Shown: positions 1 through 64,000 of the stretch, piece after piece
Layout: each line of letters opens with the position of its first letter
Position numbering within the stretch: position 1 is the stretch's first letter
Assembly: GCA_963735035.1 (NCBI GenBank)
Contig: CAVTJJ010000003.1
Span: 896,001 to 960,000 of the forward strand
Reading direction: 5' to 3'
Length of the DNA: 64,000 nucleotides
DNA from: an uncultured candidate division Zixibacteria bacterium
Lineage (GTDB): Bacteria > Zixibacteria > MSB-5A5 > GN15 > FEB-12
Made by a program: the position numbers and the translations under genes
Notes under the pieces: generated by a model
What the model was told of the DNA's origin: nothing
Database searches by the model: none
What the model saw: the letters and a program-made list of their open reading frames with translations, nothing else

Positions 1-1
1 G

Positions 2-1933
2 TCCGGATTCAGCCTCAACCAGCTTAGTATCGTGGGATTCGTGATTGCGCTGGGCTTGTTGGTCGATGACTCCATCGTGGTGGTCGAGAACATCTCCCGA
101 TTCATCCGAAAAGGACACAACCGCAAAGAGGCGGCTATTCTGGCAACCCGCCAGATCGGTGTGGCCGTGCTGGGTTGTACTGCCACACTTCTCTTCGCCT
201 TCCTCCCGTTGCTCTTTCTGCCCGGAACGCCCGGCAATTATATCCGCAGCTTGCCGGCCTCGGTGCTTTACACAATCGGAGCCTCCCTCTTCATTTCGCT
301 TACGATCATACCGTTCCTGGCCAGTTTTCTCCTTAAGAAAGAGGAGCGCGAGGAAGGCAACCGGGTGCTGCGCGGACTGAACTGGGTGCTGGAACGCTCC
401 TACCGCCGTCTGCTCCACTGGTCGATTGCACATCCGAAGTACACGGTGTCCATCGCCGCGGTCTTGTTTCTCGCGAGTCTGTCGCTGATTCCGGTGGTTG
501 GATTCAGTCTGTTTCCCAAAGCGGGCATTCCTCAGTTCCTGGTCACTATAGAAGCTCCAGAGGGAAGCTCGGTGCTGGAAGTTGATCGCGCGGCTCGTTT
601 CGTAGAAGGTACTCTGATCGGCCAACCCGGTATTCGCGATGTTTACACCAATGTCGGCCGGGGAAATCCGCAGGTCTATTACAACCGGTTGAGTCTGGGC
701 GAAAAGGCCAATGTCGGCGAACTGTTCGTACTCATCGATGAATACGACGCCAAGAAGACCCCGCGCTATCTGGATAGTCTCCGTCAGGTGTTCAGCGGCT
801 ATCCCGAGGCCAAGATACAGGTCATAGAGTTTGCCAACGGTGACGCCATCGACACCCCTATCGCACTGAGGATTGTCGGCGACAATCTCGACACCCTCGC
901 GATGCTGGCTTCGCAGGTCGAACAGGTTATGACCACCGCAGAAGGAACGAGATCGGTCAAGAACCCGACTCTATCTCCTCGGACGGATATTCGTGTCCTC
1001 ATCGATCGTGACAAGGTCGGACTGCTTGGTATGCCGCTGATCGACATCCAGCGCCAGGTACGACTGGCTGTGGCCGGCCTGGCAGTTGGGCAATATCGGG
1101 ATAAGGACGGCGACGACTATGACATCGTCCTTGGCCTCCCCCGCGACAAGAGACCGTCGCTCGAAGTTCTTGACAAGATCTACGTCGGTTCGTCCCTGAG
1201 CGGCTATGTGCCCCTGCGTCAGATTGCCTCAACTGAATTTCAGACTTCACCGACCAAGATCGATCACTACAAACTGAAACGGTCGGTCACGGTGAGCGCC
1301 GATGTGAAAACCGGCTACAACACCGACCGCTTGACCAAACAGATACTGGCAACCTTACAGCAGATGCGTGTTCCAGCGGGATATCAACTTATCCCCGCGG
1401 GCGAAATTGAAATGCGCGAAAAGAGTTTCGGCGGCTTCGGTTCGGCGATCTTGATTGCCGCCTTCGGAATGCTAGTCGTCTTGGTTCTCGAATTCAAGAC
1501 GTTCAAGGGCACCCTGATTGTCGCCTCGGTCATACCGCTGGGGATAGTAGGCGGTATCGTCGCGCTGCTCTTGAGTGGCGAAACCCTGTCATTTGTTTCC
1601 ATGATCGGATTCATCGCCCTGATGGGCATTGAAGTCAAGAACTCGATCCTGCTAGTTGACTTTACCAATCAACTTCGTGAAAAGGGCATGAGTGTCGACG
1701 ATGCGATTCAGCAGGCCGGCGAAATTAGATTCGTGCCGATTCTTCTGACCACCCTGACGGCTATCGGCGGTCTCTTGCCGCTGGTAATCGAAGGCGCTCC
1801 GCTCTATGCGCCACTGGCACTGGTCATCATCGGTGGTCTTATCAGCTCGACCTTCCTGGCCCGGTTGGTGACACCGGTTATGTACAAGCTGCTGGCACCG
1901 GAGATCGTCGTCGCGGAGGTGTCGGCATCATGA
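2..1933 (+). CDS. RND efflux permease, AcrB/CusA-like (5' partial)
   Basis: The frame is open from position 2 (SGFSLNQLSIVGFVIALGLLVDDSIVVVEN, TM4 motif). C-terminal motifs GIEVKNSILLVD and RFVPILLTTLT are present. Confidence 0.95.
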   Translation, partial: SGFSLNQLSIVGFVIALGLLVDDSIVVVENISRFIRKGHNRKEAAILATRQIGVAVLGCTATLLFAFLPLLFLPGTPGNYIRSLPASVLYTIGASLFISLTIIPFLASFLLKKEEREEGNRVLRGLNWVLERSYRRLLHWSIAHPKYTVSIAAVLFLASLSLIPVVGFSLFPKAGIPQFLVTIEAPEGSSVLEVDRAARFVEGTLIGQPGIRDVYTNVGRGNPQVYYNRLSLGEKANVGELFVLIDEYDAKKTPRYLDSLRQVFSGYPEAKIQVIEFANGDAIDTPIALRIVGDNLDTLAMLASQVEQVMTTAEGTRSVKNPTLSPRTDIRVLIDRDKVGLLGMPLIDIQRQVRLAVAGLAVGQYRDKDGDDYDIVLGLPRDKRPSLEVLDKIYVGSSLSGYVPLRQIASTEFQTSPTKIDHYKLKRSVTVSADVKTGYNTDRLTKQILATLQQMRVPAGYQLIPAGEIEMREKSFGGFGSAILIAAFGMLVVLVLEFKTFKGTLIVASVIPLGIVGGIVALLLSGETLSFVSMIGFIALMGIEVKNSILLVDFTNQLREKGMSVDDAIQQAGEIRFVPILLTTLTAIGGLLPLVIEGAPLYAPLALVIIGGLISSTFLARLVTPVMYKLLAPEIVVAEVSAS

Positions 1934-1981
1934 TAGCAGGCAATCGTAACAGGCCGTATCGTTTACGGCAGGAGAACTAAT

Positions 1982-2764
1982 ATGGCTACCGCACTCGTAA
2001 CCGGAGCTTCCAGCGGGATTGGATATGAACTGGCCCAGCTTTTCGCCGCCGATCAGCACGGTCTGATTCTGGTGGCCAGGCGTGGTGAGCAGTTGAATAA
2101 GTTGGCCGATACTCTTCGCGAATGGTATCAGGTCAAAGTAGATGTGATCGAAATGGATCTCTCCCGACAGTACGCCGCACAGTTTCTCTTTGACGAAGTG
2201 ACCAAACGTGGGCTTGAGGTCGATTTTCTCGTCAACAACGCCGGTTTCGGCGACTATGGTTTGTTCCACAAGCGCGAGTGGTCACGGACAGAACAGATGA
2301 TTATGCTCAACGCCATGACCCTGACTCATCTGACCCATCTGTTTGTCAAGCCGATGGTATTGCGGCGGCGCGGGCGGATCATGAATGTCGCCTCAATCGC
2401 CGGTTTTCAGCCCTGCCCGACCGGCGCCGTGTATGCCGCCACCAAGGCGTACGTTCTCTCGTTCACCGAGGCACTGCATCATGAGCTCCATGGAACGAAC
2501 GTTTCCGCTACGGCTCTCTGCCCCGGTCCCACGAACACCGGTTTTCAGAATGCTGCCGATATGGAGGGAGTGGCACTTTTCAAGGGCAAGGGTGTGATGT
2601 CGAGTGCAGACGTGGCGGCCGCGGGATATCGCGCCATGATGCGAGGCAAGATGACCGTGGTTCCCGGCCTGATGAACAAACTGCTGGTACAGGGGCCGCG
2701 TTTCTCGCCCCGAACCATGACTCCGAGAGTGTCCCGATTTGTCATGCGCCGGGCCACGGACTGA
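1982..2764 (+). CDS. Short-chain dehydrogenase/reductase
   Basis: TGASSGIG, NNAG and YAATK motifs; GGAG RBS. Confidence 0.95.
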   Translation: MATALVTGASSGIGYELAQLFAADQHGLILVARRGEQLNKLADTLREWYQVKVDVIEMDLSRQYAAQFLFDEVTKRGLEVDFLVNNAGFGDYGLFHKREWSRTEQMIMLNAMTLTHLTHLFVKPMVLRRRGRIMNVASIAGFQPCPTGAVYAATKAYVLSFTEALHHELHGTNVSATALCPGPTNTGFQNAADMEGVALFKGKGVMSSADVAAAGYRAMMRGKMTVVPGLMNKLLVQGPRFSPRTMTPRVSRFVMRRATD

Positions 2765-2837
2765 GCGTCAAGTTTGGCTTTGATGCCGGACTCTCAGCTC
2801 ATGGTGCGATGTTTGAATTAATCCCCCTGGTCAGGAG

Positions 2838-3010
2838 GTGTTGAAGAAGCCCGTCTAATTGTCATTGCGAGCGGAGATGGCCCGCCGTGAGGCGGGTCAG
2901 CGTAGCGTGGCAATCTCAAGCTCGTTATAACCGTGTTATTTGAGATCGCGAGTCTCGCTCGCGAAACGCGGTCGAGACTCGCGATGACGGGGATGGTACT
3001 TGTTCAACAC
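2838..3010. repeat. MITE/REP-like nested palindromic element between convergent genes
   Basis: Outer IR GTGTTGAAGAAG (2838-2849) / CTTGTTCAACAC (2999-3010). Inner IR GTCATTGCGAG (2861) / CTCGCGATGAC (2978-2988). Hairpin CCCGCC-GTGA-GGCGGG (2881-2896) and a 13-bp stem at 2945-2957/2973-2985. Confidence 0.7.
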
Positions 3011-3033
3011 TCCCGTCGGTCTGGGGATTGGTT

Positions 3034-6000
3034 TCAGGAACACGAAGGCACTTCGACCTTCCGGTCCAGTTCTTTTCTTACCGCGAGCGCGAGGGTCCGT
3101 CGGCTAAGAGGTTTCTTGACGAAAGCCCCGGCGCCTAATTTCTGAGCTTCGGTCACCCTCCCCGACTCCGAGAACCCCGACACGATGATCGCCTTCTGAT
3201 CAGGCCTGATCTGGAGCGCGCGGCGGTAAGTCTCCGTGCCGCAGATATCGCTTGGCATGATCATATCGAGTAGTAGCAGGTCGAACGTTGAGTGCGCGAG
3301 CAATTCCACGGCCTTCTTGCCACTGTCGCAGACCGTGACCTCATATCCCAGCGTGGAAAGCAGCCTTGACGAAACTTCGCACTGTATCTCGTCATCGTCC
3401 ACCACCAGGATCGATTCCGTCCCGCGAGGGATTTCATCGGACGGTCTTTCGCTCACGGCCGCGCGAGTGACGGGGAAGTACAGATAGAACGACGTGCCCA
3501 CGCCTACGGTCGTCGTGAGATCGATGAACCCGTTGTGGTCCTTCACGACGGCATCGACCACGCTCAAACCCAGACCCGATCCGCGTTTCTTATCGGTCGA
3601 TTTGGTAGTAAAGAACGGGTCAAATATCTTCTGCATGATCTCGTCCGGTATGCCGCAACCGGAATCGATTACGGTCAGTTTGATATATTCCCCTCGCGGG
3701 ATGCGGCCATACATCACGGTGGTATCATCGATAAATGAGTTTTCCGTCCTGACAGATACCCGGCCGATGTCGCGAACGGCATCGCGGGCATTCATCACAA
3801 GGTTCATTACGACTCGATGCAACTGGGCAATGCCCCCCTCGATATTCATCAGTTTGGGGCAGAGATCGGATTCGATAACCAGGGTGCTCGGCGGCGACGC
3901 CATATCACGAAGCACCTGCTGAATGATGTCATTGAGGTTCAGCACTTCCTGATTGTAGTGTCCCCTCCGACTGAGAGTCAGGAGTTGTTGATTGAGGTCG
4001 GCTATTCTCTTGGCTGATTCCTCGATCGCCTCCAGATACTTCCGGCTTGGGTCGCCCACAGGAAGTTGTTCCCTGATCAATTCCGGATAAGCCATCATAG
4101 GCGCCAACATGTTGTTAAAGTCGTGGGCTACCTGGCCGGCAATCTGACCGGCGGTCTCAAGTCGAAGGGCGCGCGACTCGAGTTCCTGCAGGCGTTTCGT
4201 CTCAGAAATGTCGATTATCGCGCCCGATGCGCCACAATAGTTGCCCTGTTCATCGAATCTCGGTGAAATCGACGCCAGAACAGTCTTGCGGTTGTTTCTC
4301 GCTGTAACGATATCGATTTCGTATTGGCTGTTCAGTCCTTGCTTACGTAATTCTGTTTGAGCGAGAACCTTGTTCTGCAACTGTTGTGGAACAAAGTCCA
4401 GGAGCGACCTGCCTATCAGGTCTTCCTGTGTGCCTGCCTCAAAAATATCGGCGTAAGCCTGGTTGCAGTATTCTATGACTTCGTTCTTGTCGACAACCCC
4501 CAGCCCTTCCAGAGTCGAGTTGAACAATTTGTGATACCGATTCTCCGACTCTCGCAGCGCCTCTTCGGCGTGCTTCCGCTCCGTTATATCAAGGACCGTA
4601 CCCAGCGAGAACATAGGGTTGCCGGCCTCATCGTATTGAGTTTCGCAACGCTCGTGGACGAATTTCACGGTGCCGTCCTTCATCAGCAGGCGATGGACAA
4701 TGTCGTAAGGTTCTCTACTCTTGAGTGAATCGGTGTACGCCTGATTTACCAACGTCCGGTCTTCGGGATGAATAGTATTCAGAAACGCCTCGTACGACGC
4801 GGCAAATTCCTGAGGGTCAATATCGAAGATACGGAACACCTCTGCAGACCAGTCCAGCCAGTTAGCCGTCAGGTCGAGTCTCCAGTGACCGAGATGGGCG
4901 ATGCGTTGCGCCTCGGCATGAGTTGCCTCACTCTCGCGGAGCGCCTCGGCCGACCGTTTGCGCTCGGTGATGTCGAAGACAATCCCGTTAAAGATGACTT
5001 CACTCTCGCGACGCAAATGTCGGGACTGAGCCGAAAACCAGATGGTTTCCCCGGTGGGTTTTTGCAGAATTCCTTCAAAGTTCCAATCGGTACATTCGGA
5101 TATCGCCTTCCCTATTGAAGTCAGGAAACTCTCACGGTATGCGGGATGAACGAGGGCCGTGAATCGTTCGAAGAACCCATCCAATTCTGGTTTCAGGCCG
5201 ACGATCTGTTCTGATTTGTCGCTTATGTAGTAGAACCCGTGTTCGCCGTTGGGTCGCGCATAGAACTGATAGACCGCGCCTGGCACCTGGGAGGCCAATT
5301 CGAAGAGTCGGGCCTCGCTTTCGCGGAGCGCCTCCTCGGCTCGCTTGCGTTCGGTGATGTCGCGAGAGTAACCAGTGGTGCCGATGACATTTCCTTGTTC
5401 GTTTACCACGGGTGTCTTAAACGTCTCAAACCACTTTGGCCGACCCTGATCCTGAACTATCTCTTCAACTATCTTGCTCGCTCTTGCTTCCATGACTTCG
5501 GAATCATCGCGTCGGTATTTGTAGGCGAGTTCCCTGGGCCAGATATCAAGGTCTGTCAGGCCAACCAACTTCTTGGGGTGCTCTAGTCCGCAAGCAAGGG
5601 CAAACGCTTTATTGACGGCCTGGAAGCGGCCGTCCGCGTCTTTGAGCCACATCAATCCGGGTTGATTTTCGATAATAGAGGTCAAGTAGGATTCCCTTAA
5701 TTTGACCTTTTGTTCCGCCCGTATGCGGTCGGTGATGTCCAGATATGATCCCAGCACACCAACGATCGCACCGCCGGCATCCCGAAGCGGGAGCTTGCTC
5801 GTCAGAAGGTGTAGCTGCTCACCCGAGGGCGTTGTCTGCGGCTCCTCGAATAGAAGCCTGGCCTCCCCGCTTTCAATCACGGCGCGATCGTCAGCCTGGT
5901 AAAGGTCGGCCTGTTCCCGCCAGCCCATGTCACTGTCATCGCGTCCGATTATATCCTCGGGCTTCTCAAATCCTGCATCTCGCGCAAAGGACGTGTTGCA

Positions 6001-8370
6001 ACCCAGAAATACCGAATTCTTGTCCTTCCAGAACACTCGCACCGGCAAGGAATTGAAAACCGAATGAAGAACCTCGCGCGATTCCCATAATTCTTCCTCT
6101 GCCAGTTTGCGACGGGTGATATCTACCAGTGTGCTCTGCATGCCGACAACCACGCCGTTCGAATCGGTGAGCGGTCGCGAGTTATTCAACACCGTAACGA
6201 CTTTGCCGTCTTTGCGTACCAGACGGTGTTCGTAATTGACGATGCGATCTCCGGACAGTAATTGCTGATGCGCGGGCAGAACAACTCCGGCGTCGGCATC
6301 TACGTCGGGAATGCTCATGCTCAGTAGCTGTTCTCTTGAATAACCCAGGAGTTCCAACCCCGCCTGATTGGAATCTATGAACTTCTTCTCTTTGTTGAAG
6401 ATGTAGATGGCGGCGATGGACTCATCGAATATGCCACGATATTTGTCTCCCTGCTCTCTGAGCCGTGACTCCATCTCTTTGCGCTCTGTGATGTCCTTAT
6501 CTACTCCGCGGTACCCTTTGAGATTTCCCTCGTCGTCCAATATTGGTACGCCGCTTGTTAGAAGACAAATTCTCCTGCCGTCCATGGCAATATTCCAGTT
6601 TTCCAGATCCCGTATGGGCGCCTTCCTTGCGACTATTTCGGCGAAAATCTGTGCGACTCTCTGAGCTTCGTCTTGAGGCATGAAGTCGAATGGTGTCTTT
6701 CCGATAATTTCTTCGCGGGATCGTCCGAGAATGTCAATGGACTGTTGAGAGCTATAAGTGTAGACGCCATTCTCGTCTACTTCCCACACCCAGTCGGCCA
6801 TACTGAACGTGATGTCTCTCAAGCGTTCTTCACTCTTCCGCAGCGCCTCTTCCGACTGTTTGCGCTCGGTTATGTCCCAGAGGACCCCGTTCATTCTCCT
6901 GGGTGAACCATCTTCGCTGTACAGAGTCATTCCTCTGCCGTTCATATAATGAATCGTGCCGTCGGGCCAGACACAGCGGTATTCAACATCGTACAGGGTT
7001 TTCCGCTCAATGGAGCTATAGAGCGCCGTCGTGATTCTTTCCCGATCATCCGGATGCACTACCCGGTAGAATTCTTCACTCGTACCCTTGAACTCGTGAG
7101 GATCGAGCCCCAGCAGAAGGCAAGTTTGGTCGTCAAAGCCGCGCTTGTTTCCTTCGAGATCAATATACCATACACCCATATTGGCAGACTTCAAGGCCAG
7201 GTCCAGGCGGGCCTGATTCTCCCGAAGCGCTTCCTCAACTCTCTTGCGCTTGGTGATATCCTTGAAGACGCAATGGGTCTGCTTGAACGAGCCGTCGTCG
7301 TCGTAACTGATTCGGCCGTCGAAAGCTACGATGATTTCCGTGCCGTCCTTCTTGATCATCTCGAATTCGATACCAAGAATCTGTCCCAGGCTCTTGAATT
7401 TCGGAAAGTTCTCTTTGAAGACCTTCCGGAAATCCGGGTGGAGGAACTCGCCGAAGTTTCGGCCCAGCACTTCTTCCTTGGTATATCCAAGCGCCTTGCA
7501 CCAAGCTTCGTTGACGGCTATGAAATTGCCGTTCTCATCGAGTGATTGATAACCCAGGGGGGCATTTTCGAAGAGCTGTCGGAAACGATCCTCGCTCGCG
7601 ATGAGCGCATCCTCGGCTAGTCGCCGCTTTTGTTCGCGGCCCCGAACGCTACGGGCGCCGATAACCAGGAAGGCAAGCCCTAACAGCCACAACACCCCAT
7701 GGCCGAGGCCGATCGCAGCCATATCTTCCTGCGCAATTGCCTCGAAACGGGACATCGGCATCGAAACACTGATTCCGCCGCGCACGTCCCCTTCTTTGTA
7801 GCCTTGCTTGGCATGGCATTTAAGACATTCTTGTTCCGTTACCAACGGTCGCATGAGCCGCAAGTACTCCTGGCCATCCAGTTTCTCGACCGTGGCGAAT
7901 TCCGTCTCACCCCGCTCGAACGACTCCAATGCTCTCTTCTCCCACGTGTCCGCTGCATTCTCAGGCCGAAGCGGCTTGAGGCTCGTGATGTGACCTCGCA
8001 CTCCGTCGACTAACAAGCCAAGCTCGTGTACTTGGCGCGTCATGTAGGACGGATTGACGAGCGTCAGGTGTAGCCCGGACGGTGTCTCGATGTCGCGCCC
8101 TGCTACATCAACCAGATATGGATTGGGTTGACAAGAATCGGATACGGGAACATAGACGCCCCCAAGACTGGCGTTCCAGCGGCGATAGAGAACATCCATT
8201 GCAATCTGGTCACGGGCCGCTTCACTGGCCGAAGAGATCTGAGTATCTTTTTCGCTGATGCAATTCCACGCCATGGAAGCGGCGACCATCAGCGTCCAAC
8301 CTACTGCCAGTATCACCGCATATCTTGCCACAGCCGAAGGCTGATTGCGGTCTTTGGAGATTTTGTTCAT
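3034..8370 (-). CDS. Hybrid sensor histidine kinase: periplasmic DUF3365-like heme c domain, about 9 PAS domains, HisKA, HATPase, receiver
   Basis: Two TM segments flank a CLKCH motif. Repeated DITERK..EEALRESE linkers, H-box VAHDFNN, FDPFFTTK/GSGLGL and a C-terminal REC (LLDMIMP). Confidence 0.95.
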   Translation of the reverse strand: MNKISKDRNQPSAVARYAVILAVGWTLMVAASMAWNCISEKDTQISSASEAARDQIAMDVLYRRWNASLGGVYVPVSDSCQPNPYLVDVAGRDIETPSGLHLTLVNPSYMTRQVHELGLLVDGVRGHITSLKPLRPENAADTWEKRALESFERGETEFATVEKLDGQEYLRLMRPLVTEQECLKCHAKQGYKEGDVRGGISVSMPMSRFEAIAQEDMAAIGLGHGVLWLLGLAFLVIGARSVRGREQKRRLAEDALIASEDRFRQLFENAPLGYQSLDENGNFIAVNEAWCKALGYTKEEVLGRNFGEFLHPDFRKVFKENFPKFKSLGQILGIEFEMIKKDGTEIIVAFDGRISYDDDGSFKQTHCVFKDITKRKRVEEALRENQARLDLALKSANMGVWYIDLEGNKRGFDDQTCLLLGLDPHEFKGTSEEFYRVVHPDDRERITTALYSSIERKTLYDVEYRCVWPDGTIHYMNGRGMTLYSEDGSPRRMNGVLWDITERKQSEEALRKSEERLRDITFSMADWVWEVDENGVYTYSSQQSIDILGRSREEIIGKTPFDFMPQDEAQRVAQIFAEIVARKAPIRDLENWNIAMDGRRICLLTSGVPILDDEGNLKGYRGVDKDITERKEMESRLREQGDKYRGIFDESIAAIYIFNKEKKFIDSNQAGLELLGYSREQLLSMSIPDVDADAGVVLPAHQQLLSGDRIVNYEHRLVRKDGKVVTVLNNSRPLTDSNGVVVGMQSTLVDITRRKLAEEELWESREVLHSVFNSLPVRVFWKDKNSVFLGCNTSFARDAGFEKPEDIIGRDDSDMGWREQADLYQADDRAVIESGEARLLFEEPQTTPSGEQLHLLTSKLPLRDAGGAIVGVLGSYLDITDRIRAEQKVKLRESYLTSIIENQPGLMWLKDADGRFQAVNKAFALACGLEHPKKLVGLTDLDIWPRELAYKYRRDDSEVMEARASKIVEEIVQDQGRPKWFETFKTPVVNEQGNVIGTTGYSRDITERKRAEEALRESEARLFELASQVPGAVYQFYARPNGEHGFYYISDKSEQIVGLKPELDGFFERFTALVHPAYRESFLTSIGKAISECTDWNFEGILQKPTGETIWFSAQSRHLRRESEVIFNGIVFDITERKRSAEALRESEATHAEAQRIAHLGHWRLDLTANWLDWSAEVFRIFDIDPQEFAASYEAFLNTIHPEDRTLVNQAYTDSLKSREPYDIVHRLLMKDGTVKFVHERCETQYDEAGNPMFSLGTVLDITERKHAEEALRESENRYHKLFNSTLEGLGVVDKNEVIEYCNQAYADIFEAGTQEDLIGRSLLDFVPQQLQNKVLAQTELRKQGLNSQYEIDIVTARNNRKTVLASISPRFDEQGNYCGASGAIIDISETKRLQELESRALRLETAGQIAGQVAHDFNNMLAPMMAYPELIREQLPVGDPSRKYLEAIEESAKRIADLNQQLLTLSRRGHYNQEVLNLNDIIQQVLRDMASPPSTLVIESDLCPKLMNIEGGIAQLHRVVMNLVMNARDAVRDIGRVSVRTENSFIDDTTVMYGRIPRGEYIKLTVIDSGCGIPDEIMQKIFDPFFTTKSTDKKRGSGLGLSVVDAVVKDHNGFIDLTTTVGVGTSFYLYFPVTRAAVSERPSDEIPRGTESILVVDDDEIQCEVSSRLLSTLGYEVTVCDSGKKAVELLAHSTFDLLLLDMIMPSDICGTETYRRALQIRPDQKAIIVSGFSESGRVTEAQKLGAGAFVKKPLSRRTLALAVRKELDRKVEVPSCS

Positions 8371-8777
8371 ATCAACAGATTGGCCTTCTCAGGGCTCCTC
8401 AGATTTGGAGCCATTAAGCGTACTAGTTCAGCATTGTCACTGGTTCGCAATCGAACATATTCGATCTTCGTTGTTTTCTTCGATCGCAAACGAAGACAGC
8501 CATGCACCAGGCAAGGAACTACCGTTCCAGTTCTAGTCGGCAGATTGTGCAAAAATGTTACAGGTGGAGGCTGTGACCTGAGGGGCAGAAAGGCCCAACA
8601 TAAAGGTATGCAAAGAGTTAACGCCAGCCCCCGATCATGCCCGGATGATAGCAAAACCTGACAGCTCTGATCCGATGAAGACCTATATAATGTAGGGCTA
8701 TTTGAAAGACCGCGGGACGGGTGAACCTAAGGGTCCAAACAATACTATGTAGAGAGCCTTCTTACTGCAAATCACCA

Positions 8778-9560
8778 CTATTTGAAGTGAAGTGAGATAG
8801 TCGTGTTGAGGCCGTTCTTGGAGGGCTCCAGGGACATGGTTACTCGCTCAGTCTGATTACGCCGGCTTACTACCTCATAGGCAATAAGATTACCCAGAGC
8901 CGCCCCGGCGACTACATCGCTGATATAGTGCTTGTTCTCCTGTAGTCGCGAGAGACCGACATAGGCCGCCCCGCTCTCGGCTATGATCCCCGGAATGACT
9001 CCGTATCGGTCGGCGATCACTCCGGCAGTCGTGAAGGCCATGGTAGCGTGGCCGGACGGGAACGAATAGGGGGCGCCGTCCGGGCGGGTTCTCTGAGTTG
9101 CCAATTTAAGGCCGGTCGAGATGGTTCCGGCGATTACCAATCCGCTGGTGAGGTCCGACCCCAGCGCAGCCAGACCCCGTCTATGAAACACCTTCCCCGC
9201 CATGTACAGCGACAGAGCACCCGCAAGGTGGACACCTCCATTTCCAAGGAAATTGCCGTATTCGAAGATCCGGTCGGCACCGGCATTGCCGACCCAGCTG
9301 CGATAAGGCCGATTCGTTTCATTGAAACTCCACGCATGTGTCATCGCCAATAGCATAACGGCGTCGATCGTAAAAGTATGAGTACCGACATACGAACAGT
9401 TCTTAAGGAGATCGGCCAGCAGGTGCGGGTTTGCATGCTCGTCAGGTCCTGTCGACGCCTGCGCGTTTCCTCCCGTAAACATTATCAAGATTACCGCAAC
9501 AAGGCAGCAAGTGACCAGTATGACGATTATGTCTGATCGATTGGTTCTTCTGTTATTCAA
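8778..9560 (-). CDS. PAP2-family phosphatase
   Basis: K..TQRTRP, SFPSGH and SRLQENKHYISDV motifs. The TTG start is uncertain. Confidence 0.85.
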   Translation of the reverse strand: MNNRRTNRSDIIVILVTCCLVAVILIMFTGGNAQASTGPDEHANPHLLADLLKNCSYVGTHTFTIDAVMLLAMTHAWSFNETNRPYRSWVGNAGADRIFEYGNFLGNGGVHLAGALSLYMAGKVFHRRGLAALGSDLTSGLVIAGTISTGLKLATQRTRPDGAPYSFPSGHATMAFTTAGVIADRYGVIPGIIAESGAAYVGLSRLQENKHYISDVVAGAALGNLIAYEVVSRRNQTERVTMSLEPSKNGLNTTISLHFK

Positions 9561-9885
9561 AATGGCCTTTCAATTGGTCGTATTCTCCGGCCTCGATCTA
9601 CCGGCGACTCCCCCGATGACAGCGTTGTGACAGTCCCCTCGCTGTGCCGTGGCCTTCACGACGGCTGTCGAAATCATATGAGGTACGAATGCGCTGCACA
9701 ACATTACGCCCTTAACTCCTATCTGAAACACTATGATCATGTCGGATTGTTCCGTGGCGTTTGCTGACAAGATGCCGACAAAATCGACCCTCCGGCCCTA
9801 TCTCGCTGCCGCCACAGAAACTATTTGCTACCCTGGCGATACAACTACTGTATAATGCTGTAATCATGGCAAGGACTGCCCGCTG

Positions 9886-12579
9886 ATGTCACGATCTTGG
9901 AGTCATTCGTACCTAATTGCTACGACCGCCGGTCTGGCGTTGCTTCTATTCCTGCCGGCACGAGCCGTGGAACCACCGGTGGTTCGCTATGATATTCAGG
10001 TCACTTTGGATGTACCTGGCAACACCTTGAACGGCCGCGAGACCATTCGCTATGTCAGCGGCGCCGACAGCAATCTAAGCGAGCTATACCTGCACGCCTA
10101 CCCCAACGCTTTCTCCGGCCGGGGAAGTACGCTCGCTCAGGAGATGGAGAGTATCTACCATGACTATTCCATCGCTCAGGCCCGGGCGGAGGAACTCGGT
10201 CGTATGGACATCGATTCAATCACGATCGATGGAGCTAATGCTTCTTACGAGATAGATGATACGTCAGTCAAGGTCAGACTTCCGCGACCGCTGGCTTCGC
10301 ATGATTCCCTGCTACTGGAGATCAACTTTGTCACGAAGATTCCTCTCATGTCTGGTCGGTTTCGCGCCCAGGATGGCAACTTCTCCATTGCTCAATGGTA
10401 CCCCAAGATTGCGGTGTACGACAGTACGGGCTGGCATCACGACTCGTATCACTTGACCGGTGAGTTCTACGGCGAGTTCGCGACCTACGATGTCGCCATC
10501 ACTCTTCCGGCCCAGTACTACATCGGCGCGACGGGTGAATATGTCGCGGGAGAAGGCGGCGACAACAACATGCCGACGCTTTCGGCCAATCGTGTCGGCG
10601 GTGAGGTTATACAGAAGGACTCCAGGCAGATCGCAAGTAGCAATCTGCCGTCAATGAAAACGCTTCACTTTCATGCTGAAGAAGTCCATGACTTCGCCTG
10701 GGTGGCATCCCCCGATTATCTCATAGACGAAACCGAATGGCGCGGGATAAGAGTCAAGGCGCTGGTACTTGCCCGCCACGCCCAGTCTCAATGGCGCAAT
10801 CTGCTCTCGTACGAAATTGCAGCCCTCAAGTTCTTTACCGGCAAAGTTGGAGAGTATCCCTATCCGACCCTGACAGTCGCCGAAGCCTATAATTATCCTA
10901 CCGGCGCCATGGAATATCCTTCGCTCGTCATGATGGATCCGGCGGCAGGTGTGCCGTTGACCCACGCCCTTGAATATGTCACCGTGCATGAGGTCGGCCA
11001 CAACTGGTTCTACGGGGCCTTAGCCAATAACGAACTGGACCAACCCTGGCTGGACGAAGGTTTCGAAGAGTATTTCACGCTCTGCTATGCGGAGCAAACC
11101 TACAAAAACGGCACCATCTTCGATATTCCCCGATCGGCTTCCCTGTTCCTGAATCTCCCCTATCGATGGACTCATGAGATCGATTACCGCTTGTTGCCGC
11201 CCACAATCCGGTCGAAACCGGTGAGCCTGCCGGCGTATCAGTTTGCCGATGAGCAGGAATACCGCGCTATCGCATACTCGAAGGGGGCGCTTTTTCTGGA
11301 ACGGTTACACAATTTCGTGGGTGACTCGACATTCAACCAGATCATGAGGTCTTACTACTCTGAGTACAAGTTCAAGCATGTAACTATTGCGGATTTCTGC
11401 AGTGTCGCCGACAGTGTCAGCGACCTGGACCTTAGTGTCTTGTCGGAGCCCTCGCTGTGTAGTTCTAATTCCCCCAGAAGTACCATTCAATCGGACACGA
11501 CTCAAGACTTCGATGCTAAGTCTATAAAGTTCGTGCGACCTCTCCAGCCGTTCGCATTCGCCGACCCCAATCATTATGTGGTTGGCCTCAATCCCAGCCT
11601 CTGGTACAACAAGGTCGATAAGATGCGAGTCGGCGTGCATCTGCAGAGTGGTTACCTGATGACCCGTGACTTGTTCTCGGCGAAAGTTATTTATGGAACC
11701 GCCTCCGGAAAGACCGGCTACCATGTCAGCTACTCAACTTACCTGCGAGATGCGCCGGATGTCAGAGTCACACTCAAAGACAGCTATGACGAAGGGGCGC
11801 GCAATTATTCTGTCGATATCGGTAACTCGCGGCCACGCAATCTCTTTTTGTCGGTACGGCCGTCGGTAGCGCCCGAGTTTCCGTCAGTTCATAACACATT
11901 GTCTTTGGCTTATAGTGATCAATTCGACCCCGCCTATTTCGATCCCAAGTACTATACGTTCGGCAAGACCATGATCCTGAGCCTTCATGGGAGCTACACG
12001 CAACGTGGCTACGAAGGTATTACCAGCGTCCACTACTTGTTCGCTCAGGGATTAGAGGCGCACGGGGCTGGGCCTGCTTTCAAGAAAGGCTATTTGAGTC
12101 TCGGACAGGATCTTCGGTTGTTGCGAACCGGGGAATTGGTGATGACAATTCGCGGTGCGGCCGGTGTCATGTCGGAAGGTGCTCCGAAACAGGAGCAGTT
12201 CGCGGTCGGATATGGGGTACCGAGGTCAACCGTAGATCCGATCGGCCAGTATGTTGCGAGTGGCGGCGGTGGAGTGCGAGGTTACCAGAATGATGCGGTT
12301 CTGGGACACCGGTTGTTTGCCGCCAATCTGGAATTAAGCTCCGAACGACTGTACCTGGGGCTGCCGCTATTGGATCCGAGGCTGTTTTTCGATATCGGCC
12401 GGGTCAATAACCCTGAAACGTCGCGGCTGGCGAACAGGACTCTGTGCGACGCTGGGATCGAATTCCGAGCTCTCGACGTGCTGAGATTGAGTTTTCCCCT
12501 ATGGCTGAGCGATCCCTCTGACGACCACAGGCAATTTGATTTTCGAGTGGTGGCACGCATTGTGCCTCCCGGACATTGA
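9886..12579 (+). CDS. Secreted M1-family zinc aminopeptidase with C-terminal beta-strand-rich domain
   Basis: Signal peptide; GAMEYP; HEVGHNWF...WLDEG; YSKG. Confidence 0.9.
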   Translation: MSRSWSHSYLIATTAGLALLLFLPARAVEPPVVRYDIQVTLDVPGNTLNGRETIRYVSGADSNLSELYLHAYPNAFSGRGSTLAQEMESIYHDYSIAQARAEELGRMDIDSITIDGANASYEIDDTSVKVRLPRPLASHDSLLLEINFVTKIPLMSGRFRAQDGNFSIAQWYPKIAVYDSTGWHHDSYHLTGEFYGEFATYDVAITLPAQYYIGATGEYVAGEGGDNNMPTLSANRVGGEVIQKDSRQIASSNLPSMKTLHFHAEEVHDFAWVASPDYLIDETEWRGIRVKALVLARHAQSQWRNLLSYEIAALKFFTGKVGEYPYPTLTVAEAYNYPTGAMEYPSLVMMDPAAGVPLTHALEYVTVHEVGHNWFYGALANNELDQPWLDEGFEEYFTLCYAEQTYKNGTIFDIPRSASLFLNLPYRWTHEIDYRLLPPTIRSKPVSLPAYQFADEQEYRAIAYSKGALFLERLHNFVGDSTFNQIMRSYYSEYKFKHVTIADFCSVADSVSDLDLSVLSEPSLCSSNSPRSTIQSDTTQDFDAKSIKFVRPLQPFAFADPNHYVVGLNPSLWYNKVDKMRVGVHLQSGYLMTRDLFSAKVIYGTASGKTGYHVSYSTYLRDAPDVRVTLKDSYDEGARNYSVDIGNSRPRNLFLSVRPSVAPEFPSVHNTLSLAYSDQFDPAYFDPKYYTFGKTMILSLHGSYTQRGYEGITSVHYLFAQGLEAHGAGPAFKKGYLSLGQDLRLLRTGELVMTIRGAAGVMSEGAPKQEQFAVGYGVPRSTVDPIGQYVASGGGGVRGYQNDAVLGHRLFAANLELSSERLYLGLPLLDPRLFFDIGRVNNPETSRLANRTLCDAGIEFRALDVLRLSFPLWLSDPSDDHRQFDFRVVARIVPPGH

Positions 12580-12594
12580 CAGGCTCCAGGCACA

Positions 12595-13553
12595 TCAGTG
12601 ATCTGACTTGGCCGCCACCGCCTGGATATCTAGAGTCGACCTGAATCCCTGCGCCAACTTGGTGGCCGGACCTACTCCCCAATAGTGCAGAAATATCAGG
12701 CGCGGAGTCTCTTCGTCCATGTGGTTATGAATGGCCACCACGTTGATCCCTGCCTGACGCAGGTCCTTGAGCACGGGCTGCAATTCACTCTCAGAAGTCG
12801 CAAAGTCACCGTCGATGATAGCATGCGAATCGTTGCCCATAAACGCCACCCAAGTGTTGATTCCCATCTCTTTCCCGAGCAGTGCAGCCACATGCCATCT
12901 TGACCGACCGCCCAAAGACAAACTTGGCCATGCCGTTCTTGACGCTTCCCTTGGCTCCCAGAATCTGTTCGAGCGGGGCAACCGTGATACTGCTCGTACC
13001 AATATCCCCCGATGAGCCAAATCCCGTCGCCGGAGTGGAATGTTCGGAGCGGATTGTCTTGATCTTGTCCAAAGTAGCCCGTACCGTCTTGACAAATCCG
13101 TCCAGCTTTCCGTCACCACCGATATGCATGAAGAAGACCGGCGGATCGCTGTAGAAGAAGTGATTGTGCAACGCGGTGACCGCCACGCCGCCGTCAAGCA
13201 GGACACTCATAACAGGATTGACTTCGTCCTGGAACAGCACCAGGTCACCCATGACCATGGCTGAATCGTCGCTTTGCTGAAAACCGACCCAGGTCGTCAG
13301 GCCCATGAACGGGGGAAGCGTGACACCGTCGACCTTGACCGGCACGTCTGTCCGGGGCCAACTAACTTTGTAGACACCCTCGTCGGCCGTCCAGACACCT
13401 AACGTCCCCAACCCTTTAGCAATCAGGGCAGTGTCAAGAGTCCCGGTGTGATCAGGGTTACCCCCCTGCGCCTGCAGATGGGTGACAGACATTATTGTCA
13501 TCAGAAGGAAGGCCGCTGCAATCCTTTCGAGCGGCCTGCATTATCGGTTGCAT
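12595..13553 (-). pseudogene. DUF1259 (LppY/LpqO-like) two-repeat protein, frameshifted (likely assembly error)
   Basis: The halves carry ALHNHF...FMHI and AIHNHM...FLHYW in different frames (shift near 12880-12900). The RBS-preceded ATG at 13553 is also out of frame. Confidence 0.75.
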
Positions 13554-13831
13554 AACGACTCCTTTCATTTGCCTCATACTGCAACAAAACACAACCCGCG
13601 GAGTGCCTCGAAAATGGACTTCTGATGGCATCGGGCAGTCGTCCCGACAATCACACTTCAGCCCACCATAAATTGCCTTGAAACCGGAGTCTTCTCACCA
13701 CATACTGTGTATAACGGTTGAATTGTGGGAGCAAATTTGGACGCTGTGGATATGGAGCGGGCCGGCCGGCTCACGGCCGACCGCTTGTTTGCCGCAACAC
13801 GTCAACCTCGAAACATTATTGGGAGAGAATC

Positions 13832-16800
13832 ATGACTGAGGCGAATCGTCAGTGGCTGGTTCGTTTTGTGACCGGCCGGAGTCGGGTCGGAATGGTCGCG
13901 GTGGCGACCGTCGGTGTGGCTCTTGTTCTTCTGGTATCAAACATTACTAGTCTGCCCGACAACGAAATACGAGTCGTTTCCTTTGAGCCAACCGGCTGGG
14001 TGGAACTGAAAACCAACTTTACCGTCAAGTTCTCCAAGGCGATGGTCGCCAAGGACAGCCTCAACCTCCCGATGACCGATCCGCCCGTGCTCTTCTCCCC
14101 GCCGATTCCAGGTCTGGCGCGCTGGATCGACACCGATGTGCTTCGTTTCTTCCCCGACGCCAGCCTTCGACCCTGCCACCCAGTACACCGCAAAGGCCGA
14201 GTCAAACAAGACCTGGGCGTGTGGGTTCAAGATTGTCGACAAGACTGAGTTCTCGTTTCGCACACCTAATCTCAAGGTTGATATTCGACGCACCGGTACC
14301 GAACGAGACGAAACCGCGCCAGGCATGGTCCGCTTAACCGTAGACCTAGCCTTCAACTACCCGGTGGGGGTGGAAGAACTCCGTCGGCGGCTGAAAATAA
14401 AGGGGGATGACGGTGCCGTCGCGTCCGAGCTCGAGTACACTCTGAAGGCGCGTAGCGAAGAAGGGCGAACGCCGGGCGACCAGTCGGGGCTGGCTGCACC
14501 GGTCAGGGAAGTCTATGCTAATCGGATCACCGTAGTCAGCGAGCCCTTCGAGCAGACAACTTCCAAACAGGAATATGAATTGTCAATTGACGGGGATCTG
14601 ATTTGTAGAGACTGCGGCGACGCCATGAAAGATGACTTCAAGCAGATCGTGTATGTCGATCCGAGGCGTCCGCTGGAAGTCAACAACGTAGGGCCGAACA
14701 CTGAACCGACCGGCAGTTCTATCCGATTTTATTTTTCCGAAAGCGTGGCGCTCGACCAGGCGAAACCGTTCATATCAATCGACCCGGCCATTGCTTTCAC
14801 AATTGAGGAGGAATACGGCTCGCTAACTCTTCGTGGTGCATTCATGCCTGGGATGGCAGTCACGGTCAACGTCGGCCACGGCCTCAAAGCCATTTCCGGC
14901 GCAGTCCTTGATCGCGATTTCTCGACCCGGGTCGTCTTCCCGGACATGCCGCCCACCATCGCGTTTTCTTCGAAGGCCGTTTTCTTGCCGCGACTGGGGA
15001 ACGGTCTCCTAGAATTCAAGACTATCAACATCAAGAAGCTCGCGGTGGAAGTAGAGCAGATATTCCCCAACAACCTGGTCTATTTTCTAACATCGGGGTA
15101 CGGCGACTATGACGAATACTACCGGTCTCCGTCGGTCGTGCTCGGACGGACCTTCTTTGTGAAAGATGTGGACGTTGAAGCACCGACGAATGAGCCGCTC
15201 CTGACCACGGTGGATTTGAAGAGTATCATCGGGGATTCCGCGCAGGGCATCTTCAAGATTTCAGTCCGTAACCGTGACCAGCGCTGGACTTCTGATAGCC
15301 GCTTTGCGATGCTGACCGACATCGGCATTACCGCCCGACTGGCGGATGACTACCTGATGGTCTGGGCGAATTCTCTCGCCACCTCCACCCCGATCTCCGG
15401 CGCTTCGGTTGCCCTGATTAGCCGCAACAATCAGACCCTGGTCGAGGGGAAGACCGACTCACGCGGCATAGCGACTTTCGAGAATATTAAAGACAAGTTG
15501 ACCGGCTTCGAACCGTTTGTGATCAGGGTATCGCGCACCGACGAAATGGCTTTTGTTCGTTTGGACGAAAGTCTGCTACCCCTAAGCGATTTCGACGTCG
15601 CCGGGCGACCATATCTTGCCTCGGGCTACGAAGCTTTTGTGTACGCCGACCGCGGTGTTTACCGCCCAGGCGACACCGCGCATCTAGTGTCCATCGTTCG
15701 AGGCGTGAAATCGGCCCTACCGCCCGCGTTCCCGTATTCGCTCACGATCTATGACAATCGGGGACGCAAGTTCACCAGTTTTCGGCTCTCTACCGGCGGC
15801 TCGTCAATGGCGGCGATTGATCTAGTCGTGCCGGATTTCGCCGGCTCGGGCAAATACACGGCGGTGGCGGAGATCGGCGAAGAAGTACAGATCGGGCGCA
15901 CCGAGTTCCAGGTCGAAGAATTCATGCCGGATCGAATCAAGGTGGTGCTGACAACTCCTTCGCATGACTACAATTCGGGCGACACGATCCAAGCCGAGGT
16001 CGGAGCTAAATATCTTTTCGGACCACCAGCGGCCAACCACAAAGTGGCCGGTCACTTGACAATCGAACCGCAGGCTTTCACCCCCAAGGGCTGGACAAAG
16101 TTCTGCTTCAGCGACAACAACCGCACCTTCACTCGCATGGAAGTTGATCTTCGTGACACGATCCTGAATGACACCGGCGGACATACTTACACCTACGTTG
16201 TTCCGGACAAGCTGACGGCCCCGTCGGCGCTCAAGGGTCTGCTGTCAGCCACGGTGTCTGAGGAGGGCGGTCGCGGCATAAGCGCGTATGCCGAAGTCAC
16301 TATCCACCCCTACCAGAGATATGTCGGCGTACGTTTAGATATGGAAGGCTATGCCCGGCTCGGTGAACCGGTGACGGCGCAGATCGTCTGTGTTGGCCGC
16401 GACGGCACCGCCGTGGCAGGTGATTCTGTCGACATCAAGTTCTACCAGGTCGTCTACAACACGACTTACAAGCGGGACAAGGGCGGATTCGGCCGCTATG
16501 TTTCGGAGAGGCGGCTGCAGGTGCGGGATTCATCGGTGCAGTCCGTTACGATTGACGGCGTCACGATCTCTTTCACACCCAATGACTATGGCCAATATGA
16601 AGTCGTTGCCTCTGATCGAGCCACGGGCCATTCGGCTTCAGTTGATTTCTACGCCTCCGGATGGGGGTACGCGCCGTGGGCCCTGACAAATCCCGACAAG
16701 ATCAAGCTGCAACTCGACAAGGAGTTCTACCCCACCGGAAGTAAAGCGCTGTTGCAGGTGCAGGCCCCGTTCGGCGGGAAGCTCCTTCTGACAATCGAGA

Positions 16801-19315
16801 AAGACAAGGTTCTCGAGACTATCACACGCGATATACCTGAAAACACTGCCGAGATCGAACTGCCAGTCAAGTCTGACTACTTCCCTAATGTATATATCAC
16901 AGCGGCGGTAGTACGAGGCGCGAACGACCTTGAGCCGAATATGCCCGTCCGCGCGTTCGGGGTGATGCCACTTCGAATGCAGACCGACAGCAAGCGCCTT
17001 AACATCACTATGACCGCTCCGCAGGTGGTCAAGCCGAAGAGCGGCATCACGGTCAATCTGCAGATCAACCGGCCGAAGGTTACCCAGTTGACTCTGGCCG
17101 CAGTCGACGCCGGTATTCTCCAACTGACCGATTTTGTCACACCAGATCCAATGGAGTTCTTCTACGGCAAGAAGCAACCCCGCCTCAATCCGTACGATAT
17201 GTATGCGCTCATCTATCCGCACGTCGATCAGGCTACGAACCAGATCAGACCGGGCGGTGACAAGATGTTCGCCGCCGGACGTAAGCGGCATTTGAACCCG
17301 ATCACGGCTCGACGGGTGAAGCCGGTTGCTCTTTGGTCGGGCCTGATTCAAACCGACCCGAACGGCCAGGCGACCGCTTCGTTTACGCTGCCTGAATTCA
17401 ACGGCAAACTCGTCCTGATGGCGGTGGCGGCGCAGGACGATCTCTTTGGTTCCGCAACCGGCGAAATCACCGTGCGTGACAAGATCGTTTTGCAGGAGAG
17501 TTTCCCGCGTTTCGTCAGTCCGAACGATGTGTTCGTCGGCCTGGTCACGGTATTCAACAACACCGGCCAGAAGGCGGACATCACGGTCACTGCCACTCCG
17601 TCCGGGCCGGTCACACTCATCTCCCCTGCGACTGAAAGCATCACACTCGAAAACAATCGCGAAGGTAATATTGAGTTCCGATGCAAAGCCGGCGAGAGTA
17701 CCGGGCAAGATACAATTCACAATTGCAGGGGAAGCAACCGGCGAACAGGCCTCTCTTTCTATCGAGCTGGCGAATCGTCCGGCCCAGCCGCTGTCATTAA
17801 CTTATGGAGCAGGTGTCGCTACCCGCACCAAGGCTGCTGAATTCACGTTCCCCGGCAACTGGCTCAAGGGCACCGACCAGTACGTGCTGAAGACTTCGTC
17901 CATCCCGGCGGTATCGTTTGCCCGTAATGTGCAGTACCTGCTGTCGTATCCGTACGGCTGCCTGGAACAGACCACCTCAAGAATATTTCCGCTGCTCTAT
18001 TTCAATGATCTCGTCAAGGTAGTCGAGCCCTCGATGTTCGGTGGTCACGGGCCTCAATATTTCATCCAGGAGGGTATCCAGCGCCTGAACAGCATGTTCC
18101 TTCCAGACAAGTCCTTCTCGTTCTGGCCGAGCGGGAATTACAGCAACAACTGGTCGACCATCTATGCATCACACTGCATCTCCGAAGCTTCTCGCGCCGG
18201 CTACTATGTTGACAAGAAATTCCTTTCGGATATCTATGACCATCTGGAGGACATGGCCCAGGGCAAGAGTGCCCAGGATCTTACCGATGTCCATCGTGTC
18301 TACGCTGCGTATGTCCTCGCGCAAGCCGACAAACTGCCGCAGCGCGTGGTGTCCTATCTGAAGAATCTCGATCCCTCGACCCTTCAGCCGTATACCCGCT
18401 ACCAGTTGGCGGCCGCGCTCGCGCTGAGCGGAAATATGAGCGAAGCGATGAAACTCATCCCTGCTTCAATCCAACCGAACCTGTTCGAACCGGAGACCGG
18501 CGGAAACTTCAATTCGGGAACGCGCACCGATGCGATCTTGCTGGAGCTGCTCCTGGCGATCTCGCCGGAGGATCCGTCGATTGAAGTGTTGGCCAGGTCA
18601 TTGATGCAGCGGTCGTCGTTAAATCAATGGTACACGACCCAGGACAATGCCTTCGCCCTCATGGCGCTCGGCAAGTATTTCAAACAAAAGTCCAGTTTCG
18701 CGTTCAAAGGTCAAATCATCATCGACGGCGACAAGAGCTACCGGATCGACTCAGTCCGGGTTTAGTCTTACCCGCGACGACCTGGCAGGACGCAAAGTGT
18801 CGCTGTCGGTCAACGAAGGCGACGGATCCTGTTTCTACTACTGGCAGGCCAGCGGCATTCCGACGTCGTCCACTATCGAGGAATTCGATCACGGCATGGT
18901 TGTGCGAAGACAGTATCTTGATGAAAACGGCCAGCCAATCAATCTGGACAGCGTGCCTCTGGGCACTCAGATCGTGGCGGTAATTTCTGCCAAAGCAATC
19001 GACAAGCGACTGGATTACGTCGTCATCAATGATCTGCTTCCTGCCGGCTTCGAAGTTGAGAATCCGCGCCTGAAGACCACCCCCCGCTTGTCATGGGTGC
19101 CTTCCCAGGCGCAGTCGGCCGAGTACATGGACATTCGCGATGATCGTTTGCTGATCTTCACGTCGCTCAATCCCGGCTACGAAGCGAAGTTCTATTACAG
19201 CTTGCGGGCCACTTGCGCCGGCGAATTCAAAGTGCCGCCGGTGGCGGCTGAGTGTATGTACAACCCGCTCATGGCCAGCTCATCGTCCTCCGGTGCGGTG
19301 ACTATTGTGCGCTAG
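13832..19315 (+). pseudogene. Bacterial alpha-2-macroglobulin, split by 3 frameshifts (about 14172, 17697, 18752; likely assembly errors)
   Basis: MG-domain motifs DRGVYRPGD and EEFMPDR, thioester YPYGCLEQ, WYTTQDNA, and C-terminal DLLPAGFEVEN / PPVAAECMY lie across four overlapping ORFs. Confidence 0.9.
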
Positions 19316-19329
19316 TCAGAGATGTGACC

Positions 19330-21675
19330 ATGAAACTCGTCGACATAAGACAATGGTGGCAAAACAGGGGGCGTCGGACGCGACGCCTTCTGTTGTCGGG
19401 CGCGACTGTCGTCTTCGTTCTGGCCGCACTCAACTGGGTTGTCTTCCCTCTGCCCAAGCATCTACTGAAACGCTCCGGCTCGGCATTTGTCTACAGTCGC
19501 GACGGTCAACTGTTGAATTGCTTTACTTCTTCAGATCGATTCTGGCGCAAGCCGGTGAAGCTTGACGCAACTGTCACCCCTGCTGGTGAAGAGCGTTCTG
19601 GTCTGTGAGGATCGCTGGTACTACTGGCATCCGGGGTTCAATCCGGTGTCACTGGTAGAAGCGACGATTGACAACGTTCAGGCGGGGCGGTTTGTTCGCG
19701 GCGGATCGACGCTCACTATGCAGATCGCGCGCATGATCGAGCCGAAAGAACGTACGCTGCCTAACAAGCTTCTCGAGATATGCCGCGCCGTGCAGTTGGA
19801 ATTGAGTTATTCCAAGGATGATCTTCTCGAGATGTATTTCAATCTCGCGCCGTACGGCGGCAATATCGAAGGGATCGGCGCCGCGGCTTATCTCTATTTC
19901 GGCAAGAGCCCCGATCGATTGTCGATGTCGGAAGTTGCCGTGCTGACCGCCCTCCCGGCCTCGCCTACGAAACTTCGCCCGGACCGCGACCTGAACGCTT
20001 GCCTCGCCCGGCGTAATATGGTGCTCGTCCGACTGCGCGACGAGAAGCTAATTACGAAGAGCGAGTACGAGCAGGCGCTGCGTGAAGAAGTGCCGGTCTT
20101 ACGGGTCAGTCCGGTCGTATCGGCGCCTCACTTCTGCCAGAGCGTGTTGGCCGCCCATCCGGACGAATCAGAGATTCACTCCACTCTCGACTACAGCATT
20201 GCAGGTGACCTGCGAGCGACTGGCGCGCAACTACCAGATTGGCTTGGCTTCGAAAGGAATCCAGAATCTGGCCCTGGTTGTTCTAGACAATCGCTACCGG
20301 CGAACTGCGCGCGATGGTCGGTTCAGCCGATTTCGCCGACGTCGATAATCATGGGCAGGTAAACGGGGCACTGGCTCCACGCTCACCCGGCTCGGCGCTC
20401 AAGCCGTTTGTCTATGCTCTGGGATTCGACAAGGGTCTGATTTCGCCGGCACTGAAAGTCGAAGATCTGCCGATCAGTTACGCTGGTTATATTCCAGTCA
20501 ATTACGACGAGCAGTATCATGGGGTAGTTTCTGTATCCGAGGCGCTCATACAATCCCTCAATGTCCCGGCCGTGAATCTCACGGCTAAAGTCGGTCTTGG
20601 AGAAATGTGCAATTTACTCCGCACAGGTGGCATCACAACGCTCACGCGCAAACCGAATGAATACGGTCTGCCGCTGATTCTCGGCTCATGCGAAGTAAAT
20701 CTTCTTGAGTTGAGCAACCTCTATGCATCTCTCGCCCGCGGCGGTCTTAGCCTGCCGGTGAAATTCACGTTAGATGCTCCGTCGGGCCAGCCGGTCAGAC
20801 TGTTCTCAGAAGAAGCCAGCTTTCTTGTGGCGGAGATTCTGGCGGAATTGAAACGACCGGATTTGCCGAGCAGTTGGGAATTTACAGTCGACCTGCCGAA
20901 ACTCGCCTGGAAGACCGGCACATCCTACGGCCGCAAAGACGCCTGGGCGATCGGCTACGATCCGGATTTCACGGTCGGGGTCTGGGCGGGGAATTTCTCG
21001 GCCGAAGGCTCGATTGCGATTGTCGGCGCTGAAGCCGCCGCGCCGCTCATGTTCGATGTCTTCGCCACCCTCAAACCTGATGGCACCGACTCCTGGTTCA
21101 AGATGCCGTCAGGAATCGACGAACGCTCGGTCTGTGCGGTCAGCGGCCAGGTCAACTCGGAGGCTTGCCCGGATGCCATCGGCGAACACTACATCGTGGG
21201 AGTCTCGTCGAACACAAAGTGCACGGTTCATCAAACGATTCTTGTCGATACGAACTCCGGCTACACGGTCTGTCGCGGTTGTGCGATAGCGGGTCACAGC
21301 ACAGAAACAACGGTGGAGAACTGGCCGCCCCGGCTGGCAGCATGGTTGGCCGGAAAGGGCATCGTCAATTTCCAACCGCCCCACAACCCGGAATGTCGCG
21401 GTGAGCTGGCGGGCGACGGACCGGTGATCGTCTCGCCCGAGCGCGACGCGATTTATTCCCTTCGGGCGAGTGCCCCGAAAGAGTATCAGCACATTCTCTT
21501 TCAAGCCTCGTTGCCTTTGGACAGCCGCCAGGCGCATTGGTTTGTCGACGGTCAATTGTTCGCGACGGCGCCTTCGGACAGCTGCGTATTCTATCTGCCG
21601 GAAAAGGGACGTCATCACGTGATGTGTATTGATTCGTATGGTCGTTCGGCGAGCGTGAATATACAGGTGCAGTGA
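19330..21675 (+). pseudogene. pbpC: Penicillin-binding protein 1C, split by 3 frameshifts (about 19562, 20195, 20295; likely assembly errors)
   Basis: Transglycosylase motifs EDRWYY, GGSTLTMQ and LAPYGGNIEG; transpeptidase SALK, SLN and KTGTS; directly downstream of alpha-2-macroglobulin. Confidence 0.9.
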
Positions 21676-21794
21676 GAGGGGCGACCTTTGGAGCGAGGTT
21701 TACTCGGTGTTCTCGCTCGTCTGAGCCGTGATGTGTTCTCCTAGTTTGCTGAACTACGACAGGCAAGGAATAGATGAGAAGAACGGCCGTAAGG

Positions 21795-21828
21795 CCGTCA
21801 CCCCGGTGCAAACCGGGGCCCAGTTGTG
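21795..21828 (+). repeat. REP-like hairpin, left copy
   Basis: CCGTCA-CCCCGGT-GCAA-ACCGGGG-CCCAGTTGTG, an inverted match to 22414-22447. Confidence 0.8.
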
Positions 21829-21910
21829 ATTGCATGAAAGCAAGAGTCAAGGTTCGCAGTGATGCTTGCAGAAGGGATTTGCACACTCACCGTTCTCAAT
21901 TCCAACTTGG

Positions 21911-22201
21911 CTATCTGAAGAGATCCTCATACAGATCACGCCAGCCCGGATTGACACGTTCGATCATATTGATCTTAATCATACGCTTTCGTTCTTTTCA
22001 CCGCTTTGCCGCCATTATGGCTTCTCGAATGTCCGCATGATACTCATAATAGACCAACAACTTAACCCCATATCGTGCTGTGAATCCGGGAATGAGGCCT
22101 TGGCGGTGTGCCTCCACGCGCTGAGTCAAGTTTGTGGTAACGCCTACATAGAGAGTACCATTTCGTCGACTGGCCATTATGTACACATATGCTGGCTTCA
22201 T
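21911..22201 (-). pseudogene. GIY-YIG nuclease with an in-frame TGA
   Basis: MKPAYVYIMASRRNGTLYVGVT...LLVYYE...AAKR*KERKRMIKINMIERVNPGWRDLYEDLFR. Homology continues in the same frame past the TGA at 21998-22000. Confidence 0.85.
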
Positions 22202-22413
22202 AATGTTTGCGGCTGTGCTCAATACAGCACATTGCCGCATAACCTCTGGTCTGGTGACACTTGGGTCAACTTTGTCCGAGAGATTGACGCATAGTGGACT
22301 GACAGGGTGTGTCAGTGATAATCGAAAGATGTCAGGAAATTGACCGATAGCAGATTAAGAGAAGAATCCCTTCGCAGGATCCGTAAGAACATCCGCGCCA
22401 TAACCCTTGCCAA

Positions 22414-22447
22414 CACAACTGGGTCCCGACTTTCGTCGGGATGACGG
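22414..22447 (-). repeat. REP-like hairpin, right copy
   Basis: The reverse complement reads CCGTCA-TCCCGAC-GAAA-GTCGGGA-CCCAGTTGTG. Confidence 0.8.
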
Positions 22448-22519
22448 GTCTGCGACCCGTCAATCTATTCAGGTGTCATACTTGTTTCTTTGTCATGTCG
22501 GCGGTTCAGGCGCTGTAGC

Positions 22520-23836
22520 TCACAACCCCAGCTTCTTCATCTTCTTGTACAAGTGCGAACGTTCCAAACCAAGCTGGCGCGCGGCCTCAGCGATGTTGCC
22601 GGAATTGCGATCGATTGTCGCTCTGATATGCGCACGCTCCGATCGTTCCATTGCGTCCTTCAGAGAAGTCGCTTCGTCGACCGGCAACTGCGGAAGAAAC
22701 GGTGCCAGGTCGCGTGCCGAGAGTGTCAGACTATCGCAGTAGATGTTCACCCGTTCGATCAGATTCTTCAACTCACGCACGTTGCCACGAAATGGCAAAC
22801 GCTGTAAGGCCGCGATCGCGTCCGGCTCGAGCCGCTTCCCCCCCACACCGGATTCGACTGCAAAGCGGCGAAGAAAGTGCTCGGCCAGAATCTGAATATC
22901 GGTCGGTCGCTCTCTCAGCGGCGGCAGCGACAATGTCACGACATTGAGGCGATAGTACAAATCCTGGCGAAACTTACCGGCAGCCACCATTTGCTCCAGG
23001 TCGCGATTCGAGGCAGCTATGATCACACAGTCAATCGTAATCACTTTGTCCGACCCGACCGGTGTTACCTGGCGCGTTTCGATCACGCGCAGAATCTTCG
23101 CCTGAGCCTCGGCCGGCATCTCGCTGATTTCATCGAGAAAGATCGTCCCATGATCGGCTTCGACAAACCGTCCAGCCCGATCATTCGCCGCACCGGTGAA
23201 CGCTCCCTTGACATGCCCGAACAATTCCGACTCGACCAATTCCGACGGCAGCGCGGCGCAGTTAACCGCGATAAACGGCCCGTCGACATTGCGACTGTGG
23301 CGATGAATCATGTGCGCGGCCAATTCCTTGCCGGTGCCGTTCTCTCCCAGGATCAGAAATCGCTTGGCGCGTGGCGCCGAGCGAACGATTTCATCGCGCA
23401 GTTTCTTGATAGGCTCCGACTCGCCGATCAGGTCGCCATAGACAATGTCGGCCAGTCGCACTTTTTCCGAGCGCAGACGGGTGGTGCGGGTGGCATTATC
23501 GAGTGTGATCAGGATCCGGTCGAGTGAAAGCGGCTTTTCGATAAAATCGTACGCCCCCAGATGAATCGCCTGGACCGCCGTATCGATATCGGCATTGCCG
23601 GAAATCATGACCACATTGGTCTCGGGACTGCGCGTTTGAATCTCTTTCAGCAGATCAATTCCCGAACCGTCGCCAAGGAACACGTCGAGGAATACCAGGT
23701 CGAAGATCGCTCGTGCGTATTGCTGACCCTGGGCAAAACTATCGACGGTGACACAATCATGCCCGCGCTTGCTCAGGGCGTCCTTCAGCGAACTTCGGAT
23801 GCTCGCCTCGTCATCTATTATCAACACGCGCGCCAT
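22520..23836 (-). CDS. Sigma54-dependent response regulator (NtrX/NtrC-like)
   Basis: REC domain, GENGTGKE, GAFTGA, FLDEI and a C-terminal Fis-type HTH. Confidence 0.95.
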   Translation of the reverse strand: MARVLIIDDEASIRSSLKDALSKRGHDCVTVDSFAQGQQYARAIFDLVFLDVFLGDGSGIDLLKEIQTRSPETNVVMISGNADIDTAVQAIHLGAYDFIEKPLSLDRILITLDNATRTTRLRSEKVRLADIVYGDLIGESEPIKKLRDEIVRSAPRAKRFLILGENGTGKELAAHMIHRHSRNVDGPFIAVNCAALPSELVESELFGHVKGAFTGAANDRAGRFVEADHGTIFLDEISEMPAEAQAKILRVIETRQVTPVGSDKVITIDCVIIAASNRDLEQMVAAGKFRQDLYYRLNVVTLSLPPLRERPTDIQILAEHFLRRFAVESGVGGKRLEPDAIAALQRLPFRGNVRELKNLIERVNIYCDSLTLSARDLAPFLPQLPVDEATSLKDAMERSERAHIRATIDRNSGNIAEAARQLGLERSHLYKKMKKLGL

Positions 23837-25479
23837 CAGTCTTGCGGAAGCCGGACGGTCACTTCCGCGCCTCCTTCCCTGCGGTTGTTCAGTTCGATGT
23901 GACCACCGTGATCGTGGACGATCCTCTGGCAGATAGCCAGGCCGAGTCCTGAGCCGCTCTTCTTAGTCGACAAGTAAGGTTCAAACTGCCGGGCGAGAAC
24001 ATTCTCGGAGAAACCGGGGCCGTTATCGGCGACGTTTATGAGCAGCGCTTTCTCATCGTCCGCGAGAGTCACTCTTACCTTCGAAGACTCGCCGGCTTCG
24101 AGACTATTCTTGATAAGATTGACCAATAGCTGTGTGATCATATCGGGATCTATTTGAACAGAGGTGCGCGCCATGTGCCGGTCAATGGACAAGCGCCCAC
24201 CCACAATCTCTGACTGGTAAAGCGTCTGCAGTTTCTCTACCAATGTCCCTGGTGGCACACTAAGGAGTTCCGGCGGTTTCATACGGGCGAAGGCTACAAA
24301 TTCATCGAGCAGGCGTGTCAGGCGATTGACTTCGCTCTTGATCAGGCGCGTGCTGGTGTCAAGCGTCTGATCGAATCCGGGCAGCCGCTCCTGATACGAC
24401 CGCCTCAAGTCATCGGCGCTCAGACCAATCGGCGTGAGTGGATTCTTGATTTCATGGGCGATCTTCCGCGCCATCGACTGCCACGCCGCGATCTTCTCGG
24501 TGGTTGCTAGCCGTTCCTGTGACAGCCGGAGCTTGCGAGTCATCTCGCTGAACGAATCGGCTAAGTGCGAAAACTCGCCTTCCGAATACGCCATCACCGT
24601 CGTGTCCAGATCGCCCGAGGCCACTCGCCCGAAAGCACCCATTAGGTTTTCGAACTCCCGGCGCATTCTGACCGAGATGAATATCCCCAGCGCCACGGCG
24701 GCGAGGACCGATGCAAGCGCCACGAGACTGATTGCGTTGGTAAACGAAGCCATTGCTGCACTCTTGTCGGGCGGCTCAAATTTGGCCAGCACCGAATAGC
24801 CGGCTTGACTGTCGGCGAGTAACACCGCCTGCAGGGTATCCCTCTCCCGGTACATCGTGCCGCTCGTGGCATCTGATTGCCGGGAAGAACCCATCGTATC
24901 TTGAACGATCGCGATCTCTATGCGCCCGCGCAAAAGTTTCTCTGCGGTGGGGATGAAACGCCGTTCGAGATAATATCCGCCATAGAGATAATAGCTGTTG
25001 ATTCCTTTTCGAGTGCCTGTAACGGCCGCATGGGCTCCTTCAATATCATACTCCACAGTTTGCCACTGTCGGGTACTGTCCCCTGCCAAAGACTTGTAGG
25101 TCTGCTCTAGTATTTCTCCGATAAGTCCAGGGCGTTCCGCCGAGGCGACAATCCGGCCGGTCGAATCTGCGATTTCGTAGAAGTCGAGCCCGAACCCACG
25201 CGCATCGGCAAACGTCACCTGCGCTGCTTTGTTGCGCTCAATGAGCTTGACCGAGCGTTCGAACCAATTACTCTGTACCGCATTCTCCAGCGCCGTGCCT
25301 AGTTGATCTTGAAGTTGCAGCCGATATTCCAGCAGCTTGCTAAGATCGGCGGCCGCTGCTTCCCGATAACGCGTCTCTTCCTGTCTGGACGAATAGGTAT
25401 ACACCACCATCATCATCAAGACAGGCGGCAGGAGCGCTACCGCGATCAAGATCAATCGTATTCGGGACGTGAAACTCAT
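23836..25479 (-). CDS. HAMP sensor histidine kinase (NtrY-like)
   Basis: Two TMs, HAMP, AWQSMARKIAHEIKNPLTPI and GSGLGL. ATGA overlap with the upstream gene. Confidence 0.9.
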   Translation of the reverse strand: MSFTSRIRLILIAVALLPPVLMMMVVYTYSSRQEETRYREAAAADLSKLLEYRLQLQDQLGTALENAVQSNWFERSVKLIERNKAAQVTFADARGFGLDFYEIADSTGRIVASAERPGLIGEILEQTYKSLAGDSTRQWQTVEYDIEGAHAAVTGTRKGINSYYLYGGYYLERRFIPTAEKLLRGRIEIAIVQDTMGSSRQSDATSGTMYRERDTLQAVLLADSQAGYSVLAKFEPPDKSAAMASFTNAISLVALASVLAAVALGIFISVRMRREFENLMGAFGRVASGDLDTTVMAYSEGEFSHLADSFSEMTRKLRLSQERLATTEKIAAWQSMARKIAHEIKNPLTPIGLSADDLRRSYQERLPGFDQTLDTSTRLIKSEVNRLTRLLDEFVAFARMKPPELLSVPPGTLVEKLQTLYQSEIVGGRLSIDRHMARTSVQIDPDMITQLLVNLIKNSLEAGESSKVRVTLADDEKALLINVADNGPGFSENVLARQFEPYLSTKKSGSGLGLAICQRIVHDHGGHIELNNRREGGAEVTVRLPQD

Positions 25480-26714
25480 CGAACGACTCCCGTTCGCGCT
25501 TCGGGAAGCCGTACGATTATGGCCCGGCTGCAATCAACGCGCCCCTCAGGAGTGATAGTAGCATTCCTCAGGCACTTGTGCGTGTGGACATGCAGCATTG
25601 GACGAAATAGCGGAAAGAGACCGATATCCTCGGACATGATCCGGCTGACCGTTTCGAGATGGCGGCTGCTGTCCTCAGCGTTGAGAGATCCTACCAGTCC
25701 GGACAATTCCAGCCGGATCCGTCGAAGATACTCCGCCGGTGACGTTCCGCCGACACTGTCGCGCACCATCAGGCCCAACAGCGTATCCATGACCAGCCTC
25801 GGTGAGGCCTCACTGTATGGGACGAACTCAATGCTGAGGTCGGCGAGACCGCGGTCATGGGTGACTTCAACTGCGCACCGATCGCGGGACAGCATATCGG
25901 CAAAATATCGCGTGATGCCGTCCAGCGCCGGGTGACCGGAATACAACCTAATCCGCGACGGCCGCTTCGACAGTCGCTCAAACAGTCTCTTCCCGCGCGA
26001 CGGGTCAAAATCGTACCAACGAGGGAGTGTCGTCGAACTGGACGATGATGCGTAGAGACGATTTACCGGGGAAATCTCACCACCCTTGAAACAGAGCGCC
26101 AATCGACTATCGTCGAAACGGTAGTAGAGCGAGGTCGTCAGCTCCCCATGATAATTGAACGCTTTCCCGATCTGGGGGACTATGACTGCAACGAAGGGAC
26201 TGGGCGCCTCCAGTGTATTCGTGTCCCCGGCAGGAGGATCTACATCGTACAGTGTGACGATGGCATCAAGTTGCCCAGCGGCAAAGTCGTCGCGCATGGC
26301 GTCGACATCTTCGTATTCCGTCCAACGGACACGATCATTGAGAGGGATATCCCCTCTCAGAGGAAGACTGTAGAAATCGGAGCCGATTGTGATCGTCTGC
26401 AGGCTGTCCACTTCGGCCTGCGCAATGACCGCTTCGAGACCGGTCAGTGAAACAGTGTCGAGAAATCCCTTAGTCGGTGCGCTGACCGAGATGCCCTTCC
26501 AACTATGTTCGATAAGACCGGAGTAGACGATGATACCGTTTCTTACAATTCTAAACGGCGTGTTTTCGAAGATGAGTGCTTCTTCGCCGGCCGGGAAATA
26601 GAGTCGGTCCTGCCTCAGTTCAAATGCGGGTGTGCGCCACTCGGCCGCATGGAGCGTGACTGAAACCAGTATCCCCACACAGAGCACTAACCCAATTTTT
26701 GATCCCACGCGCAT
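25476..26714 (-). CDS. Exported hypothetical protein; C-terminal part weakly resembles family-5 solute-binding proteins
   Basis: Signal peptide; YDFDPSRGKRL resembles 'YDPEKAKELL'; translationally coupled to the kinase. Confidence 0.6.
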   Translation of the reverse strand: MRVGSKIGLVLCVGILVSVTLHAAEWRTPAFELRQDRLYFPAGEEALIFENTPFRIVRNGIIVYSGLIEHSWKGISVSAPTKGFLDTVSLTGLEAVIAQAEVDSLQTITIGSDFYSLPLRGDIPLNDRVRWTEYEDVDAMRDDFAAGQLDAIVTLYDVDPPAGDTNTLEAPSPFVAVIVPQIGKAFNYHGELTTSLYYRFDDSRLALCFKGGEISPVNRLYASSSSSTTLPRWYDFDPSRGKRLFERLSKRPSRIRLYSGHPALDGITRYFADMLSRDRCAVEVTHDRGLADLSIEFVPYSEASPRLVMDTLLGLMVRDSVGGTSPAEYLRRIRLELSGLVGSLNAEDSSRHLETVSRIMSEDIGLFPLFRPMLHVHTHKCLRNATITPEGRVDCSRAIIVRLPEARTGVVR

Positions 26715-26753
26715 TCTTGATCTCCTGGGCAGAACTTAAGTCAACAAACCGCC

Positions 26754-26914
26754 TGTGTCAATCCAGACACATGTAATTTCTTATTATACAACGGAATAGC
26801 CGCCCGCACTTCAGATTGTGTCTGAATGGACACGGTTCGGCACGTCATTCGAACCCTTCCAAATGCTTATGTCGCTGTGTCGCAAGTGCTTACGTTAGTG
26901 GCACAAGGTTTGTA
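26754..26914 (+). promoter_or_regulatory. Putative sigma54 promoter with two enhancer palindromes
   Basis: TGTGTC-N6-GACACA (26754-26771), TGTGTC-N6-GACACG (26817-26834) and TGGCAC-N5-TTGTA (26899-26914). Confidence 0.5.
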
Positions 26915-26953
26915 TTGACCCGAATCAGCAATTTAACCAAAGGAGAATAGGAT

Positions 26954-28006
26954 ATGAAAAAGTCAGCTTTCTTGATCGCCCTCCTGGCCTCACTGGTCGG
27001 GATATCACTCGTATTCGTCGGCTGTGCCGACAAGAACAGCCGCAAAGGCGCGTCCGAACCCATGGCTCAGGCGCTCGATTCAACCGCGCGTGACCAGGTC
27101 GGTGAGGAACCGGCAAGGTCTGCTATGACCACCGCGATTCGCGCGTCGGATTTTCAGATCGGAGATTCCGAGCTGCCGACTATCAACGATCTGTATGCTT
27201 CGAATGACAACATCTACGCCGCCCACGAAAAGGGACTGATGATCTACAACCTGAAAACTGCGGACTATACCGTTGCCCCGGTGGATGACGATCTCTGGAG
27301 CATCGTCGCCAATAACGACAGCGTCTATGTTGGCGGCGACTATCTCTATCAACTAGTAGGAAGCGAACTGCAGAAGATCGAGGAAGGTTTTCCGGGACAG
27401 ATCAATGACCTCTGCTGGTTTGGTCCGTCGCTTATGATCGGCACCGACTCGGGTCTCTACGCCCGTACGCTCTCGGAGTGTGTGCCGCTCCTTAACGAAG
27501 TGAACGTCACGTCTATGGTGGCGGACGGCTCCGTGCTCTGGATAGGCACTGGCGGAGACGGTCTGTACCGGTGGGATGGCAACGTCTTTCAGAAGCGGTA
27601 TCTGACACGGGATTCGTCGCTTTTTGACAACGTCAGCGCGCTGGCATACAGCCACGGCCATCTCTATGTCGGTACCGATAACGGTATGTTTGTCTACGAC
27701 GGCGGTCGGTGGGAGACGGTTTCGATTGACCAGGGAATGCCCAGCAATGAAATCGTGAGTCTTGACGCCGACGGATGGATTGTGTACGTCGGGACGTCAG
27801 GCGGTACCGTTACCTGGTATCAGGACAAAGTGGCTCCGGTTAAGCATCTCGACGAGACCATCGTGACCGCTTTCTGCCGCTCCGGCAATCGAATCATCGC
27901 TGGCACTCTCTACAACGGTCTGGCGATCAAGAACGGCCCGACGGTCGCGTATGTGACTGCTCCCTGGCTGCCGGATACGAAGAGCCTGGCGACAACTTTG
28001 CAGTAG
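26954..28006 (+). CDS. Lipoprotein with beta-propeller-like repeats
   Basis: Lipobox VFVGC; repeated LWIGT/LYVGT..GL blades; AAGGAG RBS. Confidence 0.8.
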   Translation: MKKSAFLIALLASLVGISLVFVGCADKNSRKGASEPMAQALDSTARDQVGEEPARSAMTTAIRASDFQIGDSELPTINDLYASNDNIYAAHEKGLMIYNLKTADYTVAPVDDDLWSIVANNDSVYVGGDYLYQLVGSELQKIEEGFPGQINDLCWFGPSLMIGTDSGLYARTLSECVPLLNEVNVTSMVADGSVLWIGTGGDGLYRWDGNVFQKRYLTRDSSLFDNVSALAYSHGHLYVGTDNGMFVYDGGRWETVSIDQGMPSNEIVSLDADGWIVYVGTSGGTVTWYQDKVAPVKHLDETIVTAFCRSGNRIIAGTLYNGLAIKNGPTVAYVTAPWLPDTKSLATTLQ

Positions 28007-28075
28007 TGAATGAGTAGTTCGGTCCGAAACCCGAAAAGGGTCGGGCCGGACACTCAGGGGGTGAAGGGGAGGGAA

Positions 28076-28106
28076 GCCTCCTCCGGTCTCGAACCGGGGG
28101 AGGTTC
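28076..28106. terminator. Hairpin between convergent genes
   Basis: GCCTCCTCCGGT-CTCGA-ACCGGGGGAGGT. Confidence 0.5.
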
Positions 28107-28163
28107 TAATTTGGGACATGACAACGATATACTACGACCTGATTACGATTGTTAATCCGCCGG

Positions 28164-31100
28164 TCACTTTAGCAGCAACATCTTCTTAGAGTCGCTGAAT
28201 CTCTCCGTCGTGATCGTATAAAGATATACGCCGCTAGCCACGGAAACGCCCATGCTGTTTCGTCCGTCCCAAACCGCTTCATACCGTCCGGCCGGACGGG
28301 TCTCGTCGACTAGCACCCTGACCTGTTCACCCAGGATGTTGTAGATTGCCAGCTTGATATGCGCCCGTTCCGGAAGGGCAAAGCTGATGGTCGTGGACGG
28401 ATTGAACGGATTGGGGTAATTCTGTCCCAACTCGAATTGCTCGGGAAGCAGAGATCCACTGCCGTGGTCGTCAATACCGGTAGGAGCGTTGGTCGTGAAA
28501 GCGGCATAAACACCGGCGGCTGAAATTTCCGTACTTACCTCATTCCTCGAAGAGTCAACGGCACCGCCGACCAGAGCCCAGTCGGCAAACCCGTCATCCC
28601 AGCGATAAATGCGCAAGTAATTCTCCAGCGGATCTCCGGTCGACGAGTATAGATCTTGATCCGAATACCTGATGATGAGGTGATTACCGCCACTCAGTGG
28701 GAGGGCAGGATCAACGGCCAGGGAAATCGCATCGCCACCCTGCATCGCGCCCGCATCGAGCCCGGTTCGAATTACCGGATACGCCGAGCTCATCAGCATA
28801 AACCTCTTGATGCTTCCGCCAGGTCCGGCAATCCTTAGTTCTGAACTCCCATTCGGCCCCGAAATTCTTGCCGCCGGAGCTGTCGAATCAACAGTACTTG
28901 TAATATATGGATTCAGGAAGAAGAAGGAATGGGCCGAATCATCGGTTGCATTCACCGTGAAAATACCATCAACGCCAAGGCTGTCCGGTAACGTGGCGCT
29001 ATATCCGCCGGCAGTCAATCCCAATGAAGAAATCTGGGTTGACCCCGACGAAGAAGAAAGCTCAAATGAAGGAGGAGTACCAAAAGTCCGGGTAGCGCTG
29101 ACTGCGTAAGTTACATGCAGCGAATCGAGCTGAACGGAGCAGACTAATGGGTAGTACCCGGCAAGCGGCGATACATCCAGCGCATACGAAGAAACATTTC
29201 CCGGCGCGATGATACCGGAAAACCAGGTATCACTATTTGATGCAGCCAGGGCGGCCCCCGGAATTACACTGATCCGTCCGCTGCACATCACGGTATCGGT
29301 CGGCAGGTATCCGAGCAAACGCACGCGCCCGAAGTCGTCGGTCTGACCTTCGTCAATAAAGGTCTTACGGGCGTTGCGACGAATCATTACCCCGCTCTTT
29401 TTCAAACCGACTCCGGTCGTCTTGTCAGAAATCGTAATGGGAACCGTGCTCGCCCCCGAAGTTGTATGCGGAATCGGGAACTGTACCAACAGCCCGACAT
29501 TGTAGTCGAGCGCGAACGGAGTCTCCGGGTCATCATTTGGTCCGGGAATATAGTCCAATCCCGTGGCCAGGGTTCGGTCGCTTGGCCGGAGAATCGGCAC
29601 CTGCACACCTCGATCGGTATCGTAATATTCCGCCCAGGATTTGAGGAAATCCCAACAAGACATATTACGGTACTTGTACTGGGCGCTGTTGCGGCAGGAA
29701 ACATCGGTGTAACGAGCGGCCGAAGACATCTCCGAATTGTAGGGCCACCCGGCATTGTCGTACGCGTAATCCATATAGCCATAGTTGGCGGCGGCGGGAT
29801 CGACACAGCGACCGGTATCGGTCCGCTCCACGCCGGCCGAATCTACGAACCGGTACTCATCATAGAAGCCGAGTGCATAATGCCCAAATTCGTGGCAGCG
29901 CGTTCGGTAGTCAGAGGGAGCGGCAAGGTTCAAAGGGTACTCGGAATATGTGCCGTTGCGGGTGAGATCGTCACTACCAAACCATCGCGGCGGAAGACTC
30001 AAATACCCGCCCGGTTGGTTGATTCCGAAAACCTTGGCATTGGGCCAGACCATGTTACTGGCGCAAATCCGCATATCGGCTTCGCTCCACAGTCCGGCGT
30101 TGGTGAATATATCCACGGTATCGAGGCGAATCTGACCGTCGCTGACATCATACAGGTAATTCGAAAACTTCCTGAATCCGGTCTCCGTAGCACTGACATA
30201 TCCCGGATCCGCATCCCACTGAATAGACACGACCAAATTATAGGCCATAGTGGAATGACCAAGTTTTACCGGCTGAATCGTGTCCCCGGAGATCGTATCC
30301 CAGGTCATGTATCCCAAACTATCAAACTGGGCGTTATCGAGAAAGTGGCGATCCATGGTTTGTAGCACCGCCACGTGCTTATTGTAATCGGTCTTGGCCA
30401 GCATCAATTCAACCTTGAACATGGTCCCAATGTCGATTGAATCTTCCGGGAGTGTGATAATGCCCTTATCATCCGACACGAATGTACCCATCGGTGTTGA
30501 AGGATAGATAGGGGGATTCTTCTCTAACTTATAGACCTTCACCGTGTCCAGCGCTACGGGCATATTCCGCACGTCCACGAGCTTGAGCCGGATCTTCACG
30601 GGATCCAGCAAGATCCCTGACATTTGTCCGCCCAGGATGCCTCCGCCGATTATCTGCCCAGAATCATTGATCCCGTTGAATTCAAACAACTGCCAGCCGG
30701 AATCCTTGACTGTGACCGTGCCCGTACCGCCGTTCAAAAGATAGAATGGATAGTATCTTGCCCCGCCGGTCGGATAGGCGCCGCCAACGATATCCCCCCT
30801 GTTGTTCACTTTGTAACAGTAGCTATTGGCCACCCCACCCGTCTGGTAGAGATCTTTTATGACTTCGTCTCGCCACTCGCATGGATGCTGATACCCAAGT
30901 ACTTTCCCAACTCCCACGATCAGGCCGGAATCGTTGATATCGCGCGCCCAGGCGTCATTCCCGGGATACAGCAGCCCCAGGTCGGTCACCTGGCCGTTCT
31001 TATACAAGAAGCCATGTCCGACGGTATAAGGGGGCACGGTCAGGGCCACGTTCATCTGGCCCACGAACCAGCCGCTGTCGTTGATTCCATAGCCGCCCCC

Positions 31101-31580
31101 GGAGATTGGCACTACGGTCAGATTGCCCCCGGATAGAATCGCCGGATTGAGACCATCGGCGGTAGTCCCCGCAATGTCCCCATTATTGTTGATCGAACCT
31201 GCATAGCTGAGCTGGTCCAACGGAGTCAAACCACCCGCTGTGGTTGTAAAGAAGGCATGTTCCTTTCCGCTGTTGTCGGTGGCGTTTCCGACAATCATCC
31301 CCAGGTCATTAATGTCCCAGGCAACACCGGCATCCCCGCCGAGAGTCCCAAGGTCGGTCGTAACTCCACTTTGCCATACAAACGTATGAGTGACTGCGCC
31401 GTTGTTGATGACGATATCCCCGACTATCTCCCCTTTGACATTAATTCCTTCGGGAATGCAATAGTCGCCGCTGAGAGGATCGAGCGGAACTATGTGGTAG
31501 ATTCTGGCCGTGACCGATTGGCTGCACAAACAGAAGATTATCCCTAGCGGGACGCTAACCCGTGCGATAGAATTAGACAT
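28164..31580 (-). CDS. Large secreted protein: HAF-type repeats, zinc-metallopeptidase-like domain, C-terminal FlgD-Ig/sorting-like domain
   Basis: DLGTLGG..AWDIND.G.IVG/HAF repeats; HEFGHYALGFYDEY; QNYPNPFNP...SGVYLY...KKMLLLK. Confidence 0.85.
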   Translation of the reverse strand: MSNSIARVSVPLGIIFCLCSQSVTARIYHIVPLDPLSGDYCIPEGINVKGEIVGDIVINNGAVTHTFVWQSGVTTDLGTLGGDAGVAWDINDLGMIVGNATDNSGKEHAFFTTTAGGLTPLDQLSYAGSINNNGDIAGTTADGLNPAILSGGNLTVVPISGGGYGINDSGWFVGQMNVALTVPPYTVGHGFLYKNGQVTDLGLLYPGNDAWARDINDSGLIVGVGKVLGYQHPCEWRDEVIKDLYQTGGVANSYCYKVNNRGDIVGGAYPTGGARYYPFYLLNGGTGTVTVKDSGWQLFEFNGINDSGQIIGGGILGGQMSGILLDPVKIRLKLVDVRNMPVALDTVKVYKLEKNPPIYPSTPMGTFVSDDKGIITLPEDSIDIGTMFKVELMLAKTDYNKHVAVLQTMDRHFLDNAQFDSLGYMTWDTISGDTIQPVKLGHSTMAYNLVVSIQWDADPGYVSATETGFRKFSNYLYDVSDGQIRLDTVDIFTNAGLWSEADMRICASNMVWPNAKVFGINQPGGYLSLPPRWFGSDDLTRNGTYSEYPLNLAAPSDYRTRCHEFGHYALGFYDEYRFVDSAGVERTDTGRCVDPAAANYGYMDYAYDNAGWPYNSEMSSAARYTDVSCRNSAQYKYRNMSCWDFLKSWAEYYDTDRGVQVPILRPSDRTLATGLDYIPGPNDDPETPFALDYNVGLLVQFPIPHTTSGASTVPITISDKTTGVGLKKSGVMIRRNARKTFIDEGQTDDFGRVRLLGYLPTDTVMCSGRISVIPGAALAASNSDTWFSGIIAPGNVSSYALDVSPLAGYYPLVCSVQLDSLHVTYAVSATRTFGTPPSFELSSSSGSTQISSLGLTAGGYSATLPDSLGVDGIFTVNATDDSAHSFFFLNPYITSTVDSTAPAARISGPNGSSELRIAGPGGSIKRFMLMSSAYPVIRTGLDAGAMQGGDAISLAVDPALPLSGGNHLIIRYSDQDLYSSTGDPLENYLRIYRWDDGFADWALVGGAVDSSRNEVSTEISAAGVYAAFTTNAPTGIDDHGSGSLLPEQFELGQNYPNPFNPSTTISFALPERAHIKLAIYNILGEQVRVLVDETRPAGRYEAVWDGRNSMGVSVASGVYLYTITTERFSDSKKMLLLK

Positions 31581-32321
31581 GTCTGAGTTCCCTTAACTAG
31601 ACTTGCATATCTAAACCGCAATGTTTACAGTCGAACATTACCCTGTCAGTCAATTAACCACTGAGGACTACAAAAAGTTTCATTGTGGACATTGAGGACC
31701 CAACGTGACAGATGGGTTACGAGCTCCAACCTGGGAAGAGGGGTAAAGATGATCTGGGAGCGCCGATGCGCCGGACCGTGGAGAGTTGTCGGCAATCAAA
31801 ATGTGCGGCCGACATTGGCAGTGACGCCACAATATGTTCATCTTGTTGTACTAAGTTATTAGAGGACAAGGCATAGGCGGGGCTGGAGGAAATAGATGAC
31901 AATGCCCCTAACCGGATGGCGGCATACCAATCTATGAAGAGACGAAAATGATCGAAGTGGGCCGAAACGCTACCCTATTCGCGTTGCGGGACAAGGACTT
32001 GCGGATCATCGTGACCAAATTTTGGCCGTTCTTGGAGTCTTGTGTCACTTGAGCATGGACTTGCGTAGTCCATGCCATTCTGGAAATATCAGAAGAATGA
32101 TTATCGTCGCAGTTCAAGGCAGAGATTTTAGACGATAGATCTCGCCATTCTTTGTAGCGAGAAACTCCTGCACACCGTCTTCATGAAAGAGCAGCGAACT
32201 CAGTTGCCACGACACCCGGCATTACGACCGTGATCTTGACTCCCAGATGACTTCGTGCCAAGCAGGCGGGTAGTAGAATCAAGAGTTCTGTGGGAGCAAA
32301 GCTCGCCTTTCAGCTGCATAT

Positions 32322-33717
32322 TTAGTTTCGTTCTGGCCGCCTCGGGACCCTCAGCATAAATGTCGTCCCCTGGCCGGGAACGCTTTCGAGCGACACCTGG
32401 ATTTGAAGCAAATTACTCAGGCGCCGAACCAGGGCCAGGCCCAAGCCGAATCCTTTGGCTTGCTTATCGCCGACCGTCTCAACCCGATAGAACCGATTGA
32501 ACACTTTGTCGATCTGCTCCGGCGTCATTCCGGAACCATGATCGGTGATTGATATATCAATTCCTTCGCCGGATTCCTTTATGGCCACCGCGACCACCGA
32601 CTCTTCCGATGAATATTTTATCGCGTTGGAGATTAGATTCTCAAGTATCGCCGTGAGCAGTGTAGGATCGGAGCTGACAGTTGCAGAGTCGATAAACTCA
32701 AGTTGGAACGATATCCGCTTGGACCGGGCAAACGGATCCAGCCGCTCAAGCGTCTTCGCCATACTCTGGGCGACATCGACATTGGCAAGCTGCAATGGCT
32801 CCCCGCCGCTTTCGTATTTCGACACCAGCAACAACTGGTCTACCAGTCCGTTCATGCGGTCGATCTCAGCTATACAGTACTCTGAGCTTCTCTTCGTAAT
32901 GCTTTGGTTCGCGGGGTTGGCGTATCAGTACTTCCAGAGTGCCTTTGATGACCGCCAGCGGCGTCCGAAGTTCATGCGCCGCATCGGCCGCGAAGGTTTG
33001 TTCTCGCACAATCAGTTCTTGGAGTCGGTCGAGCAGATTATTGACTGTCGAAGAAAGTTGGCGCAGTTCACCGTGATCATTAGGAAGCGGAACTCGCTCT
33101 TCGAGATTCTCTCGGGAAATACGATCGGCGGTAGACATGAGTGAAACGATAGGCCGCACAATGCTGGCCCCAAACGCTCGACTAATGACGAGGATCACCC
33201 CTACCATCACGGGAAACGACAACAGCATGATCCACATCAGATCGTCCAGCAGATGTTTCGCTTCCGCGATCCCCATGCCCACAAGCAAGTATCCTTCGAG
33301 AACACCATCCCGGTTGACAAGCGGACCCTGTATCTGGCGAATCCACGTATTTCCCAGATTCTGCGACACCACAAAGGTGTCCGCGCGACCGGCATGGAAC
33401 TGAAGCCGAGTGTCCCGAAGGTTGGGTGACGTTCGCAGCACCGCGCCGTGAGCGTCGTTCGCCTGCAGGAGAACCGGCGCCACCGTGGCTTCTCCGTGTT
33501 CCCGCTCGGTCCAGTCGGGTTCAGCCAGAACGAACACGCGCCCGTCCTGGATAGACATGCTGCCGCCGACCTCGCCGAATTCGGCTTTCAGATCTTCGTC
33601 ATAATGGGAATAGAGAATCTTCGAGGCGCTCACGTATATAATGACATACACCAGGCCCACCAGAATACCGGTGGTGGCCAGATACACGAGCGCTATACGA
33701 TTCTTGAGACTGGGCAC
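32322..33717 (-). pseudogene. OmpR-family cognate sensor kinase, one frameshift near 32880 (likely error)
   Basis: HAMP and FAADAAHELRTPL in one frame; NAIKYS and GFGLGL in the next. Confidence 0.85.
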
Positions 33718-33719
33718 GG

Positions 33720-34389
33720 CTAAGGTTCCCTGATGACGTATCCGACGCCGCGAACCGTCTCAATGATGTCCGGCTCACCTGCGGCGCACAACTTCTTCCT
33801 CAGGAAGTTGATGTACACGTCTATCACCGACGTATCGGTATCGAAATGGATGTCCCAGACGCTTTCGATAATGCGGGTTCGGGAACAGACTTTGCCGCGA
33901 TTGTGCAGCAGGTATTGCAGCAGAGCGAATTCCTTCGCCGTCAGTTCAATTACCCGGTCGCCGCGAAAGACCTGACGCGCGGTGAAATCCATCCGCAGAT
34001 CGCCCAGACGTGATCAAGTTGCTCTGAGGATCCTTCTGCCTGAGCTGGGCACGGATGCGCGCCAGCAGTTCCTCGAAACTGAACGGTTTGCGGACATAGT
34101 CATTGACGCCCGAGTCCAGGCCGAATACCACATCGTCGGTGGAATCGCGGGCGCTGAGTAATATGATGGGAGTGTGAGTGTTGCTCTTGCGAAAGTGACG
34201 GCACAGTTCAACACCGCTGATCCCGGGCAACATCCAATCTACCAGGAGTAGATCGTATTCGCTGATGCCTACTGCCTTCAAACCGTCGTTGCCGTTGGAA
34301 GCCACGTCCACGGCGTACCCCTCTTCCTTGAGGCCGTCCTGCAGGAAGGCGGCGATGCCCTGTTCATCTTCGACAATCAGTATTCTCAT
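33720..34389 (-). pseudogene. OmpR-family response regulator, one frameshift near 34005 (likely error)
   Basis: MRILIVEDE...DWMLPG...KPF in one frame; winged helix LTAKEF...TVRGVGY in the other. Confidence 0.85.
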
Positions 34390-34531
34390 AGCAGGTCGGT
34401 CAAATATAGCACCGAGTGGATTGCCGGCGAAAGTTTTTCTCCAGAAACGCGAAAATCGGCCAGCCAGGCGTAGCGGAAAAAATGACGCCCTGGCCGACCG
34501 ATCTCGCAAGCAAATGCGATATGGCAGGGGT

Positions 34532-35155
34532 CTAAGCTATCACGATAAAGCGATCTTTGCTGGTCATGCATATCCCACAGCGATTGGGAGCGCTGGCGTC
34601 ATAAGTATTGCCACAGGTGGCACAGACAGCAAACTGGCCAGACAACGAACCCTCGGCGCCTGATTTCAGGGCCTCAAGCGCTTTGGTGTACAGCATCTTG
34701 TGCGTCTTTTCCGTCTCGTAAGCATAATTGAAGGAAATTCCGGCAATGCTGATTTTCGAAGCGGTCACATTCTTCAGAAAGTCGGGATACATGGTAGCCA
34801 CTTCGTATGACTCACCCTTGATGGCATCTTCCAGGTTCTTTTCGGTTGTTGCTACCTCAAACTTCGGTGTGACTTGCGGTGCGACAACACTAAGCTGCTC
34901 CAGAACGGCCTTGTGATTGGCAGCGTGAATAGATTCGGATTTCGACGCCGCTTCGAACAGCTTGCTCACTTTTGTATAGCCCTCTTCGGCGGCTTTCTTC
35001 GAGAAGGCGGCATACTTGGCGCTCGCAGTCGATTCACCGGTAAAGGCCGCTTTGAGATCTTCGATGGTCTGGTTCCGGGCGGGATTCTCCTGGCCGAACG
35101 CGACTACTGACGCGATCAGCATCAGGGCCATGGCAAACAGTAAAGTCTTCTTCAT
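34532..35155 (-). CDS. Rubrerythrin-family protein with N-terminal signal peptide
   Basis: GESTASAKY, ESIH, GESYE, EKTH and C-terminal CATC/CGIC; MKKTLLFAMAL... leader; AAGGAG RBS. Confidence 0.85.
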   Translation of the reverse strand: MKKTLLFAMALMLIASVVAFGQENPARNQTIEDLKAAFTGESTASAKYAAFSKKAAEEGYTKVSKLFEAASKSESIHAANHKAVLEQLSVVAPQVTPKFEVATTEKNLEDAIKGESYEVATMYPDFLKNVTASKISIAGISFNYAYETEKTHKMLYTKALEALKSGAEGSLSGQFAVCATCGNTYDASAPNRCGICMTSKDRFIVIA

Positions 35156-35216
35156 CTTGTAACTCCTTCTAATTCCTTCAAATGGTTCAATATATTTTCG
35201 TGATAAGTTCTTCATT

Positions 35217-35705
35217 CTAGTCTTTGTCCTCAATCTCGGGCGAGGCCGATTCCTGCGTGTCCGGAATTCCAAAGCTCATCTCTACACCTGCGGCATGCTT
35301 GAAAACCAATTCGCCGCCGTAGTATCCGGTTCGGGCGATAGTTCCCACCCCAACTGCCAGCAAGACCACCATGACCCATTGCATCCAACCGTTCATCCGT
35401 TTGGTCACACCCAGGACAATCCGCAGTCCGGCCAAAACGATCATGGTCCACATAGCCAGTACCGCCGCGGATTCATGGGTCTCGAGGGCCGTGCCCAGGG
35501 CGCCCGCCTCGGTAACTCCGTCACCGGCGATATCGCCCGAGAAGTAAGCCGCGATGGTTCCCAGGGTGCCCAGCGTGATTAGATACAGGCCGGCCAGAGT
35601 GAAGAACGGTCGTTTGGTAACGGCGCCGACGAGATCGGACAGAAAGCCTATTATGATAAGAGCGATCGGAAAGTGGACGATCATCGGATGCAAGTGGTCT
35701 AACAT
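35217..35705 (-). CDS. DUF2231-like membrane protein
   Basis: LHPMIVHFPIAL, HE..A and GYYGGELVF motifs. Confidence 0.85.
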   Translation of the reverse strand: MLDHLHPMIVHFPIALIIIGFLSDLVGAVTKRPFFTLAGLYLITLGTLGTIAAYFSGDIAGDGVTEAGALGTALETHESAAVLAMWTMIVLAGLRIVLGVTKRMNGWMQWVMVVLLAVGVGTIARTGYYGGELVFKHAAGVEMSFGIPDTQESASPEIEDKD

Positions 35706-35759
35706 GACAATTTCCTTTTAGGGTTTCACCTGTCTCTGACAGCGTACAACAACGTGGAT

Positions 35760-35798
35760 CTAAAAGCCCCCTAAATAGATTCCTAAAATTGGCTTAAA
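35760..35798 (-). promoter_or_regulatory. Tandem direct repeats, candidate OmpR-type binding site
   Basis: CTAAA/TTAAA at 35760, 35771, 35783 and 35794 (11-12 bp period), upstream of the DUF2231 operon. Confidence 0.45.
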
Positions 35799-36020
35799 AT
35801 TGTGATTCTTCGGCACAGAAGACGATACTGAAAGGCGCAGAACTGCTATGACCGGGGTCTGTCCGGCCAATGGTTCTTTCAGACTCTTGATCAGAGAGGC
35901 CCAGGACACCCCCCCCTCAGTTTATCGCGGAATCATATCCCTTATCGAGTCATTGCAGAACGAACTCACTCGGTAGAGACCAGGAAGGTCACAGGAACGG
36001 GATGGAGTGAAACCATAATG

Positions 36021-36050
36021 CGATAACCCGCAGCTAGCTGCGGGTTATCG
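36021..36050. repeat. Perfect 30-bp palindrome (terminator or REP-like)
   Basis: CGATAACCCGCAGCTAGCTGCGGGTTATCG equals its own reverse complement. Confidence 0.7.
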
Positions 36051-36131
36051 GAAAACTATATCTTGGCCCTTAAGCAGGGAATCGATGAATCGTTAGCAGA
36101 GCCAAAGATTGTGTCGAAGCCGGATATCCGA

Positions 36132-36791
36132 CTAGAGTTTGACGCCCACCATGAAGGAAATATTCGTGTTCTTGACCGTGGGATCGCCTTCGAGATAGTA
36201 GGGATCACTCGGCTCCGCCCCGGTGACCGCGTTAATCTTGTCAGCGGCATCGACTATGCCGGACAGTCCCAGAGTATATCTGAGGTCGAACGTGACCCGC
36301 CTATAGTCGATCCCGCCACCGAAAACGAGACTAACGTCCATGCTCTTCGTGTAGTCCTTGATGTCGTACGTTTCGTTAATGATGTGGAATTTGGAAGCCA
36401 GCAAGACGCCCAGCGCCGGTCCGACAAACAGGTTCGGACGCATATTACCGTCGGGCGTGAAGTCGAATTTCAGCAACACCGGGATTTCCAGGTAGTCAAG
36501 GTTCAAGTGGGCGTTGAAGAAGAAGAGATCCTTTGCAGCGCCCTTGGTAACATAGAGAATCTCAGGTTGTACAGCGAATTGGCGGTTGAGCTTGTAGGTC
36601 AGGAAAGCGCCGGCGGAAAATCCGGTTCGGCTGTCAAGAAAATCGTTCAACTCGGCATAGTCGGTACTGATATCGGCAATATCAAAACCGAGTTTGAGTC
36701 CTTTACCCGTCACACCGACAGTCGTCTGTTGCGCACTCGCCGCGACACCAAGCATCAGGATCATTCCCGCCAGCAGGATCAGTTTCTTCAT
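36132..36791 (-). CDS. Outer-membrane beta-barrel (porin family) protein
   Basis: Signal peptide; QPEILYVTKG, YLEIPVLLK and DLRYTLGL motifs. Confidence 0.85.
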   Translation of the reverse strand: MKKLILLAGMILMLGVAASAQQTTVGVTGKGLKLGFDIADISTDYAELNDFLDSRTGFSAGAFLTYKLNRQFAVQPEILYVTKGAAKDLFFFNAHLNLDYLEIPVLLKFDFTPDGNMRPNLFVGPALGVLLASKFHIINETYDIKDYTKSMDVSLVFGGGIDYRRVTFDLRYTLGLSGIVDAADKINAVTGAEPSDPYYLEGDPTVKNTNISFMVGVKL

Positions 36792-37204
36792 ATACACTCC
36801 TCGCGTACCTAATGATTACCGATCGGTTCTTTCTTGCGGCTGCAATATCATGGATGAGTAAGCGCTTGACCAAGCAAAAAGAGACTGAGTGGTATCAATT
36901 CCGTCGCCATTCACACTTGATATCGTTCACCGGGAGGGAGACGGAAAATCTTCACATTGATTTGCGCCCTGCCCCTGTGTAACCATCAATAACTTCTAAT
37001 GTGGGATGCAACAACGCCTTATGTCTTTGTCTGTTTGCGCATGGTCATGTCTGTCACGACGAATGATGCTCTCTAGACGGATGCAAGAACCTCCCTGTGT
37101 GGCCTAATTGTGACAGTTTTGGTTAGCATTTGTGCAGAGTTATGTCTGTGTCACCCTCCCAGCCGCCATTTCCCTTGTTTGACTTCCTGGGTTGGCAACC
37201 TTGA

Positions 37205-37546
37205 TCAGTCCCGATCAAAATGCTGAAGATGATCCGGAATCGGAACGGAAATCTCCACGTATCCTTGAAACACTCCCTCTTTCGAAAGCGGAATTTGGTG
37301 GATGATCTTCTTCTGCCCATTCTTCCGGATCGTGTAATGATTGGGTTGGTGCGCTTTGTACATCGCGGCCAGTTGGGTCCGCGAAGGTTCAGGGTGGCAC
37401 GCCAGGACATCACTCCCAATCAGCTTGGCCCCGCCATCAGATGCAAAGGTGGCAATCGAAGTGGGGTTCATTTCGGTGATTATTCCATCGGCATCCGTGA
37501 CCGTGATTGCAATTGCAATCTGGTTCGTCCAGTTATCGGTGGGCAT
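37205..37546 (-). CDS. Stand-alone PAS-domain protein
   Basis: AITVTDADGII.EMN; LIGSDVLACHPEP; YTIRKNGQKK. Confidence 0.8.
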   Translation of the reverse strand: MPTDNWTNQIAIAITVTDADGIITEMNPTSIATFASDGGAKLIGSDVLACHPEPSRTQLAAMYKAHQPNHYTIRKNGQKKIIHQIPLSKEGVFQGYVEISVPIPDHLQHFDRD

Positions 37547-37779
37547 TGCGTTTCTCCTGTCTGATTTCTTGCACCGGGGGAATATACAAGAACCCGCGTC
37601 CACAGACTACGACTACACGAGCTTGACCTCGCTCGAATTGGGTTCGAACCTGCAAGCAACTGGCAGTAGGGGATCGCCCCGACGCGCATTGTGGCACAAT
37701 GGCTTACGGCTCATCGTGATCAAGTCATGACCGCTCGCAAACTGAGAAACTGGTGTATTCGGACCTGGCAGAAAAGAGC

Positions 37780-37811
37780 AGAGGGCCGGTAGACAATGCC
37801 ACCTGCCCTCT
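37780..37811 (-). terminator. Putative terminator after the S8 peptidase
   Basis: AGAGGGC...GCCCTCT stem followed on the minus strand by GCTCTTTT. Confidence 0.45.
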
Positions 37812-37835
37812 GTTTGTACTCTCTCGCTTATCGTA

Positions 37836-39929
37836 CTACTTCAGCAGCAACATCTTCTTCATCTGAACTACTTCGCCCGCGCTGAGACGGTATAGGTATA
37901 CGCCAGTCGAAACTGAGCTACCTTTATCGTCAGTGCCGTTCCACTCTGTCTGATACGAGCCTGCCGACATAGTCTCGTTTACCAACGTCCTCACCTTCTG
38001 GCCAATCACATTGAAGACTTCGATCGTAACCTTCGTCTGTGATGGCAGACTATATTCGATCGTGGTCGTCGGATTGAACGGATTCGGGTAATTCTGTCCC
38101 AGTACGTAGAGGGAAGGAAGGACCTGATTCGGCTCACTGACATCAAGTGTGTTCGCCAGAGCCCGGACAGCATTGATTCTGCCGCCACTTACCACCTTGC
38201 CCTGCAATTGTGTCAGGCCGTCGACTGAGTTGAATATACTCCTTCGCAAATCTGCAAACGTCGTGTTCAGGTTCTGCGAAAGAATCAGACCCGCCAGCCC
38301 GGCCACGTGAGGCGACGCCATCGAGGTACCATCTATGTATTCGTAGCTCCATTCACTCCCGCTGCCCCCACCGTTCGCGGTGATTATTACATCATCAATG
38401 TACGCTCCATCGAAACAAGTTGACGCGTCAGTGCTCAACCTGAAGCGCAGATAGACCTGCGCATAACCTTCCAGGACGGAAAGGGGGACCCGCACTGATA
38501 CGAATTGTCCGCTTGTCGTGCCTGTGCGCCCATCGATGATGCTCCACGAATACCCATCGACACAGGCGTCGACAAAAAGCCAGTCATACTGGGATTCCGT
38601 ATCGAGCCTGAGCTGAAAATCAAGGACGGGTTGACTACCAGGTGCGAAGCTGAGAGGCTTTACCAGCATCAAGCATGATTCCTGATTGTTCTGGTACGTC
38701 CCTCCCGGGCTGTCTGTTGCGCTGTGGGTGGGGCTCACGCAGGCCTCTTGAGTGAGTTGCCAGTATCCATTTGTCCACCAATTAGACCCGTCCTCCATAT
38801 TGTCCTGGAACAGGACGTTTCCGGTACTCGACGCCGGAACGGTACTGAATATTTTCACCCCCGGTGCAGCAACGTCAACGCCGATCGCCCCGTAGTTTGA
38901 AAACGAAGCCAGTCGATCATTCTTATCCGTCGCTGCCACGGTTATGACATTTTCAAGGTCAAAACTCCCCGGTGTATATGGTGTCACGTCAATGTTGACC
39001 CCATCATTTCCGGCGGCACACACGAACAGAACCCCCTTGTCACGAGCATACTTCACAGCGTCGTAGACCATCTGATCGTATCCCGGCCCGCCCCAACTGG
39101 CATTAATGATTCTGGCGCCATTGTCTACAGCGTATTTGACGGCCTTTATCAGATCGGCAGTCAAGCCGCCGTTTTCCCCCAACGCTCGAACCGCCATGAT
39201 CTTCGCTTTCCAGCAAACACCCGCTACACCTATTCCGTTGTTGCCCACCGCGGCTATGGTGCCCGCGACATGTGTGCCATGTTTGCCGGCCGCCGGGTCG
39301 TTGTCGTTTTGAACGAAATCCCAGCCATAATAGTCGTCAACGAAGCCGTTATTGTCGTCATCGACACCATTGATCGGATCATCGGCATTGACCCACATAT
39401 TCGCGGCCAGGTCTTCATGACCCCGGTAAACACCGTCATCCACAACCGCAATGACCACTTCCTCGGAACCGATAGTTACATCCCACGCCGACAGCGCTCT
39501 GATATCGGCGTTCTGCGTCCCTCGGTCGCCGCCGACCGACTGCCCTGAATTGCTCATTCCCCAAAGACTGTCAAAGTGAGCGTCGTTGGGGCGGCTGAAG
39601 TTGTGATAGATGAAGTTGTACTGTACGTACTCTACTCCGCTCTTCTGTTCCAGAGAGTTCTTCGCCTCGTCGAGTGATGAGCCATCCGGGATCCGGAGTA
39701 TGACCGCATTCATATCCGGAATTTCCTCTTTGATCGACGCGTTCAGGTCCGCCGCCATGGCGCCGCCCTGAACCATGGCGCCTCTACCCGTAAACTTGAC
39801 AATTAGCTCATTCGGGACATACTGCAACTGAGTGATCGGTCGCAATTCACCCTTCGCAGTGTCAGGACGAACTGATGCGCTCCACAGGAGGGTGAAGCTT
39901 ACGGTAACTGCAATAACATCCCTCAACAT
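37836..39929 (-). CDS. Secreted S8 (subtilisin-like) serine peptidase with inserted beta-sandwich and C-terminal FlgD-Ig/sorting-like domain
   Basis: VVDDG, HGTHVAG, AAGN, GTSMASPHVAG; QNYPNPFNP...KKMLLLK. Confidence 0.95.
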   Translation of the reverse strand: MLRDVIAVTVSFTLLWSASVRPDTAKGELRPITQLQYVPNELIVKFTGRGAMVQGGAMAADLNASIKEEIPDMNAVILRIPDGSSLDEAKNSLEQKSGVEYVQYNFIYHNFSRPNDAHFDSLWGMSNSGQSVGGDRGTQNADIRALSAWDVTIGSEEVVIAVVDDGVYRGHEDLAANMWVNADDPINGVDDDNNGFVDDYYGWDFVQNDNDPAAGKHGTHVAGTIAAVGNNGIGVAGVCWKAKIMAVRALGENGGLTADLIKAVKYAVDNGARIINASWGGPGYDQMVYDAVKYARDKGVLFVCAAGNDGVNIDVTPYTPGSFDLENVITVAATDKNDRLASFSNYGAIGVDVAAPGVKIFSTVPASSTGNVLFQDNMEDGSNWWTNGYWQLTQEACVSPTHSATDSPGGTYQNNQESCLMLVKPLSFAPGSQPVLDFQLRLDTESQYDWLFVDACVDGYSWSIIDGRTGTTSGQFVSVRVPLSVLEGYAQVYLRFRLSTDASTCFDGAYIDDVIITANGGGSGSEWSYEYIDGTSMASPHVAGLAGLILSQNLNTTFADLRRSIFNSVDGLTQLQGKVVSGGRINAVRALANTLDVSEPNQVLPSLYVLGQNYPNPFNPTTTIEYSLPSQTKVTIEVFNVIGQKVRTLVNETMSAGSYQTEWNGTDDKGSSVSTGVYLYRLSAGEVVQMKKMLLLK

Positions 39930-39966
39930 GGGTCTTATCCTTTCGGTTTATGTTCTTCTGGACATA

Positions 39967-39993
39967 AGTACCGCAGGACCCTCTGTTGTTACA
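39967..39993 (-). promoter_or_regulatory. ECF-type promoter motif copy 1 (S8 peptidase)
   Basis: TGTAAC-AACAGAGGGTCCTGC-GGTACT. Confidence 0.75.
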
Positions 39994-40287
39994 GAGATGC
40001 CGGAAGATACTGACCACCCCGAGAACGACGGTCAATCGTCATTGAAGACGGCCTTCTCAGACCCCGGCAGGCCGACGGGGGGACAGTTTGCTTGGCTGCG
40101 CGTGGCTGTGCCCGGCTCATCTGCCAGATACCGCTTTGGAAAACGAGAAAGTAATAATGAAGCCTGAATGACCGATCGGACTCCCTCTGCGTGTCAATTG
40201 AAAGAAGATCTGGAATCCGTTTATCAGACTTGAGATTTGGACAAATAGTAAGCTCGCCGCCGCTGGATTTCAGTGCTACGACAACTG

Positions 40288-41145
40288 CTATCTATCTGTT
40301 ACAAGCCTAAACGAGAATGAACTCTCATTTACATTGAGCGAATCGGCGAAGCTCTTTTCTGCCACCACAAATTGGTACGATCCATCAATGATGTTCTTTG
40401 TATCCAGGATTAGCTGAATTTTGCCCGGTACACTGTAATTGGCGAAGAGTGTGATCGGTGCTCTTTCGCGTTTCCCGGAATCAAAAAGTGAGTACTCATA
40501 ACGATTCTCACTCGATAGATGATAAAATGGCAGGTCCATGCGAACCAGAGCATCACGTTCTGTTCGCGTGACCGTAGGCACGTCGGATGATGAGCGATTC
40601 GCCTCAAGAAGTTGGAATACCTGAACGGGCACTGACTTATTATCACCGCTCGGTGCATGACCATTCGAATCGGTGAACCATCTGACGGTGGGATATGCAG
40701 CAAGCAGGAGAAGAAAGTACGCTACTGCCGGTTTGCGTAGAGGAATCACAATGTAATTCAGAACGGTCTGCCATATCGGAGCGCGATTAAGTTCCGACCT
40801 AACCGAGGCAGAGAGTTCCGTTTCAAGATCGTTCAAGAAAGCCAGATCGTAAGCGCACTTCTCGCAACTCTTCAGATGAGCTTCAATACGGCTTCGAACT
40901 TCGGGTGACAGACCGTGTCGGTTCTCATGATAGGAGGATACATCCTCTTGAGAAAGGTGACCCGCATGACCTGAAGAATTGGCTTCTGTGGCCGGCTTCT
41001 TGAGCATCCGCATGACCTTCAAGCTGTCCCGACACTCCACGCAGGCATCCAGGTGCCGCTTGACTTCCTGCGTCTCGGCCGGATCAAGATGGCCCGTGGC
41101 AAAGTCATTCAGCTTGAGCCGGATATTTTCATCTAAGCATTTCAT
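40288..41145 (-). CDS. Membrane-anchored anti-sigma factor with two zf-HC2 (ZAS) fingers
   Basis: HLDACVEC and HLKSCEKC, one TM (PAVAYFLLLLAAYP) and a C-terminal extracytoplasmic domain; follows the ECF sigma gene. Confidence 0.85.
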   Translation of the reverse strand: MKCLDENIRLKLNDFATGHLDPAETQEVKRHLDACVECRDSLKVMRMLKKPATEANSSGHAGHLSQEDVSSYHENRHGLSPEVRSRIEAHLKSCEKCAYDLAFLNDLETELSASVRSELNRAPIWQTVLNYIVIPLRKPAVAYFLLLLAAYPTVRWFTDSNGHAPSGDNKSVPVQVFQLLEANRSSSDVPTVTRTERDALVRMDLPFYHLSSENRYEYSLFDSGKRERAPITLFANYSVPGKIQLILDTKNIIDGSYQFVVAEKSFADSLNVNESSFSFRLVTDR

Positions 41146-41161
41146 GTGTCACCAACACAGA

Positions 41162-41188
41162 GGTGCCATCAGGCACCCGCCTGTTACA
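41162..41188 (-). promoter_or_regulatory. ECF-type promoter motif copy 2 (anti-sigma)
   Basis: TGTAAC-AGGCGGGTGCCTGAT-GGCACC; the -35 box overlaps the sigma stop codon. Confidence 0.7.
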
Positions 41189-41738
41189 GCAATTCTTTGA
41201 CAAAATCCAGGTTTCTTGCCCGATCCAGACACCTAGAGATGGCGGTGCTGGTGGCGTTTTTGGTCTTCTTGAGGTGATCGGCTATTTCCCGATCCGACCA
41301 TCCCTGCCGAAACTTCATGTCCAACAATTGGTTACACTTAGGGTCCAGGGCCATAAGAATATCCGTTGCCAGTTGACCATCGACCACTTGATCGTCGGTC
41401 GCAACGCCTTTCGATTCGACATAGTCCAGCGGATCGTCAGTATAACTCACTCTAGCGCTTAATCTTAACCGCCTATTGATGCGGAATCTGATGGTCTGGT
41501 AGATATAGACGTTGAATGCCGACAGCGTGTCGCCCCTGAATCGGCTTGCCCGCAAGCTGTCGAAGAGGATTTCGATCACTTCGGAGACGATCTCTTCAGG
41601 ATCTGTGTCCGAAGGTACCCCCTGGTGATACACGTACTGAGTGATCTTCTTCTTTATGATCGTGAACTGGCGACTGTCGCCCTTCAGAAAACCGTCTACA
41701 ACTAGTGTGAGTAATTGCTTGTCGTGATCGGTCTGCAT
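41184..41738 (-). CDS. ECF-subfamily RNA polymerase sigma factor
   Basis: 184 aa; region 2 (DPEEIVSEV...F..YIYQTIR) and region 4 (LDPKC.QLL.MKF.QGWSDREIA). Confidence 0.85.
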   Translation of the reverse strand: MQTDHDKQLLTLVVDGFLKGDSRQFTIIKKKITQYVYHQGVPSDTDPEEIVSEVIEILFDSLRASRFRGDTLSAFNVYIYQTIRFRINRRLRLSARVSYTDDPLDYVESKGVATDDQVVDGQLATDILMALDPKCNQLLDMKFRQGWSDREIADHLKKTKNATSTAISRCLDRARNLDFVKELL

Positions 41739-41890
41739 CTACGCCTCGACAAGGTACAATGCCTTCCGCCTGCCTGTTGTCTACTCTTTTGGAAGAGCGG
41801 TCCTGTCCCCAGAGTATAGTGGGCATCATACTCAACCACAATAACTTTCTCTGATTCGCGCCCGGCATACCTGCCATCGAGTTGAGACCA

Positions 41891-41917
41891 TGTAACAAAA
41901 AACTTCGAGCATGCACT
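41891..41917 (+). promoter_or_regulatory. ECF-type promoter motif copy 3
   Basis: TGTAAC-AAAAAACTTCGAGCA-TGCACT. Confidence 0.65.
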
Positions 41918-42077
41918 TATGATCGGTAGGAAGATTGAAACCACAGGACGAGAAGAAGCCCGGCTGATAACTATGGGAACTTAGACCGAAAATTGACCAC
42001 AAACCGTGCGACCCGCCGAATTCTGCTCTCCGACTGAGCGGGGGGATGCCCGCTCCCACCTTAGAGGTGGTCATGGT

Positions 42078-42121
42078 GCGCCCGGCCTCTCTTGAATGAG
42101 ACGGCCGGGCGCCTCCATTTT
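42078..42121 (+). terminator. GC-rich hairpin, putative terminator
   Basis: GCGCCCGGCC...GGCCGGGCGC followed by CTCCATTTT. Confidence 0.5.
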
Positions 42122-42155
42122 GGTTGGGTAAGATTCGCTGCGGGGTTCAAAACCG

Positions 42156-42182
42156 TGTAACAAAAGACCGGACCCTGGCACT
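42156..42182 (+). promoter_or_regulatory. ECF-type promoter motif copy 4
   Basis: TGTAAC-AAAAGACCGGACCCT-GGCACT. Confidence 0.75.
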
Positions 42183-42437
42183 GATAGTCAGATACAAGAT
42201 AACCGGTCGATGCCCCCGGAGTGTGTACTCCCGCGGATGTTGACAAAGAAAGAAGTTTGCATATATTTGTAAGAGGTACTACTCAACTGGAAATCATTGC
42301 CAACCATTGATAATGCAGCCCGCGTAAGGTGACAGCAGCAAATTGGCTGTGCGTCTGAGACCCCTCGGGCAATTTGGCAATACGCGTTCCGCCACAACGA
42401 AAACGAGTTGAACAAAATACAGAGGAGAAAGCGAAAT

Positions 42438-43678
42438 ATGCGCCCTACGCAGCTATTGCTTACGGCAATCATGGCGGCAACATTTCTGGTCCTTACGGGC
42501 TCGTTGTTTGCCGATCCGGTTCCTGAATACCAGAGAATACCGGAAAGTTTCACTGTCCAGGGATTCGCACTCGATAGCGCGGGATTCCCGATTCCCGATG
42601 GCGTCTATCCTGTCACGTTCACTACCTACCATGACTCTTTATGTTCGGTTCCGGTATACACAGAGACACAATCGCTCGAGATCCAGGGCGGAAGGTTTGG
42701 TTCAATTGTCTTTGGACTGAATGGCATCGGCCCCTGGCCTCGTCCATTCCATCCGACAATTGACATTTATCCGTCTCGGTACCTAAAGATATCTATTGAT
42801 GGTCAGGACATCCTGCCAATTATAGAGTTGCAGTCAGCTCCGACAGCTGTGATGGCTAGGCAGTGTTCGAGGCGATATCTTCACTTACGAAGGGGGGACG
42901 ATATTCGCCAACCAGAATCTGGATTCGTCCGGGTATGTTAAGATCGACGGTGGCGCAGATAGTTCGTCGATCGGGCTGTTCAGTCCGGGTGCAGCTGATC
43001 CAAGCGTGCTACTTTCAAACCCGAGCTCGGGGGCACCGTCTCTGACAATGGGGGAGTCCTCCGGGGGTGCAATGCATACTATGACCATGGGACCCTCGGG
43101 CATAACGTTCGCATATTCACCAAGTTGGCCGGCAGGCTGGGATACTACACTCATCTTTTCCGGTGACAAGTTGACGTGCGCCGATACAATTAGTTCAACC
43201 TCGGGGGGATTTCAGTTCCCGGATGGCACCGTTCAGACAACAGCCGCTGGTTCAGGAGGCGGCCCGTGGGAGACTTCCGGCTTGAATGTTTACGTCGATA
43301 CCTCAGGTATTGACGATTACAGTGTTGGAGTAAATACGGCCACGCCCAATAGCCCGCTTCAGGTGGCAATGGTGCCGTTGCAACGGCTTTACGAACCTTG
43401 TTGGAGCACAATTGTGACGCCTGACATCTGATCACTCCGTCGTACTTGTTTCTCCAAACGCCGGTCCAATAACGATCAGTCTGCCGACTGCGGCCGGCAT
43501 AAGCGGCCGACAATACACTATCAAGAGGTCTGCCCTCGGCCCCGCTAACAGCGTCACCATTGACGCCTTGGCTCTGAATACATCGACGGCAGCCTATCAT
43601 ACTCCCTATCGGCGCAGTGGTAAGTACGTGGTGTTGGTTAGCAACGGTTCTTACTGGTGGGTCATTGGCAACAACTAA
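42438..43678 (+). pseudogene. Secreted fibre/adhesin-like hypothetical protein, multiple frameshifts
   Basis: Signal peptide then VQGFALDSAGFPIPDGVYPVTF, then GGFQFPDGTVQTTA and VGVNTATP. The C-terminus can be rebuilt across frames as ...ISLPTAAGISGRQYTIKR...VLVSNGSYWWVIGNN*. Confidence 0.6.
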
Positions 43679-43697
43679 GACAAGGCGAAGTAGTAAG

Positions 43698-44388
43698 ATG
43701 AAACAGTTAGACTTATTAGTCGTGAGCGTCGCCGCAGTCTTGTTGCTTCTTCTTGCCTGGAGCCTGGCCACAGGTGAGAGTCAGATTGAACGCGACAGAC
43801 AGCCGAGCGAAATAGCCGAAGCTCGCTTACTGCCGGCACATGATACGTCCACAAGTTCAGATCGGAACGGAGCCGTAAGCTCCAGTGTGAATTCAGAGAT
43901 CAGCCACCCACCTGCTTCCCTTCTCACCGTCGGGCCAAAACCTCGCGGAGTCGCGAGTGCGTCCGACATCTCCATTGATTGGTGGGTGGTGGCCGCGGGA
44001 GCGGTCGACGGCAGAGGACAATCCCTTCATCTACTCGCAACAATCGGTCAGGGTGTGATTGGAGAAGGTGCGTCAAGCAAGTATCTGTTGCGTTACGGAT
44101 ACTGGGCTGCGTCGAACGGCGCTGGTGGTTGTTGCCAGGGTCGGGTGGGCGATGTCAACCAGTCAGGTAACGACGAGCCTACTATCGGCGACATTTCTAC
44201 TTTGATCGACGCCAAGTTCATAACCGGGTCGTGCGACGGGGTGATTTCGTGTTTTGCCGAAGCTGATATCAATCAGTCCGGCGGTCCTAACCCGACCTGT
44301 AATGACATCACGATTGGCGACATTTCTATCCTGATCGACTACTCTGTTCATTACGGGGCCTTCGCTTGGGCTTCATAACTGCCTGTAG
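43698..44388 (+). CDS. Secreted protein with Cys-flanked dockerin-like (paired EF-hand) domain; frameshift near the 3' end
   Basis: CCQGRVGDVNQSGNDEPTIGDISTLID...EADINQSGG...ITIGDISILIDY; the alternate frame ends LFITGPSLGLHNCL*. Confidence 0.75.
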
Positions 44389-44476
44389 ATATTGCGGCTG
44401 ATTCAAAGGCTAGTCCCAGAATTCTGATTGTTGTTGCACGACAGCTCGGCTTGCTTAAATTACCTGCTATATCAGG

Positions 44477-47400
44477 ATGATTGGCTGCGTAATCGCATCG
44501 AAATCGAGCTCCGCCGTGCTAAGACGCATCTCACAAATCTCATGCCTCATAATCTGCACTCTTGTCGCGTCAATTAGCGCGGCTCCGGAAACGGAGAAGT
44601 TGCTGACAACTGCTGACTCTCTCTTCGCGATCCAGATGTTGGACTCAGCTATTTCAGTCGGAAAAACGGCCCTGATTGCTGCCGAGCGCGACCCGCGGTC
44701 GCCCGATTCCGTAATCGCCTCCATACACTACCTGCTCGGACTGAGTCATCTCTACAAGTCCGACTTGAATGAGGCCGTTAGTCATCTCGATTCCAGCAGA
44801 ATTACCCGAGTAACCGTGTACGGTGAAGATCATCCTCTCGTGGCGGATTGCGACTATTATCTCGGCGCCGCTCTAATGCAATTCGGCCAGTTTGATCTAG
44901 CCGAACAACACTATGCCAAAGCGCTGTCTGTCCGAGAGGCTGCCTACGGACCCGACCATGAGCAGGTGGCCGCCACCCTCGTAGGATACTCGTCGCTTTA
45001 TGCCTACATGGGTCGCTATGACCGAACGGAAATGCTAGTCCAGCGTTTGCTCGGGATCCAGGAGAGAAATCCGAATATTCCCACGGCACAGGTCGTGAAA
45101 GCGCTGATCCTCCTGGCCGGAGTTAAGCTGGACTCCGGCCGATTTAGGGACGCAGAACAATATTACCGTCGCGCCCTGACCCTCTTGGAGAATACTTCAA
45201 CGACCGACGCGTTTACCGAAGGTTCAGTACATTGGGGGCTGGGAAAAGCACTTCTGTTGCAGGGTGATCTGCCACAGGCGGAGAGTCATTACTTGAAAGC
45301 CATTGATCTGACCCGCGCCACTCAGGGCGAAGGCAGCTACCAGATCGGGGCTCTGAAATCGGAATTGGGGCGTCTCTACACCATGCGCCTTCAGTACTCC
45401 GAGGCTGAAACTCTCCTGACTGAGGCGCTCTCCCAGCTGCGCGCATCCATTGGTGAAGACAATGAATTCGTGGCCTATTGCCATCAATGGCTTTCCCGGA
45501 TCTACGCGTATCAGGGAAGATACGCGATGGCGCAGCGGACCGCCGAAGAAGCTGTCAAGTCAGCCGGAGCTACCTTCGGAAGAGACCATCACGAAACTGC
45601 TCAGGTGATGAACTGGCTGGCGGAAGTTCACTTAATGGCAGGCAATTACCAAATTGCCGATTCGATCGCTACCGCGGCCACGGCCATCATAGTCAGTGAG
45701 CTCGGCGAGACCCACCCATATCTCGTCGATGGTTTCAACATTATCGGGTATGCCAGGATGCAACTCGGCGACATGATAAGCGCCGCCAAGTACTTTGAAA
45801 GGTCTCTCGCAATCGGTCTGGCGGCAGGCGGCCAAAATCATCCCTCGGTCGCGGCCACTTATGAGGTCCTTAGCGAACTGCGCCGCCGTACAGGTGAACG
45901 GGAACTGGCGCTTGACATGTCGCGCCGGGCGGTACTGGGTCGTCGAAATAATCTGCGTCTGGGGTGTGCCGTCATGTCCGAGCAGGAGGCTTTAGACTAT
46001 GCCTTTCTGGTCAAGCGTGCCCTGAACCTTTACTTGTCCTCTCTGCGCGACTTGCCCAACCCGAATCCTGAAATTGCAAAGGCCGCTGCCGAGTTGATCG
46101 CCAATACCAAGGGACTGGTGACCGACGAAATGTTGCTGCGATCATCTTCGCTTCGCACTGACACAAGTTCAGCAGAGAAAGTCTTGAAGGACACCGTTGA
46201 TGCGGCCCGGTTCGAATTGGCTTCGCTGTTCGGCAACTTTTCCAGTGAAGTTGACCAGTCCACCTACCGAAGCAGGCTTGATTCCTTGTCGAGCCATGTG
46301 CAGGCCCTGGAGGCACGACTCGCCCGCCAGGTAACTTCGGATGTTGGCCTCCGTACTAGCGATTCAATCAGTATTGACCGATTGCAAAAAGAACTGAAAC
46401 CTGATCAGGTGGCCGTCGAATACCTCCGATACACCTATAAAGATCCGCGAAACCAGAATGCGGAAGATCGATACCTGGTGCTGTTATTGAATCCCGCTTC
46501 CGAGACCCGTGTAATTGACTTGGGAACCGCGGAACTGATTGATAAAGCTGTGGGTCGTTACCGGAAGCACATATCTGACCTCGCCGCCGCCGGGCAACCT
46601 CCCGACCAAGAAGCCCTTGACGATTATCGCCGGCTTGCCGGAGATCTCTATACTACTGTATGGCGTCCCCTGGAACCATACCTGGGTGCGAGCCGGATGA
46701 TCTTCATCTCGACTGATGGATCTCTGAATCTGTTGTCATTTGCGGGCCTTCCTTGCTCCGATAATGAATACCTGATTGAAAAATACCGCCTTCACTACTT
46801 GTCCACTTCGCGCGATCTTTGTCGCTCCCCCCATCAGAGTGCCACCGGGCGCAGTCTGGTACTAATCGGGGACCCGGATTTTGGCCTCGCAGTTCAGCCA
46901 AGCCAGGTGGACCCGGAATCGGGTTCATCGGTCGACCCAGCTCTCGGGTGTGGCAGCATTGATCGCAGTCGTCTATCGCCGTTGCCGGGAACTCGCCGCG
47001 AGGTAGAACGAATCGCTCGTCTGTGGCGACAGCAGGTTTCGGACAGCGTTACCGAGTTGACAGGCGCAGGAGCCACAGAAGGTGCTTTCAGAAAATTAGC
47101 TCCGTCAGCCACCACCGTTCACATCGCTACTCATGGGTACCTGGCCGCCGATAGCTGCTTCAGGATCGAAGCTTCCGCACCGAGTCTGGCCAATGAAGAT
47201 TTCTTTACCCGCAACCCGCTTTTGCTTTCCGGCTTGTTCCTGGCAGGAGCGGCCGCGCCGGGAAAGTCCCGGGTTCGTTTTGATAGCCGCGATGGGATGC
47301 TCTCTGCCGAGGAAGTGGCCACCTTGGACCTTCACAAAGTTGGACGGGTGGTACTATCGGCCTGTGAATCGGGGCTTGGAACGGTGGAATCCGGCGAGGG

Positions 47401-47647
47401 TGTCTATGGCCTGAGAAGGGCTTTTCAAATGGCCGGTGCCGGCACGGTCATCAGTTCACTCTGGAAGGTCCCGGACAACACTACGGCTCAGTTCATGGCG
47501 CGGTTGTATTCGACTGACAACGAGCCTGTCCCGGCAGCCATGCAATCGTCTTGCCTCGACATGCTGTCCCAACTACGCCGTCGTGGCCAGCCGGACCATC
47601 CATTTCTATGGGCTCCGTTCATAAGTATCGGTGACTGGCGGGAGTAG
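44477..47647 (+). CDS. TPR-CHAT (caspase/HetF-like) cysteine protease
   Basis: N-terminal hydrophobic segment; kinesin-light-chain-like TPRs (GEDHPLVA, GPDHEQVA); catalytic HIATHG and LSACESG; SLWKV; HPFLWAPF. Confidence 0.95.
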   Translation: MIGCVIASKSSSAVLRRISQISCLIICTLVASISAAPETEKLLTTADSLFAIQMLDSAISVGKTALIAAERDPRSPDSVIASIHYLLGLSHLYKSDLNEAVSHLDSSRITRVTVYGEDHPLVADCDYYLGAALMQFGQFDLAEQHYAKALSVREAAYGPDHEQVAATLVGYSSLYAYMGRYDRTEMLVQRLLGIQERNPNIPTAQVVKALILLAGVKLDSGRFRDAEQYYRRALTLLENTSTTDAFTEGSVHWGLGKALLLQGDLPQAESHYLKAIDLTRATQGEGSYQIGALKSELGRLYTMRLQYSEAETLLTEALSQLRASIGEDNEFVAYCHQWLSRIYAYQGRYAMAQRTAEEAVKSAGATFGRDHHETAQVMNWLAEVHLMAGNYQIADSIATAATAIIVSELGETHPYLVDGFNIIGYARMQLGDMISAAKYFERSLAIGLAAGGQNHPSVAATYEVLSELRRRTGERELALDMSRRAVLGRRNNLRLGCAVMSEQEALDYAFLVKRALNLYLSSLRDLPNPNPEIAKAAAELIANTKGLVTDEMLLRSSSLRTDTSSAEKVLKDTVDAARFELASLFGNFSSEVDQSTYRSRLDSLSSHVQALEARLARQVTSDVGLRTSDSISIDRLQKELKPDQVAVEYLRYTYKDPRNQNAEDRYLVLLLNPASETRVIDLGTAELIDKAVGRYRKHISDLAAAGQPPDQEALDDYRRLAGDLYTTVWRPLEPYLGASRMIFISTDGSLNLLSFAGLPCSDNEYLIEKYRLHYLSTSRDLCRSPHQSATGRSLVLIGDPDFGLAVQPSQVDPESGSSVDPALGCGSIDRSRLSPLPGTRREVERIARLWRQQVSDSVTELTGAGATEGAFRKLAPSATTVHIATHGYLAADSCFRIEASAPSLANEDFFTRNPLLLSGLFLAGAAAPGKSRVRFDSRDGMLSAEEVATLDLHKVGRVVLSACESGLGTVESGEGVYGLRRAFQMAGAGTVISSLWKVPDNTTAQFMARLYSTDNEPVPAAMQSSCLDMLSQLRRRGQPDHPFLWAPFISIGDWRE

Positions 47648-47666
47648 GAGCGTCTGATGTGATTTA

Positions 47667-48758
47667 TCATTGTGCCGCCGCCACGGCTTCCAACAGTTGA
47701 GTGATTACCGGCGTCTCGAACGGCTCAAGGCCCTGTTCCTTTTCTATCAGGTAGGTACACAGCGGCTTTACATCGCCATTGGCATGATACCGATGAGGAG
47801 CCATAGGCACACCGCTTCGGCATAGTAGCAGATACCGACATTCACGGCACCATCGATTCACTGAATCACGATGCATCTTGCGGTTATACGCAAAGGCATC
47901 AGGGTTATTCCAGATATCGGCGATGGGGGTAACGCGGATATTCCCTTCGATGAATTCATCAGTCATCTCTGCGGCACCTTTCACTTCACCGGATGGTCCA
48001 ACCGCCAGGTAGTGTACTCCGGATCCATCGCCCAAAAACGGGCGGCCCCCGCGCAGTTTCATTCCCTTAGTTCCATAGTGGCCTATCTCATCGGTCGCGC
48101 TAATTGTGATGCGAGTATCGCTCTGCATTTCAATGATCTTATCAATCATCGTGGTGTATTCTTCCCTGGTCAGGACCATGTCTGCATGGGAGGCCATGCG
48201 GCCGGTTGGCTGAATCATTTGAATGCGCCAGTCTGCACACCCGGCATCGATTAGCGCACTTTTGATAGCCTCAAGCCGATCGAGGTTCATTCTGGAAACA
48301 GCCGTAACTGCCGCAACCTTCAGACCGGGCACAGAACTGGCGAGCTTGATTGCCGCCATCGCCCGATCATACGCATCTGGACAACAGCGGATCATATTGT
48401 GTGTCTCGCGGTCTCCATCGACACTGATGCCTAGTGAGTTAACTCCAGCGTCGACAAGTGACTGGAGTCGAGACGGTGACAGCAAGAGACCATTGGTTAT
48501 CAAACCTATACGCGCCTCTTTGCTTGATATATACTTGATAACCTCAATAAGGTCCGGACGTATCAATGGTTCACCGCCGGTCAAACAGAACTGGCGACAA
48601 CCGAGGTCAAGAAGATCGTCGATCATCATCTTGGCCTCCGCCGTGGTCAGTTCATCTGATCTGGGCTTGGCGGACGCATTGCCGCAATGCTTGCATCGTA
48701 AGTTGCAGCCGCGTGTAACTTCCCACACTGCAACAGTTAGCTTGAAATCTGAGTTCAT
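47667..48758 (-). CDS. Radical SAM/SPASM-domain protein, probable peptide maturase
   Basis: WEVTRGCNLRCKHC, TGGEP, ISVDG, EGNIR, CRECRYLLLC; GAAAGGA RBS before the ATG at 48758. Confidence 0.9.
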   Translation of the reverse strand: MNSDFKLTVAVWEVTRGCNLRCKHCGNASAKPRSDELTTAEAKMMIDDLLDLGCRQFCLTGGEPLIRPDLIEVIKYISSKEARIGLITNGLLLSPSRLQSLVDAGVNSLGISVDGDRETHNMIRCCPDAYDRAMAAIKLASSVPGLKVAAVTAVSRMNLDRLEAIKSALIDAGCADWRIQMIQPTGRMASHADMVLTREEYTTMIDKIIEMQSDTRITISATDEIGHYGTKGMKLRGGRPFLGDGSGVHYLAVGPSGEVKGAAEMTDEFIEGNIRVTPIADIWNNPDAFAYNRKMHRDSVNRWCRECRYLLLCRSGVPMAPHRYHANGDVKPLCTYLIEKEQGLEPFETPVITQLLEAVAAAQ

Positions 48759-48780
48759 TGTCTTCCTTTCGAGTGAGAAT

Positions 48781-48803
48781 AGGGGGCAGAGGATCTGCCC
48801 CCT
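48781..48803 (-). terminator. Perfect 10-bp hairpin between the peptide and rSAM genes
   Basis: AGGGGGCAGA-GGA-TCTGCCCCCT. Confidence 0.7.
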
Positions 48804-48810
48804 CGGCAGA

Positions 48811-48900
48811 CTAGAGTATGATCCAAGGTCTCGGTATGAGGATGTGCAGAATATTGAGACCCGCATTGATGATAGTGGTTGAGGTAATGATCGGGATCAT
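48811..48900 (-). CDS. 29-aa Ile-rich peptide, candidate RiPP precursor (MIPIITSTTIINAGLNILHILIPRPWIIL)
   Basis: AAGGAG 7 nt before the ATG; TAG at 48811-48813; lies between a promoter motif and the rSAM gene; too short for the ORF track. Confidence 0.75.
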   Translation of the reverse strand: MIPIITSTTIINAGLNILHILIPRPWIIL

Positions 48901-48958
48901 GGCGTTGCTCCTTGTTTGAGTTGTTGGTTATGTTGGTTTTCGTTTTCATTTGTCCATT

Positions 48959-48985
48959 AGTGCCACCTACCCTCCGGTTGTTACA
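48959..48985 (-). promoter_or_regulatory. ECF-type promoter motif copy 5 (peptide-rSAM)
   Basis: TGTAAC-AACCGGAGGGTAGGT-GGCACT. Confidence 0.75.
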
Positions 48986-49166
48986 GACTTCCTGCTCACC
49001 TTCTAATTATGCGTAACTTATTGTGTATCAACAGAAACCGCCCACGAGAGGGATAAGCGCCTTCGGGTGCTCTGGCTTACCGCCAGTATCAAGGTTATCG
49101 ATGGCCAGCCCGACCAGCCGCGTTTGTTACAGCCTTTCACATAGGATTCCCCCGGAAACGAAGAGA

Positions 49167-49190
49167 GGTCGCCCCCGAATGGGGGCGACC
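49167..49190 (-). terminator. Terminator-like hairpin after the FN3 gene
   Basis: GGTCGCCCCC-N4-GGGGGCGACC followed on the minus strand by TCTCTTCGTTT. Confidence 0.65.
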
Positions 49191-49228
49191 CGTTGATGAA
49201 GTCTATCGATTCTTTATGTAGAACCGCA

Positions 49229-49963
49229 CTATTGCACGGTAATCTCGACTGTGTTACTGACCGGTGACTCCCCGGCAGCGTTCAATGCGACCACCCGGTA
49301 CCGATACTTTCCACCTAGAACCACACTGCGATCCGTGGCTACGACGGCATCTATTGCAGCTTCATGCGTCAGAGCGGTCCATCCCCCAAATCTGGACGAT
49401 AACGAGTTCCAAACGGCGCGATCGATACGAAAACCGGACTCACACTCCGAGTTGTCGTTCCATTTGAGGATAACACCGTAGCCGATAGCTGGGAATCTGT
49501 CCGGCCTCAGAATCGCAGCAGTCAAACCGTCGGGCGCAACCGGGACGGCCCAATTGCATATACTTGCTTCGTTCGAGAACTCAGAGGCGCCCACATCATT
49601 GATCGCGCGTACCCGGAAATCGTAGCCAAAGAATGAAGGCGCATTAACGGTGCATTCAGTAGAGTCGGGATCGACTGTGGTAATTCGTTCCCAGCTTAAC
49701 GGATGCTCGGGGATAGCGAGACCACCAAGGCGCTGAATCTCGAAACCGGTCTCATTGTAGGAATTATCGCTCCAGGTGATGTGAGCGGTCGTCTCAGAAA
49801 CACGGGTGGCGACCAGGGTCGATGGCGCAGCCGGCACTATGACAGGCGGGTTGGGTTCGGGGCGGGGATCCGGTTCAGGCGCGACTGAATTGTCGGAGCA
49901 GGACATCATCGCAACTCCTAGCGTCAGCACAACACAAGCAGTGATAAACATTCTCTGGAACAT
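49229..49963 (-). CDS. Lipoprotein with two fibronectin type III domains
   Basis: Lipobox MMSC; Pro-rich linker; twice W.DNS..E.GF.I.R...RV.A.N..G.S..SN. Confidence 0.85.
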   Translation of the reverse strand: MFQRMFITACVVLTLGVAMMSCSDNSVAPEPDPRPEPNPPVIVPAAPSTLVATRVSETTAHITWSDNSYNETGFEIQRLGGLAIPEHPLSWERITTVDPDSTECTVNAPSFFGYDFRVRAINDVGASEFSNEASICNWAVPVAPDGLTAAILRPDRFPAIGYGVILKWNDNSECESGFRIDRAVWNSLSSRFGGWTALTHEAAIDAVVATDRSVVLGGKYRYRVVALNAAGESPVSNTVEITVQ

Positions 49964-50010
49964 AATAGCCTCCTTTGTTTGGTTGATTCCAGTTTCATTT
50001 TCTGATCATC

Positions 50011-50037
50011 AGTGCCCCGAGCGCCTTGTTTGTTACA
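50011..50037 (-). promoter_or_regulatory. ECF-type promoter motif copy 6 (FN3 lipoprotein)
   Basis: TGTAAC-AAACAAGGCGCTCGG-GGCACT. Confidence 0.75.
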
Positions 50038-50211
50038 GTTCTCCCTGAAGTTGTGCGCGTATCCGATACAAGATCACTGCTGACCGAGATCAGGACCAAG
50101 AGACAGCAGCAGAAATACATCGGAACGCTGGTTACTGACAGGGAAAGCATCTAATCCCCTGCGCGCGCTTGATTGGATTGATTCGTGACAGACCAGAAAT
50201 ACTAAAGCACC

Positions 50212-50264
50212 AGCGGCAGGTCACTTCATGGTTTGAACTAAGTTCACCATGAAGGCCTGCCGCT
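50212..50264 (-). terminator. Long imperfect hairpin after the secreted protein gene
   Basis: AGCGGCAGG..CTTCATGGT...ACCATGAAG.CCTGCCGCT. Confidence 0.5.
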
Positions 50265-50280
50265 TGGCGTGACGAGATAT

Positions 50281-50895
50281 TTAGTATTTTGTGAAGGACC
50301 CCATCAACGAGCTGATTTGTCGATCCGAAGACGACAACTCGGCCATCGAGTAAAATCCGTTCGAACAGAAGAAGGCGATCGCGCGTTTACCGTTACCGGG
50401 ACCAATGAAAGTACCATAGTAACCATAGACTTGCTCGGATTCTGTCGTATAAGCACCGATACCTCCGCCGTTCCAAAGCAGGGCGGCGTCAGGTTCTTTG
50501 TAATAAGTAAAATTGCCGTTGGCATCGAAGGTGAGTTGTCTTAGACCTGATTCCACGCTGTTGCCAATCTTGCCGTCGCCGGTATAACTCTTGTCGCCCC
50601 CGGTCACGTATTGTCCACTCAAACCACCAATAGTAACCACATAGCTCACCCCGGTGCCGTCGTGTGAAACGGTGAAGCTGTTGGGTCCACTCTGCGTGAC
50701 AGTTACTTGAGCTCCGGTGAAGTCCCAAATGAGTTTCGCGCCGCCACTTTGTGCTCCGGACGCTCCACCGCTCCCGGTACCGCCGCTTCCGTAGGGACTT
50801 TGAGCTTGTGAGTGCCCTGCAACAAACAGAGATGATCCTAGAAAAACTGCGAACACCGCGAGAAGTGCCCCTGAGTTAACAATTGACGTATTCAT
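50281..50895 (-). CDS. Secreted Gly/Ser-rich hypothetical protein
   Basis: Signal peptide; GSGGTGSGGASG linker; AAGGAG RBS. Confidence 0.75.
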   Translation of the reverse strand: MNTSIVNSGALLAVFAVFLGSSLFVAGHSQAQSPYGSGGTGSGGASGAQSGGAKLIWDFTGAQVTVTQSGPNSFTVSHDGTGVSYVVTIGGLSGQYVTGGDKSYTGDGKIGNSVESGLRQLTFDANGNFTYYKEPDAALLWNGGGIGAYTTESEQVYGYYGTFIGPGNGKRAIAFFCSNGFYSMAELSSSDRQISSLMGSFTKY

Positions 50896-50936
50896 TCTTG
50901 TTTCTCCTTTGACTCATGTTCTTTGCTCTGCCCAGG

Positions 50937-50963
50937 AGTGCCGAGTCGACCGGTTCTGTTACA
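50937..50963 (-). promoter_or_regulatory. ECF-type promoter motif copy 7
   Basis: TGTAAC-AGAACCGGTCGACTC-GGCACT. Confidence 0.75.
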
Positions 50964-51235
50964 ATCCGGCTGCAGGTTCCGGCTGACAGAGGAGATTGTA
51001 GTAGTGCCGGGGGACGGTGGACTTGTAACTCAAGCGGGAGAAGAAGTAAGAAATTCAACGCACCCCTCGTGCCACAGCATCTTGTTGCGAGACAATAGCG
51101 TGAAAGCGAGAAGGACGGAGTTGCTGGCTCGCGGGGTGGGCACAATAGCTTGAGAGTCTTTGCCACCAAGTCTTGACCGTTTGTTTCAGTCAATTGGGGA
51201 CCTGCGAAGTAGTGCAAACAGCCCCTCTTGTATCC

Positions 51236-51252
51236 TTTATACATTCTTTATA
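51236..51252 (+). promoter_or_regulatory. Putative KdpE binding site
   Basis: TTTATA-CATTC-TTTATA (11-bp period) upstream of kdpF, like the T-rich E. coli KdpE site. Confidence 0.6.
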
Positions 51253-51384
51253 TCCGCGCCCTTCTTCCTTATTCACCCAGATTGTGAAACTCGCCGTTCT
51301 TATTCGACAGGTGGCGGTGTCATCCCGGCTACCCCAACCCTGATGCTGCAGTTCGCCCCTCGATTTGAAATAGAAAGGAATGCC

Positions 51385-51471
51385 ATGTCGTTTGCGTTTG
51401 CGGGCATCATAGCTCTGGCGCTATTGGCCTATCTCGTATACGCCGTGTTCAATCCGGAGAGATTCAAGTGA
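51385..51471 (+). CDS. kdpF: K+-transporting ATPase subunit F
   Basis: MSFAFAGIIALALLAYLVYAVFNPERFK with AAAGGA RBS, before kdpA. Confidence 0.9.
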   Translation: MSFAFAGIIALALLAYLVYAVFNPERFK

Positions 51472-51480
51472 GGTCGCCTA

Positions 51481-53172
51481 ATGTCCACTAATGATCTTCT
51501 CCAGGTTCTGGTCTACATCATAGCGCTGGTCACCGTGGCTCCCCTGTTAGGCGCTTTCCTGGCACGGGTCTTTACAGACCGGCCACACCCGCTCAAGCTT
51601 GCCCTCGGGTGGTTAGAGAAGGGTATCTACAAGTTTGGTCGCATAGATAGTAACAGCGAGATGAATTGGAAAGATTACGCCAGGTCACTGCTATGGCTCA
51701 ACGGTCTTGGATTTGTCTTTCTTTTTGTTCTGCAGATTTGTCAGCAGTGGCTTCCACTTAATCCACAGCACTTGCCAAATGTCGGATGGCCGCTGGCATT
51801 CAACACCGCTGTCAGTTTCGTTACCAACACGAATTGGCAATCCTATGCCGGAGAGACTACGCTCAGTTATCTGACCCAAATGATCGGTCTGACCGTGCAG
51901 AATTTTGTCAGTGCCGCCACGGGAATTGCTGTGTTTCTCGCCCTGACACGTGGAATTATTCGGAAGACAACTGACAAGATCGGAAACTTCTGGGTCGATG
52001 TAACGCGCTCGATTGTCTATGTCCTGCTGCCGCTTTCTTTGCTTCTTGGGATCGTGTTAGTCGGCGAGGGCGTGGTGCAGACTTTCTCGCCTGCTGCCAC
52101 CGTGACCACCGTAGAAGGTCCGGCGCAGACTATTCCGCTTGGTCCGGCCGCATCCCAGATTGCCATAAAGCAGTTAGGTACCAATGGCGGCGGCTTCTTC
52201 AATGCCAACAGCGCTCATCCACTGGAGAATCCCACGCCAATATCAAATTTCCTTCAGATGCTGGCCATTTTGCTCATCCCGGCAGCTCTAACTTTCACTT
52301 ATGGCAGGCTAGTGGGCAATCGCAAGCACGGGTGGGTCATTTTCGCCACCATGTTTGTGCTTTGGTTTGCCGGATTGTCACTCTCACTCTACGGTGAGTA
52401 TTCTGCCAACCCGGCCCTGGGATTGCAGACTAATATGGAAGGAAAAGAAGTTCGGTTTGGCATCACGAACAGCATCATTTGGTCTTCTGCCACCACTGCC
52501 GCCTCGAACGGCTCCGTCAACGCTATGCACTCGAGTCTCACACCTTTGGCGGGCGGCGTAGCTCTTTTCAATATCATGTTGGGTGAGATCATATTCGGCG
52601 GAGTCGGCGCCGGCATGTACGGCTTCTTGCTGTACGTTCTTATGACCGTCTTTCTTGCCGGATTGATGGTAGGTCGCACGCCGGAGTATCTGGGCAAGAA
52701 AGTCGAGGCACATGAGATTCAGATGACCATTGTGGGGATTCTGGCTCCTAACACCGTCATCCTCATTGGCGCTGGGCTTGCCTGCGTCCTGCCGATCGCG
52801 CTGGCAGGTCTGGCCAACCAGGGACCGCACGGTCTAAGCGAGATACTGTACGCCTTCTCCTCAGCGGCCGGCAACAATGGCAGTGCCTTTGCCGGACTGA
52901 ACGCTAATACCAATTTCTATAACATCACCCTGGGCGTGGCGATGCTCATAGGCCGTTTTGCAATCATCCTGCCCTGCCTGGCAATCGCAGGTCACTTGGC
53001 CGGCAAGAAACGGTCACCTCTGTCGGCCGGCACGTTTGCGACCGATAACACAACCTTCGCCGTGCTCCTAATTGGCGTGATTCTAATCGTCGGCGCGCTT
53101 ACTTTTCTTCCTGCGCTGGGATTGGGTCCGATAGTCGAACACTTGTTAATGCTGTCCGGACGAACCTTCTGA
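51481..53172 (+). CDS. kdpA: K+-transporting ATPase subunit A
   Basis: [31 protein letters not shown]. Confidence 0.97.
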
Positions 53173-53180
53173 GGGAACCT

Positions 53181-55277
53181 ATGGCTGAATCGGTTTCAGG
53201 ACTCTTCAACAGAGCTTTGCTGGGGTTTGCGATCCGGGCGTCCCTCAAGAAGCTAAATCCGCGTGACCAGGTTCGAAATCCGGTCATGTTTGTGGCCTAC
53301 GTTGGTGCCATCCTCACCTCCATATCGTTCGCTGCCGGCTGGATTCAGGGATCATGGTCCGGATTTGAATTCCAGATTAGTCTCTGGCTTTGGTTCACCG
53401 TCCTATTTGCCAATTTCGCGGAATCGATGGCTGAGGGACGTGGCAAAGCCCAGGCCGACAGCCTGAAACGAGCGCGCAGCGAGACGTTCGCTCGTCTTCT
53501 CAAGTCAGGTCGGGAAGAACGCACCGCGGCCACTCTGCTGCAAAGAGGAGACGAGGTCGTCTGCGAGGCAGGAGATATCATACCGTCAGATGGCGAAGTG
53601 ATCGAGGGAATCGCCAGCGTCGATGAATCGGCCATCACCGGCGAATCAGCCCCGGTCATACGTGAAAGCGGTGGCGACCGGAGCGCTGTAACCGGCGGAA
53701 CGCGAGTAATCAGCGATCGGATCGTCATTCTAATCACTTCCGAGCCCGGCAATACCTTTGTCGATCGTATGATCGAACTGATCGAAGGAGCAAAACGCCA
53801 CAAGACCCCGAACGAAATCGCACTCGGCATTGTCCTGGCCGGACTGACTATTGTCTTCTTGCTGGCCGTCGCGACGCTGAAATTCTTTGCCGATTACAGC
53901 GGCACGTCCGCGGGACAGGATCTAAGCAAGATAGTAACCGTTACCGTGCTAGTGTCTCTGCTTGTTTGCCTCATTCCTACCACAATTGGCGCACTTCTGA
54001 GTGCTATTGGGATAGCCGGCATTGACCGGCTTGTCCAGCGAAACGTAATCGCCAAGAGCGGTCGCGCGGTTGAGGCCGCGGGTGATATCGACGTACTCTT
54101 GCTCGATAAGACCGGGACGATCACTTTGGGCAATCGAATGGCTACCGATTTCGCACCAGCAGAAATGATACCGGTGCAGAACCTGGCGGAAACGGCTCAA
54201 TTGGCGTCGTTGGCTGATGAGACTCCGGAAGGTCGTTCTATCGTCATTCTGGCTAAGGATCGCTACGGGTTTCGTGCGCAGACTCTCACGCCGAGCCAGG
54301 CGCGGTTCGTGCCCTTTACCGCACAGACTCGTATTAGTGGTGTCGACATACTCGAACCCGACGGTTCGATCGCAATGAGCATCCGCAAAGGAGCGGTTGA
54401 TTCCATGCGCGAGCATCTGCTGCGGCATGGTGGCAGTTTTCCCGATGAATTAGAATCGATTCAAAGCGAGATCGCGCGTTCCGGCGGAACACCACTGGCC
54501 GTCAGCATCGACAATCAGGCGATTGGAATTGTGCAACTCAAGGATGTGGTCAAGGGCGGTATCAAGGAACGGTTCGCCCAACTGCGCAGGATGGGCATTC
54601 GCACGGTTATGGTGACAGGGGATAATCCGCTCACCGCGGCGGCCATAGCGGCCGAGGCGGGGGTCGATGATTTTATCGCGCAGGCGACACCAGAAGCCAA
54701 ATTGGAGCGAATTCGAGAGGAACAGCGCGCCGGTCATCTGGTTGCCATGACGGGCGACGGCACCAATGACGCTCCAGCCCTTGCCCAGGCCGACGTCGGC
54801 GTTGCAATGAATACAGGTACTCAGGCGGCACGCGAAGCAGGCAACATGGTGGATCTCGACAGTAATCCGACGAAACTGATTCAGATTGTGGAAATCGGGA
54901 AACAGCTGCTAATGACCCGCGGCTCACTGACTACCTTTAGTATCGCCAACGATGTGGCCAAGTATTTTGCGATCCTTCCGGCAATGTTCGGAACGCTCTA
55001 TGCGATGTCCGGCTCAAGTACCGGTCCGTTGGCCGCCATGAATATCATGCATCTTCACTCGCCGGAGAGCGCCATACTCAGCGCAGTAATCTTCAACGCG
55101 CTGATAATTGTCGCCTTGATTCCCCTGTCACTGCGTGGCGTGACCTATCGACCGGAAAGCGCCGAGAGACTCTTGCGTCGCAATCTGCTGCTCTACGGCC
55201 TCGGAGGTATTGTTTCGCCGTTCATAGGTATTAAGCTAATTGACCTTCTGCTGGTGGCCGGCCGACTCGCAAACTAA
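53181..55277 (+). CDS. kdpB: K+-transporting ATPase subunit B
   Basis: TGES, CLIPTTI, DKTGT, GDGTND. Confidence 0.97.
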
Positions 55278-55287
55278 GGTAGACTCT

Positions 55288-55860
55288 GTGCGAACAATAA
55301 TGACAGCCCTGAAGACACTAATCGTGTTGACGCTCTTGACCGGAGTTGTCTATCCGCTCCTGGTAACGGTGGTCGGTTATCTCTGCTTTCCGCATCAGGC
55401 CTCGGGCAGCCTGCTGGTAGTGAACGGGAGACCTGTTGGCTCAAACCTTGTCGGGCAGAAGTTCACCGATTCAAGTTACTTCTGGCCGCGTCCTTCCACC
55501 ATCGACTATGATCCACTACCCTCCGGCGGAAGTAATTTGGGACCGACCAGCGACGCGCTTAAAGACAGCATTTCGTCGCGACGAAACAGACTCGCGCAAA
55601 CCGGAAATGGGGCAGTCCCGATTGATCTGCTCTGCGCCTCGGCCAGCGGCCTGGACCCGGATATATCACCCGAAGCGGCTCTTTTTCAGGCTGACCGCGT
55701 GGCGCGGGCAAGACGACTTGACCAGGCACAAAAAACCGCGCTTCTTTCACTTGTAGAGAGACATACCGAATACCCCAACATAGGGATATTCGGTCAGCCG
55801 AGAATAAATGTACTCAGGTTGAATCTCGCTTTGGACTCACTGATAAAGGCGTCGTCGTGA
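55288..55860 (+). CDS. kdpC: K+-transporting ATPase subunit C
   Basis: YFWPRPS, SGGSNLGP, SASGLDPDIS, NVLRLNLALD; the GTG start is inferred. Confidence 0.93.
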   Translation: MRTIMTALKTLIVLTLLTGVVYPLLVTVVGYLCFPHQASGSLLVVNGRPVGSNLVGQKFTDSSYFWPRPSTIDYDPLPSGGSNLGPTSDALKDSISSRRNRLAQTGNGAVPIDLLCASASGLDPDISPEAALFQADRVARARRLDQAQKTALLSLVERHTEYPNIGIFGQPRINVLRLNLALDSLIKASS

Positions 55861-58553
55861 TGGTTGAATCATTTCGGCCCGATCCGGACGCTATCCTGGC
55901 GGCCATCCAGAAACGGGAAGCTCATGCCCACGCGGGGAAACTTCGCGTGTTTTTTGGCATGTCGGCCGGTGTCGGAAAGACTTTCGCCATGCTCCGCGCC
56001 GCTCAGGACCGCTTGCGAGAGGGTATAGATGTAGTCGTAGGGACTGTCGACACTCACGGACGAACCGAGACCGAAGCGTTGCTCCAGGGTCTATCGATCA
56101 TTCCCCGCAAGATTATCACTTACCGCGACGTGGCTCTCAGCGAAATGGACCTCGATGCCGTGATCGCCCGGCGACCGAAACTTGTTCTCGTCGACGAACT
56201 GGCTCATACCAACGTGCCCGGATCACGCCACACCAGACGATGGCAGGATGTACTGGAACTCTTGGATGGCGGAATCGATGTCTATACTACTCTCAACGTC
56301 CAACATGTTGAAAGTCGCAAGGAATATGTGGAGCAGATTACCGGCATCACGGTGCGCGAGACAGTGCCTGATACAATCCTCCAGCGCGCCGCCCAGATTA
56401 TTCTGGTGGATCTTACTCCTGCCGAGCTCTTGCAGCGACTGAAAGACGGCAAGGTATACCTCGGCGACAAGGCTGAAGCCGCCTCCAGGAATTTCTTCCA
56501 AGAGGATAGGCTGACCGCACTTCGCGAAATCGCCCTTCGGTTCACGGCCGAAGCTGTGGACAACGAACTGCAAGATCTCACGGCGGCCCACGAAGGTACG
56601 GGCTCATGGAAAGCATCGGAACGTCTGATGGTCGCAGTAAGTCACAGCCCGCACTCCGAAGATTTGATTCGAACCACGCGCCGTCTGGCTTTCAGTCTCG
56701 ACGCGCCATGGTTGGCGATTCATGTCGATACCGGTAATAATCTGGGCGACAGTGACCGTCAGCAGCTGGCCCGGAATCTCAACCTGGTACGTGAACTCGG
56801 TGGCGAAGTTGTCAGTCTGACCGATGTCGATATTGTGGAGGCCCTCATTCAAACCGCGCGACAACGCAGCGTGACACAGCTTGTTATCGGCCACCCGGTA
56901 AAGCGCCGATTGCGGGATATTCTCGGCGGTGGGTCGCTCCTCGACCGACTGGCGCTGCATGCCACAACATTTGATATCCACATCCTCAAGCCCGTGCGGG
57001 ACACGAGTTCTTCTACCCACCGACGATCCTTCGTGCATTTCGAGGCCTCGCCTGTCCAATACTGGTTCATGCTTTGGGTCATTATTGCCGCCGCTGGACT
57101 TAGTGCCCTGCTTCTCACGGCAATTGGGTACCGAGCCGTAGGCTTTGTATTTCTTCTGGGTGTGTTGGTGGTGAGTCTGTTTGTATCCGTTGGGCCGACC
57201 ATCTTTGCGGCGCTCCTGGCCGCTCTTACCTGGGATTACTTCTTCATACCGCCTCGGGGGACTTTTCATATTTCCGAGCCGGAAGATATGGCCATGTGTT
57301 TGGCGCTGCTGGTTGGCGCGGCTGTAACCGGTACTCTCACCAGCCGCATTCGTCGGCGCGAGCGATTGCTGCGCTCACGCGAACAGAGAACCAATGCGCT
57401 GTATCAGATTGCCAGCGCCATATCTGCCGCCAGTGATCGAAAGGAATTTGCCTCGGCCGTCAGAGACAATCTTGCCCACCAGGTGCCGGGCGAATTCGGC
57501 ATCGCGCTCAAGAACGTTGTCGGAACCCTGGAGCACATACCGTCGGGAGGCCGAGATGTCTGGATGACTGCCGAAAAGGAATGGACCGTGGCTACATGGG
57601 CGTTCCAACACGGCAAGGCCGCCGGCTGGTCAACCGATACCCTGGCGTCGGCGGTAGCCCGTTATGTGCCTCTGATTGGTCCCGGGGAAATCACGGGTGT
57701 GCTGGCCTATAAACCGCGAGAGAATGCGTATCTCAGTCAGGATGAAGAGAATCTCCTCATGACGGCTTCCCGCCTGCTTGCGGTGGCCGCCGAGCGAGAA
57801 CTGTTACAGGAACGTTCACGAAAGTTGCACCAGGTCGCCGAATCGGAACGGTTGTATCAGACAATTCTCAACACCGTGTCACACGAGTTGAGAACCCCTT
57901 TGACCGCGATCATCGGCAATGCGTCGGCGCTTGGCAATGATCAGATTGCGACCGATCCGGCCAGTCGACGGCAATTATCCACTGAGATCATCGCCAATGC
58001 CGAACGACTCAACCGCGTAGTTTCTAATCTTCTCGATATGTCGCGCCTCAGTTCCGGCAAATTGGTTCTCAAGCAGGATTGGCATGACTTGAGCGATCTG
58101 ATTTCAGTCACGCTCGACGCGCACAAGACCGCCTTGGCCGACCACCAGGTCCTGGTTCGGATCGCCGATCCGTTGCCGCTTGTCCGTATTGACTTTCAGC
58201 TGCTCCAACAGGCACTCGCCAACCTTCTGCTCAATGCCGGCATCTACACCCCACCCGGGGCCCAGATTGTTGTTAGCGCATGCGTCGTTGGGCGAGAAAT
58301 CGAGCTGACTGTTTCCGACAACGGTCCCGGCCTGCCGCCAGAAGCTATTCCACATCTGTTCGATATGTTCTATCGAGTTCCGGGATCAAAGGCCGGTGGT
58401 GCTGGAATTGGGTTGGCGATCACCAAAGGAATTGTGGAAGTTCACGGCGGCACTGTGACAGTCAGAAACATCTCCACCGGCGGGGCATGCTTTGCCATCA
58501 AATTGCCCCTCGAAGTGCAGCCCCAAATACCGAGTGGCAGGAGTGAATTATGA
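55857..58553 (+). CDS. kdpD: Sensor histidine kinase KdpD
   Basis: GMSAGVGKT, DELAHTN, USP domain, 4 TMs, GAF, SHELRTPL. Confidence 0.96.
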   Translation: MMVESFRPDPDAILAAIQKREAHAHAGKLRVFFGMSAGVGKTFAMLRAAQDRLREGIDVVVGTVDTHGRTETEALLQGLSIIPRKIITYRDVALSEMDLDAVIARRPKLVLVDELAHTNVPGSRHTRRWQDVLELLDGGIDVYTTLNVQHVESRKEYVEQITGITVRETVPDTILQRAAQIILVDLTPAELLQRLKDGKVYLGDKAEAASRNFFQEDRLTALREIALRFTAEAVDNELQDLTAAHEGTGSWKASERLMVAVSHSPHSEDLIRTTRRLAFSLDAPWLAIHVDTGNNLGDSDRQQLARNLNLVRELGGEVVSLTDVDIVEALIQTARQRSVTQLVIGHPVKRRLRDILGGGSLLDRLALHATTFDIHILKPVRDTSSSTHRRSFVHFEASPVQYWFMLWVIIAAAGLSALLLTAIGYRAVGFVFLLGVLVVSLFVSVGPTIFAALLAALTWDYFFIPPRGTFHISEPEDMAMCLALLVGAAVTGTLTSRIRRRERLLRSREQRTNALYQIASAISAASDRKEFASAVRDNLAHQVPGEFGIALKNVVGTLEHIPSGGRDVWMTAEKEWTVATWAFQHGKAAGWSTDTLASAVARYVPLIGPGEITGVLAYKPRENAYLSQDEENLLMTASRLLAVAAERELLQERSRKLHQVAESERLYQTILNTVSHELRTPLTAIIGNASALGNDQIATDPASRRQLSTEIIANAERLNRVVSNLLDMSRLSSGKLVLKQDWHDLSDLISVTLDAHKTALADHQVLVRIADPLPLVRIDFQLLQQALANLLLNAGIYTPPGAQIVVSACVVGREIELTVSDNGPGLPPEAIPHLFDMFYRVPGSKAGGAGIGLAITKGIVEVHGGTVTVRNISTGGACFAIKLPLEVQPQIPSGRSEL

Positions 58554-59242
58554 CCGGTGCCCGCATCCTTGTCATAGATGATGAGTTGGCCATTCGCCGC
58601 TTCCTGAAAATCAGCCTGGAAGCCGAAGGCCATACATTCATTGAAGCCGACACCGGGGAGACCGGGCTTGTGGCCGCGGCCACTCAGCGCCCCGACTTGA
58701 TCATACTTGACCTTGGCCTTCCCGATTTGGATGGTGCCTCAGTGTTGAAGCGCTTGCGGGAATGGTCTTCGGTGCCCGTCATCATTTTGACTGTCAGAGA
58801 TTCCGAAATTGAGAAAGTCGCGTTACTCGATGCCGGTGCGGATGACTATCTGACCAAGCCGTTTGGGGTGCCCGAACTCCTGGCTCGAGTTCGGGTAGCC
58901 TTGCGACATAAGCAGTCCGGGGAATCCGAACCGTCGATTCGCATTGGCGATCTGGAGATAGATTTCACAGTCCGAGCAGTCATTCTGCGTGGTGAAGCAG
59001 TTCGTTTGACGGCCACGGAGTATGAACTGCTGAGGGTACTGGCACAGCATGCCGGCAAAGTCGTCACTCAGCGGCAGCTGCTGAAGGATATCTGGGGACC
59101 ACAATCAGTGGATCAATCCCAATACCTGCGGGTCTATATCGCTCAGCTTCGCAAGAAATTGGAACGCGATGCAGGTCGGCCCGAACTCATCGTCACCGAG
59201 CCGGGCGTGGGGTATCGGCTGCGATCGATAGATGAACGGTAG
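58550..59242 (+). CDS. kdpE: Response regulator KdpE
   Basis: DLGLPDLDG, YLRVYIAQLRKKLE, TEPGVGYR. Confidence 0.95.
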   Translation: MTGARILVIDDELAIRRFLKISLEAEGHTFIEADTGETGLVAAATQRPDLIILDLGLPDLDGASVLKRLREWSSVPVIILTVRDSEIEKVALLDAGADDYLTKPFGVPELLARVRVALRHKQSGESEPSIRIGDLEIDFTVRAVILRGEAVRLTATEYELLRVLAQHAGKVVTQRQLLKDIWGPQSVDQSQYLRVYIAQLRKKLERDAGRPELIVTEPGVGYRLRSIDER

Positions 59243-59399
59243 AACTGGCGCGCCCGACCAAAGCGCGGCAGAGTATATCGTAGTCATTAATAGCCCAGGT
59301 TGGGTGACGATGCGTTGTGACCAACTCGTGACCGTTCTTCGGACGCGCTCCTAGGCTCCGAGCACAGGCCCCCTAGTAGAGCGCCTCGAGTCTCACTCA

Positions 59400-60707
59400 C
59401 TACCATACTCTCTTACCGGTAGCCCTGTCCAGCGCATTCAAGCTGACTGTGTAGTCATAGAAAGCGCGCAGCCGGATCAGTTTAGTCTGCGACAGCGCCG
59501 TCTCCGCATCGAGCAGATCCAGATTGGTAATCACTCCGGCGGTATAACGTACCCGGGCCATTGTCACAGCCTCTTCGGCCTGACGTACCTGGGTTTCGGT
59601 GCTGGCGATCTTTTCCAGACTTGAGTTGACGCCCGCTGCAGCCTGACGAACTTCGGATTGAATCTGCCGCTCGATATCCGCCGTACGGGCGTGAGCTGAA
59701 TTGAGATTGGCATCGGATTCGGCTACCTGGTACTTCGTCTTGTAGCCGTTAAAGACGGGTATCTTCAACTCGAGCCCGGCCGCGTAATTACCTCGCCAGG
59801 TACTCAGGTTTGGCTCGTACCCGTTCTTGAAGCCGGTGGCGAGATTCAGTGACAGATGCGGCTTATCGTCCAGAGACACCAAGTGTGATTGAGTCGCGGC
59901 ATTGGTTTCGGCATCACGGGAGAGAATCAACTCCGGTCGCAGTTTGGTAGCAGCGGTCATAAGTGAATCAGGATTGAACGTCACTTTGCCAGATGCAAAA
60001 TTGCCCTGTGGATTGATCGGCGTCTCCGGTGACAGGCCGATCAACTGTCGAAGCGTAATTTCCTGATCCTCCAGAGCGTGCAAGGCATCGATGCGATCAC
60101 TACGAACCACCGCGATTCTTACCTGGATGGTCAACGTATCAAAATCGGTCGCCGTGCCCGCACCTATCTTCTTGACGCTCATGTCCAGATGCTGAGCTAG
60201 TGTCTGAAGCTGTTCATCAAGCACGTCGATCCGTTGACGCAATATCAACAGGTTGTTGAACACACCGATCGTCTGGTACGCGAGGTTGAACTTGATCAGG
60301 TCGATGTTGTCGGTGGCAGTCTGGTGCGATGTCTCCGCCAGGCGGATAGCCGCATCCCTCTTCCCAAAATCGTAAAGCGTTTGACTGAGACCGACATGAA
60401 GATCATAGTTGTTGCGTGGAGCCAAATCGAGCGGCCCCCCGCCAGCGAGCTCAAATTGCGGTACCGGCCCGATCCGCACATATTCGCCTTCGAACGAAAT
60501 GTCCGGATAGAAGTCGCTCCGGTTCACATCTACCCGCGCGCCCGACGCCGCCGCGCCGTATTCCGCCTGACGGATGGCCGGGTGGTTCTGAAGCGTCAAT
60601 GCGACTGCCTGTTCGACGGTAATCGAGTCGGAAGGCTTGGTCTGGGCCGAAATCAAACCGGCGCACCAACCTGCCATGATCATTACTGTTACTGAAACCA
60701 TTTTCAT
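59400..60707 (-). CDS. TolC-family outer membrane efflux protein
   Basis: Signal peptide; ALTLQNHP, YDFG, PVFNG, RYTAGVITNLDLLDA; last gene of the efflux operon. Confidence 0.9.
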   Translation of the reverse strand: MKMVSVTVMIMAGWCAGLISAQTKPSDSITVEQAVALTLQNHPAIRQAEYGAAASGARVDVNRSDFYPDISFEGEYVRIGPVPQFELAGGGPLDLAPRNNYDLHVGLSQTLYDFGKRDAAIRLAETSHQTATDNIDLIKFNLAYQTIGVFNNLLILRQRIDVLDEQLQTLAQHLDMSVKKIGAGTATDFDTLTIQVRIAVVRSDRIDALHALEDQEITLRQLIGLSPETPINPQGNFASGKVTFNPDSLMTAATKLRPELILSRDAETNAATQSHLVSLDDKPHLSLNLATGFKNGYEPNLSTWRGNYAAGLELKIPVFNGYKTKYQVAESDANLNSAHARTADIERQIQSEVRQAAAGVNSSLEKIASTETQVRQAEEAVTMARVRYTAGVITNLDLLDAETALSQTKLIRLRAFYDYTVSLNALDRATGKRVW

Positions 60708-60717
60708 ATCTGGTACC

Positions 60718-62358
60718 CTATTCAGCCTGCGCATGGACTGGTCCCTTTGCGGAACGAAGATGCGCACCGGCTCGGTGGGTGCGGATCAGGAAAAGCGGTA
60801 TGACTCCAATAACGATAACCACTCCGGCCAGGAGAAATACATCGTCCACCGCCTGAATGAACGCCTGGTTGGCCACGAACGTGCCGATTTGCATTTTGGC
60901 CTGTGCCGCTGCAACACCGGTAGTGCTACCGGCCGCATGAACAGCCTGTGACTGTAGTTTTGTAACCGTATCCTTGAACGTATCTGAGTATGCGTTGACC
61001 TGTCCGCCATACGTGGCGACATGGTATATGGTGCGGCGAGTCAGAATTGTCCCGAATATCGCTACTCCAAAACTACCGCCGATCTGCCGGATAACATTGA
61101 GCAGTCCGGAGGCCTGGGCCATTTTCTGGTGAGATATTTCCGAAAGGGCCATGGCCATAAGAGGCGCAAACAACACGCCCATGGCGATGCCGCGAAGTAT
61201 GAGCGGATACGTTATCTCGTTTGGTTCCGAATACAACGACAGAGAGGAAAATTGATAGAACGTATAGGCCATCAAGAGAACGCCGAGAATCGACGGGACC
61301 TTGTGCGAAAACCTATCACCGTACCATCCGGCCAGAGGCGCCACCAACCCCTGCATGATTCCCACGGGCAGGAAGACCAGACCGGCCTGAAGCGGTGTGT
61401 AATCGAGAGAATTCTGGAGATATATTGGCAAGAGAAACGTGCTGCCAAACATACCCAGCCCGAATAAGAACAGCACGATGTTGCAAAGTGTGAAATTGTA
61501 ATCCTTGAACAGACTAAGCTCAATGAGCGGATGTACGACACTGAACTCAGTGGTCAGAAAGACAATCAGCGAAACGATCGATATGGCGAAGCAGGTCAGG
61601 ATGTAATCAGAGGTCCAGCCACCCGTGTTCCAGGCCGAGTTGCCGTTGGACAGAGCCAGCAGAAGCGAGGTCAGAAAGGCCGTAAGCGAGAGAAAGCCTA
61701 TCAGATCGAAGGAGCGTGAATCGGCGGCTTTGTGCTCTCGGAGAATTATCACGGCTGCCGCCATTCCAAAGATGCCGATAGGAACATTGACGTCGAAAAT
61801 AGTGTGCCAGGAAAAATGATCGATCAAGTAGCCGCCGATAGCCGGGCCAAGAGAGACGGAGGCCGAGGCAGACATCGACCAAAACGCCAACGCGAGTCCA
61901 CGTTTTTCGGGAGGAAACTCTCTGGTAATGATCGCCATACCGACCGGCATCAAGATGCCTGAACCGGCCCCCTGAAGCACCCGGAAGAATATCAAGGCGT
62001 TGAAATCCCACGCCAGGCTGCACAAGAACGAACTTACAGTGAAGAGCAGCAATCCCAGAGTGAAGATCAGCTTGTAGCCCAGGTGGTCGGCAAGCCAGCC
62101 GGAAGTCGGCAACATCACACCGAAAATCAGGAGATAGGCCGTTAGAACCCATTCAACACTATCGACCGACACTCCGAACGACGACATGAGCTTCGGCAGC
62201 GCCACATTGACAATCGTGGCATCCAACACCGCCATGAAGGTCGCAACCATGACCCCAGAGAGAACCAGCCATCGATACGCCGGGCTCTCTGGTCGAAGCT
62301 GCGGGTAGTCGCTGGTTAGTTTCGAGCGAATAGCCCGCCATCGGTGAGTCGCGTTCAC
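60718..62358 (-). CDS. DHA2 (EmrB/QacA-like) MFS efflux permease
   Basis: LDATIVNVALP, WVLTAYLL, FRVLQG, RQIGGSFG. Confidence 0.95.
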   Translation of the reverse strand: MNATHRWRAIRSKLTSDYPQLRPESPAYRWLVLSGVMVATFMAVLDATIVNVALPKLMSSFGVSVDSVEWVLTAYLLIFGVMLPTSGWLADHLGYKLIFTLGLLLFTVSSFLCSLAWDFNALIFFRVLQGAGSGILMPVGMAIITREFPPEKRGLALAFWSMSASASVSLGPAIGGYLIDHFSWHTIFDVNVPIGIFGMAAAVIILREHKAADSRSFDLIGFLSLTAFLTSLLLALSNGNSAWNTGGWTSDYILTCFAISIVSLIVFLTTEFSVVHPLIELSLFKDYNFTLCNIVLFLFGLGMFGSTFLLPIYLQNSLDYTPLQAGLVFLPVGIMQGLVAPLAGWYGDRFSHKVPSILGVLLMAYTFYQFSSLSLYSEPNEITYPLILRGIAMGVLFAPLMAMALSEISHQKMAQASGLLNVIRQIGGSFGVAIFGTILTRRTIYHVATYGGQVNAYSDTFKDTVTKLQSQAVHAAGSTTGVAAAQAKMQIGTFVANQAFIQAVDDVFLLAGVVIVIGVIPLFLIRTHRAGAHLRSAKGPVHAQAE

Positions 62359-63324
62359 CTATTTGTCCTTCACCTGTATCTTCACTTCTACCGACATACC
62401 CGGGAGAAGTGTATGCTGCCGATCGGGAGCGTCTTTGTCAGGGTTTACGAACACAATCTTGACCGGAACCCGCTGCGTCACCTTGGTAAAATTGCCAGAC
62501 GCGTTGTTGGGCGGTATGAGAGAAAATTGCGATGCGGCTGCAGCACCTATCAATTCGACTCGGCCTGCAAAGATGCGATCGGGAAATGCGTCGACCGTGA
62601 TTTCCACGGAGTCTCCCGGATGAATTGACCCCAACTTGGTCTCCTCGAAATTGGCCGTCACCCATACATCGCTCAAGTTGAAGAGCGTAAAGATCGGCTG
62701 GCCGGCCTGCACAATGTCGCCGGGGACAACCCATTTTCGGGCTACCACACCGGACGCGGTGGCGAAAACTCTCGTGTTCGTGAGTTGAGTTTCGACAACC
62801 GCCAGTTGCGCCTGCGACGCTTTCACCTGACTGAGAGCAACGTTCTGCTGGGCCAGCGCCATCTCGGAAGCTTTACGGGCATGGTCGAACTGCTCCCGAG
62901 TAATCACATGATCGTTATATTGAATTGAGGCCCGATCGAAATCATCCTTAGCCCGGTCCAGAGCAATTGTGGCAAGTTGGACGTTCTGCTGCACATAGTC
63001 GAGAGCCGCTTGAGCCTGCGCCTCCTGAGCTTTCAGATCGGAATCATCAATCTGAACCAGCAATTGCCCCGCCTTCACCGAGTCACCTTCGTCTGCGTTT
63101 AGTGCCACGATGCGGCCGAGTATCTTCGAGCTGATAGTCACGGCGTCGCTGGCAACTACCGCATCATCGGTGGCAACATAACCAAGCAGATAATTGTACC
63201 AGTAGTAAACCGCCCCCGCGCTGACCACCAGCATCAGAAAAAGCGGTATCAGAACTCTCTTCTTGCGGTGCAGCGCGGTTCCAGCGCTCTGCGGCCGCTC
63301 CGTTTCGTTGTTGTCGTCTGCCAT
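62359..63324 (-). CDS. EmrA/HlyD-family membrane fusion protein
   Basis: TDDA, ANFEET, FSLIPPNNASGNFTKVTQRVPVKI. Confidence 0.95.
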   Translation of the reverse strand: MADDNNETERPQSAGTALHRKKRVLIPLFLMLVVSAGAVYYWYNYLLGYVATDDAVVASDAVTISSKILGRIVALNADEGDSVKAGQLLVQIDDSDLKAQEAQAQAALDYVQQNVQLATIALDRAKDDFDRASIQYNDHVITREQFDHARKASEMALAQQNVALSQVKASQAQLAVVETQLTNTRVFATASGVVARKWVVPGDIVQAGQPIFTLFNLSDVWVTANFEETKLGSIHPGDSVEITVDAFPDRIFAGRVELIGAAAASQFSLIPPNNASGNFTKVTQRVPVKIVFVNPDKDAPDRQHTLLPGMSVEVKIQVKDK

Positions 63325-63354
63325 TATGCCTGTCTTCCTTCGTTATTGTGCGGC

Positions 63355-63834
63355 TCACTTCCGACGGTCACGCCTGCCGTCGATCTTCATGACGGTCAGG
63401 AGCAGGTTCAGTCCCTTCTGAATATCGCGCAGCTGGTCCGGTGACAAACAATCGATCGTATGGAAGAGAAGCCCCATACCGGCCAGCGGCGTCTTCTTTA
63501 TCACCCCCCGGCCTTCGGAAGTAACTTCCAGATGCACTACCCGACGATCCTCATCGCCTCGCTTCCGCGTTACATACCCTCGCTTCTCGAGACGGTCCAC
63601 GATTCCCGAGACGGTGCTGAGGTGCAAATACATTCGTTCGCTGAGTTCACCGAGCGAGATACGTGGCGAAAGTTGCACGATGCGCAAGGCACCCAACTGC
63701 TGCCCTGTAATGTGATACTTTCGTACAAACTCACTCGACTGCCGCTGTCCTACGCGCTGCAGTAAGCGTATGGAATTGACTATCGCACTGATTTCGTGAC
63801 GACGCGACTCGGTCTTTACGGATATATGTGTCAT
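63355..63834 (-). CDS. MarR-family transcriptional regulator
   Basis: STVSGIVDRLEKRGYV.R....DRR....T.EG. Confidence 0.93.
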   Translation of the reverse strand: MTHISVKTESRRHEISAIVNSIRLLQRVGQRQSSEFVRKYHITGQQLGALRIVQLSPRISLGELSERMYLHLSTVSGIVDRLEKRGYVTRKRGDEDRRVVHLEVTSEGRGVIKKTPLAGMGLLFHTIDCLSPDQLRDIQKGLNLLLTVMKIDGRRDRRK

Positions 63835-64000
63835 GCAATACTATTTCGTATCCAAATATTATGTATACAAAGTATTATACCGAAGAGATCCCACCCGAGG
63901 CAAACACTTTGTCGGTAACCGGGTGAGGGATTTGTCCTTCCGAACGATGGCGATTTGGACTGAAAATCGGTTGTACGGTAATATGCCGTCTTGGTGGAGG

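Follow-up and report, generated by a model that had tools for sequence, protein, structure and literature searches.

The DdvS/DdvA system of Myxococcus xanthus (PMC6061681, PMC11506125; PDB 8rw5, 8rot, 8rlz) joins an ECF sigma factor to a ZAS-type membrane anti-sigma factor that is fused to an extracytoplasmic TPR-CHAT with a His-Cys dyad; DdvS drives its own operon, the system controls a CRISPR/CBASS defence island, and the mapped DdvS promoter reads GTAA-n16-CGT (PMC6061681). The CHAT domain of DdvA has been proposed to act as its own site-1 protease, a proposal not testable in that setting (PMC11506125). In the type III-E Csx29/Csx30/CASP-sigma system (PMC10028731, PMC9729208), the TPR-CHAT protein Csx29 acts in trans and cuts a sigma inhibitor (PMC10028731); this system works in the cytoplasm, is triggered by RNA, and cleaves after Met or Leu. 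A search of the literature on split sigma/anti-sigma/CHAT systems, on Zixibacteria, and on the wiring described below returned only DdvA/DdvS and CRISPR-linked systems. CRISPR-free caspase/anti-sigma/sigma signalling in Lysobacter may also have been described in a preprint.

The window analysed here, 64,000 nucleotides of a Zixibacteria genome, carries what appears to be a split DdvS/DdvA. The two share an ECF sigma factor, a ZAS membrane anti-sigma factor, an extracytoplasmic TPR-CHAT with a His-Cys dyad (its export here being predicted from hydropathy), and a local cluster of putative promoters in the same GTAA-n16 register, and the modelled CHAT protein has DdvA as its top fold match. In contrast to DdvA, however, the CHAT protease is a separate exported protein, and the anti-sigma factor carries a pair of ZAS units together with a small Ig domain; the -10 letters are GG(C/T)ACT rather than CGT, no site precedes the sigma gene, and the predicted targets are exported surface proteins, with no CRISPR or CBASS genes seen. 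As with Csx29, a TPR-CHAT protease would act in trans on a sigma inhibitor, but here the enzyme and its candidate cut site would both be extracytoplasmic, and no CRISPR effector is present.

In the available portion of the supplement of PMC7826278, ECF54 genes likewise lie near subtilase and TPR-CHAT genes, but that group is given there as confined to Actinobacteria, without an anti-sigma factor, and with the promoter GTATCAG/CTCC, and the present locus does not belong to it. The same portion lists TGTAAC, as found here, in the predicted -35 boxes of ECF120, ECF231 (which has a one-helix zinc-binding anti-sigma factor), and ECF235, although their -10 boxes differ, no CHAT partner is mentioned there, and 'GCACT' does not occur in that text.

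The sigma factor and its probable promoter motif

The sigma gene (41184..41738, minus strand), a single copy in this genome, codes for a divergent ECF sigma factor of 184 aa that scores 43.1 bits against TIGR02937 (cut-off 42.9), has no Pfam match, and gives weak profile matches to solved ECF sigmas, including SigL; 28 homologues were found. It has the ECF layout, with sigma-70 regions 2 and 4 only, its neighbour is an anti-sigma factor with a ZAS domain and a membrane helix, and the putative promoters have, on sequence, the bipartite form, rigid spacer, and AAC-containing -35 box of the class.

Rescanning the window returned seven copies of TGTAACA-N14-GGCACT, four of them exact, at all the positions and on the strands given in a preliminary description of this DNA. 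Five minus-strand copies lie 37 nt before the S8 protease start (39967..39993), 16 nt before the anti-sigma start (41162..41188, site B), 58 nt before a 29-codon ORF (48959..48985), 47 nt before the FN3 gene (50011..50037), and 41 nt before the Gly-rich gene (50937..50963), distances that replace the approximate 17-59 nt first reported. Two plus-strand copies precede the fibre-dockerin-CHAT genes, as had been described for one of them: site A (41891..41917), which is oriented away from the start of sigma and towards a structured leader, and 42156..42182, respectively 521 and 256 nt before the fibre start codon. The spacer is invariant as claimed, but it measures 14 nt between TGTAACA and GGCACT, and the 15 nt originally stated applies only if TGTAAC is taken as the first box. 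Although all seven copies in the window are followed by N-(A/C)-T-(G/A), this tail is not maintained across 36 sites from relatives, and we have dropped it from the consensus. A degenerate eighth copy is present at 49105-49131(-), and candidates at 44412-44438(-) and 57782-57808(-), with two mismatches each, were rejected as being near chance level.

No exact match occurred in 100 shuffles, and with up to two mismatches there are nine matches compared with a shuffle mean of 0.73. TGTAACA alone occurs 144 times in the 3.6-Mb genome, but with a spacer of 14 and at most one mismatch in the second box there are seven matches, all within this 11 kb and less than 10 kb from the sigma gene, while each of nine other spacers (10 to 19) gives zero to two matches genome-wide at the same tolerance. 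A refined matrix places the same seven sites at the top of the genome ranking (20.5-25.3 bits; next best 17.6), bearing out the expectation that the motif is not common outside the island.

Using a matrix built from the seven window sites alone, we found site A in 12/17 orthologous sigma loci and site B in 13/17, where the TAA stop of sigma is usually the -35 core; for site B the opposite strand gives 0/17, and spacers of 13 or 15 give 0-1/17. G283 and G203 lack site B. Across 349 kb of orthologous loci there are 36 sites at spacer 14, and 2, 2, 5, and 0 at spacers 12, 13, 15, and 16. In G276, G273, G267, and G282 the sigma stop is now TAC and the sigma reads on, with the site still 550-559 nt from the start. 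The positions of the boxes are kept between genomes with just 38-55% identity in their sigma proteins, and the motif accompanies this sigma across six families. A strict pattern, itself partly shaped on the relatives' sites, was present in 9 of 12 genomes of the phylum with a close sigma versus 34 of 265 without one; no site reached the threshold for several distant sigma homologues that have CHAT nearby (G223, G216, and G004). The motif is also present in the f5 group, despite a different region 4.2.

This comparison strongly supports the earlier suggestion that the motif is a promoter of ECF type recognised by the local sigma, and from its conservation the motif is very probably the -35/-10 promoter of the factor encoded at 41184-41738. 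It is most improbable that another sigma reads it or that it is a transcription factor operator: although TGTAACA is nearly palindromic, region 4.2 of the sigma is unusual, and the genome has six or more further ECF-like genes (two inside cytoplasmic CHAT modules), the motif is fixed in direction and spacing, is confined to the island, and follows this sigma from family to family, with no site at ≥17 bits near the other two CHAT modules and no further regulator gene seen in the cassette. Nor are the repeats at all likely to be functionless relics of local duplication, as signs of damage in the island (a fragmented fibre gene, and loss of conserved residues from the radical SAM protein) might suggest; their 14-nt spacer sequences all differ, and the retention of the boxes between such diverged sigmas in the 17-locus scan largely refutes that idea.

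Wiring of the sigma and anti-sigma genes

Positive autoregulation is usual, though not universal, for ECF sigma/anti-sigma pairs. It is not found here, with the motif pointing at the sigma gene in 0/17 orthologous loci and in 0/34 loci within 350 nt. A sigma-70-like promoter (TTGTGG-17-TATACT, 41813..41841, minus strand) lies upstream of the sigma gene, and this pattern recurs at 14/17 orthologous loci and on the opposite strand at 0/17; a sigma-70 promoter scan of the island as a whole showed no excess (10 found, 10.3 expected). The TAA inside site B is sigma's own stop codon, which was overlooked in the preliminary description, as were the lack of a site aimed at sigma, the broken fibre gene, and the eighth copy. 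Since the motif is never aimed at sigma but is placed to drive the anti-sigma gene, the pair is best described as a non-autoregulated ECF system with built-in negative feedback. A putative promoter consensus is now available for an uncultured phylum, and because the sites sit at the sigma stop codon and on the divergent strand, it would escape searches restricted to the region upstream of sigma.

The leader after site A has a predicted fold of -69.8 kcal/mol (a raw value, without a shuffle control); there were no Rfam matches across 36500-52000, and leaders behind site A share no common element beyond close relatives. A sigma-70-type promoter at 42240..42267 (plus strand; TTGACA-16-TATATT, 11/12 consensus), with counterparts in 5/20 such leaders, could give the CHAT operon basal expression. 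The tandem pair of sites before the CHAT-side genes (41891 and 42156) is also present in G282.

The anti-sigma factor and the exported CHAT protease

The anti-sigma factor (40288..41145, minus strand; zf-HC2 match) has two tandem ZAS units that match those of RsiW, ChrR, and DdvA, one membrane helix (about 132-156), and an outer Ig-like beta-sandwich (structure model pLDDT 88.6), for which an Atlas search returned unnamed clusters only. The TPR-CHAT caspase-like protease (44477..47647, plus strand; Pfam CHAT 7e-62) has an N-terminal hydrophobic export signal, and a signal-like stretch is present in 19/20; its dyad, His882/Cys963, is intact and is invariant in 20/20, and the best fold matches of its model are DdvA, separase, and Csx29. 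TPR-CHAT genes lie near 23/25 full-length anti-sigmas and 35/40 further ones, always as genes separate from the anti-sigma in the loci examined. Together with the hydrophobic N-termini of 16/19 non-anti-sigma products encoded behind a site in relatives, the 23/25 count supports the earlier view of a regulon linking proteolytic signalling to exported proteins, although the conserved CHAT and anti-sigma core and the promoter wiring had been missed. The conserved core is the sigma, a tandem-ZAS membrane anti-sigma, and a separately exported TPR-CHAT protease, with variable exported proteins as targets, and the switch is most likely conserved across an uncultured bacterial phylum.

Arg184 of the anti-sigma, in the loop after the first strand of the outer domain, is a candidate cut site for CHAT. 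Arg occupies this position in 25/25 close and 40/40 distant anti-sigmas (65/65), followed by a small residue, as expected of P1', in 22/25 and 34/40. The Glu that would complete a separase-like ExxR is common in close anti-sigmas (21/25) but rare in distant ones (5/40), and a general ExxR rule was rejected. The G154 anti-sigma is without the Arg and its genome (97% complete) is without a CHAT match, and no CHAT lies on the contigs of three anti-sigmas that lack both the membrane helix and the outer domain; these co-losses are few, amounting to one genome for the Arg and one or two events for the truncations, with G048 and G144 being sisters. L089 keeps the Arg and has no CHAT in its 16.8 kb.

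As a whole, these features are probably best explained by a sigma/anti-sigma/CHAT switch with a private promoter and self-limiting wiring. Sigma and anti-sigma would be made at a low constant level from the housekeeping promoter, the membrane anti-sigma holding sigma through its zinc-binding units, which the behaviour of the family makes quite likely. The exported protease would also be made basally, its TPR arm would sense an outside cue, and CHAT would cut, or at least grip, the outer domain at Arg184, whereupon an intramembrane protease would complete sigma release; we give these steps about an even chance. Free sigma would transcribe exported surface proteins and more CHAT, and would raise anti-sigma, but not itself, from the promoter built into its stop codon; with more anti-sigma and no extra sigma, the positions of the sites suggest a bounded, self-terminating response. 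The core would travel as a mobile cassette, gathering different targets in each genome, here the S8, FN3, Gly-rich, and radical SAM genes.

With the same promoter and sigma, the Arg loop might instead dock on CHAT as a securin-like pseudosubstrate or sensor contact, another protease releasing sigma. The loop is modelled at pLDDT 84-95 as part of the folded Ig domain rather than as a disordered linker, and chagasin-type cysteine protease inhibitors are among the top anti-sigma fold matches (low TM-scores of 0.4-0.5). Separase's Arg-binding D2151, with which Csx29 K670 has been equated (PMC9729208), is not kept, the residue aligned with K670 being Ala1004 (weak alignment, E 0.1); the separase-type arrangement, ExxR with the P1 Arg bound by an equivalent Asp, is not found. 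Docking is nevertheless unlikely, given the invariant dyad, the small residue that mostly follows the Arg, and the precedent of Csx29 cutting a sigma inhibitor (PMC10028731). More improbable still is that CHAT is just one exported output with other substrates and that the Arg is structural. Its place in the window, at the end of a unit preceded by two sites and 3.3 kb from the anti-sigma, and the lone Arg of L089 would fit, but in relatives the CHAT gene usually converges tail-to-tail on that of the anti-sigma and has no site ahead of it, it stays while other outputs vary, and it is missing where the outer domain or Arg is missing.

We tentatively propose, at somewhat less than even likelihood, that the stand-alone exported TPR-CHAT is a dedicated, Arg-directed site-1 protease that cuts the anti-sigma at Arg184 in trans, within a non-amplifying, self-resetting circuit run from the stop-codon promoter. 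If true, dozens of Zixibacteria would share a caspase-like site-1 protease that is the first to have a defined substrate in the envelope. The split version makes the site-1 question raised for DdvA directly testable, since the enzyme is separate from its small substrate, Arg184 is the predicted site, natural losses exist, and the promoter is sharp.

The radical SAM gene and the exported outputs

The radical SAM/SPASM protein (47667..48758, minus strand) is 40-44% identical to enzymes that lie beside Leu/Cys/Met-Tyr-Gly (XYG) peptides in 15/16 loci, and is related in this way to the spliceotide pathways (PlpX, RhaX, and RcsX; PMC11414181, PMC11626197). Unlike those pathways, the island has neither an XYG peptide nor a partner radical SAM gene, and four conserved cysteines of the enzyme are replaced (C230T, C244D, C262A, and C317V) while seven are kept, leaving the set of radical SAM and SPASM cluster ligands of a splicease incomplete; a pocket-like stretch (220-227) is also changed. 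The gene is a splicease-family derivative without four SPASM cysteines, unique to this genome. Beyond a GC-rich hairpin (48781..48803, minus strand) lies the putative 29-codon hydrophobic ORF (48811..48900, minus strand), which has a ribosome-binding site but no Tyr-Gly and no Cys; its kinship with the family's precursors was rejected, as 153/182 scored shuffles did as well. Of the peptide-modifying branch proposed in the preliminary description, the local site upstream of the ORF stands, but with the cysteines lost, an ORF unlike known precursors, and no motif ahead of either gene at 24 related radical SAM loci, the branch itself is weak. It is doubtful that the enzyme has lost one auxiliary iron-sulfur cluster and performs new chemistry on a Trp-ended 29-residue peptide wired into the switch.

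The exported S8 (subtilisin-family) protease (37836..39929, minus strand; Pfam Peptidase_S8 1e-57), with Asp, His, and Ser motifs, a prodomain, and a FlgD/T9SS-type C-terminal domain, is a predicted local target. The Gly-rich exported protein (50281..50895, minus strand) belongs to no known family (no match in Pfam, NCBIfam, PADLOC, or Atlas), and neither gene was seen as a motif target in other genomes. An exported protein at 43698..44378 (plus strand), with no Pfam match, ends in a repeat that is common in this genome and that we take to be dockerin-like. PADLOC gave generic matches only for eight window proteins, and 32 neighbouring proteins of relatives fall in FG-GAP, S74, FN3, barrel, and similar families; a phage-defence role by gene content was rejected on these grounds. 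The exported fibre-like gene (42439..43678, plus strand) is spread over three frames with about five indels, reflecting either decay or assembly error, and its homologues in G092 and G144 are fibre genes that follow the motif. The FN3 lipoprotein gene (49229..49963, minus strand; FN3 family match) is accompanied by a terminator-like hairpin (49166-49191), and FN3 proteins are also encoded behind the motif in G061 and L089.

Promoter motif and its association with the sigma gene

A sequence scan of the window finds the seven sites of the preliminary description where it placed them, at 39967-39993 (-), 41162-41188 (-), 41891-41917 (+), 42156-42182 (+), 48959-48985 (-), 50011-50037 (-), and 50937-50963 (-), although TGTAACA and the second box are 14 nt apart rather than the 15 nt claimed there. 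All seven are intergenic or on a stop codon, and the distance to the start codon is 16 to 58 nt for five of them, with the other two lying 256 and 521 nt from the fibre gene. TGTAACA occurs 144 times in the 3.6-Mb genome, but only seven copies are followed at a spacer of 14 by a second box with at most one mismatch, all inside the same 11 kb; the other nine spacers tested give 0 to 2 matches each genome-wide. The same seven sites rank first in a genome scan with a matrix refined on relatives. We note a degenerate eighth copy at 49105-49131 (-), with its first box intact, directly past the FN3 terminator.

The sigma gene (41184-41738, -) is present in one copy. The names attached to homologues indicate candidate phylum Zixibacteria. 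Among 284 other genomes from this phylum, 12 have close homologues (E < 1e-27) and 21 more have distant ones, and five extra sigma loci were taken from metagenomes. Using a matrix built from the seven window sites only and a threshold of 12 bits, a site facing away from the sigma start and no more than 350 nt from it (site A, 41891-41917 in the window) is seen at 12 of 17 close loci, and a co-oriented site at the sigma 3' end (site B, 41162-41188) at 13 of 17. Sites aimed at the sigma (0/17, same matrix) and opposite-strand sites at its 3' end (0/17) are absent from these loci, and control spacers of 13 or 15 give 0 to 1. At this threshold genome G283 has neither site, G203, G048, and G144 are without site B, and G061 is without site A. 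Of the 17 distant loci, six have an away-facing site, five a 3'-end site, and none a sigma-facing site.

The 349 kb around the close homologues contain 36 sites at spacer 14, versus 2, 2, 5, and 0 at spacers 12, 13, 15, and 16, with a consensus of TGTAACA(A/G)-N13-GG(C/T)ACT. A strict pattern, partly modelled on the relatives' own sites and applied to genomes that are not independent where related, has 70 matches over 285 genomes: the window's own genome accounts for 6, the 12 close-sigma genomes for 18 (with matches in 9 of them), seven distant-sigma genomes for 6, and the remaining 265 for 40 (34 positive). The proposed enrichment beside homologues of this sigma is borne out at the close loci, and sequence comparison gives strong support to the motif being the promoter of the local sigma. 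Near-perfect sites also occur on separate contigs before exported-protein genes (L084:8770 in G277, L086:25 in G273, and L087:2019 in G092), including in G277, where a sigma homologue was not found.

Proposed wiring, targets, and probable mobility of the cassette

The sigma TAA stop codon forms the core of the -35 box predicted to drive the anti-sigma gene (40288-41145, -) in the window and at nine close loci. At four other close loci TAA has become TAC and the sigma is extended by 8 to 16 codons, yet the site remains 550 to 559 nt from the sigma start, which argues that it is kept independently of the stop codon. A TTGNNN-16/18-TANNNT pattern lies upstream of the sigma at 14 of 17 loci (reversed, 0/17), with a predicted sigma-70-like promoter at 41813-41841 in the window, and TTGACA-16/17-TANNNT is present in 5 of 20 leaders downstream of divergent sites, including a predicted promoter at 42240-42267 ahead of the CHAT operon. 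Sensor, inhibitor, and sigma would then be made at a basal level, and activation would increase the targets and the inhibitor but not the sigma, giving a bounded response. A structured stretch of about 200 nt between the two forward-strand sites (41920-42135) ends in a strong hairpin and may be a small RNA or attenuator; it has no Rfam match. At L032:11730-16028 (G273), the operon behind the first trio's site A contains a second sigma/anti-sigma/CHAT trio, a possible cascade.

Among 36 sites in relatives, 12 precede an anti-sigma gene (two assigned by hand rather than by script), 16 precede a gene for a protein with a hydrophobic N terminus (by a lax test with a background of 118/244), three precede other open reading frames (ORFs), and five precede none. 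The families represented among 32 selected neighbouring proteins are fibres with an S74 tip, proteins of the FG-GAP, dockerin, and FN3 types, and beta-barrels. Fibre and FN3 genes are the recurrent targets; the S8, Gly-rich, and radical SAM genes lie behind the motif only in this genome among the loci compared. The cassette is probably mobile, since no copy was found in either congeneric genome (completeness 77% and 100%), its distribution over six families is patchy, and in some relatives its neighbours, as recognised by eye, include insertion sequence or recombinase-like genes. On the right the island is flanked by kdpFABC-kdpD potassium uptake genes (51372-58553, recognised from translations). 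Genes at 32322-34509 and 42439-44378 (a response regulator, a sensor kinase, a fibre gene, and probably the end of a dockerin-like gene) are split by single-base indels that may be assembly errors.

Anti-sigma, CHAT protease, and known systems

The anti-sigma combines two ZAS units with a single membrane helix and an outer domain of Ig-like fold, an architecture drawn partly from a structure model. The DNA retrieved around 25 full-length anti-sigmas includes a TPR-CHAT gene (44477-47647, +, in the window) in 23 cases, usually in a tail-to-tail arrangement; the two exceptions are a 4.6-kb contig and L089. The CHAT His882/Cys963 dyad is invariant (20/20), the N terminus is hydrophobic in 19 of 20, and the best matches of the structure model are DdvA, separase, and Csx29. 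About 20 loop residues are absent from the window's CHAT (residues 807 to 831, about 46900-46970), a loop with an Arg-containing motif in most orthologues and a possible self-processing site.

Three anti-sigmas of 135 to 146 aa lack the helix and outer domain, and CHAT is absent from their contigs; their genomes, two of them sisters, do have CHAT genes elsewhere. These soluble proteins accompany sigmas of the same clade (L027-L028 in G048, L034 in G119, and L035 in G144), and a Ser/Thr kinase occupies CHAT's tail-to-tail place in G048 and lies in a divergent operon in G119. The window's genome also has two cytoplasmic sigma/short zinc anti-sigma/TPR-CHAT modules at C3:776-790 kb, one with a subtilase, whose anti-sigmas carry a Val-Arg-(Gly/Gln) motif ahead of a beta domain.

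Anti-sigma Arg184, the candidate cleavage position, is invariant in the alignment (25/25), with Leu/Ile/Val at P6 (25/25), Glu at P4 (21/25), and Ser/Gly/Ala at P1' (22/25), and is modelled in a loop past the first strand of the outer domain. In 40 further homologues, picked by score among about 110 matches listed with full-length ones favoured, the Arg is present in all 40, Glu at P4 in just five, and CHAT nearby in 35; the other five have at most 3.6 kb left to the end of the retrieved stretch. The full-length anti-sigma of G154 is without the Arg, and a CHAT match is absent from that genome. The Arg-binding D2151 of separase is said to be replaced by K670 in Csx29 (PMC9729208), and PMC12609080 gives background on ExxR. 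The CHAT residue aligned with K670 is Ala1004, which counts against a simple separase analogy; an invariant Asp1000 lies four residues before it. We put the chances that CHAT cuts the anti-sigma at about even.

The motif has the register of the mapped DdvS promoter, GTAA-n16-CGT (PMC6061681), matching it in GTAA and spacing and differing in the -10 letters, and TGTAAC stands in the -35 boxes predicted for ECF120, ECF231, and ECF235 in the main text and supplement of PMC7826278. DdvA is proposed to cut itself, and its sigma-inhibitor and CHAT parts are fused, in contrast to the separate genes here (PMC11506125). Csx29 acts in trans, cutting a sigma inhibitor (PMC10028731), and another CRISPR-linked CHAT cascade is described in bioRxiv 10.1101/2023.06.23.546230. 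The system works like DdvS/DdvA yet is not a member, because fusion, autoregulation, and a defence output were tested and not found. A split sigma/anti-sigma/CHAT system was not found in the literature searched, which covered subscription journals thinly.

Radical SAM branch

The radical SAM enzyme family is present in 82 of 285 genomes, and Cys-rich peptides with a terminal Tyr-Gly motif occur at 15 of 16 of its loci, with three of the same kind at C2 in the window's genome. A Tyr-Gly peptide beside such enzymes is the spliceotide signature (PMC11414181, PMC11626197), and this phylum-wide pathway appears to be a spliceotide type not described so far, one with a second maturase.

The window's radical SAM protein (47667-48758, -) has at most 44% identity to any match, and among 5.8 billion proteins none is closely related to it. 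Of the alignment columns that 24 relatives conserve, it keeps 87 and alters 39, including four Cys, a pattern that might be read as a dying gene. By the SPASM pattern, these four coincide with the full ligand set of auxiliary cluster I, with those of the SAM cluster and cluster II retained; the apparent replacement of one whole cluster points to a changed function more than to random decay. The peptide-modifying part of the proposed regulon is weak: the motif is upstream of the radical SAM gene at none of 24 related loci, and the 29-codon ORF (48811-48900, -) contains no Tyr-Gly and matches the family's precursors no better than shuffled sequences do. At C2:66.7-70.1 kb in the window's genome and at L118-L133, two radical SAM genes come after one to three short precursors that are rich in Cys and end in Tyr-Gly.

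What the first reader, a model, noticed from the sequence alone, without database searches (positions are those of the whole stretch)
47667..48985. Unannotated 29-aa Ile-rich peptide plus radical SAM enzyme: candidate new RiPP pathway
Seen on the minus strand, in order: promoter motif, AAGGAG RBS, MIPIITSTTIINAGLNILHILIPRPWIIL* (10 Ile, 4 Leu, one His, one Trp, no Cys or Tyr), a perfect 10-bp hairpin, an RBS, then the rSAM/SPASM gene. Known: precursor-hairpin-maturase is a common RiPP layout that gives precursor excess. rSAM maturases epimerise Ile/Val (EpeE, PoyD) or cross-link Trp/His to aliphatic residues (triceptides). Inference: no Cys excludes sactipeptide or ranthipeptide chemistry and no YG motif argues against splicease chemistry. 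Epimerisation, or a cross-link at H-I-L or W-I-I, is more plausible. No RRE/PqqD domain or dedicated exporter is visible; the co-regulated S8 or the CHAT protease could remove a leader.
Basis: partly seen in the sequence, partly recalled or inferred. Interest (0 to 1): 0.85.

Follow-up and report, generated by a model that had tools for sequence, protein, structure and literature searches.

The report
Orphan radical-SAM enzyme with upstream mini-ORF
A Zixibacteria genome carries a lone, remodelled copy of a peptide-modifying radical SAM enzyme, and a tiny 29-codon gene just upstream may encode its substrate, though that link is unproven.

Summary
The sequence features are real. A 29-codon ORF (48811-48900, minus) has an AAGGAG site 7 nt before its ATG. 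A perfect 10-bp hairpin follows, then a 363-aa radical SAM/SPASM gene (47667-48758). The promoter scan found no match.

The enzyme is an orphan. Its best relatives are only 43-44% identical. They are the second rSAM of a conserved Zixibacteria operon: MIYLIDP..Cys..PLYG precursors, a 450-aa rSAM, a 370-aa rSAM, usually a B12-rSAM, and an ABC exporter. The window copy has none of these partners. It has lost the three SPASM cysteines assigned to auxiliary cluster I and keeps the four of cluster II.

A close variant in two DNA runs shows strong purifying selection on the enzyme (pN/pS 0.064). The ORF stays intact there, and the ORF-hairpin-RBS stretch is almost unchanged.

Three results favour translation of the ORF: the RBS, gene-like codon usage, and a fold that ties its stop codon to the enzyme's RBS. 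The peptide has no detectable similarity to the family's precursors. No orthologue or RNA data exist to test it.

Verdict: a plausible minimal precursor-maturase pair (about 0.4). A coupling or leader ORF and a non-coding leader remain live rivals.

The parts
47667..48758 (-). Radical SAM/SPASM gene (P0001, 363 aa). CX3CX2C at C18/C22/C25. SPASM cluster-II Cys kept (C304, C307, C313, C334). Cluster-I positions changed (D244, A262, V317; T230).
   Evidence: Start fixed by alignment to homologues. pN/pS 0.064 against a close variant. AF2 model pLDDT 84.2. Fold closest to SkfB, CteB, PqqE, anSME and SuiB.
48762..48769 (-). Ribosome-binding site AAAGGAAG of the rSAM gene.
   Evidence: In the fold, two G of this site pair with CC just after the small ORF's stop, and AGAC before the AUG pairs with GUCU at that stop.
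48760..48811 (-). Composite RNA structure from the last base of the small ORF's stop codon to 2 nt before the rSAM AUG.
   Evidence: 71-nt fold, -24.7 kcal/mol, z -3.16, 1 of 200 shuffles as stable. 0 differences in 48759-48810 in the variant.
48781..48803 (-). Perfect 10-bp G+C-rich hairpin with a 3-nt loop and no T-run after it.
   Evidence: The same 23-mer occurs once in metagenome contigs, as an unrelated T-tailed terminator.
48811..48900 (-). 29-codon ORF (P0002), MIPIITSTTIINAGLNILHILIPRPWIIL; end coordinate includes the stop.
   Evidence: Codon-usage score +9.1 bits. Intact in the variant, with I4 synonymous and I22V. No paralogue in the own genome. No Pfam or NCBIfam hit. No score against the precursor HMM.
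48908..48913 (-). AAGGAG ribosome-binding site, 7 nt before the ATG of the small ORF.
   Evidence: Genome-wide, 139 of 204 AAGGAG-N5-9-ATG sites precede ORFs of at least 100 aa, against 30-40% for six permuted hexamers.
48755..48949 (-). 64-codon frame overlapping the small ORF in another frame. It shows a faint, collinear resemblance to the family's SPASM region (NI..S..E..DPD...CRGG...YS.S) and may be a decayed remnant of a tandem copy.
   Evidence: blastx E 0.03 against 638 context proteins. Family HMM 2.4 bits, reached by 2 of 1000 shuffles. Pairwise tests not significant. Not listed in the genome-wide HMM search. Codon score -6.5. By my own count of codon positions from the differences (no script run), most variant changes in this frame fall at first or second codon positions.
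48975..48990 (.). First copy of a 16-nt direct repeat (minus strand AAGTCTGTAACAACCG).
   Evidence: family D2, 88% identity, spacing 146 nt. Function unknown. Its core is kept in the variant's loose end.
49121..49136 (.). Second copy of the 16-nt direct repeat (minus strand AAGGCTGTAACAAACG).
49006..49031 (-). The spacer is too short for the sigma-70 consensus.
   Evidence: read by eye. Not reported by the promoter scan.
49166..49191 (-). Terminator-like hairpin (11 pairs, 9 G-C, T-rich tail) after the upstream fn3 gene. It marks the 5' border of the unit.

Best explanation
The unit is a minimal, self-contained precursor-maturase pair.

The enzyme is a functional, fast-evolved offshoot of the second rSAM of the Zixibacteria MIYLIDP/PLYG RiPP operon. 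It has given up SPASM auxiliary cluster I and keeps the radical SAM cluster and cluster II.

The 29-codon ORF is translated from its own strong RBS. A ribosome terminating at its UAG opens the structure that holds the enzyme's RBS, so the enzyme is made in step with the peptide and in smaller amount. The enzyme then modifies the hydrophobic, Cys-free peptide.

Shown:
- The sequence features are present.
- The enzyme belongs to this family, and its cluster-I cysteine positions are changed.
- The enzyme is under purifying selection.
- The leader region is conserved.
- The ORF has gene-like codon usage.

Inferred:
- The ORF is translated.
- Translation of the ORF is coupled to that of the enzyme.
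- The peptide is the enzyme's substrate.

The chemistry is unknown. Without Cys it cannot be a thioether link, and without Tyr-Gly it cannot be tyramine splicing. A reaction that needs no cluster I, such as epimerisation or a C-C cross-link at H-I-L or W-I-I, is a guess.
For: Enzyme family:
- Relatives of 38-44% identity sit in operons with short precursors. 53 of 98 loci showed the 450-aa plus 370-aa rSAM pair, and 62 distinct MIYLIDP..PLYG peptides were collected.
- The own genome holds such an operon on contig C2, with 3 precursors found by the held-out HMM at E 1e-8 to 7e-6 among 100,861 segments.
- The precursors of this family are themselves short (31-48 aa) and nearly leaderless, so a 29-aa precursor fits the family's style.

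Enzyme is functional:
- Against the variant in runs X1/X2 there are 29 synonymous and 6 non-synonymous differences, 28 of 35 at third codon positions (P 2e-8), pN/pS 0.064. A262 and V317 are kept.
- The AF2 model is confident, pLDDT 84.2.

ORF is likely translated:
- AAGGAG lies 7 nt before the ATG in a genome where this motif marks gene starts.
- Codon score is +9.1 bits, at the 60th percentile of in-frame gene windows. Only 0.4% of out-of-frame windows reach it.
- Its 0.315 bits per codon would rank 9th among 479 intergenic ORFs of 25-40 codons.
- The ORF is intact in the variant, with one synonymous and one Ile-to-Val change.
- The stretch 48759-48900 has 2 differences in 142 nt against pS 0.18, P 3e-10; P 0.0012 at an assumed local rate of 0.075, slightly below the 0.085 measured for the adjacent rSAM segment.

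Coupling:
- The fold (z -3.16) pairs bases at the ORF's stop with the enzyme's RBS.
Against: - The peptide is conserved only in one near-identical variant. The enzyme has no orthologue, so the comparative test is impossible.
- The peptide scores nothing against the precursor HMM of the enzyme's own family. It is not among the 1891 of 100,861 segments with E up to 1000.
- It has no paralogue in the genome.
- An ORF with an RBS arises in 1.6% of shuffles of this one intergenic region.
- The stretch is G-poor and open in all three frames, and G-poor sequence by itself yields Ile, Thr, Pro, Leu, Asn and His.
- The region may be a decayed remnant of a gene copy read in another frame.
- Conservation of the stretch could equally reflect an RNA-level role.
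- There is no RRE, protease or exporter in the unit.
- No RNA run holds the locus, so expression is untested.
- Only two changes fall in the ORF, too few for a coding test.
Confidence: 0.4

Rival explanations
1. The ORF is translated but serves only as a coupling or leader ORF. Its translation and termination open the RBS of the rSAM gene and set the enzyme's level. The enzyme's real substrate lies elsewhere, for example the three MIYLIDP/PLYG-type precursors on contig C2, acted on in trans, or an unknown protein.
For: The structure links the ORF's stop to the enzyme's RBS, with z -3.16 and 0 differences in 52 nt. The RBS and codon usage point to translation. The peptide resembles no known precursor family. 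The own genome does encode canonical precursors.
Against: The canonical operon has its own copy of this enzyme type, P0075. The window enzyme has a remodelled SPASM region and a long branch, which suggests a changed task. Gene-like codon usage and an Ile-to-Val plus synonymous change pattern are not needed for a mere coupling ORF, although there are only two changes.
Confidence: 0.3
2. The ORF is not translated. The stretch 48759-48972 is a conserved 5' leader RNA, possibly exapted from the decayed 3' part of a former tandem rSAM copy. Its hairpin stabilises or tunes the rSAM transcript, and the ORF is a by-product of G-poor sequence.
For: All three frames are open and G is 13%. The AAGGAG lies inside the faint SPASM-like frame (codons K-E). 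The family HMM score of the intergenic region is reached by 2 of 1000 shuffles. Conservation extends 5' of the ORF, with 3 differences in 72 nt. Chance ORFs of this kind are expected about once per window.
Against: Codon usage is gene-like in the ORF's frame only. The RBS spacing is optimal and the motif predicts gene starts in this genome. No Rfam family matches. The remnant signal is weak: pairwise tests gave 214, 136, 36 and 68 of 1000 shuffles, and nothing appeared at E up to 10 in the genome-wide HMM search.
Confidence: 0.22
3. The ORF encodes an independent small membrane peptide (mean hydropathy about 1.4 by my own count), such as a small membrane protein or a type I toxin. It is unrelated to the enzyme's chemistry.
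For: The peptide is very hydrophobic and 29 aa long, with a possible helix at I4-I22 (hydropathy computed by hand).
Against: It lies on the same strand, 52 nt from the rSAM start, and shares a structure with the rSAM's RBS. It has no paralogues. Its Thr, Ser, Asn, His and three Pro make a poor membrane helix.
Confidence: 0.05
4. The ORF is an Ile-codon leader peptide of a transcription attenuator, like the ilv leaders.
For: 10 of 29 codons are Ile, and a hairpin follows the stop.
Against: There is no T-run after the hairpin. The terminator scan reports nothing there. The downstream gene is not an amino-acid biosynthesis gene. The Ile codons are scattered rather than in a run.
Confidence: 0.03

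Closest known systems
Second rSAM/SPASM enzyme (about 370 aa) of the Zixibacteria operon with MIYLIDP..Cys..PLYG precursors. No paper held all three terms 'Zixibacteria', 'RiPP' and 'radical SAM'.
   Same: 38-44% identity over the full length, the same length, and no RRE extension. The window protein sits in a 24-row set with 97% support in the tree. The radical SAM motif and the four cluster-II Cys are the same.
   Different: The window copy has no 450-aa rSAM directly upstream, and no B12-rSAM, ABC exporter or MIYLIDP-type precursor nearby. The cluster-I Cys are replaced. It has a very long branch, 2.15 against a median of 0.46. Extra copies in four other genomes were paired with a 450-aa rSAM in every locus long enough to show it.
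Spliceases of spliceotide RiPPs (PlpX, RhaX, RasX; rSAM enzymes that excise tyramine at XYG).
   Same: The best NCBIfam matches of the canonical family are TIGR04103 and TIGR03913 (229 bits each for P0075; 170 and 179 for the window protein). By recall only, TIGR04103 is the PlpX family. The canonical precursors carry a near-invariant [LMC]YG near the C-terminus, like the LYG and MYG target sites quoted in passages of PMC11626197 and PMC11414181.
   Different: All scores are far below the curated cut-offs of 725 and 592. The 29-aa peptide has no Tyr-Gly at all. No splicease sequence was available for direct comparison.
Structurally solved SPASM and twitch peptide maturases (SkfB 6efn, CteB 5why, PqqE 6c8v, anSME 4k39, SuiB 5v1q).
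   Same: The same fold by Foldseek, E 9e-18 to 2e-13, TM 0.65-0.70. The radical SAM core aligns by sequence.
   Different: Full SPASM enzymes bind two auxiliary clusters through a seven-Cys motif. Twitch enzymes lack CX2CX5CX3C and keep one cluster (passages of PMC5715301 and PMC10452713). The window protein does the reverse: it keeps CX2CX5C plus the last Cys, and lacks the first two Cys and the fourth Cys of CX2CX5CX3C.
   Same: By recall only, they act on Ile- and Val-rich hydrophobic peptides, and YydG carries a single auxiliary cluster. The reaction is redox-neutral and so would not need an electron-accepting cluster I.
   Different: No sequence or family test was made here. The nearest relatives of the window enzyme are not epimerases. 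No epimerase family appeared among the 25 best NCBIfam matches shown, out of 83.

Membership tests
Radical SAM superfamily | CX3CX2C cluster motif and a match to PF04055 above the gathering score | tested here: met
   C18-X3-C22-X2-C25. PF04055 95.7 bits against a cut-off of 29.5. GGEPL kept.
SPASM subfamily (two auxiliary clusters) | PF13186 match above the cut-off | tested here: met
   27.8 bits against 21.5, residues 250-307.
SPASM subfamily (two auxiliary clusters) | Seven-Cys motif CX9-15GX4C...CX2CX5CX3C...C (passage of PMC5715301) | tested here: not met
   Only 4 of 7 Cys are present. Positions 244, 262 and 317 are D, A and V, where 117-118 of 120 family members have Cys.
Twitch subfamily | Lacks CX2CX5CX3C and keeps the cluster-I type site | tested here: not met
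   CX2CX5C and the last Cys are kept, and the cluster-I ligands are lost.
Zixibacteria MIYLIDP/PLYG operon, second rSAM | Groups with the family in a tree | tested here: met
   Inside a 24-row set with SH-aLRT 97, as sister of P0069 with support 95. Both are long branches, so the exact place is unsure.
Zixibacteria MIYLIDP/PLYG operon, second rSAM | A 450-aa rSAM directly upstream, an ABC exporter downstream, and MIYLIDP-type precursors nearby | tested here: not met
   Upstream there is only the 29-codon ORF and then a terminator. Downstream is a convergent CHAT-TPR gene. No precursor-HMM hit lies in or near the window; the only hits with E below 1 genome-wide are the three on contig C2.
Spliceotide splicease with XYG precursor | XYG site in the substrate | tested here: not met
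   P0002 has no Tyr.
Spliceotide splicease with XYG precursor | Curated family score (TIGR04103 or TIGR03913) | tested here: not met
   169.5 against 725, and 178.7 against 591.75.
Sactipeptide or ranthipeptide pair | Cys in the precursor as thioether donor | tested here: not met
   P0002 has no Cys.
RiPP precursor-maturase pair (general) | A short ORF next to the maturase on the same strand, with its own RBS | tested here: met
RiPP precursor-maturase pair (general) | The peptide gene is conserved next to orthologous maturases | tested here: inconclusive
   No orthologue exists in the collections searched. One near-identical variant keeps the ORF. The contigs of the sister proteins P0069 and P0126 could not be fetched.
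RiPP precursor-maturase pair (general) | The peptide is modified by the enzyme | not testable with these tools
   This needs co-expression and mass spectrometry. The complex predictor asks for chains of 30 residues or more and the peptide has 29, so no job was sent.
Leader-peptide transcription attenuator | Terminator hairpin with a U-run, and a regulated biosynthetic operon downstream | tested here: not met
   The tail is ATTCTCACTC. The scan reports no terminator at this place. The downstream gene is an rSAM.

The most novel reading that the evidence does not exclude
The pair is a new, minimal kind of RiPP system. A SPASM enzyme has discarded auxiliary cluster I, the reverse of a twitch domain. 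It evolved from a splicease-like maturase and now modifies a leaderless, Cys-free, Ile-rich 29-mer without an RRE. The chemistry is not yet described for this clade, for example epimerisation to a membrane-active D/L peptide or a C-C link at H-I-L or W-I-I. The Asp-Asp-Asp proteins P0069 and P0126 would be further members of the same cluster-I-less lineage.
Probability: 0.3. Interest if true: 0.75.

Novelty: new variant of a known kind. Interest (0 to 1): 0.45.

Why it matters
If the pair is real, it would be one of the smallest RiPP systems: one enzyme and one 29-aa peptide, with no leader-binding domain. It would show a peptide maturase changing its substrate and cofactor set after leaving its operon.

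The enzyme is also of interest alone. A SPASM domain that keeps cluster II and loses cluster I, yet stays under strong purifying selection, is a natural test of what each auxiliary cluster is for.

The work also exposed a three-rSAM operon with MIYLIDP..PLYG precursors in 82 of 285 Zixibacteria genomes. No paper in the held library combined the terms I searched for it.

Tried and rejected
- Is P0002 a diverged member of the MIYLIDP/PLYG precursor family? I noticed M-I-x-[IL]-I at the start and [KR]-P-aromatic near the end. An HMM of 62 precursors gave it no score, while it recovered the three held-out own-genome precursors. Rejected as unsupported.
- Orthologues of the enzyme were sought in 5.8 billion proteins, genome contigs, 60 relatives including two of the same genus, 285 genomes of the phylum with P0069 and 1.84 billion representatives. 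None was above 44% identity for P0001 or 48% for P0069.
- Synteny with the same-genus genomes failed. DNA matched only a repeated 260-nt segment. The CHAT-TPR and fn3 proteins gave no match. That empty answer shows nothing by itself.
- An exact search for the hairpin in metagenome contigs gave one unrelated terminator.
- No RNA holder was listed for the locus, so nothing can be said on expression.
- Rfam gave no match at E up to 1.
- The 399-aa reading of the rSAM from the ATG at 48866 was rejected. Homologues align from MNSDFK, and the extension frame has a codon score of -16.0.
- The tandem-copy remnant idea stays unresolved: the HMM shuffle test was positive, the pairwise tests and the genome-wide HMM search were negative.
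- Paper PMC4326806 is not held.
- No complex prediction was sent, because the peptide is below the tool's stated 30-residue length.
Full report
**What is in the sequence.**
- On the minus strand, an ORF at 48811-48900 encodes MIPIITSTTIINAGLNILHILIPRPWIIL.
- AAGGAG lies 7 nt before its ATG.
- Its UAG is followed by a perfect 10-bp hairpin (48781-48803) and by AAAGGAAG.
- The ATG at 48758 then opens a 363-aa protein, P0001. P0001 has Pfam Radical_SAM (95.7 bits), Fer4_12 and SPASM (27.8 bits) domains.
- A longer 399-aa reading from 48866 is wrong. Homologues align from MNSDFK, and the extension frame has a codon score of -16.0.
- Upstream, a terminator-like hairpin (49166-49191) closes the preceding gene. 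That gene encodes a 244-aa protein with one Pfam fn3 match. Its N-terminus reads like a lipoprotein signal, which is my own reading.
- Downstream lies a convergent CHAT-TPR gene. The transcription unit is therefore the small ORF plus the rSAM gene.
- The sigma-70 scan found no promoter. TTGATA and CATAAT are present, but their spacer is 14 nt.

**What the enzyme is.**
- None of the NCBIfam models shown (the best 25 of 83) reaches its cut-off. The best are TIGR04133 at 193 of 425, TIGR03913 at 179 of 592 and TIGR04103 at 170 of 725.
- In 5.8 billion proteins the best non-self hit is 43-44% identical. Named hits are Zixibacteria.
- Genome contigs gave 518 relatives, the best at 43%.
- Among 60 related genomes, 17 have a hit at E up to 1e-40, none above 44%. 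One same-genus genome (100% complete) has only a 41% hit. The other (77% complete) has none.
- The own genome holds a second copy on contig C2 at 40% identity.
- The window gene is therefore an orphan lineage, not the species' only copy.

**The family's normal setting.**
- I called ORFs in 98 fetched loci and clustered them. 53 loci show a 420-510-aa rSAM directly followed by the 340-400-aa family member, usually then a 477-aa protein and a 590-aa ABC transporter.
- The 450-aa protein is nearest to the Clo7bot and Cys-rich RiPP maturase models, below their cut-offs. The 477-aa protein has B12-binding and Radical_SAM domains.
- Upstream of the first rSAM lie one to four short ORFs of one clear family: M[IV]YLIDP, a Cys-rich middle, then P[LMC]YG[VI]P. 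I collected 62 distinct sequences.
- An HMM built without the own genome finds three such genes on contig C2 at E 1e-8, 5e-7 and 7e-6 among 100,861 six-frame segments.
- Spliceases act at XYG sites, including LYG and MYG (passages of PMC11414181 and PMC11626197). The canonical 370-aa enzyme may therefore be a splicease. That is inference, and the link of TIGR04103 to PlpX is recalled, not tested.
- Extra copies in four other genomes were part of a full pair with precursors in every locus long enough to show it. Among everything examined, the window copy is the only unpartnered one.

**The remodelled SPASM domain.**
- In an alignment of 120 family proteins, three SPASM cysteines (P0075 numbering 244, 262 and 317) are Cys in 117-118 sequences. 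The window protein has D, A and V. It keeps C304, C307, C313 and C334.
- The seven-Cys motif, and the assignment of its first two Cys and the last Cys of CX2CX5CX3C to cluster I, come from passages of PMC5715301. Twitch domains lack CX2CX5CX3C and keep one cluster.
- The window protein is the reverse case. I know of no described example, but I did not search the literature for this point specifically.
- One other protein, P0069, has D, D, D at these sites. A profile search of 1.84 billion representatives added the fragment P0126, also D, D, D.
- P0001 and P0069 join as sisters next to the canonical clade, with support 97 in FastTree and 95 in IQ-TREE with a site-heterogeneous model. Both are long branches, so the join may be an artefact.
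- The AF2 model is confident (pLDDT 84.2) except at 318-328, beside the lost site. It matches SkfB, CteB, PqqE, anSME and SuiB.

**Selection.**
- Two DNA runs of one study, labelled peat metagenome, hold short contigs 92-98% like the locus. The two runs are not independent.
- Using the 40 differences that the tool lists, the rSAM shows 29 synonymous and 6 non-synonymous changes, 28 of 35 at third positions (P 2e-8), with pS 0.18, pN 0.012 and a ratio of 0.064. A262 and V317 are kept. Differences near contig ends are not listed, so the counts are lower bounds.
- The enzyme, in its cluster-I-less form, is therefore functional.
- The small ORF is intact in the variant, with I4 synonymous and I22V.
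- The stretch 48759-48900 has 2 differences in 142 nt, P 3e-10 at the overall pS; P 0.0012 at an assumed local rate of 0.075, slightly below the 0.085 measured for the adjacent rSAM segment. The 52 nt holding the hairpin and RBS have none.
- This shows constraint on the stretch. It does not show whether the constraint acts on the protein or on the RNA.

**Is the ORF translated?**

In favour:
- AAGGAG-N5-9-ATG occurs 204 times in the genome, and 139 of these precede ORFs of at least 100 aa. Six permuted hexamers gave 30-40%.
- The ORF's frame scores +9.1 bits on the genome's codon usage, typical of real genes (mean 7.6, sd 5.1). The other two frames score -16.0 and -6.5.
- Its 0.315 bits per codon would rank 9th among 479 intergenic ATG-ORFs of 25-40 codons. 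The ORF itself was masked out of that set by overlapping long frames.

Against:
- 1.6% of shuffles of this single region give such an ORF.
- The stretch is G-poor and open in all three frames.
- No RNA run was found.

My estimate is about 0.7 that it is translated.

**Coupling.** The 71 nt around the stop fold at -24.7 kcal/mol, with z -3.16 and 1 of 200 shuffles as stable. GUCU, starting with the G of the UAG, pairs with AGAC just before the rSAM AUG. CC pairs with GG of the rSAM RBS, and the 10-bp hairpin is nested inside. A terminating ribosome would open this structure. That fits translational coupling better than a terminator, because no T-run follows.

**Is the peptide the substrate?**
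- It has no Pfam or NCBIfam match, no paralogue in the genome and no score against the family's precursor HMM.
- Its lack of Cys and Tyr-Gly excludes the chemistries suggested for the canonical operon.
- The case therefore rests on position and on the family's habit of short, nearly leaderless precursors (31-48 aa). A diverged enzyme beside a novel peptide is also coherent.
- I put the pair at 0.4, a translated coupling ORF with another substrate at 0.3, a non-coding leader at 0.22, and minor readings at 0.08.

**A possible remnant.**
- In the frame of a 64-codon ORF (48755-48949) the intergenic region shows a faint collinear likeness to the family's SPASM region. blastx gave E 0.03. The family HMM gave 2.4 bits, reached by 2 of 1000 shuffles.
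- Pairwise tests are not significant. The genome-wide HMM search does not list the region. The frame has non-coding codon usage.
- If the remnant is real, the small ORF arose out of frame in the remains of a tandem copy. I leave this open.

**Surroundings.** The GC content is ordinary, 0.49-0.58 against 0.555 for the genome. The CHAT-TPR and fn3 proteins have no match in the two same-genus genomes, so the neighbourhood may be variable. No protease or exporter can be tied to the unit.

Noticed in passing
Own genome contig C2, locus L112 about 6711-11904; also 53 fetched loci such as L007 1978-8278: A conserved operon with one to four precursor genes (M[IV]YLIDP, Cys-rich core, P[LMC]YG[VI]P; 31-48 aa), a 450-aa rSAM/SPASM, a 370-aa rSAM/SPASM, often a B12-binding rSAM, and an ABC exporter. 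The 370-aa type was found in 82 of 285 genomes of the phylum. The invariant YG hints at tyramine splicing. No paper held all three terms 'Zixibacteria', 'RiPP' and 'radical SAM'.
   Followed up: partly
Proteins P0069 (367 aa) and P0126 (234-aa fragment): Two relatives carry Asp at all three SPASM cluster-I Cys positions and keep the cluster-II Cys. They may form a cluster-I-less sister lineage together with the window enzyme. Their contigs could not be fetched.
   Followed up: partly
window 44125-44390: A roughly 260-nt segment at the 3' end of the ORF 43617-44378 matches 61 places in the two same-genus genomes at 66-78% identity. It looks like a widely shared C-terminal domain, perhaps a secretion sorting tail as in the S8 peptidase at 37836-39929.
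   Followed up: no
window 48975-48990 and 49121-49136: A 16-nt direct repeat (minus strand AAG[T/G]CTGTAACAA[C/A]CG), 146 nt apart, lies upstream of the small ORF. It could be a regulator or promoter element. Its core is kept in the variant contig.
   Followed up: no
window 48755-48949 (-): A 64-codon frame with a faint SPASM-like pattern ends in an ATGA overlap with the rSAM start. It may be a decayed tandem copy.
   Followed up: partly
Own genome contig C4 560025-562411: A second pair of adjacent rSAM frames (452 and 353 aa) matches the family HMM at E 2.5e-17 and 1.2e-62. It is probably another RiPP-type cluster.
   Followed up: no
L113 1077-1099: The exact 23-nt hairpin of the window occurs in an unrelated metagenome contig, followed by a T-run, as an ordinary terminator.
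   Followed up: yes
window 51481-55277: kdpA and kdpB (potassium-transporting ATPase) lie on the plus strand and pass their curated cut-offs. This is ordinary.
   Followed up: no
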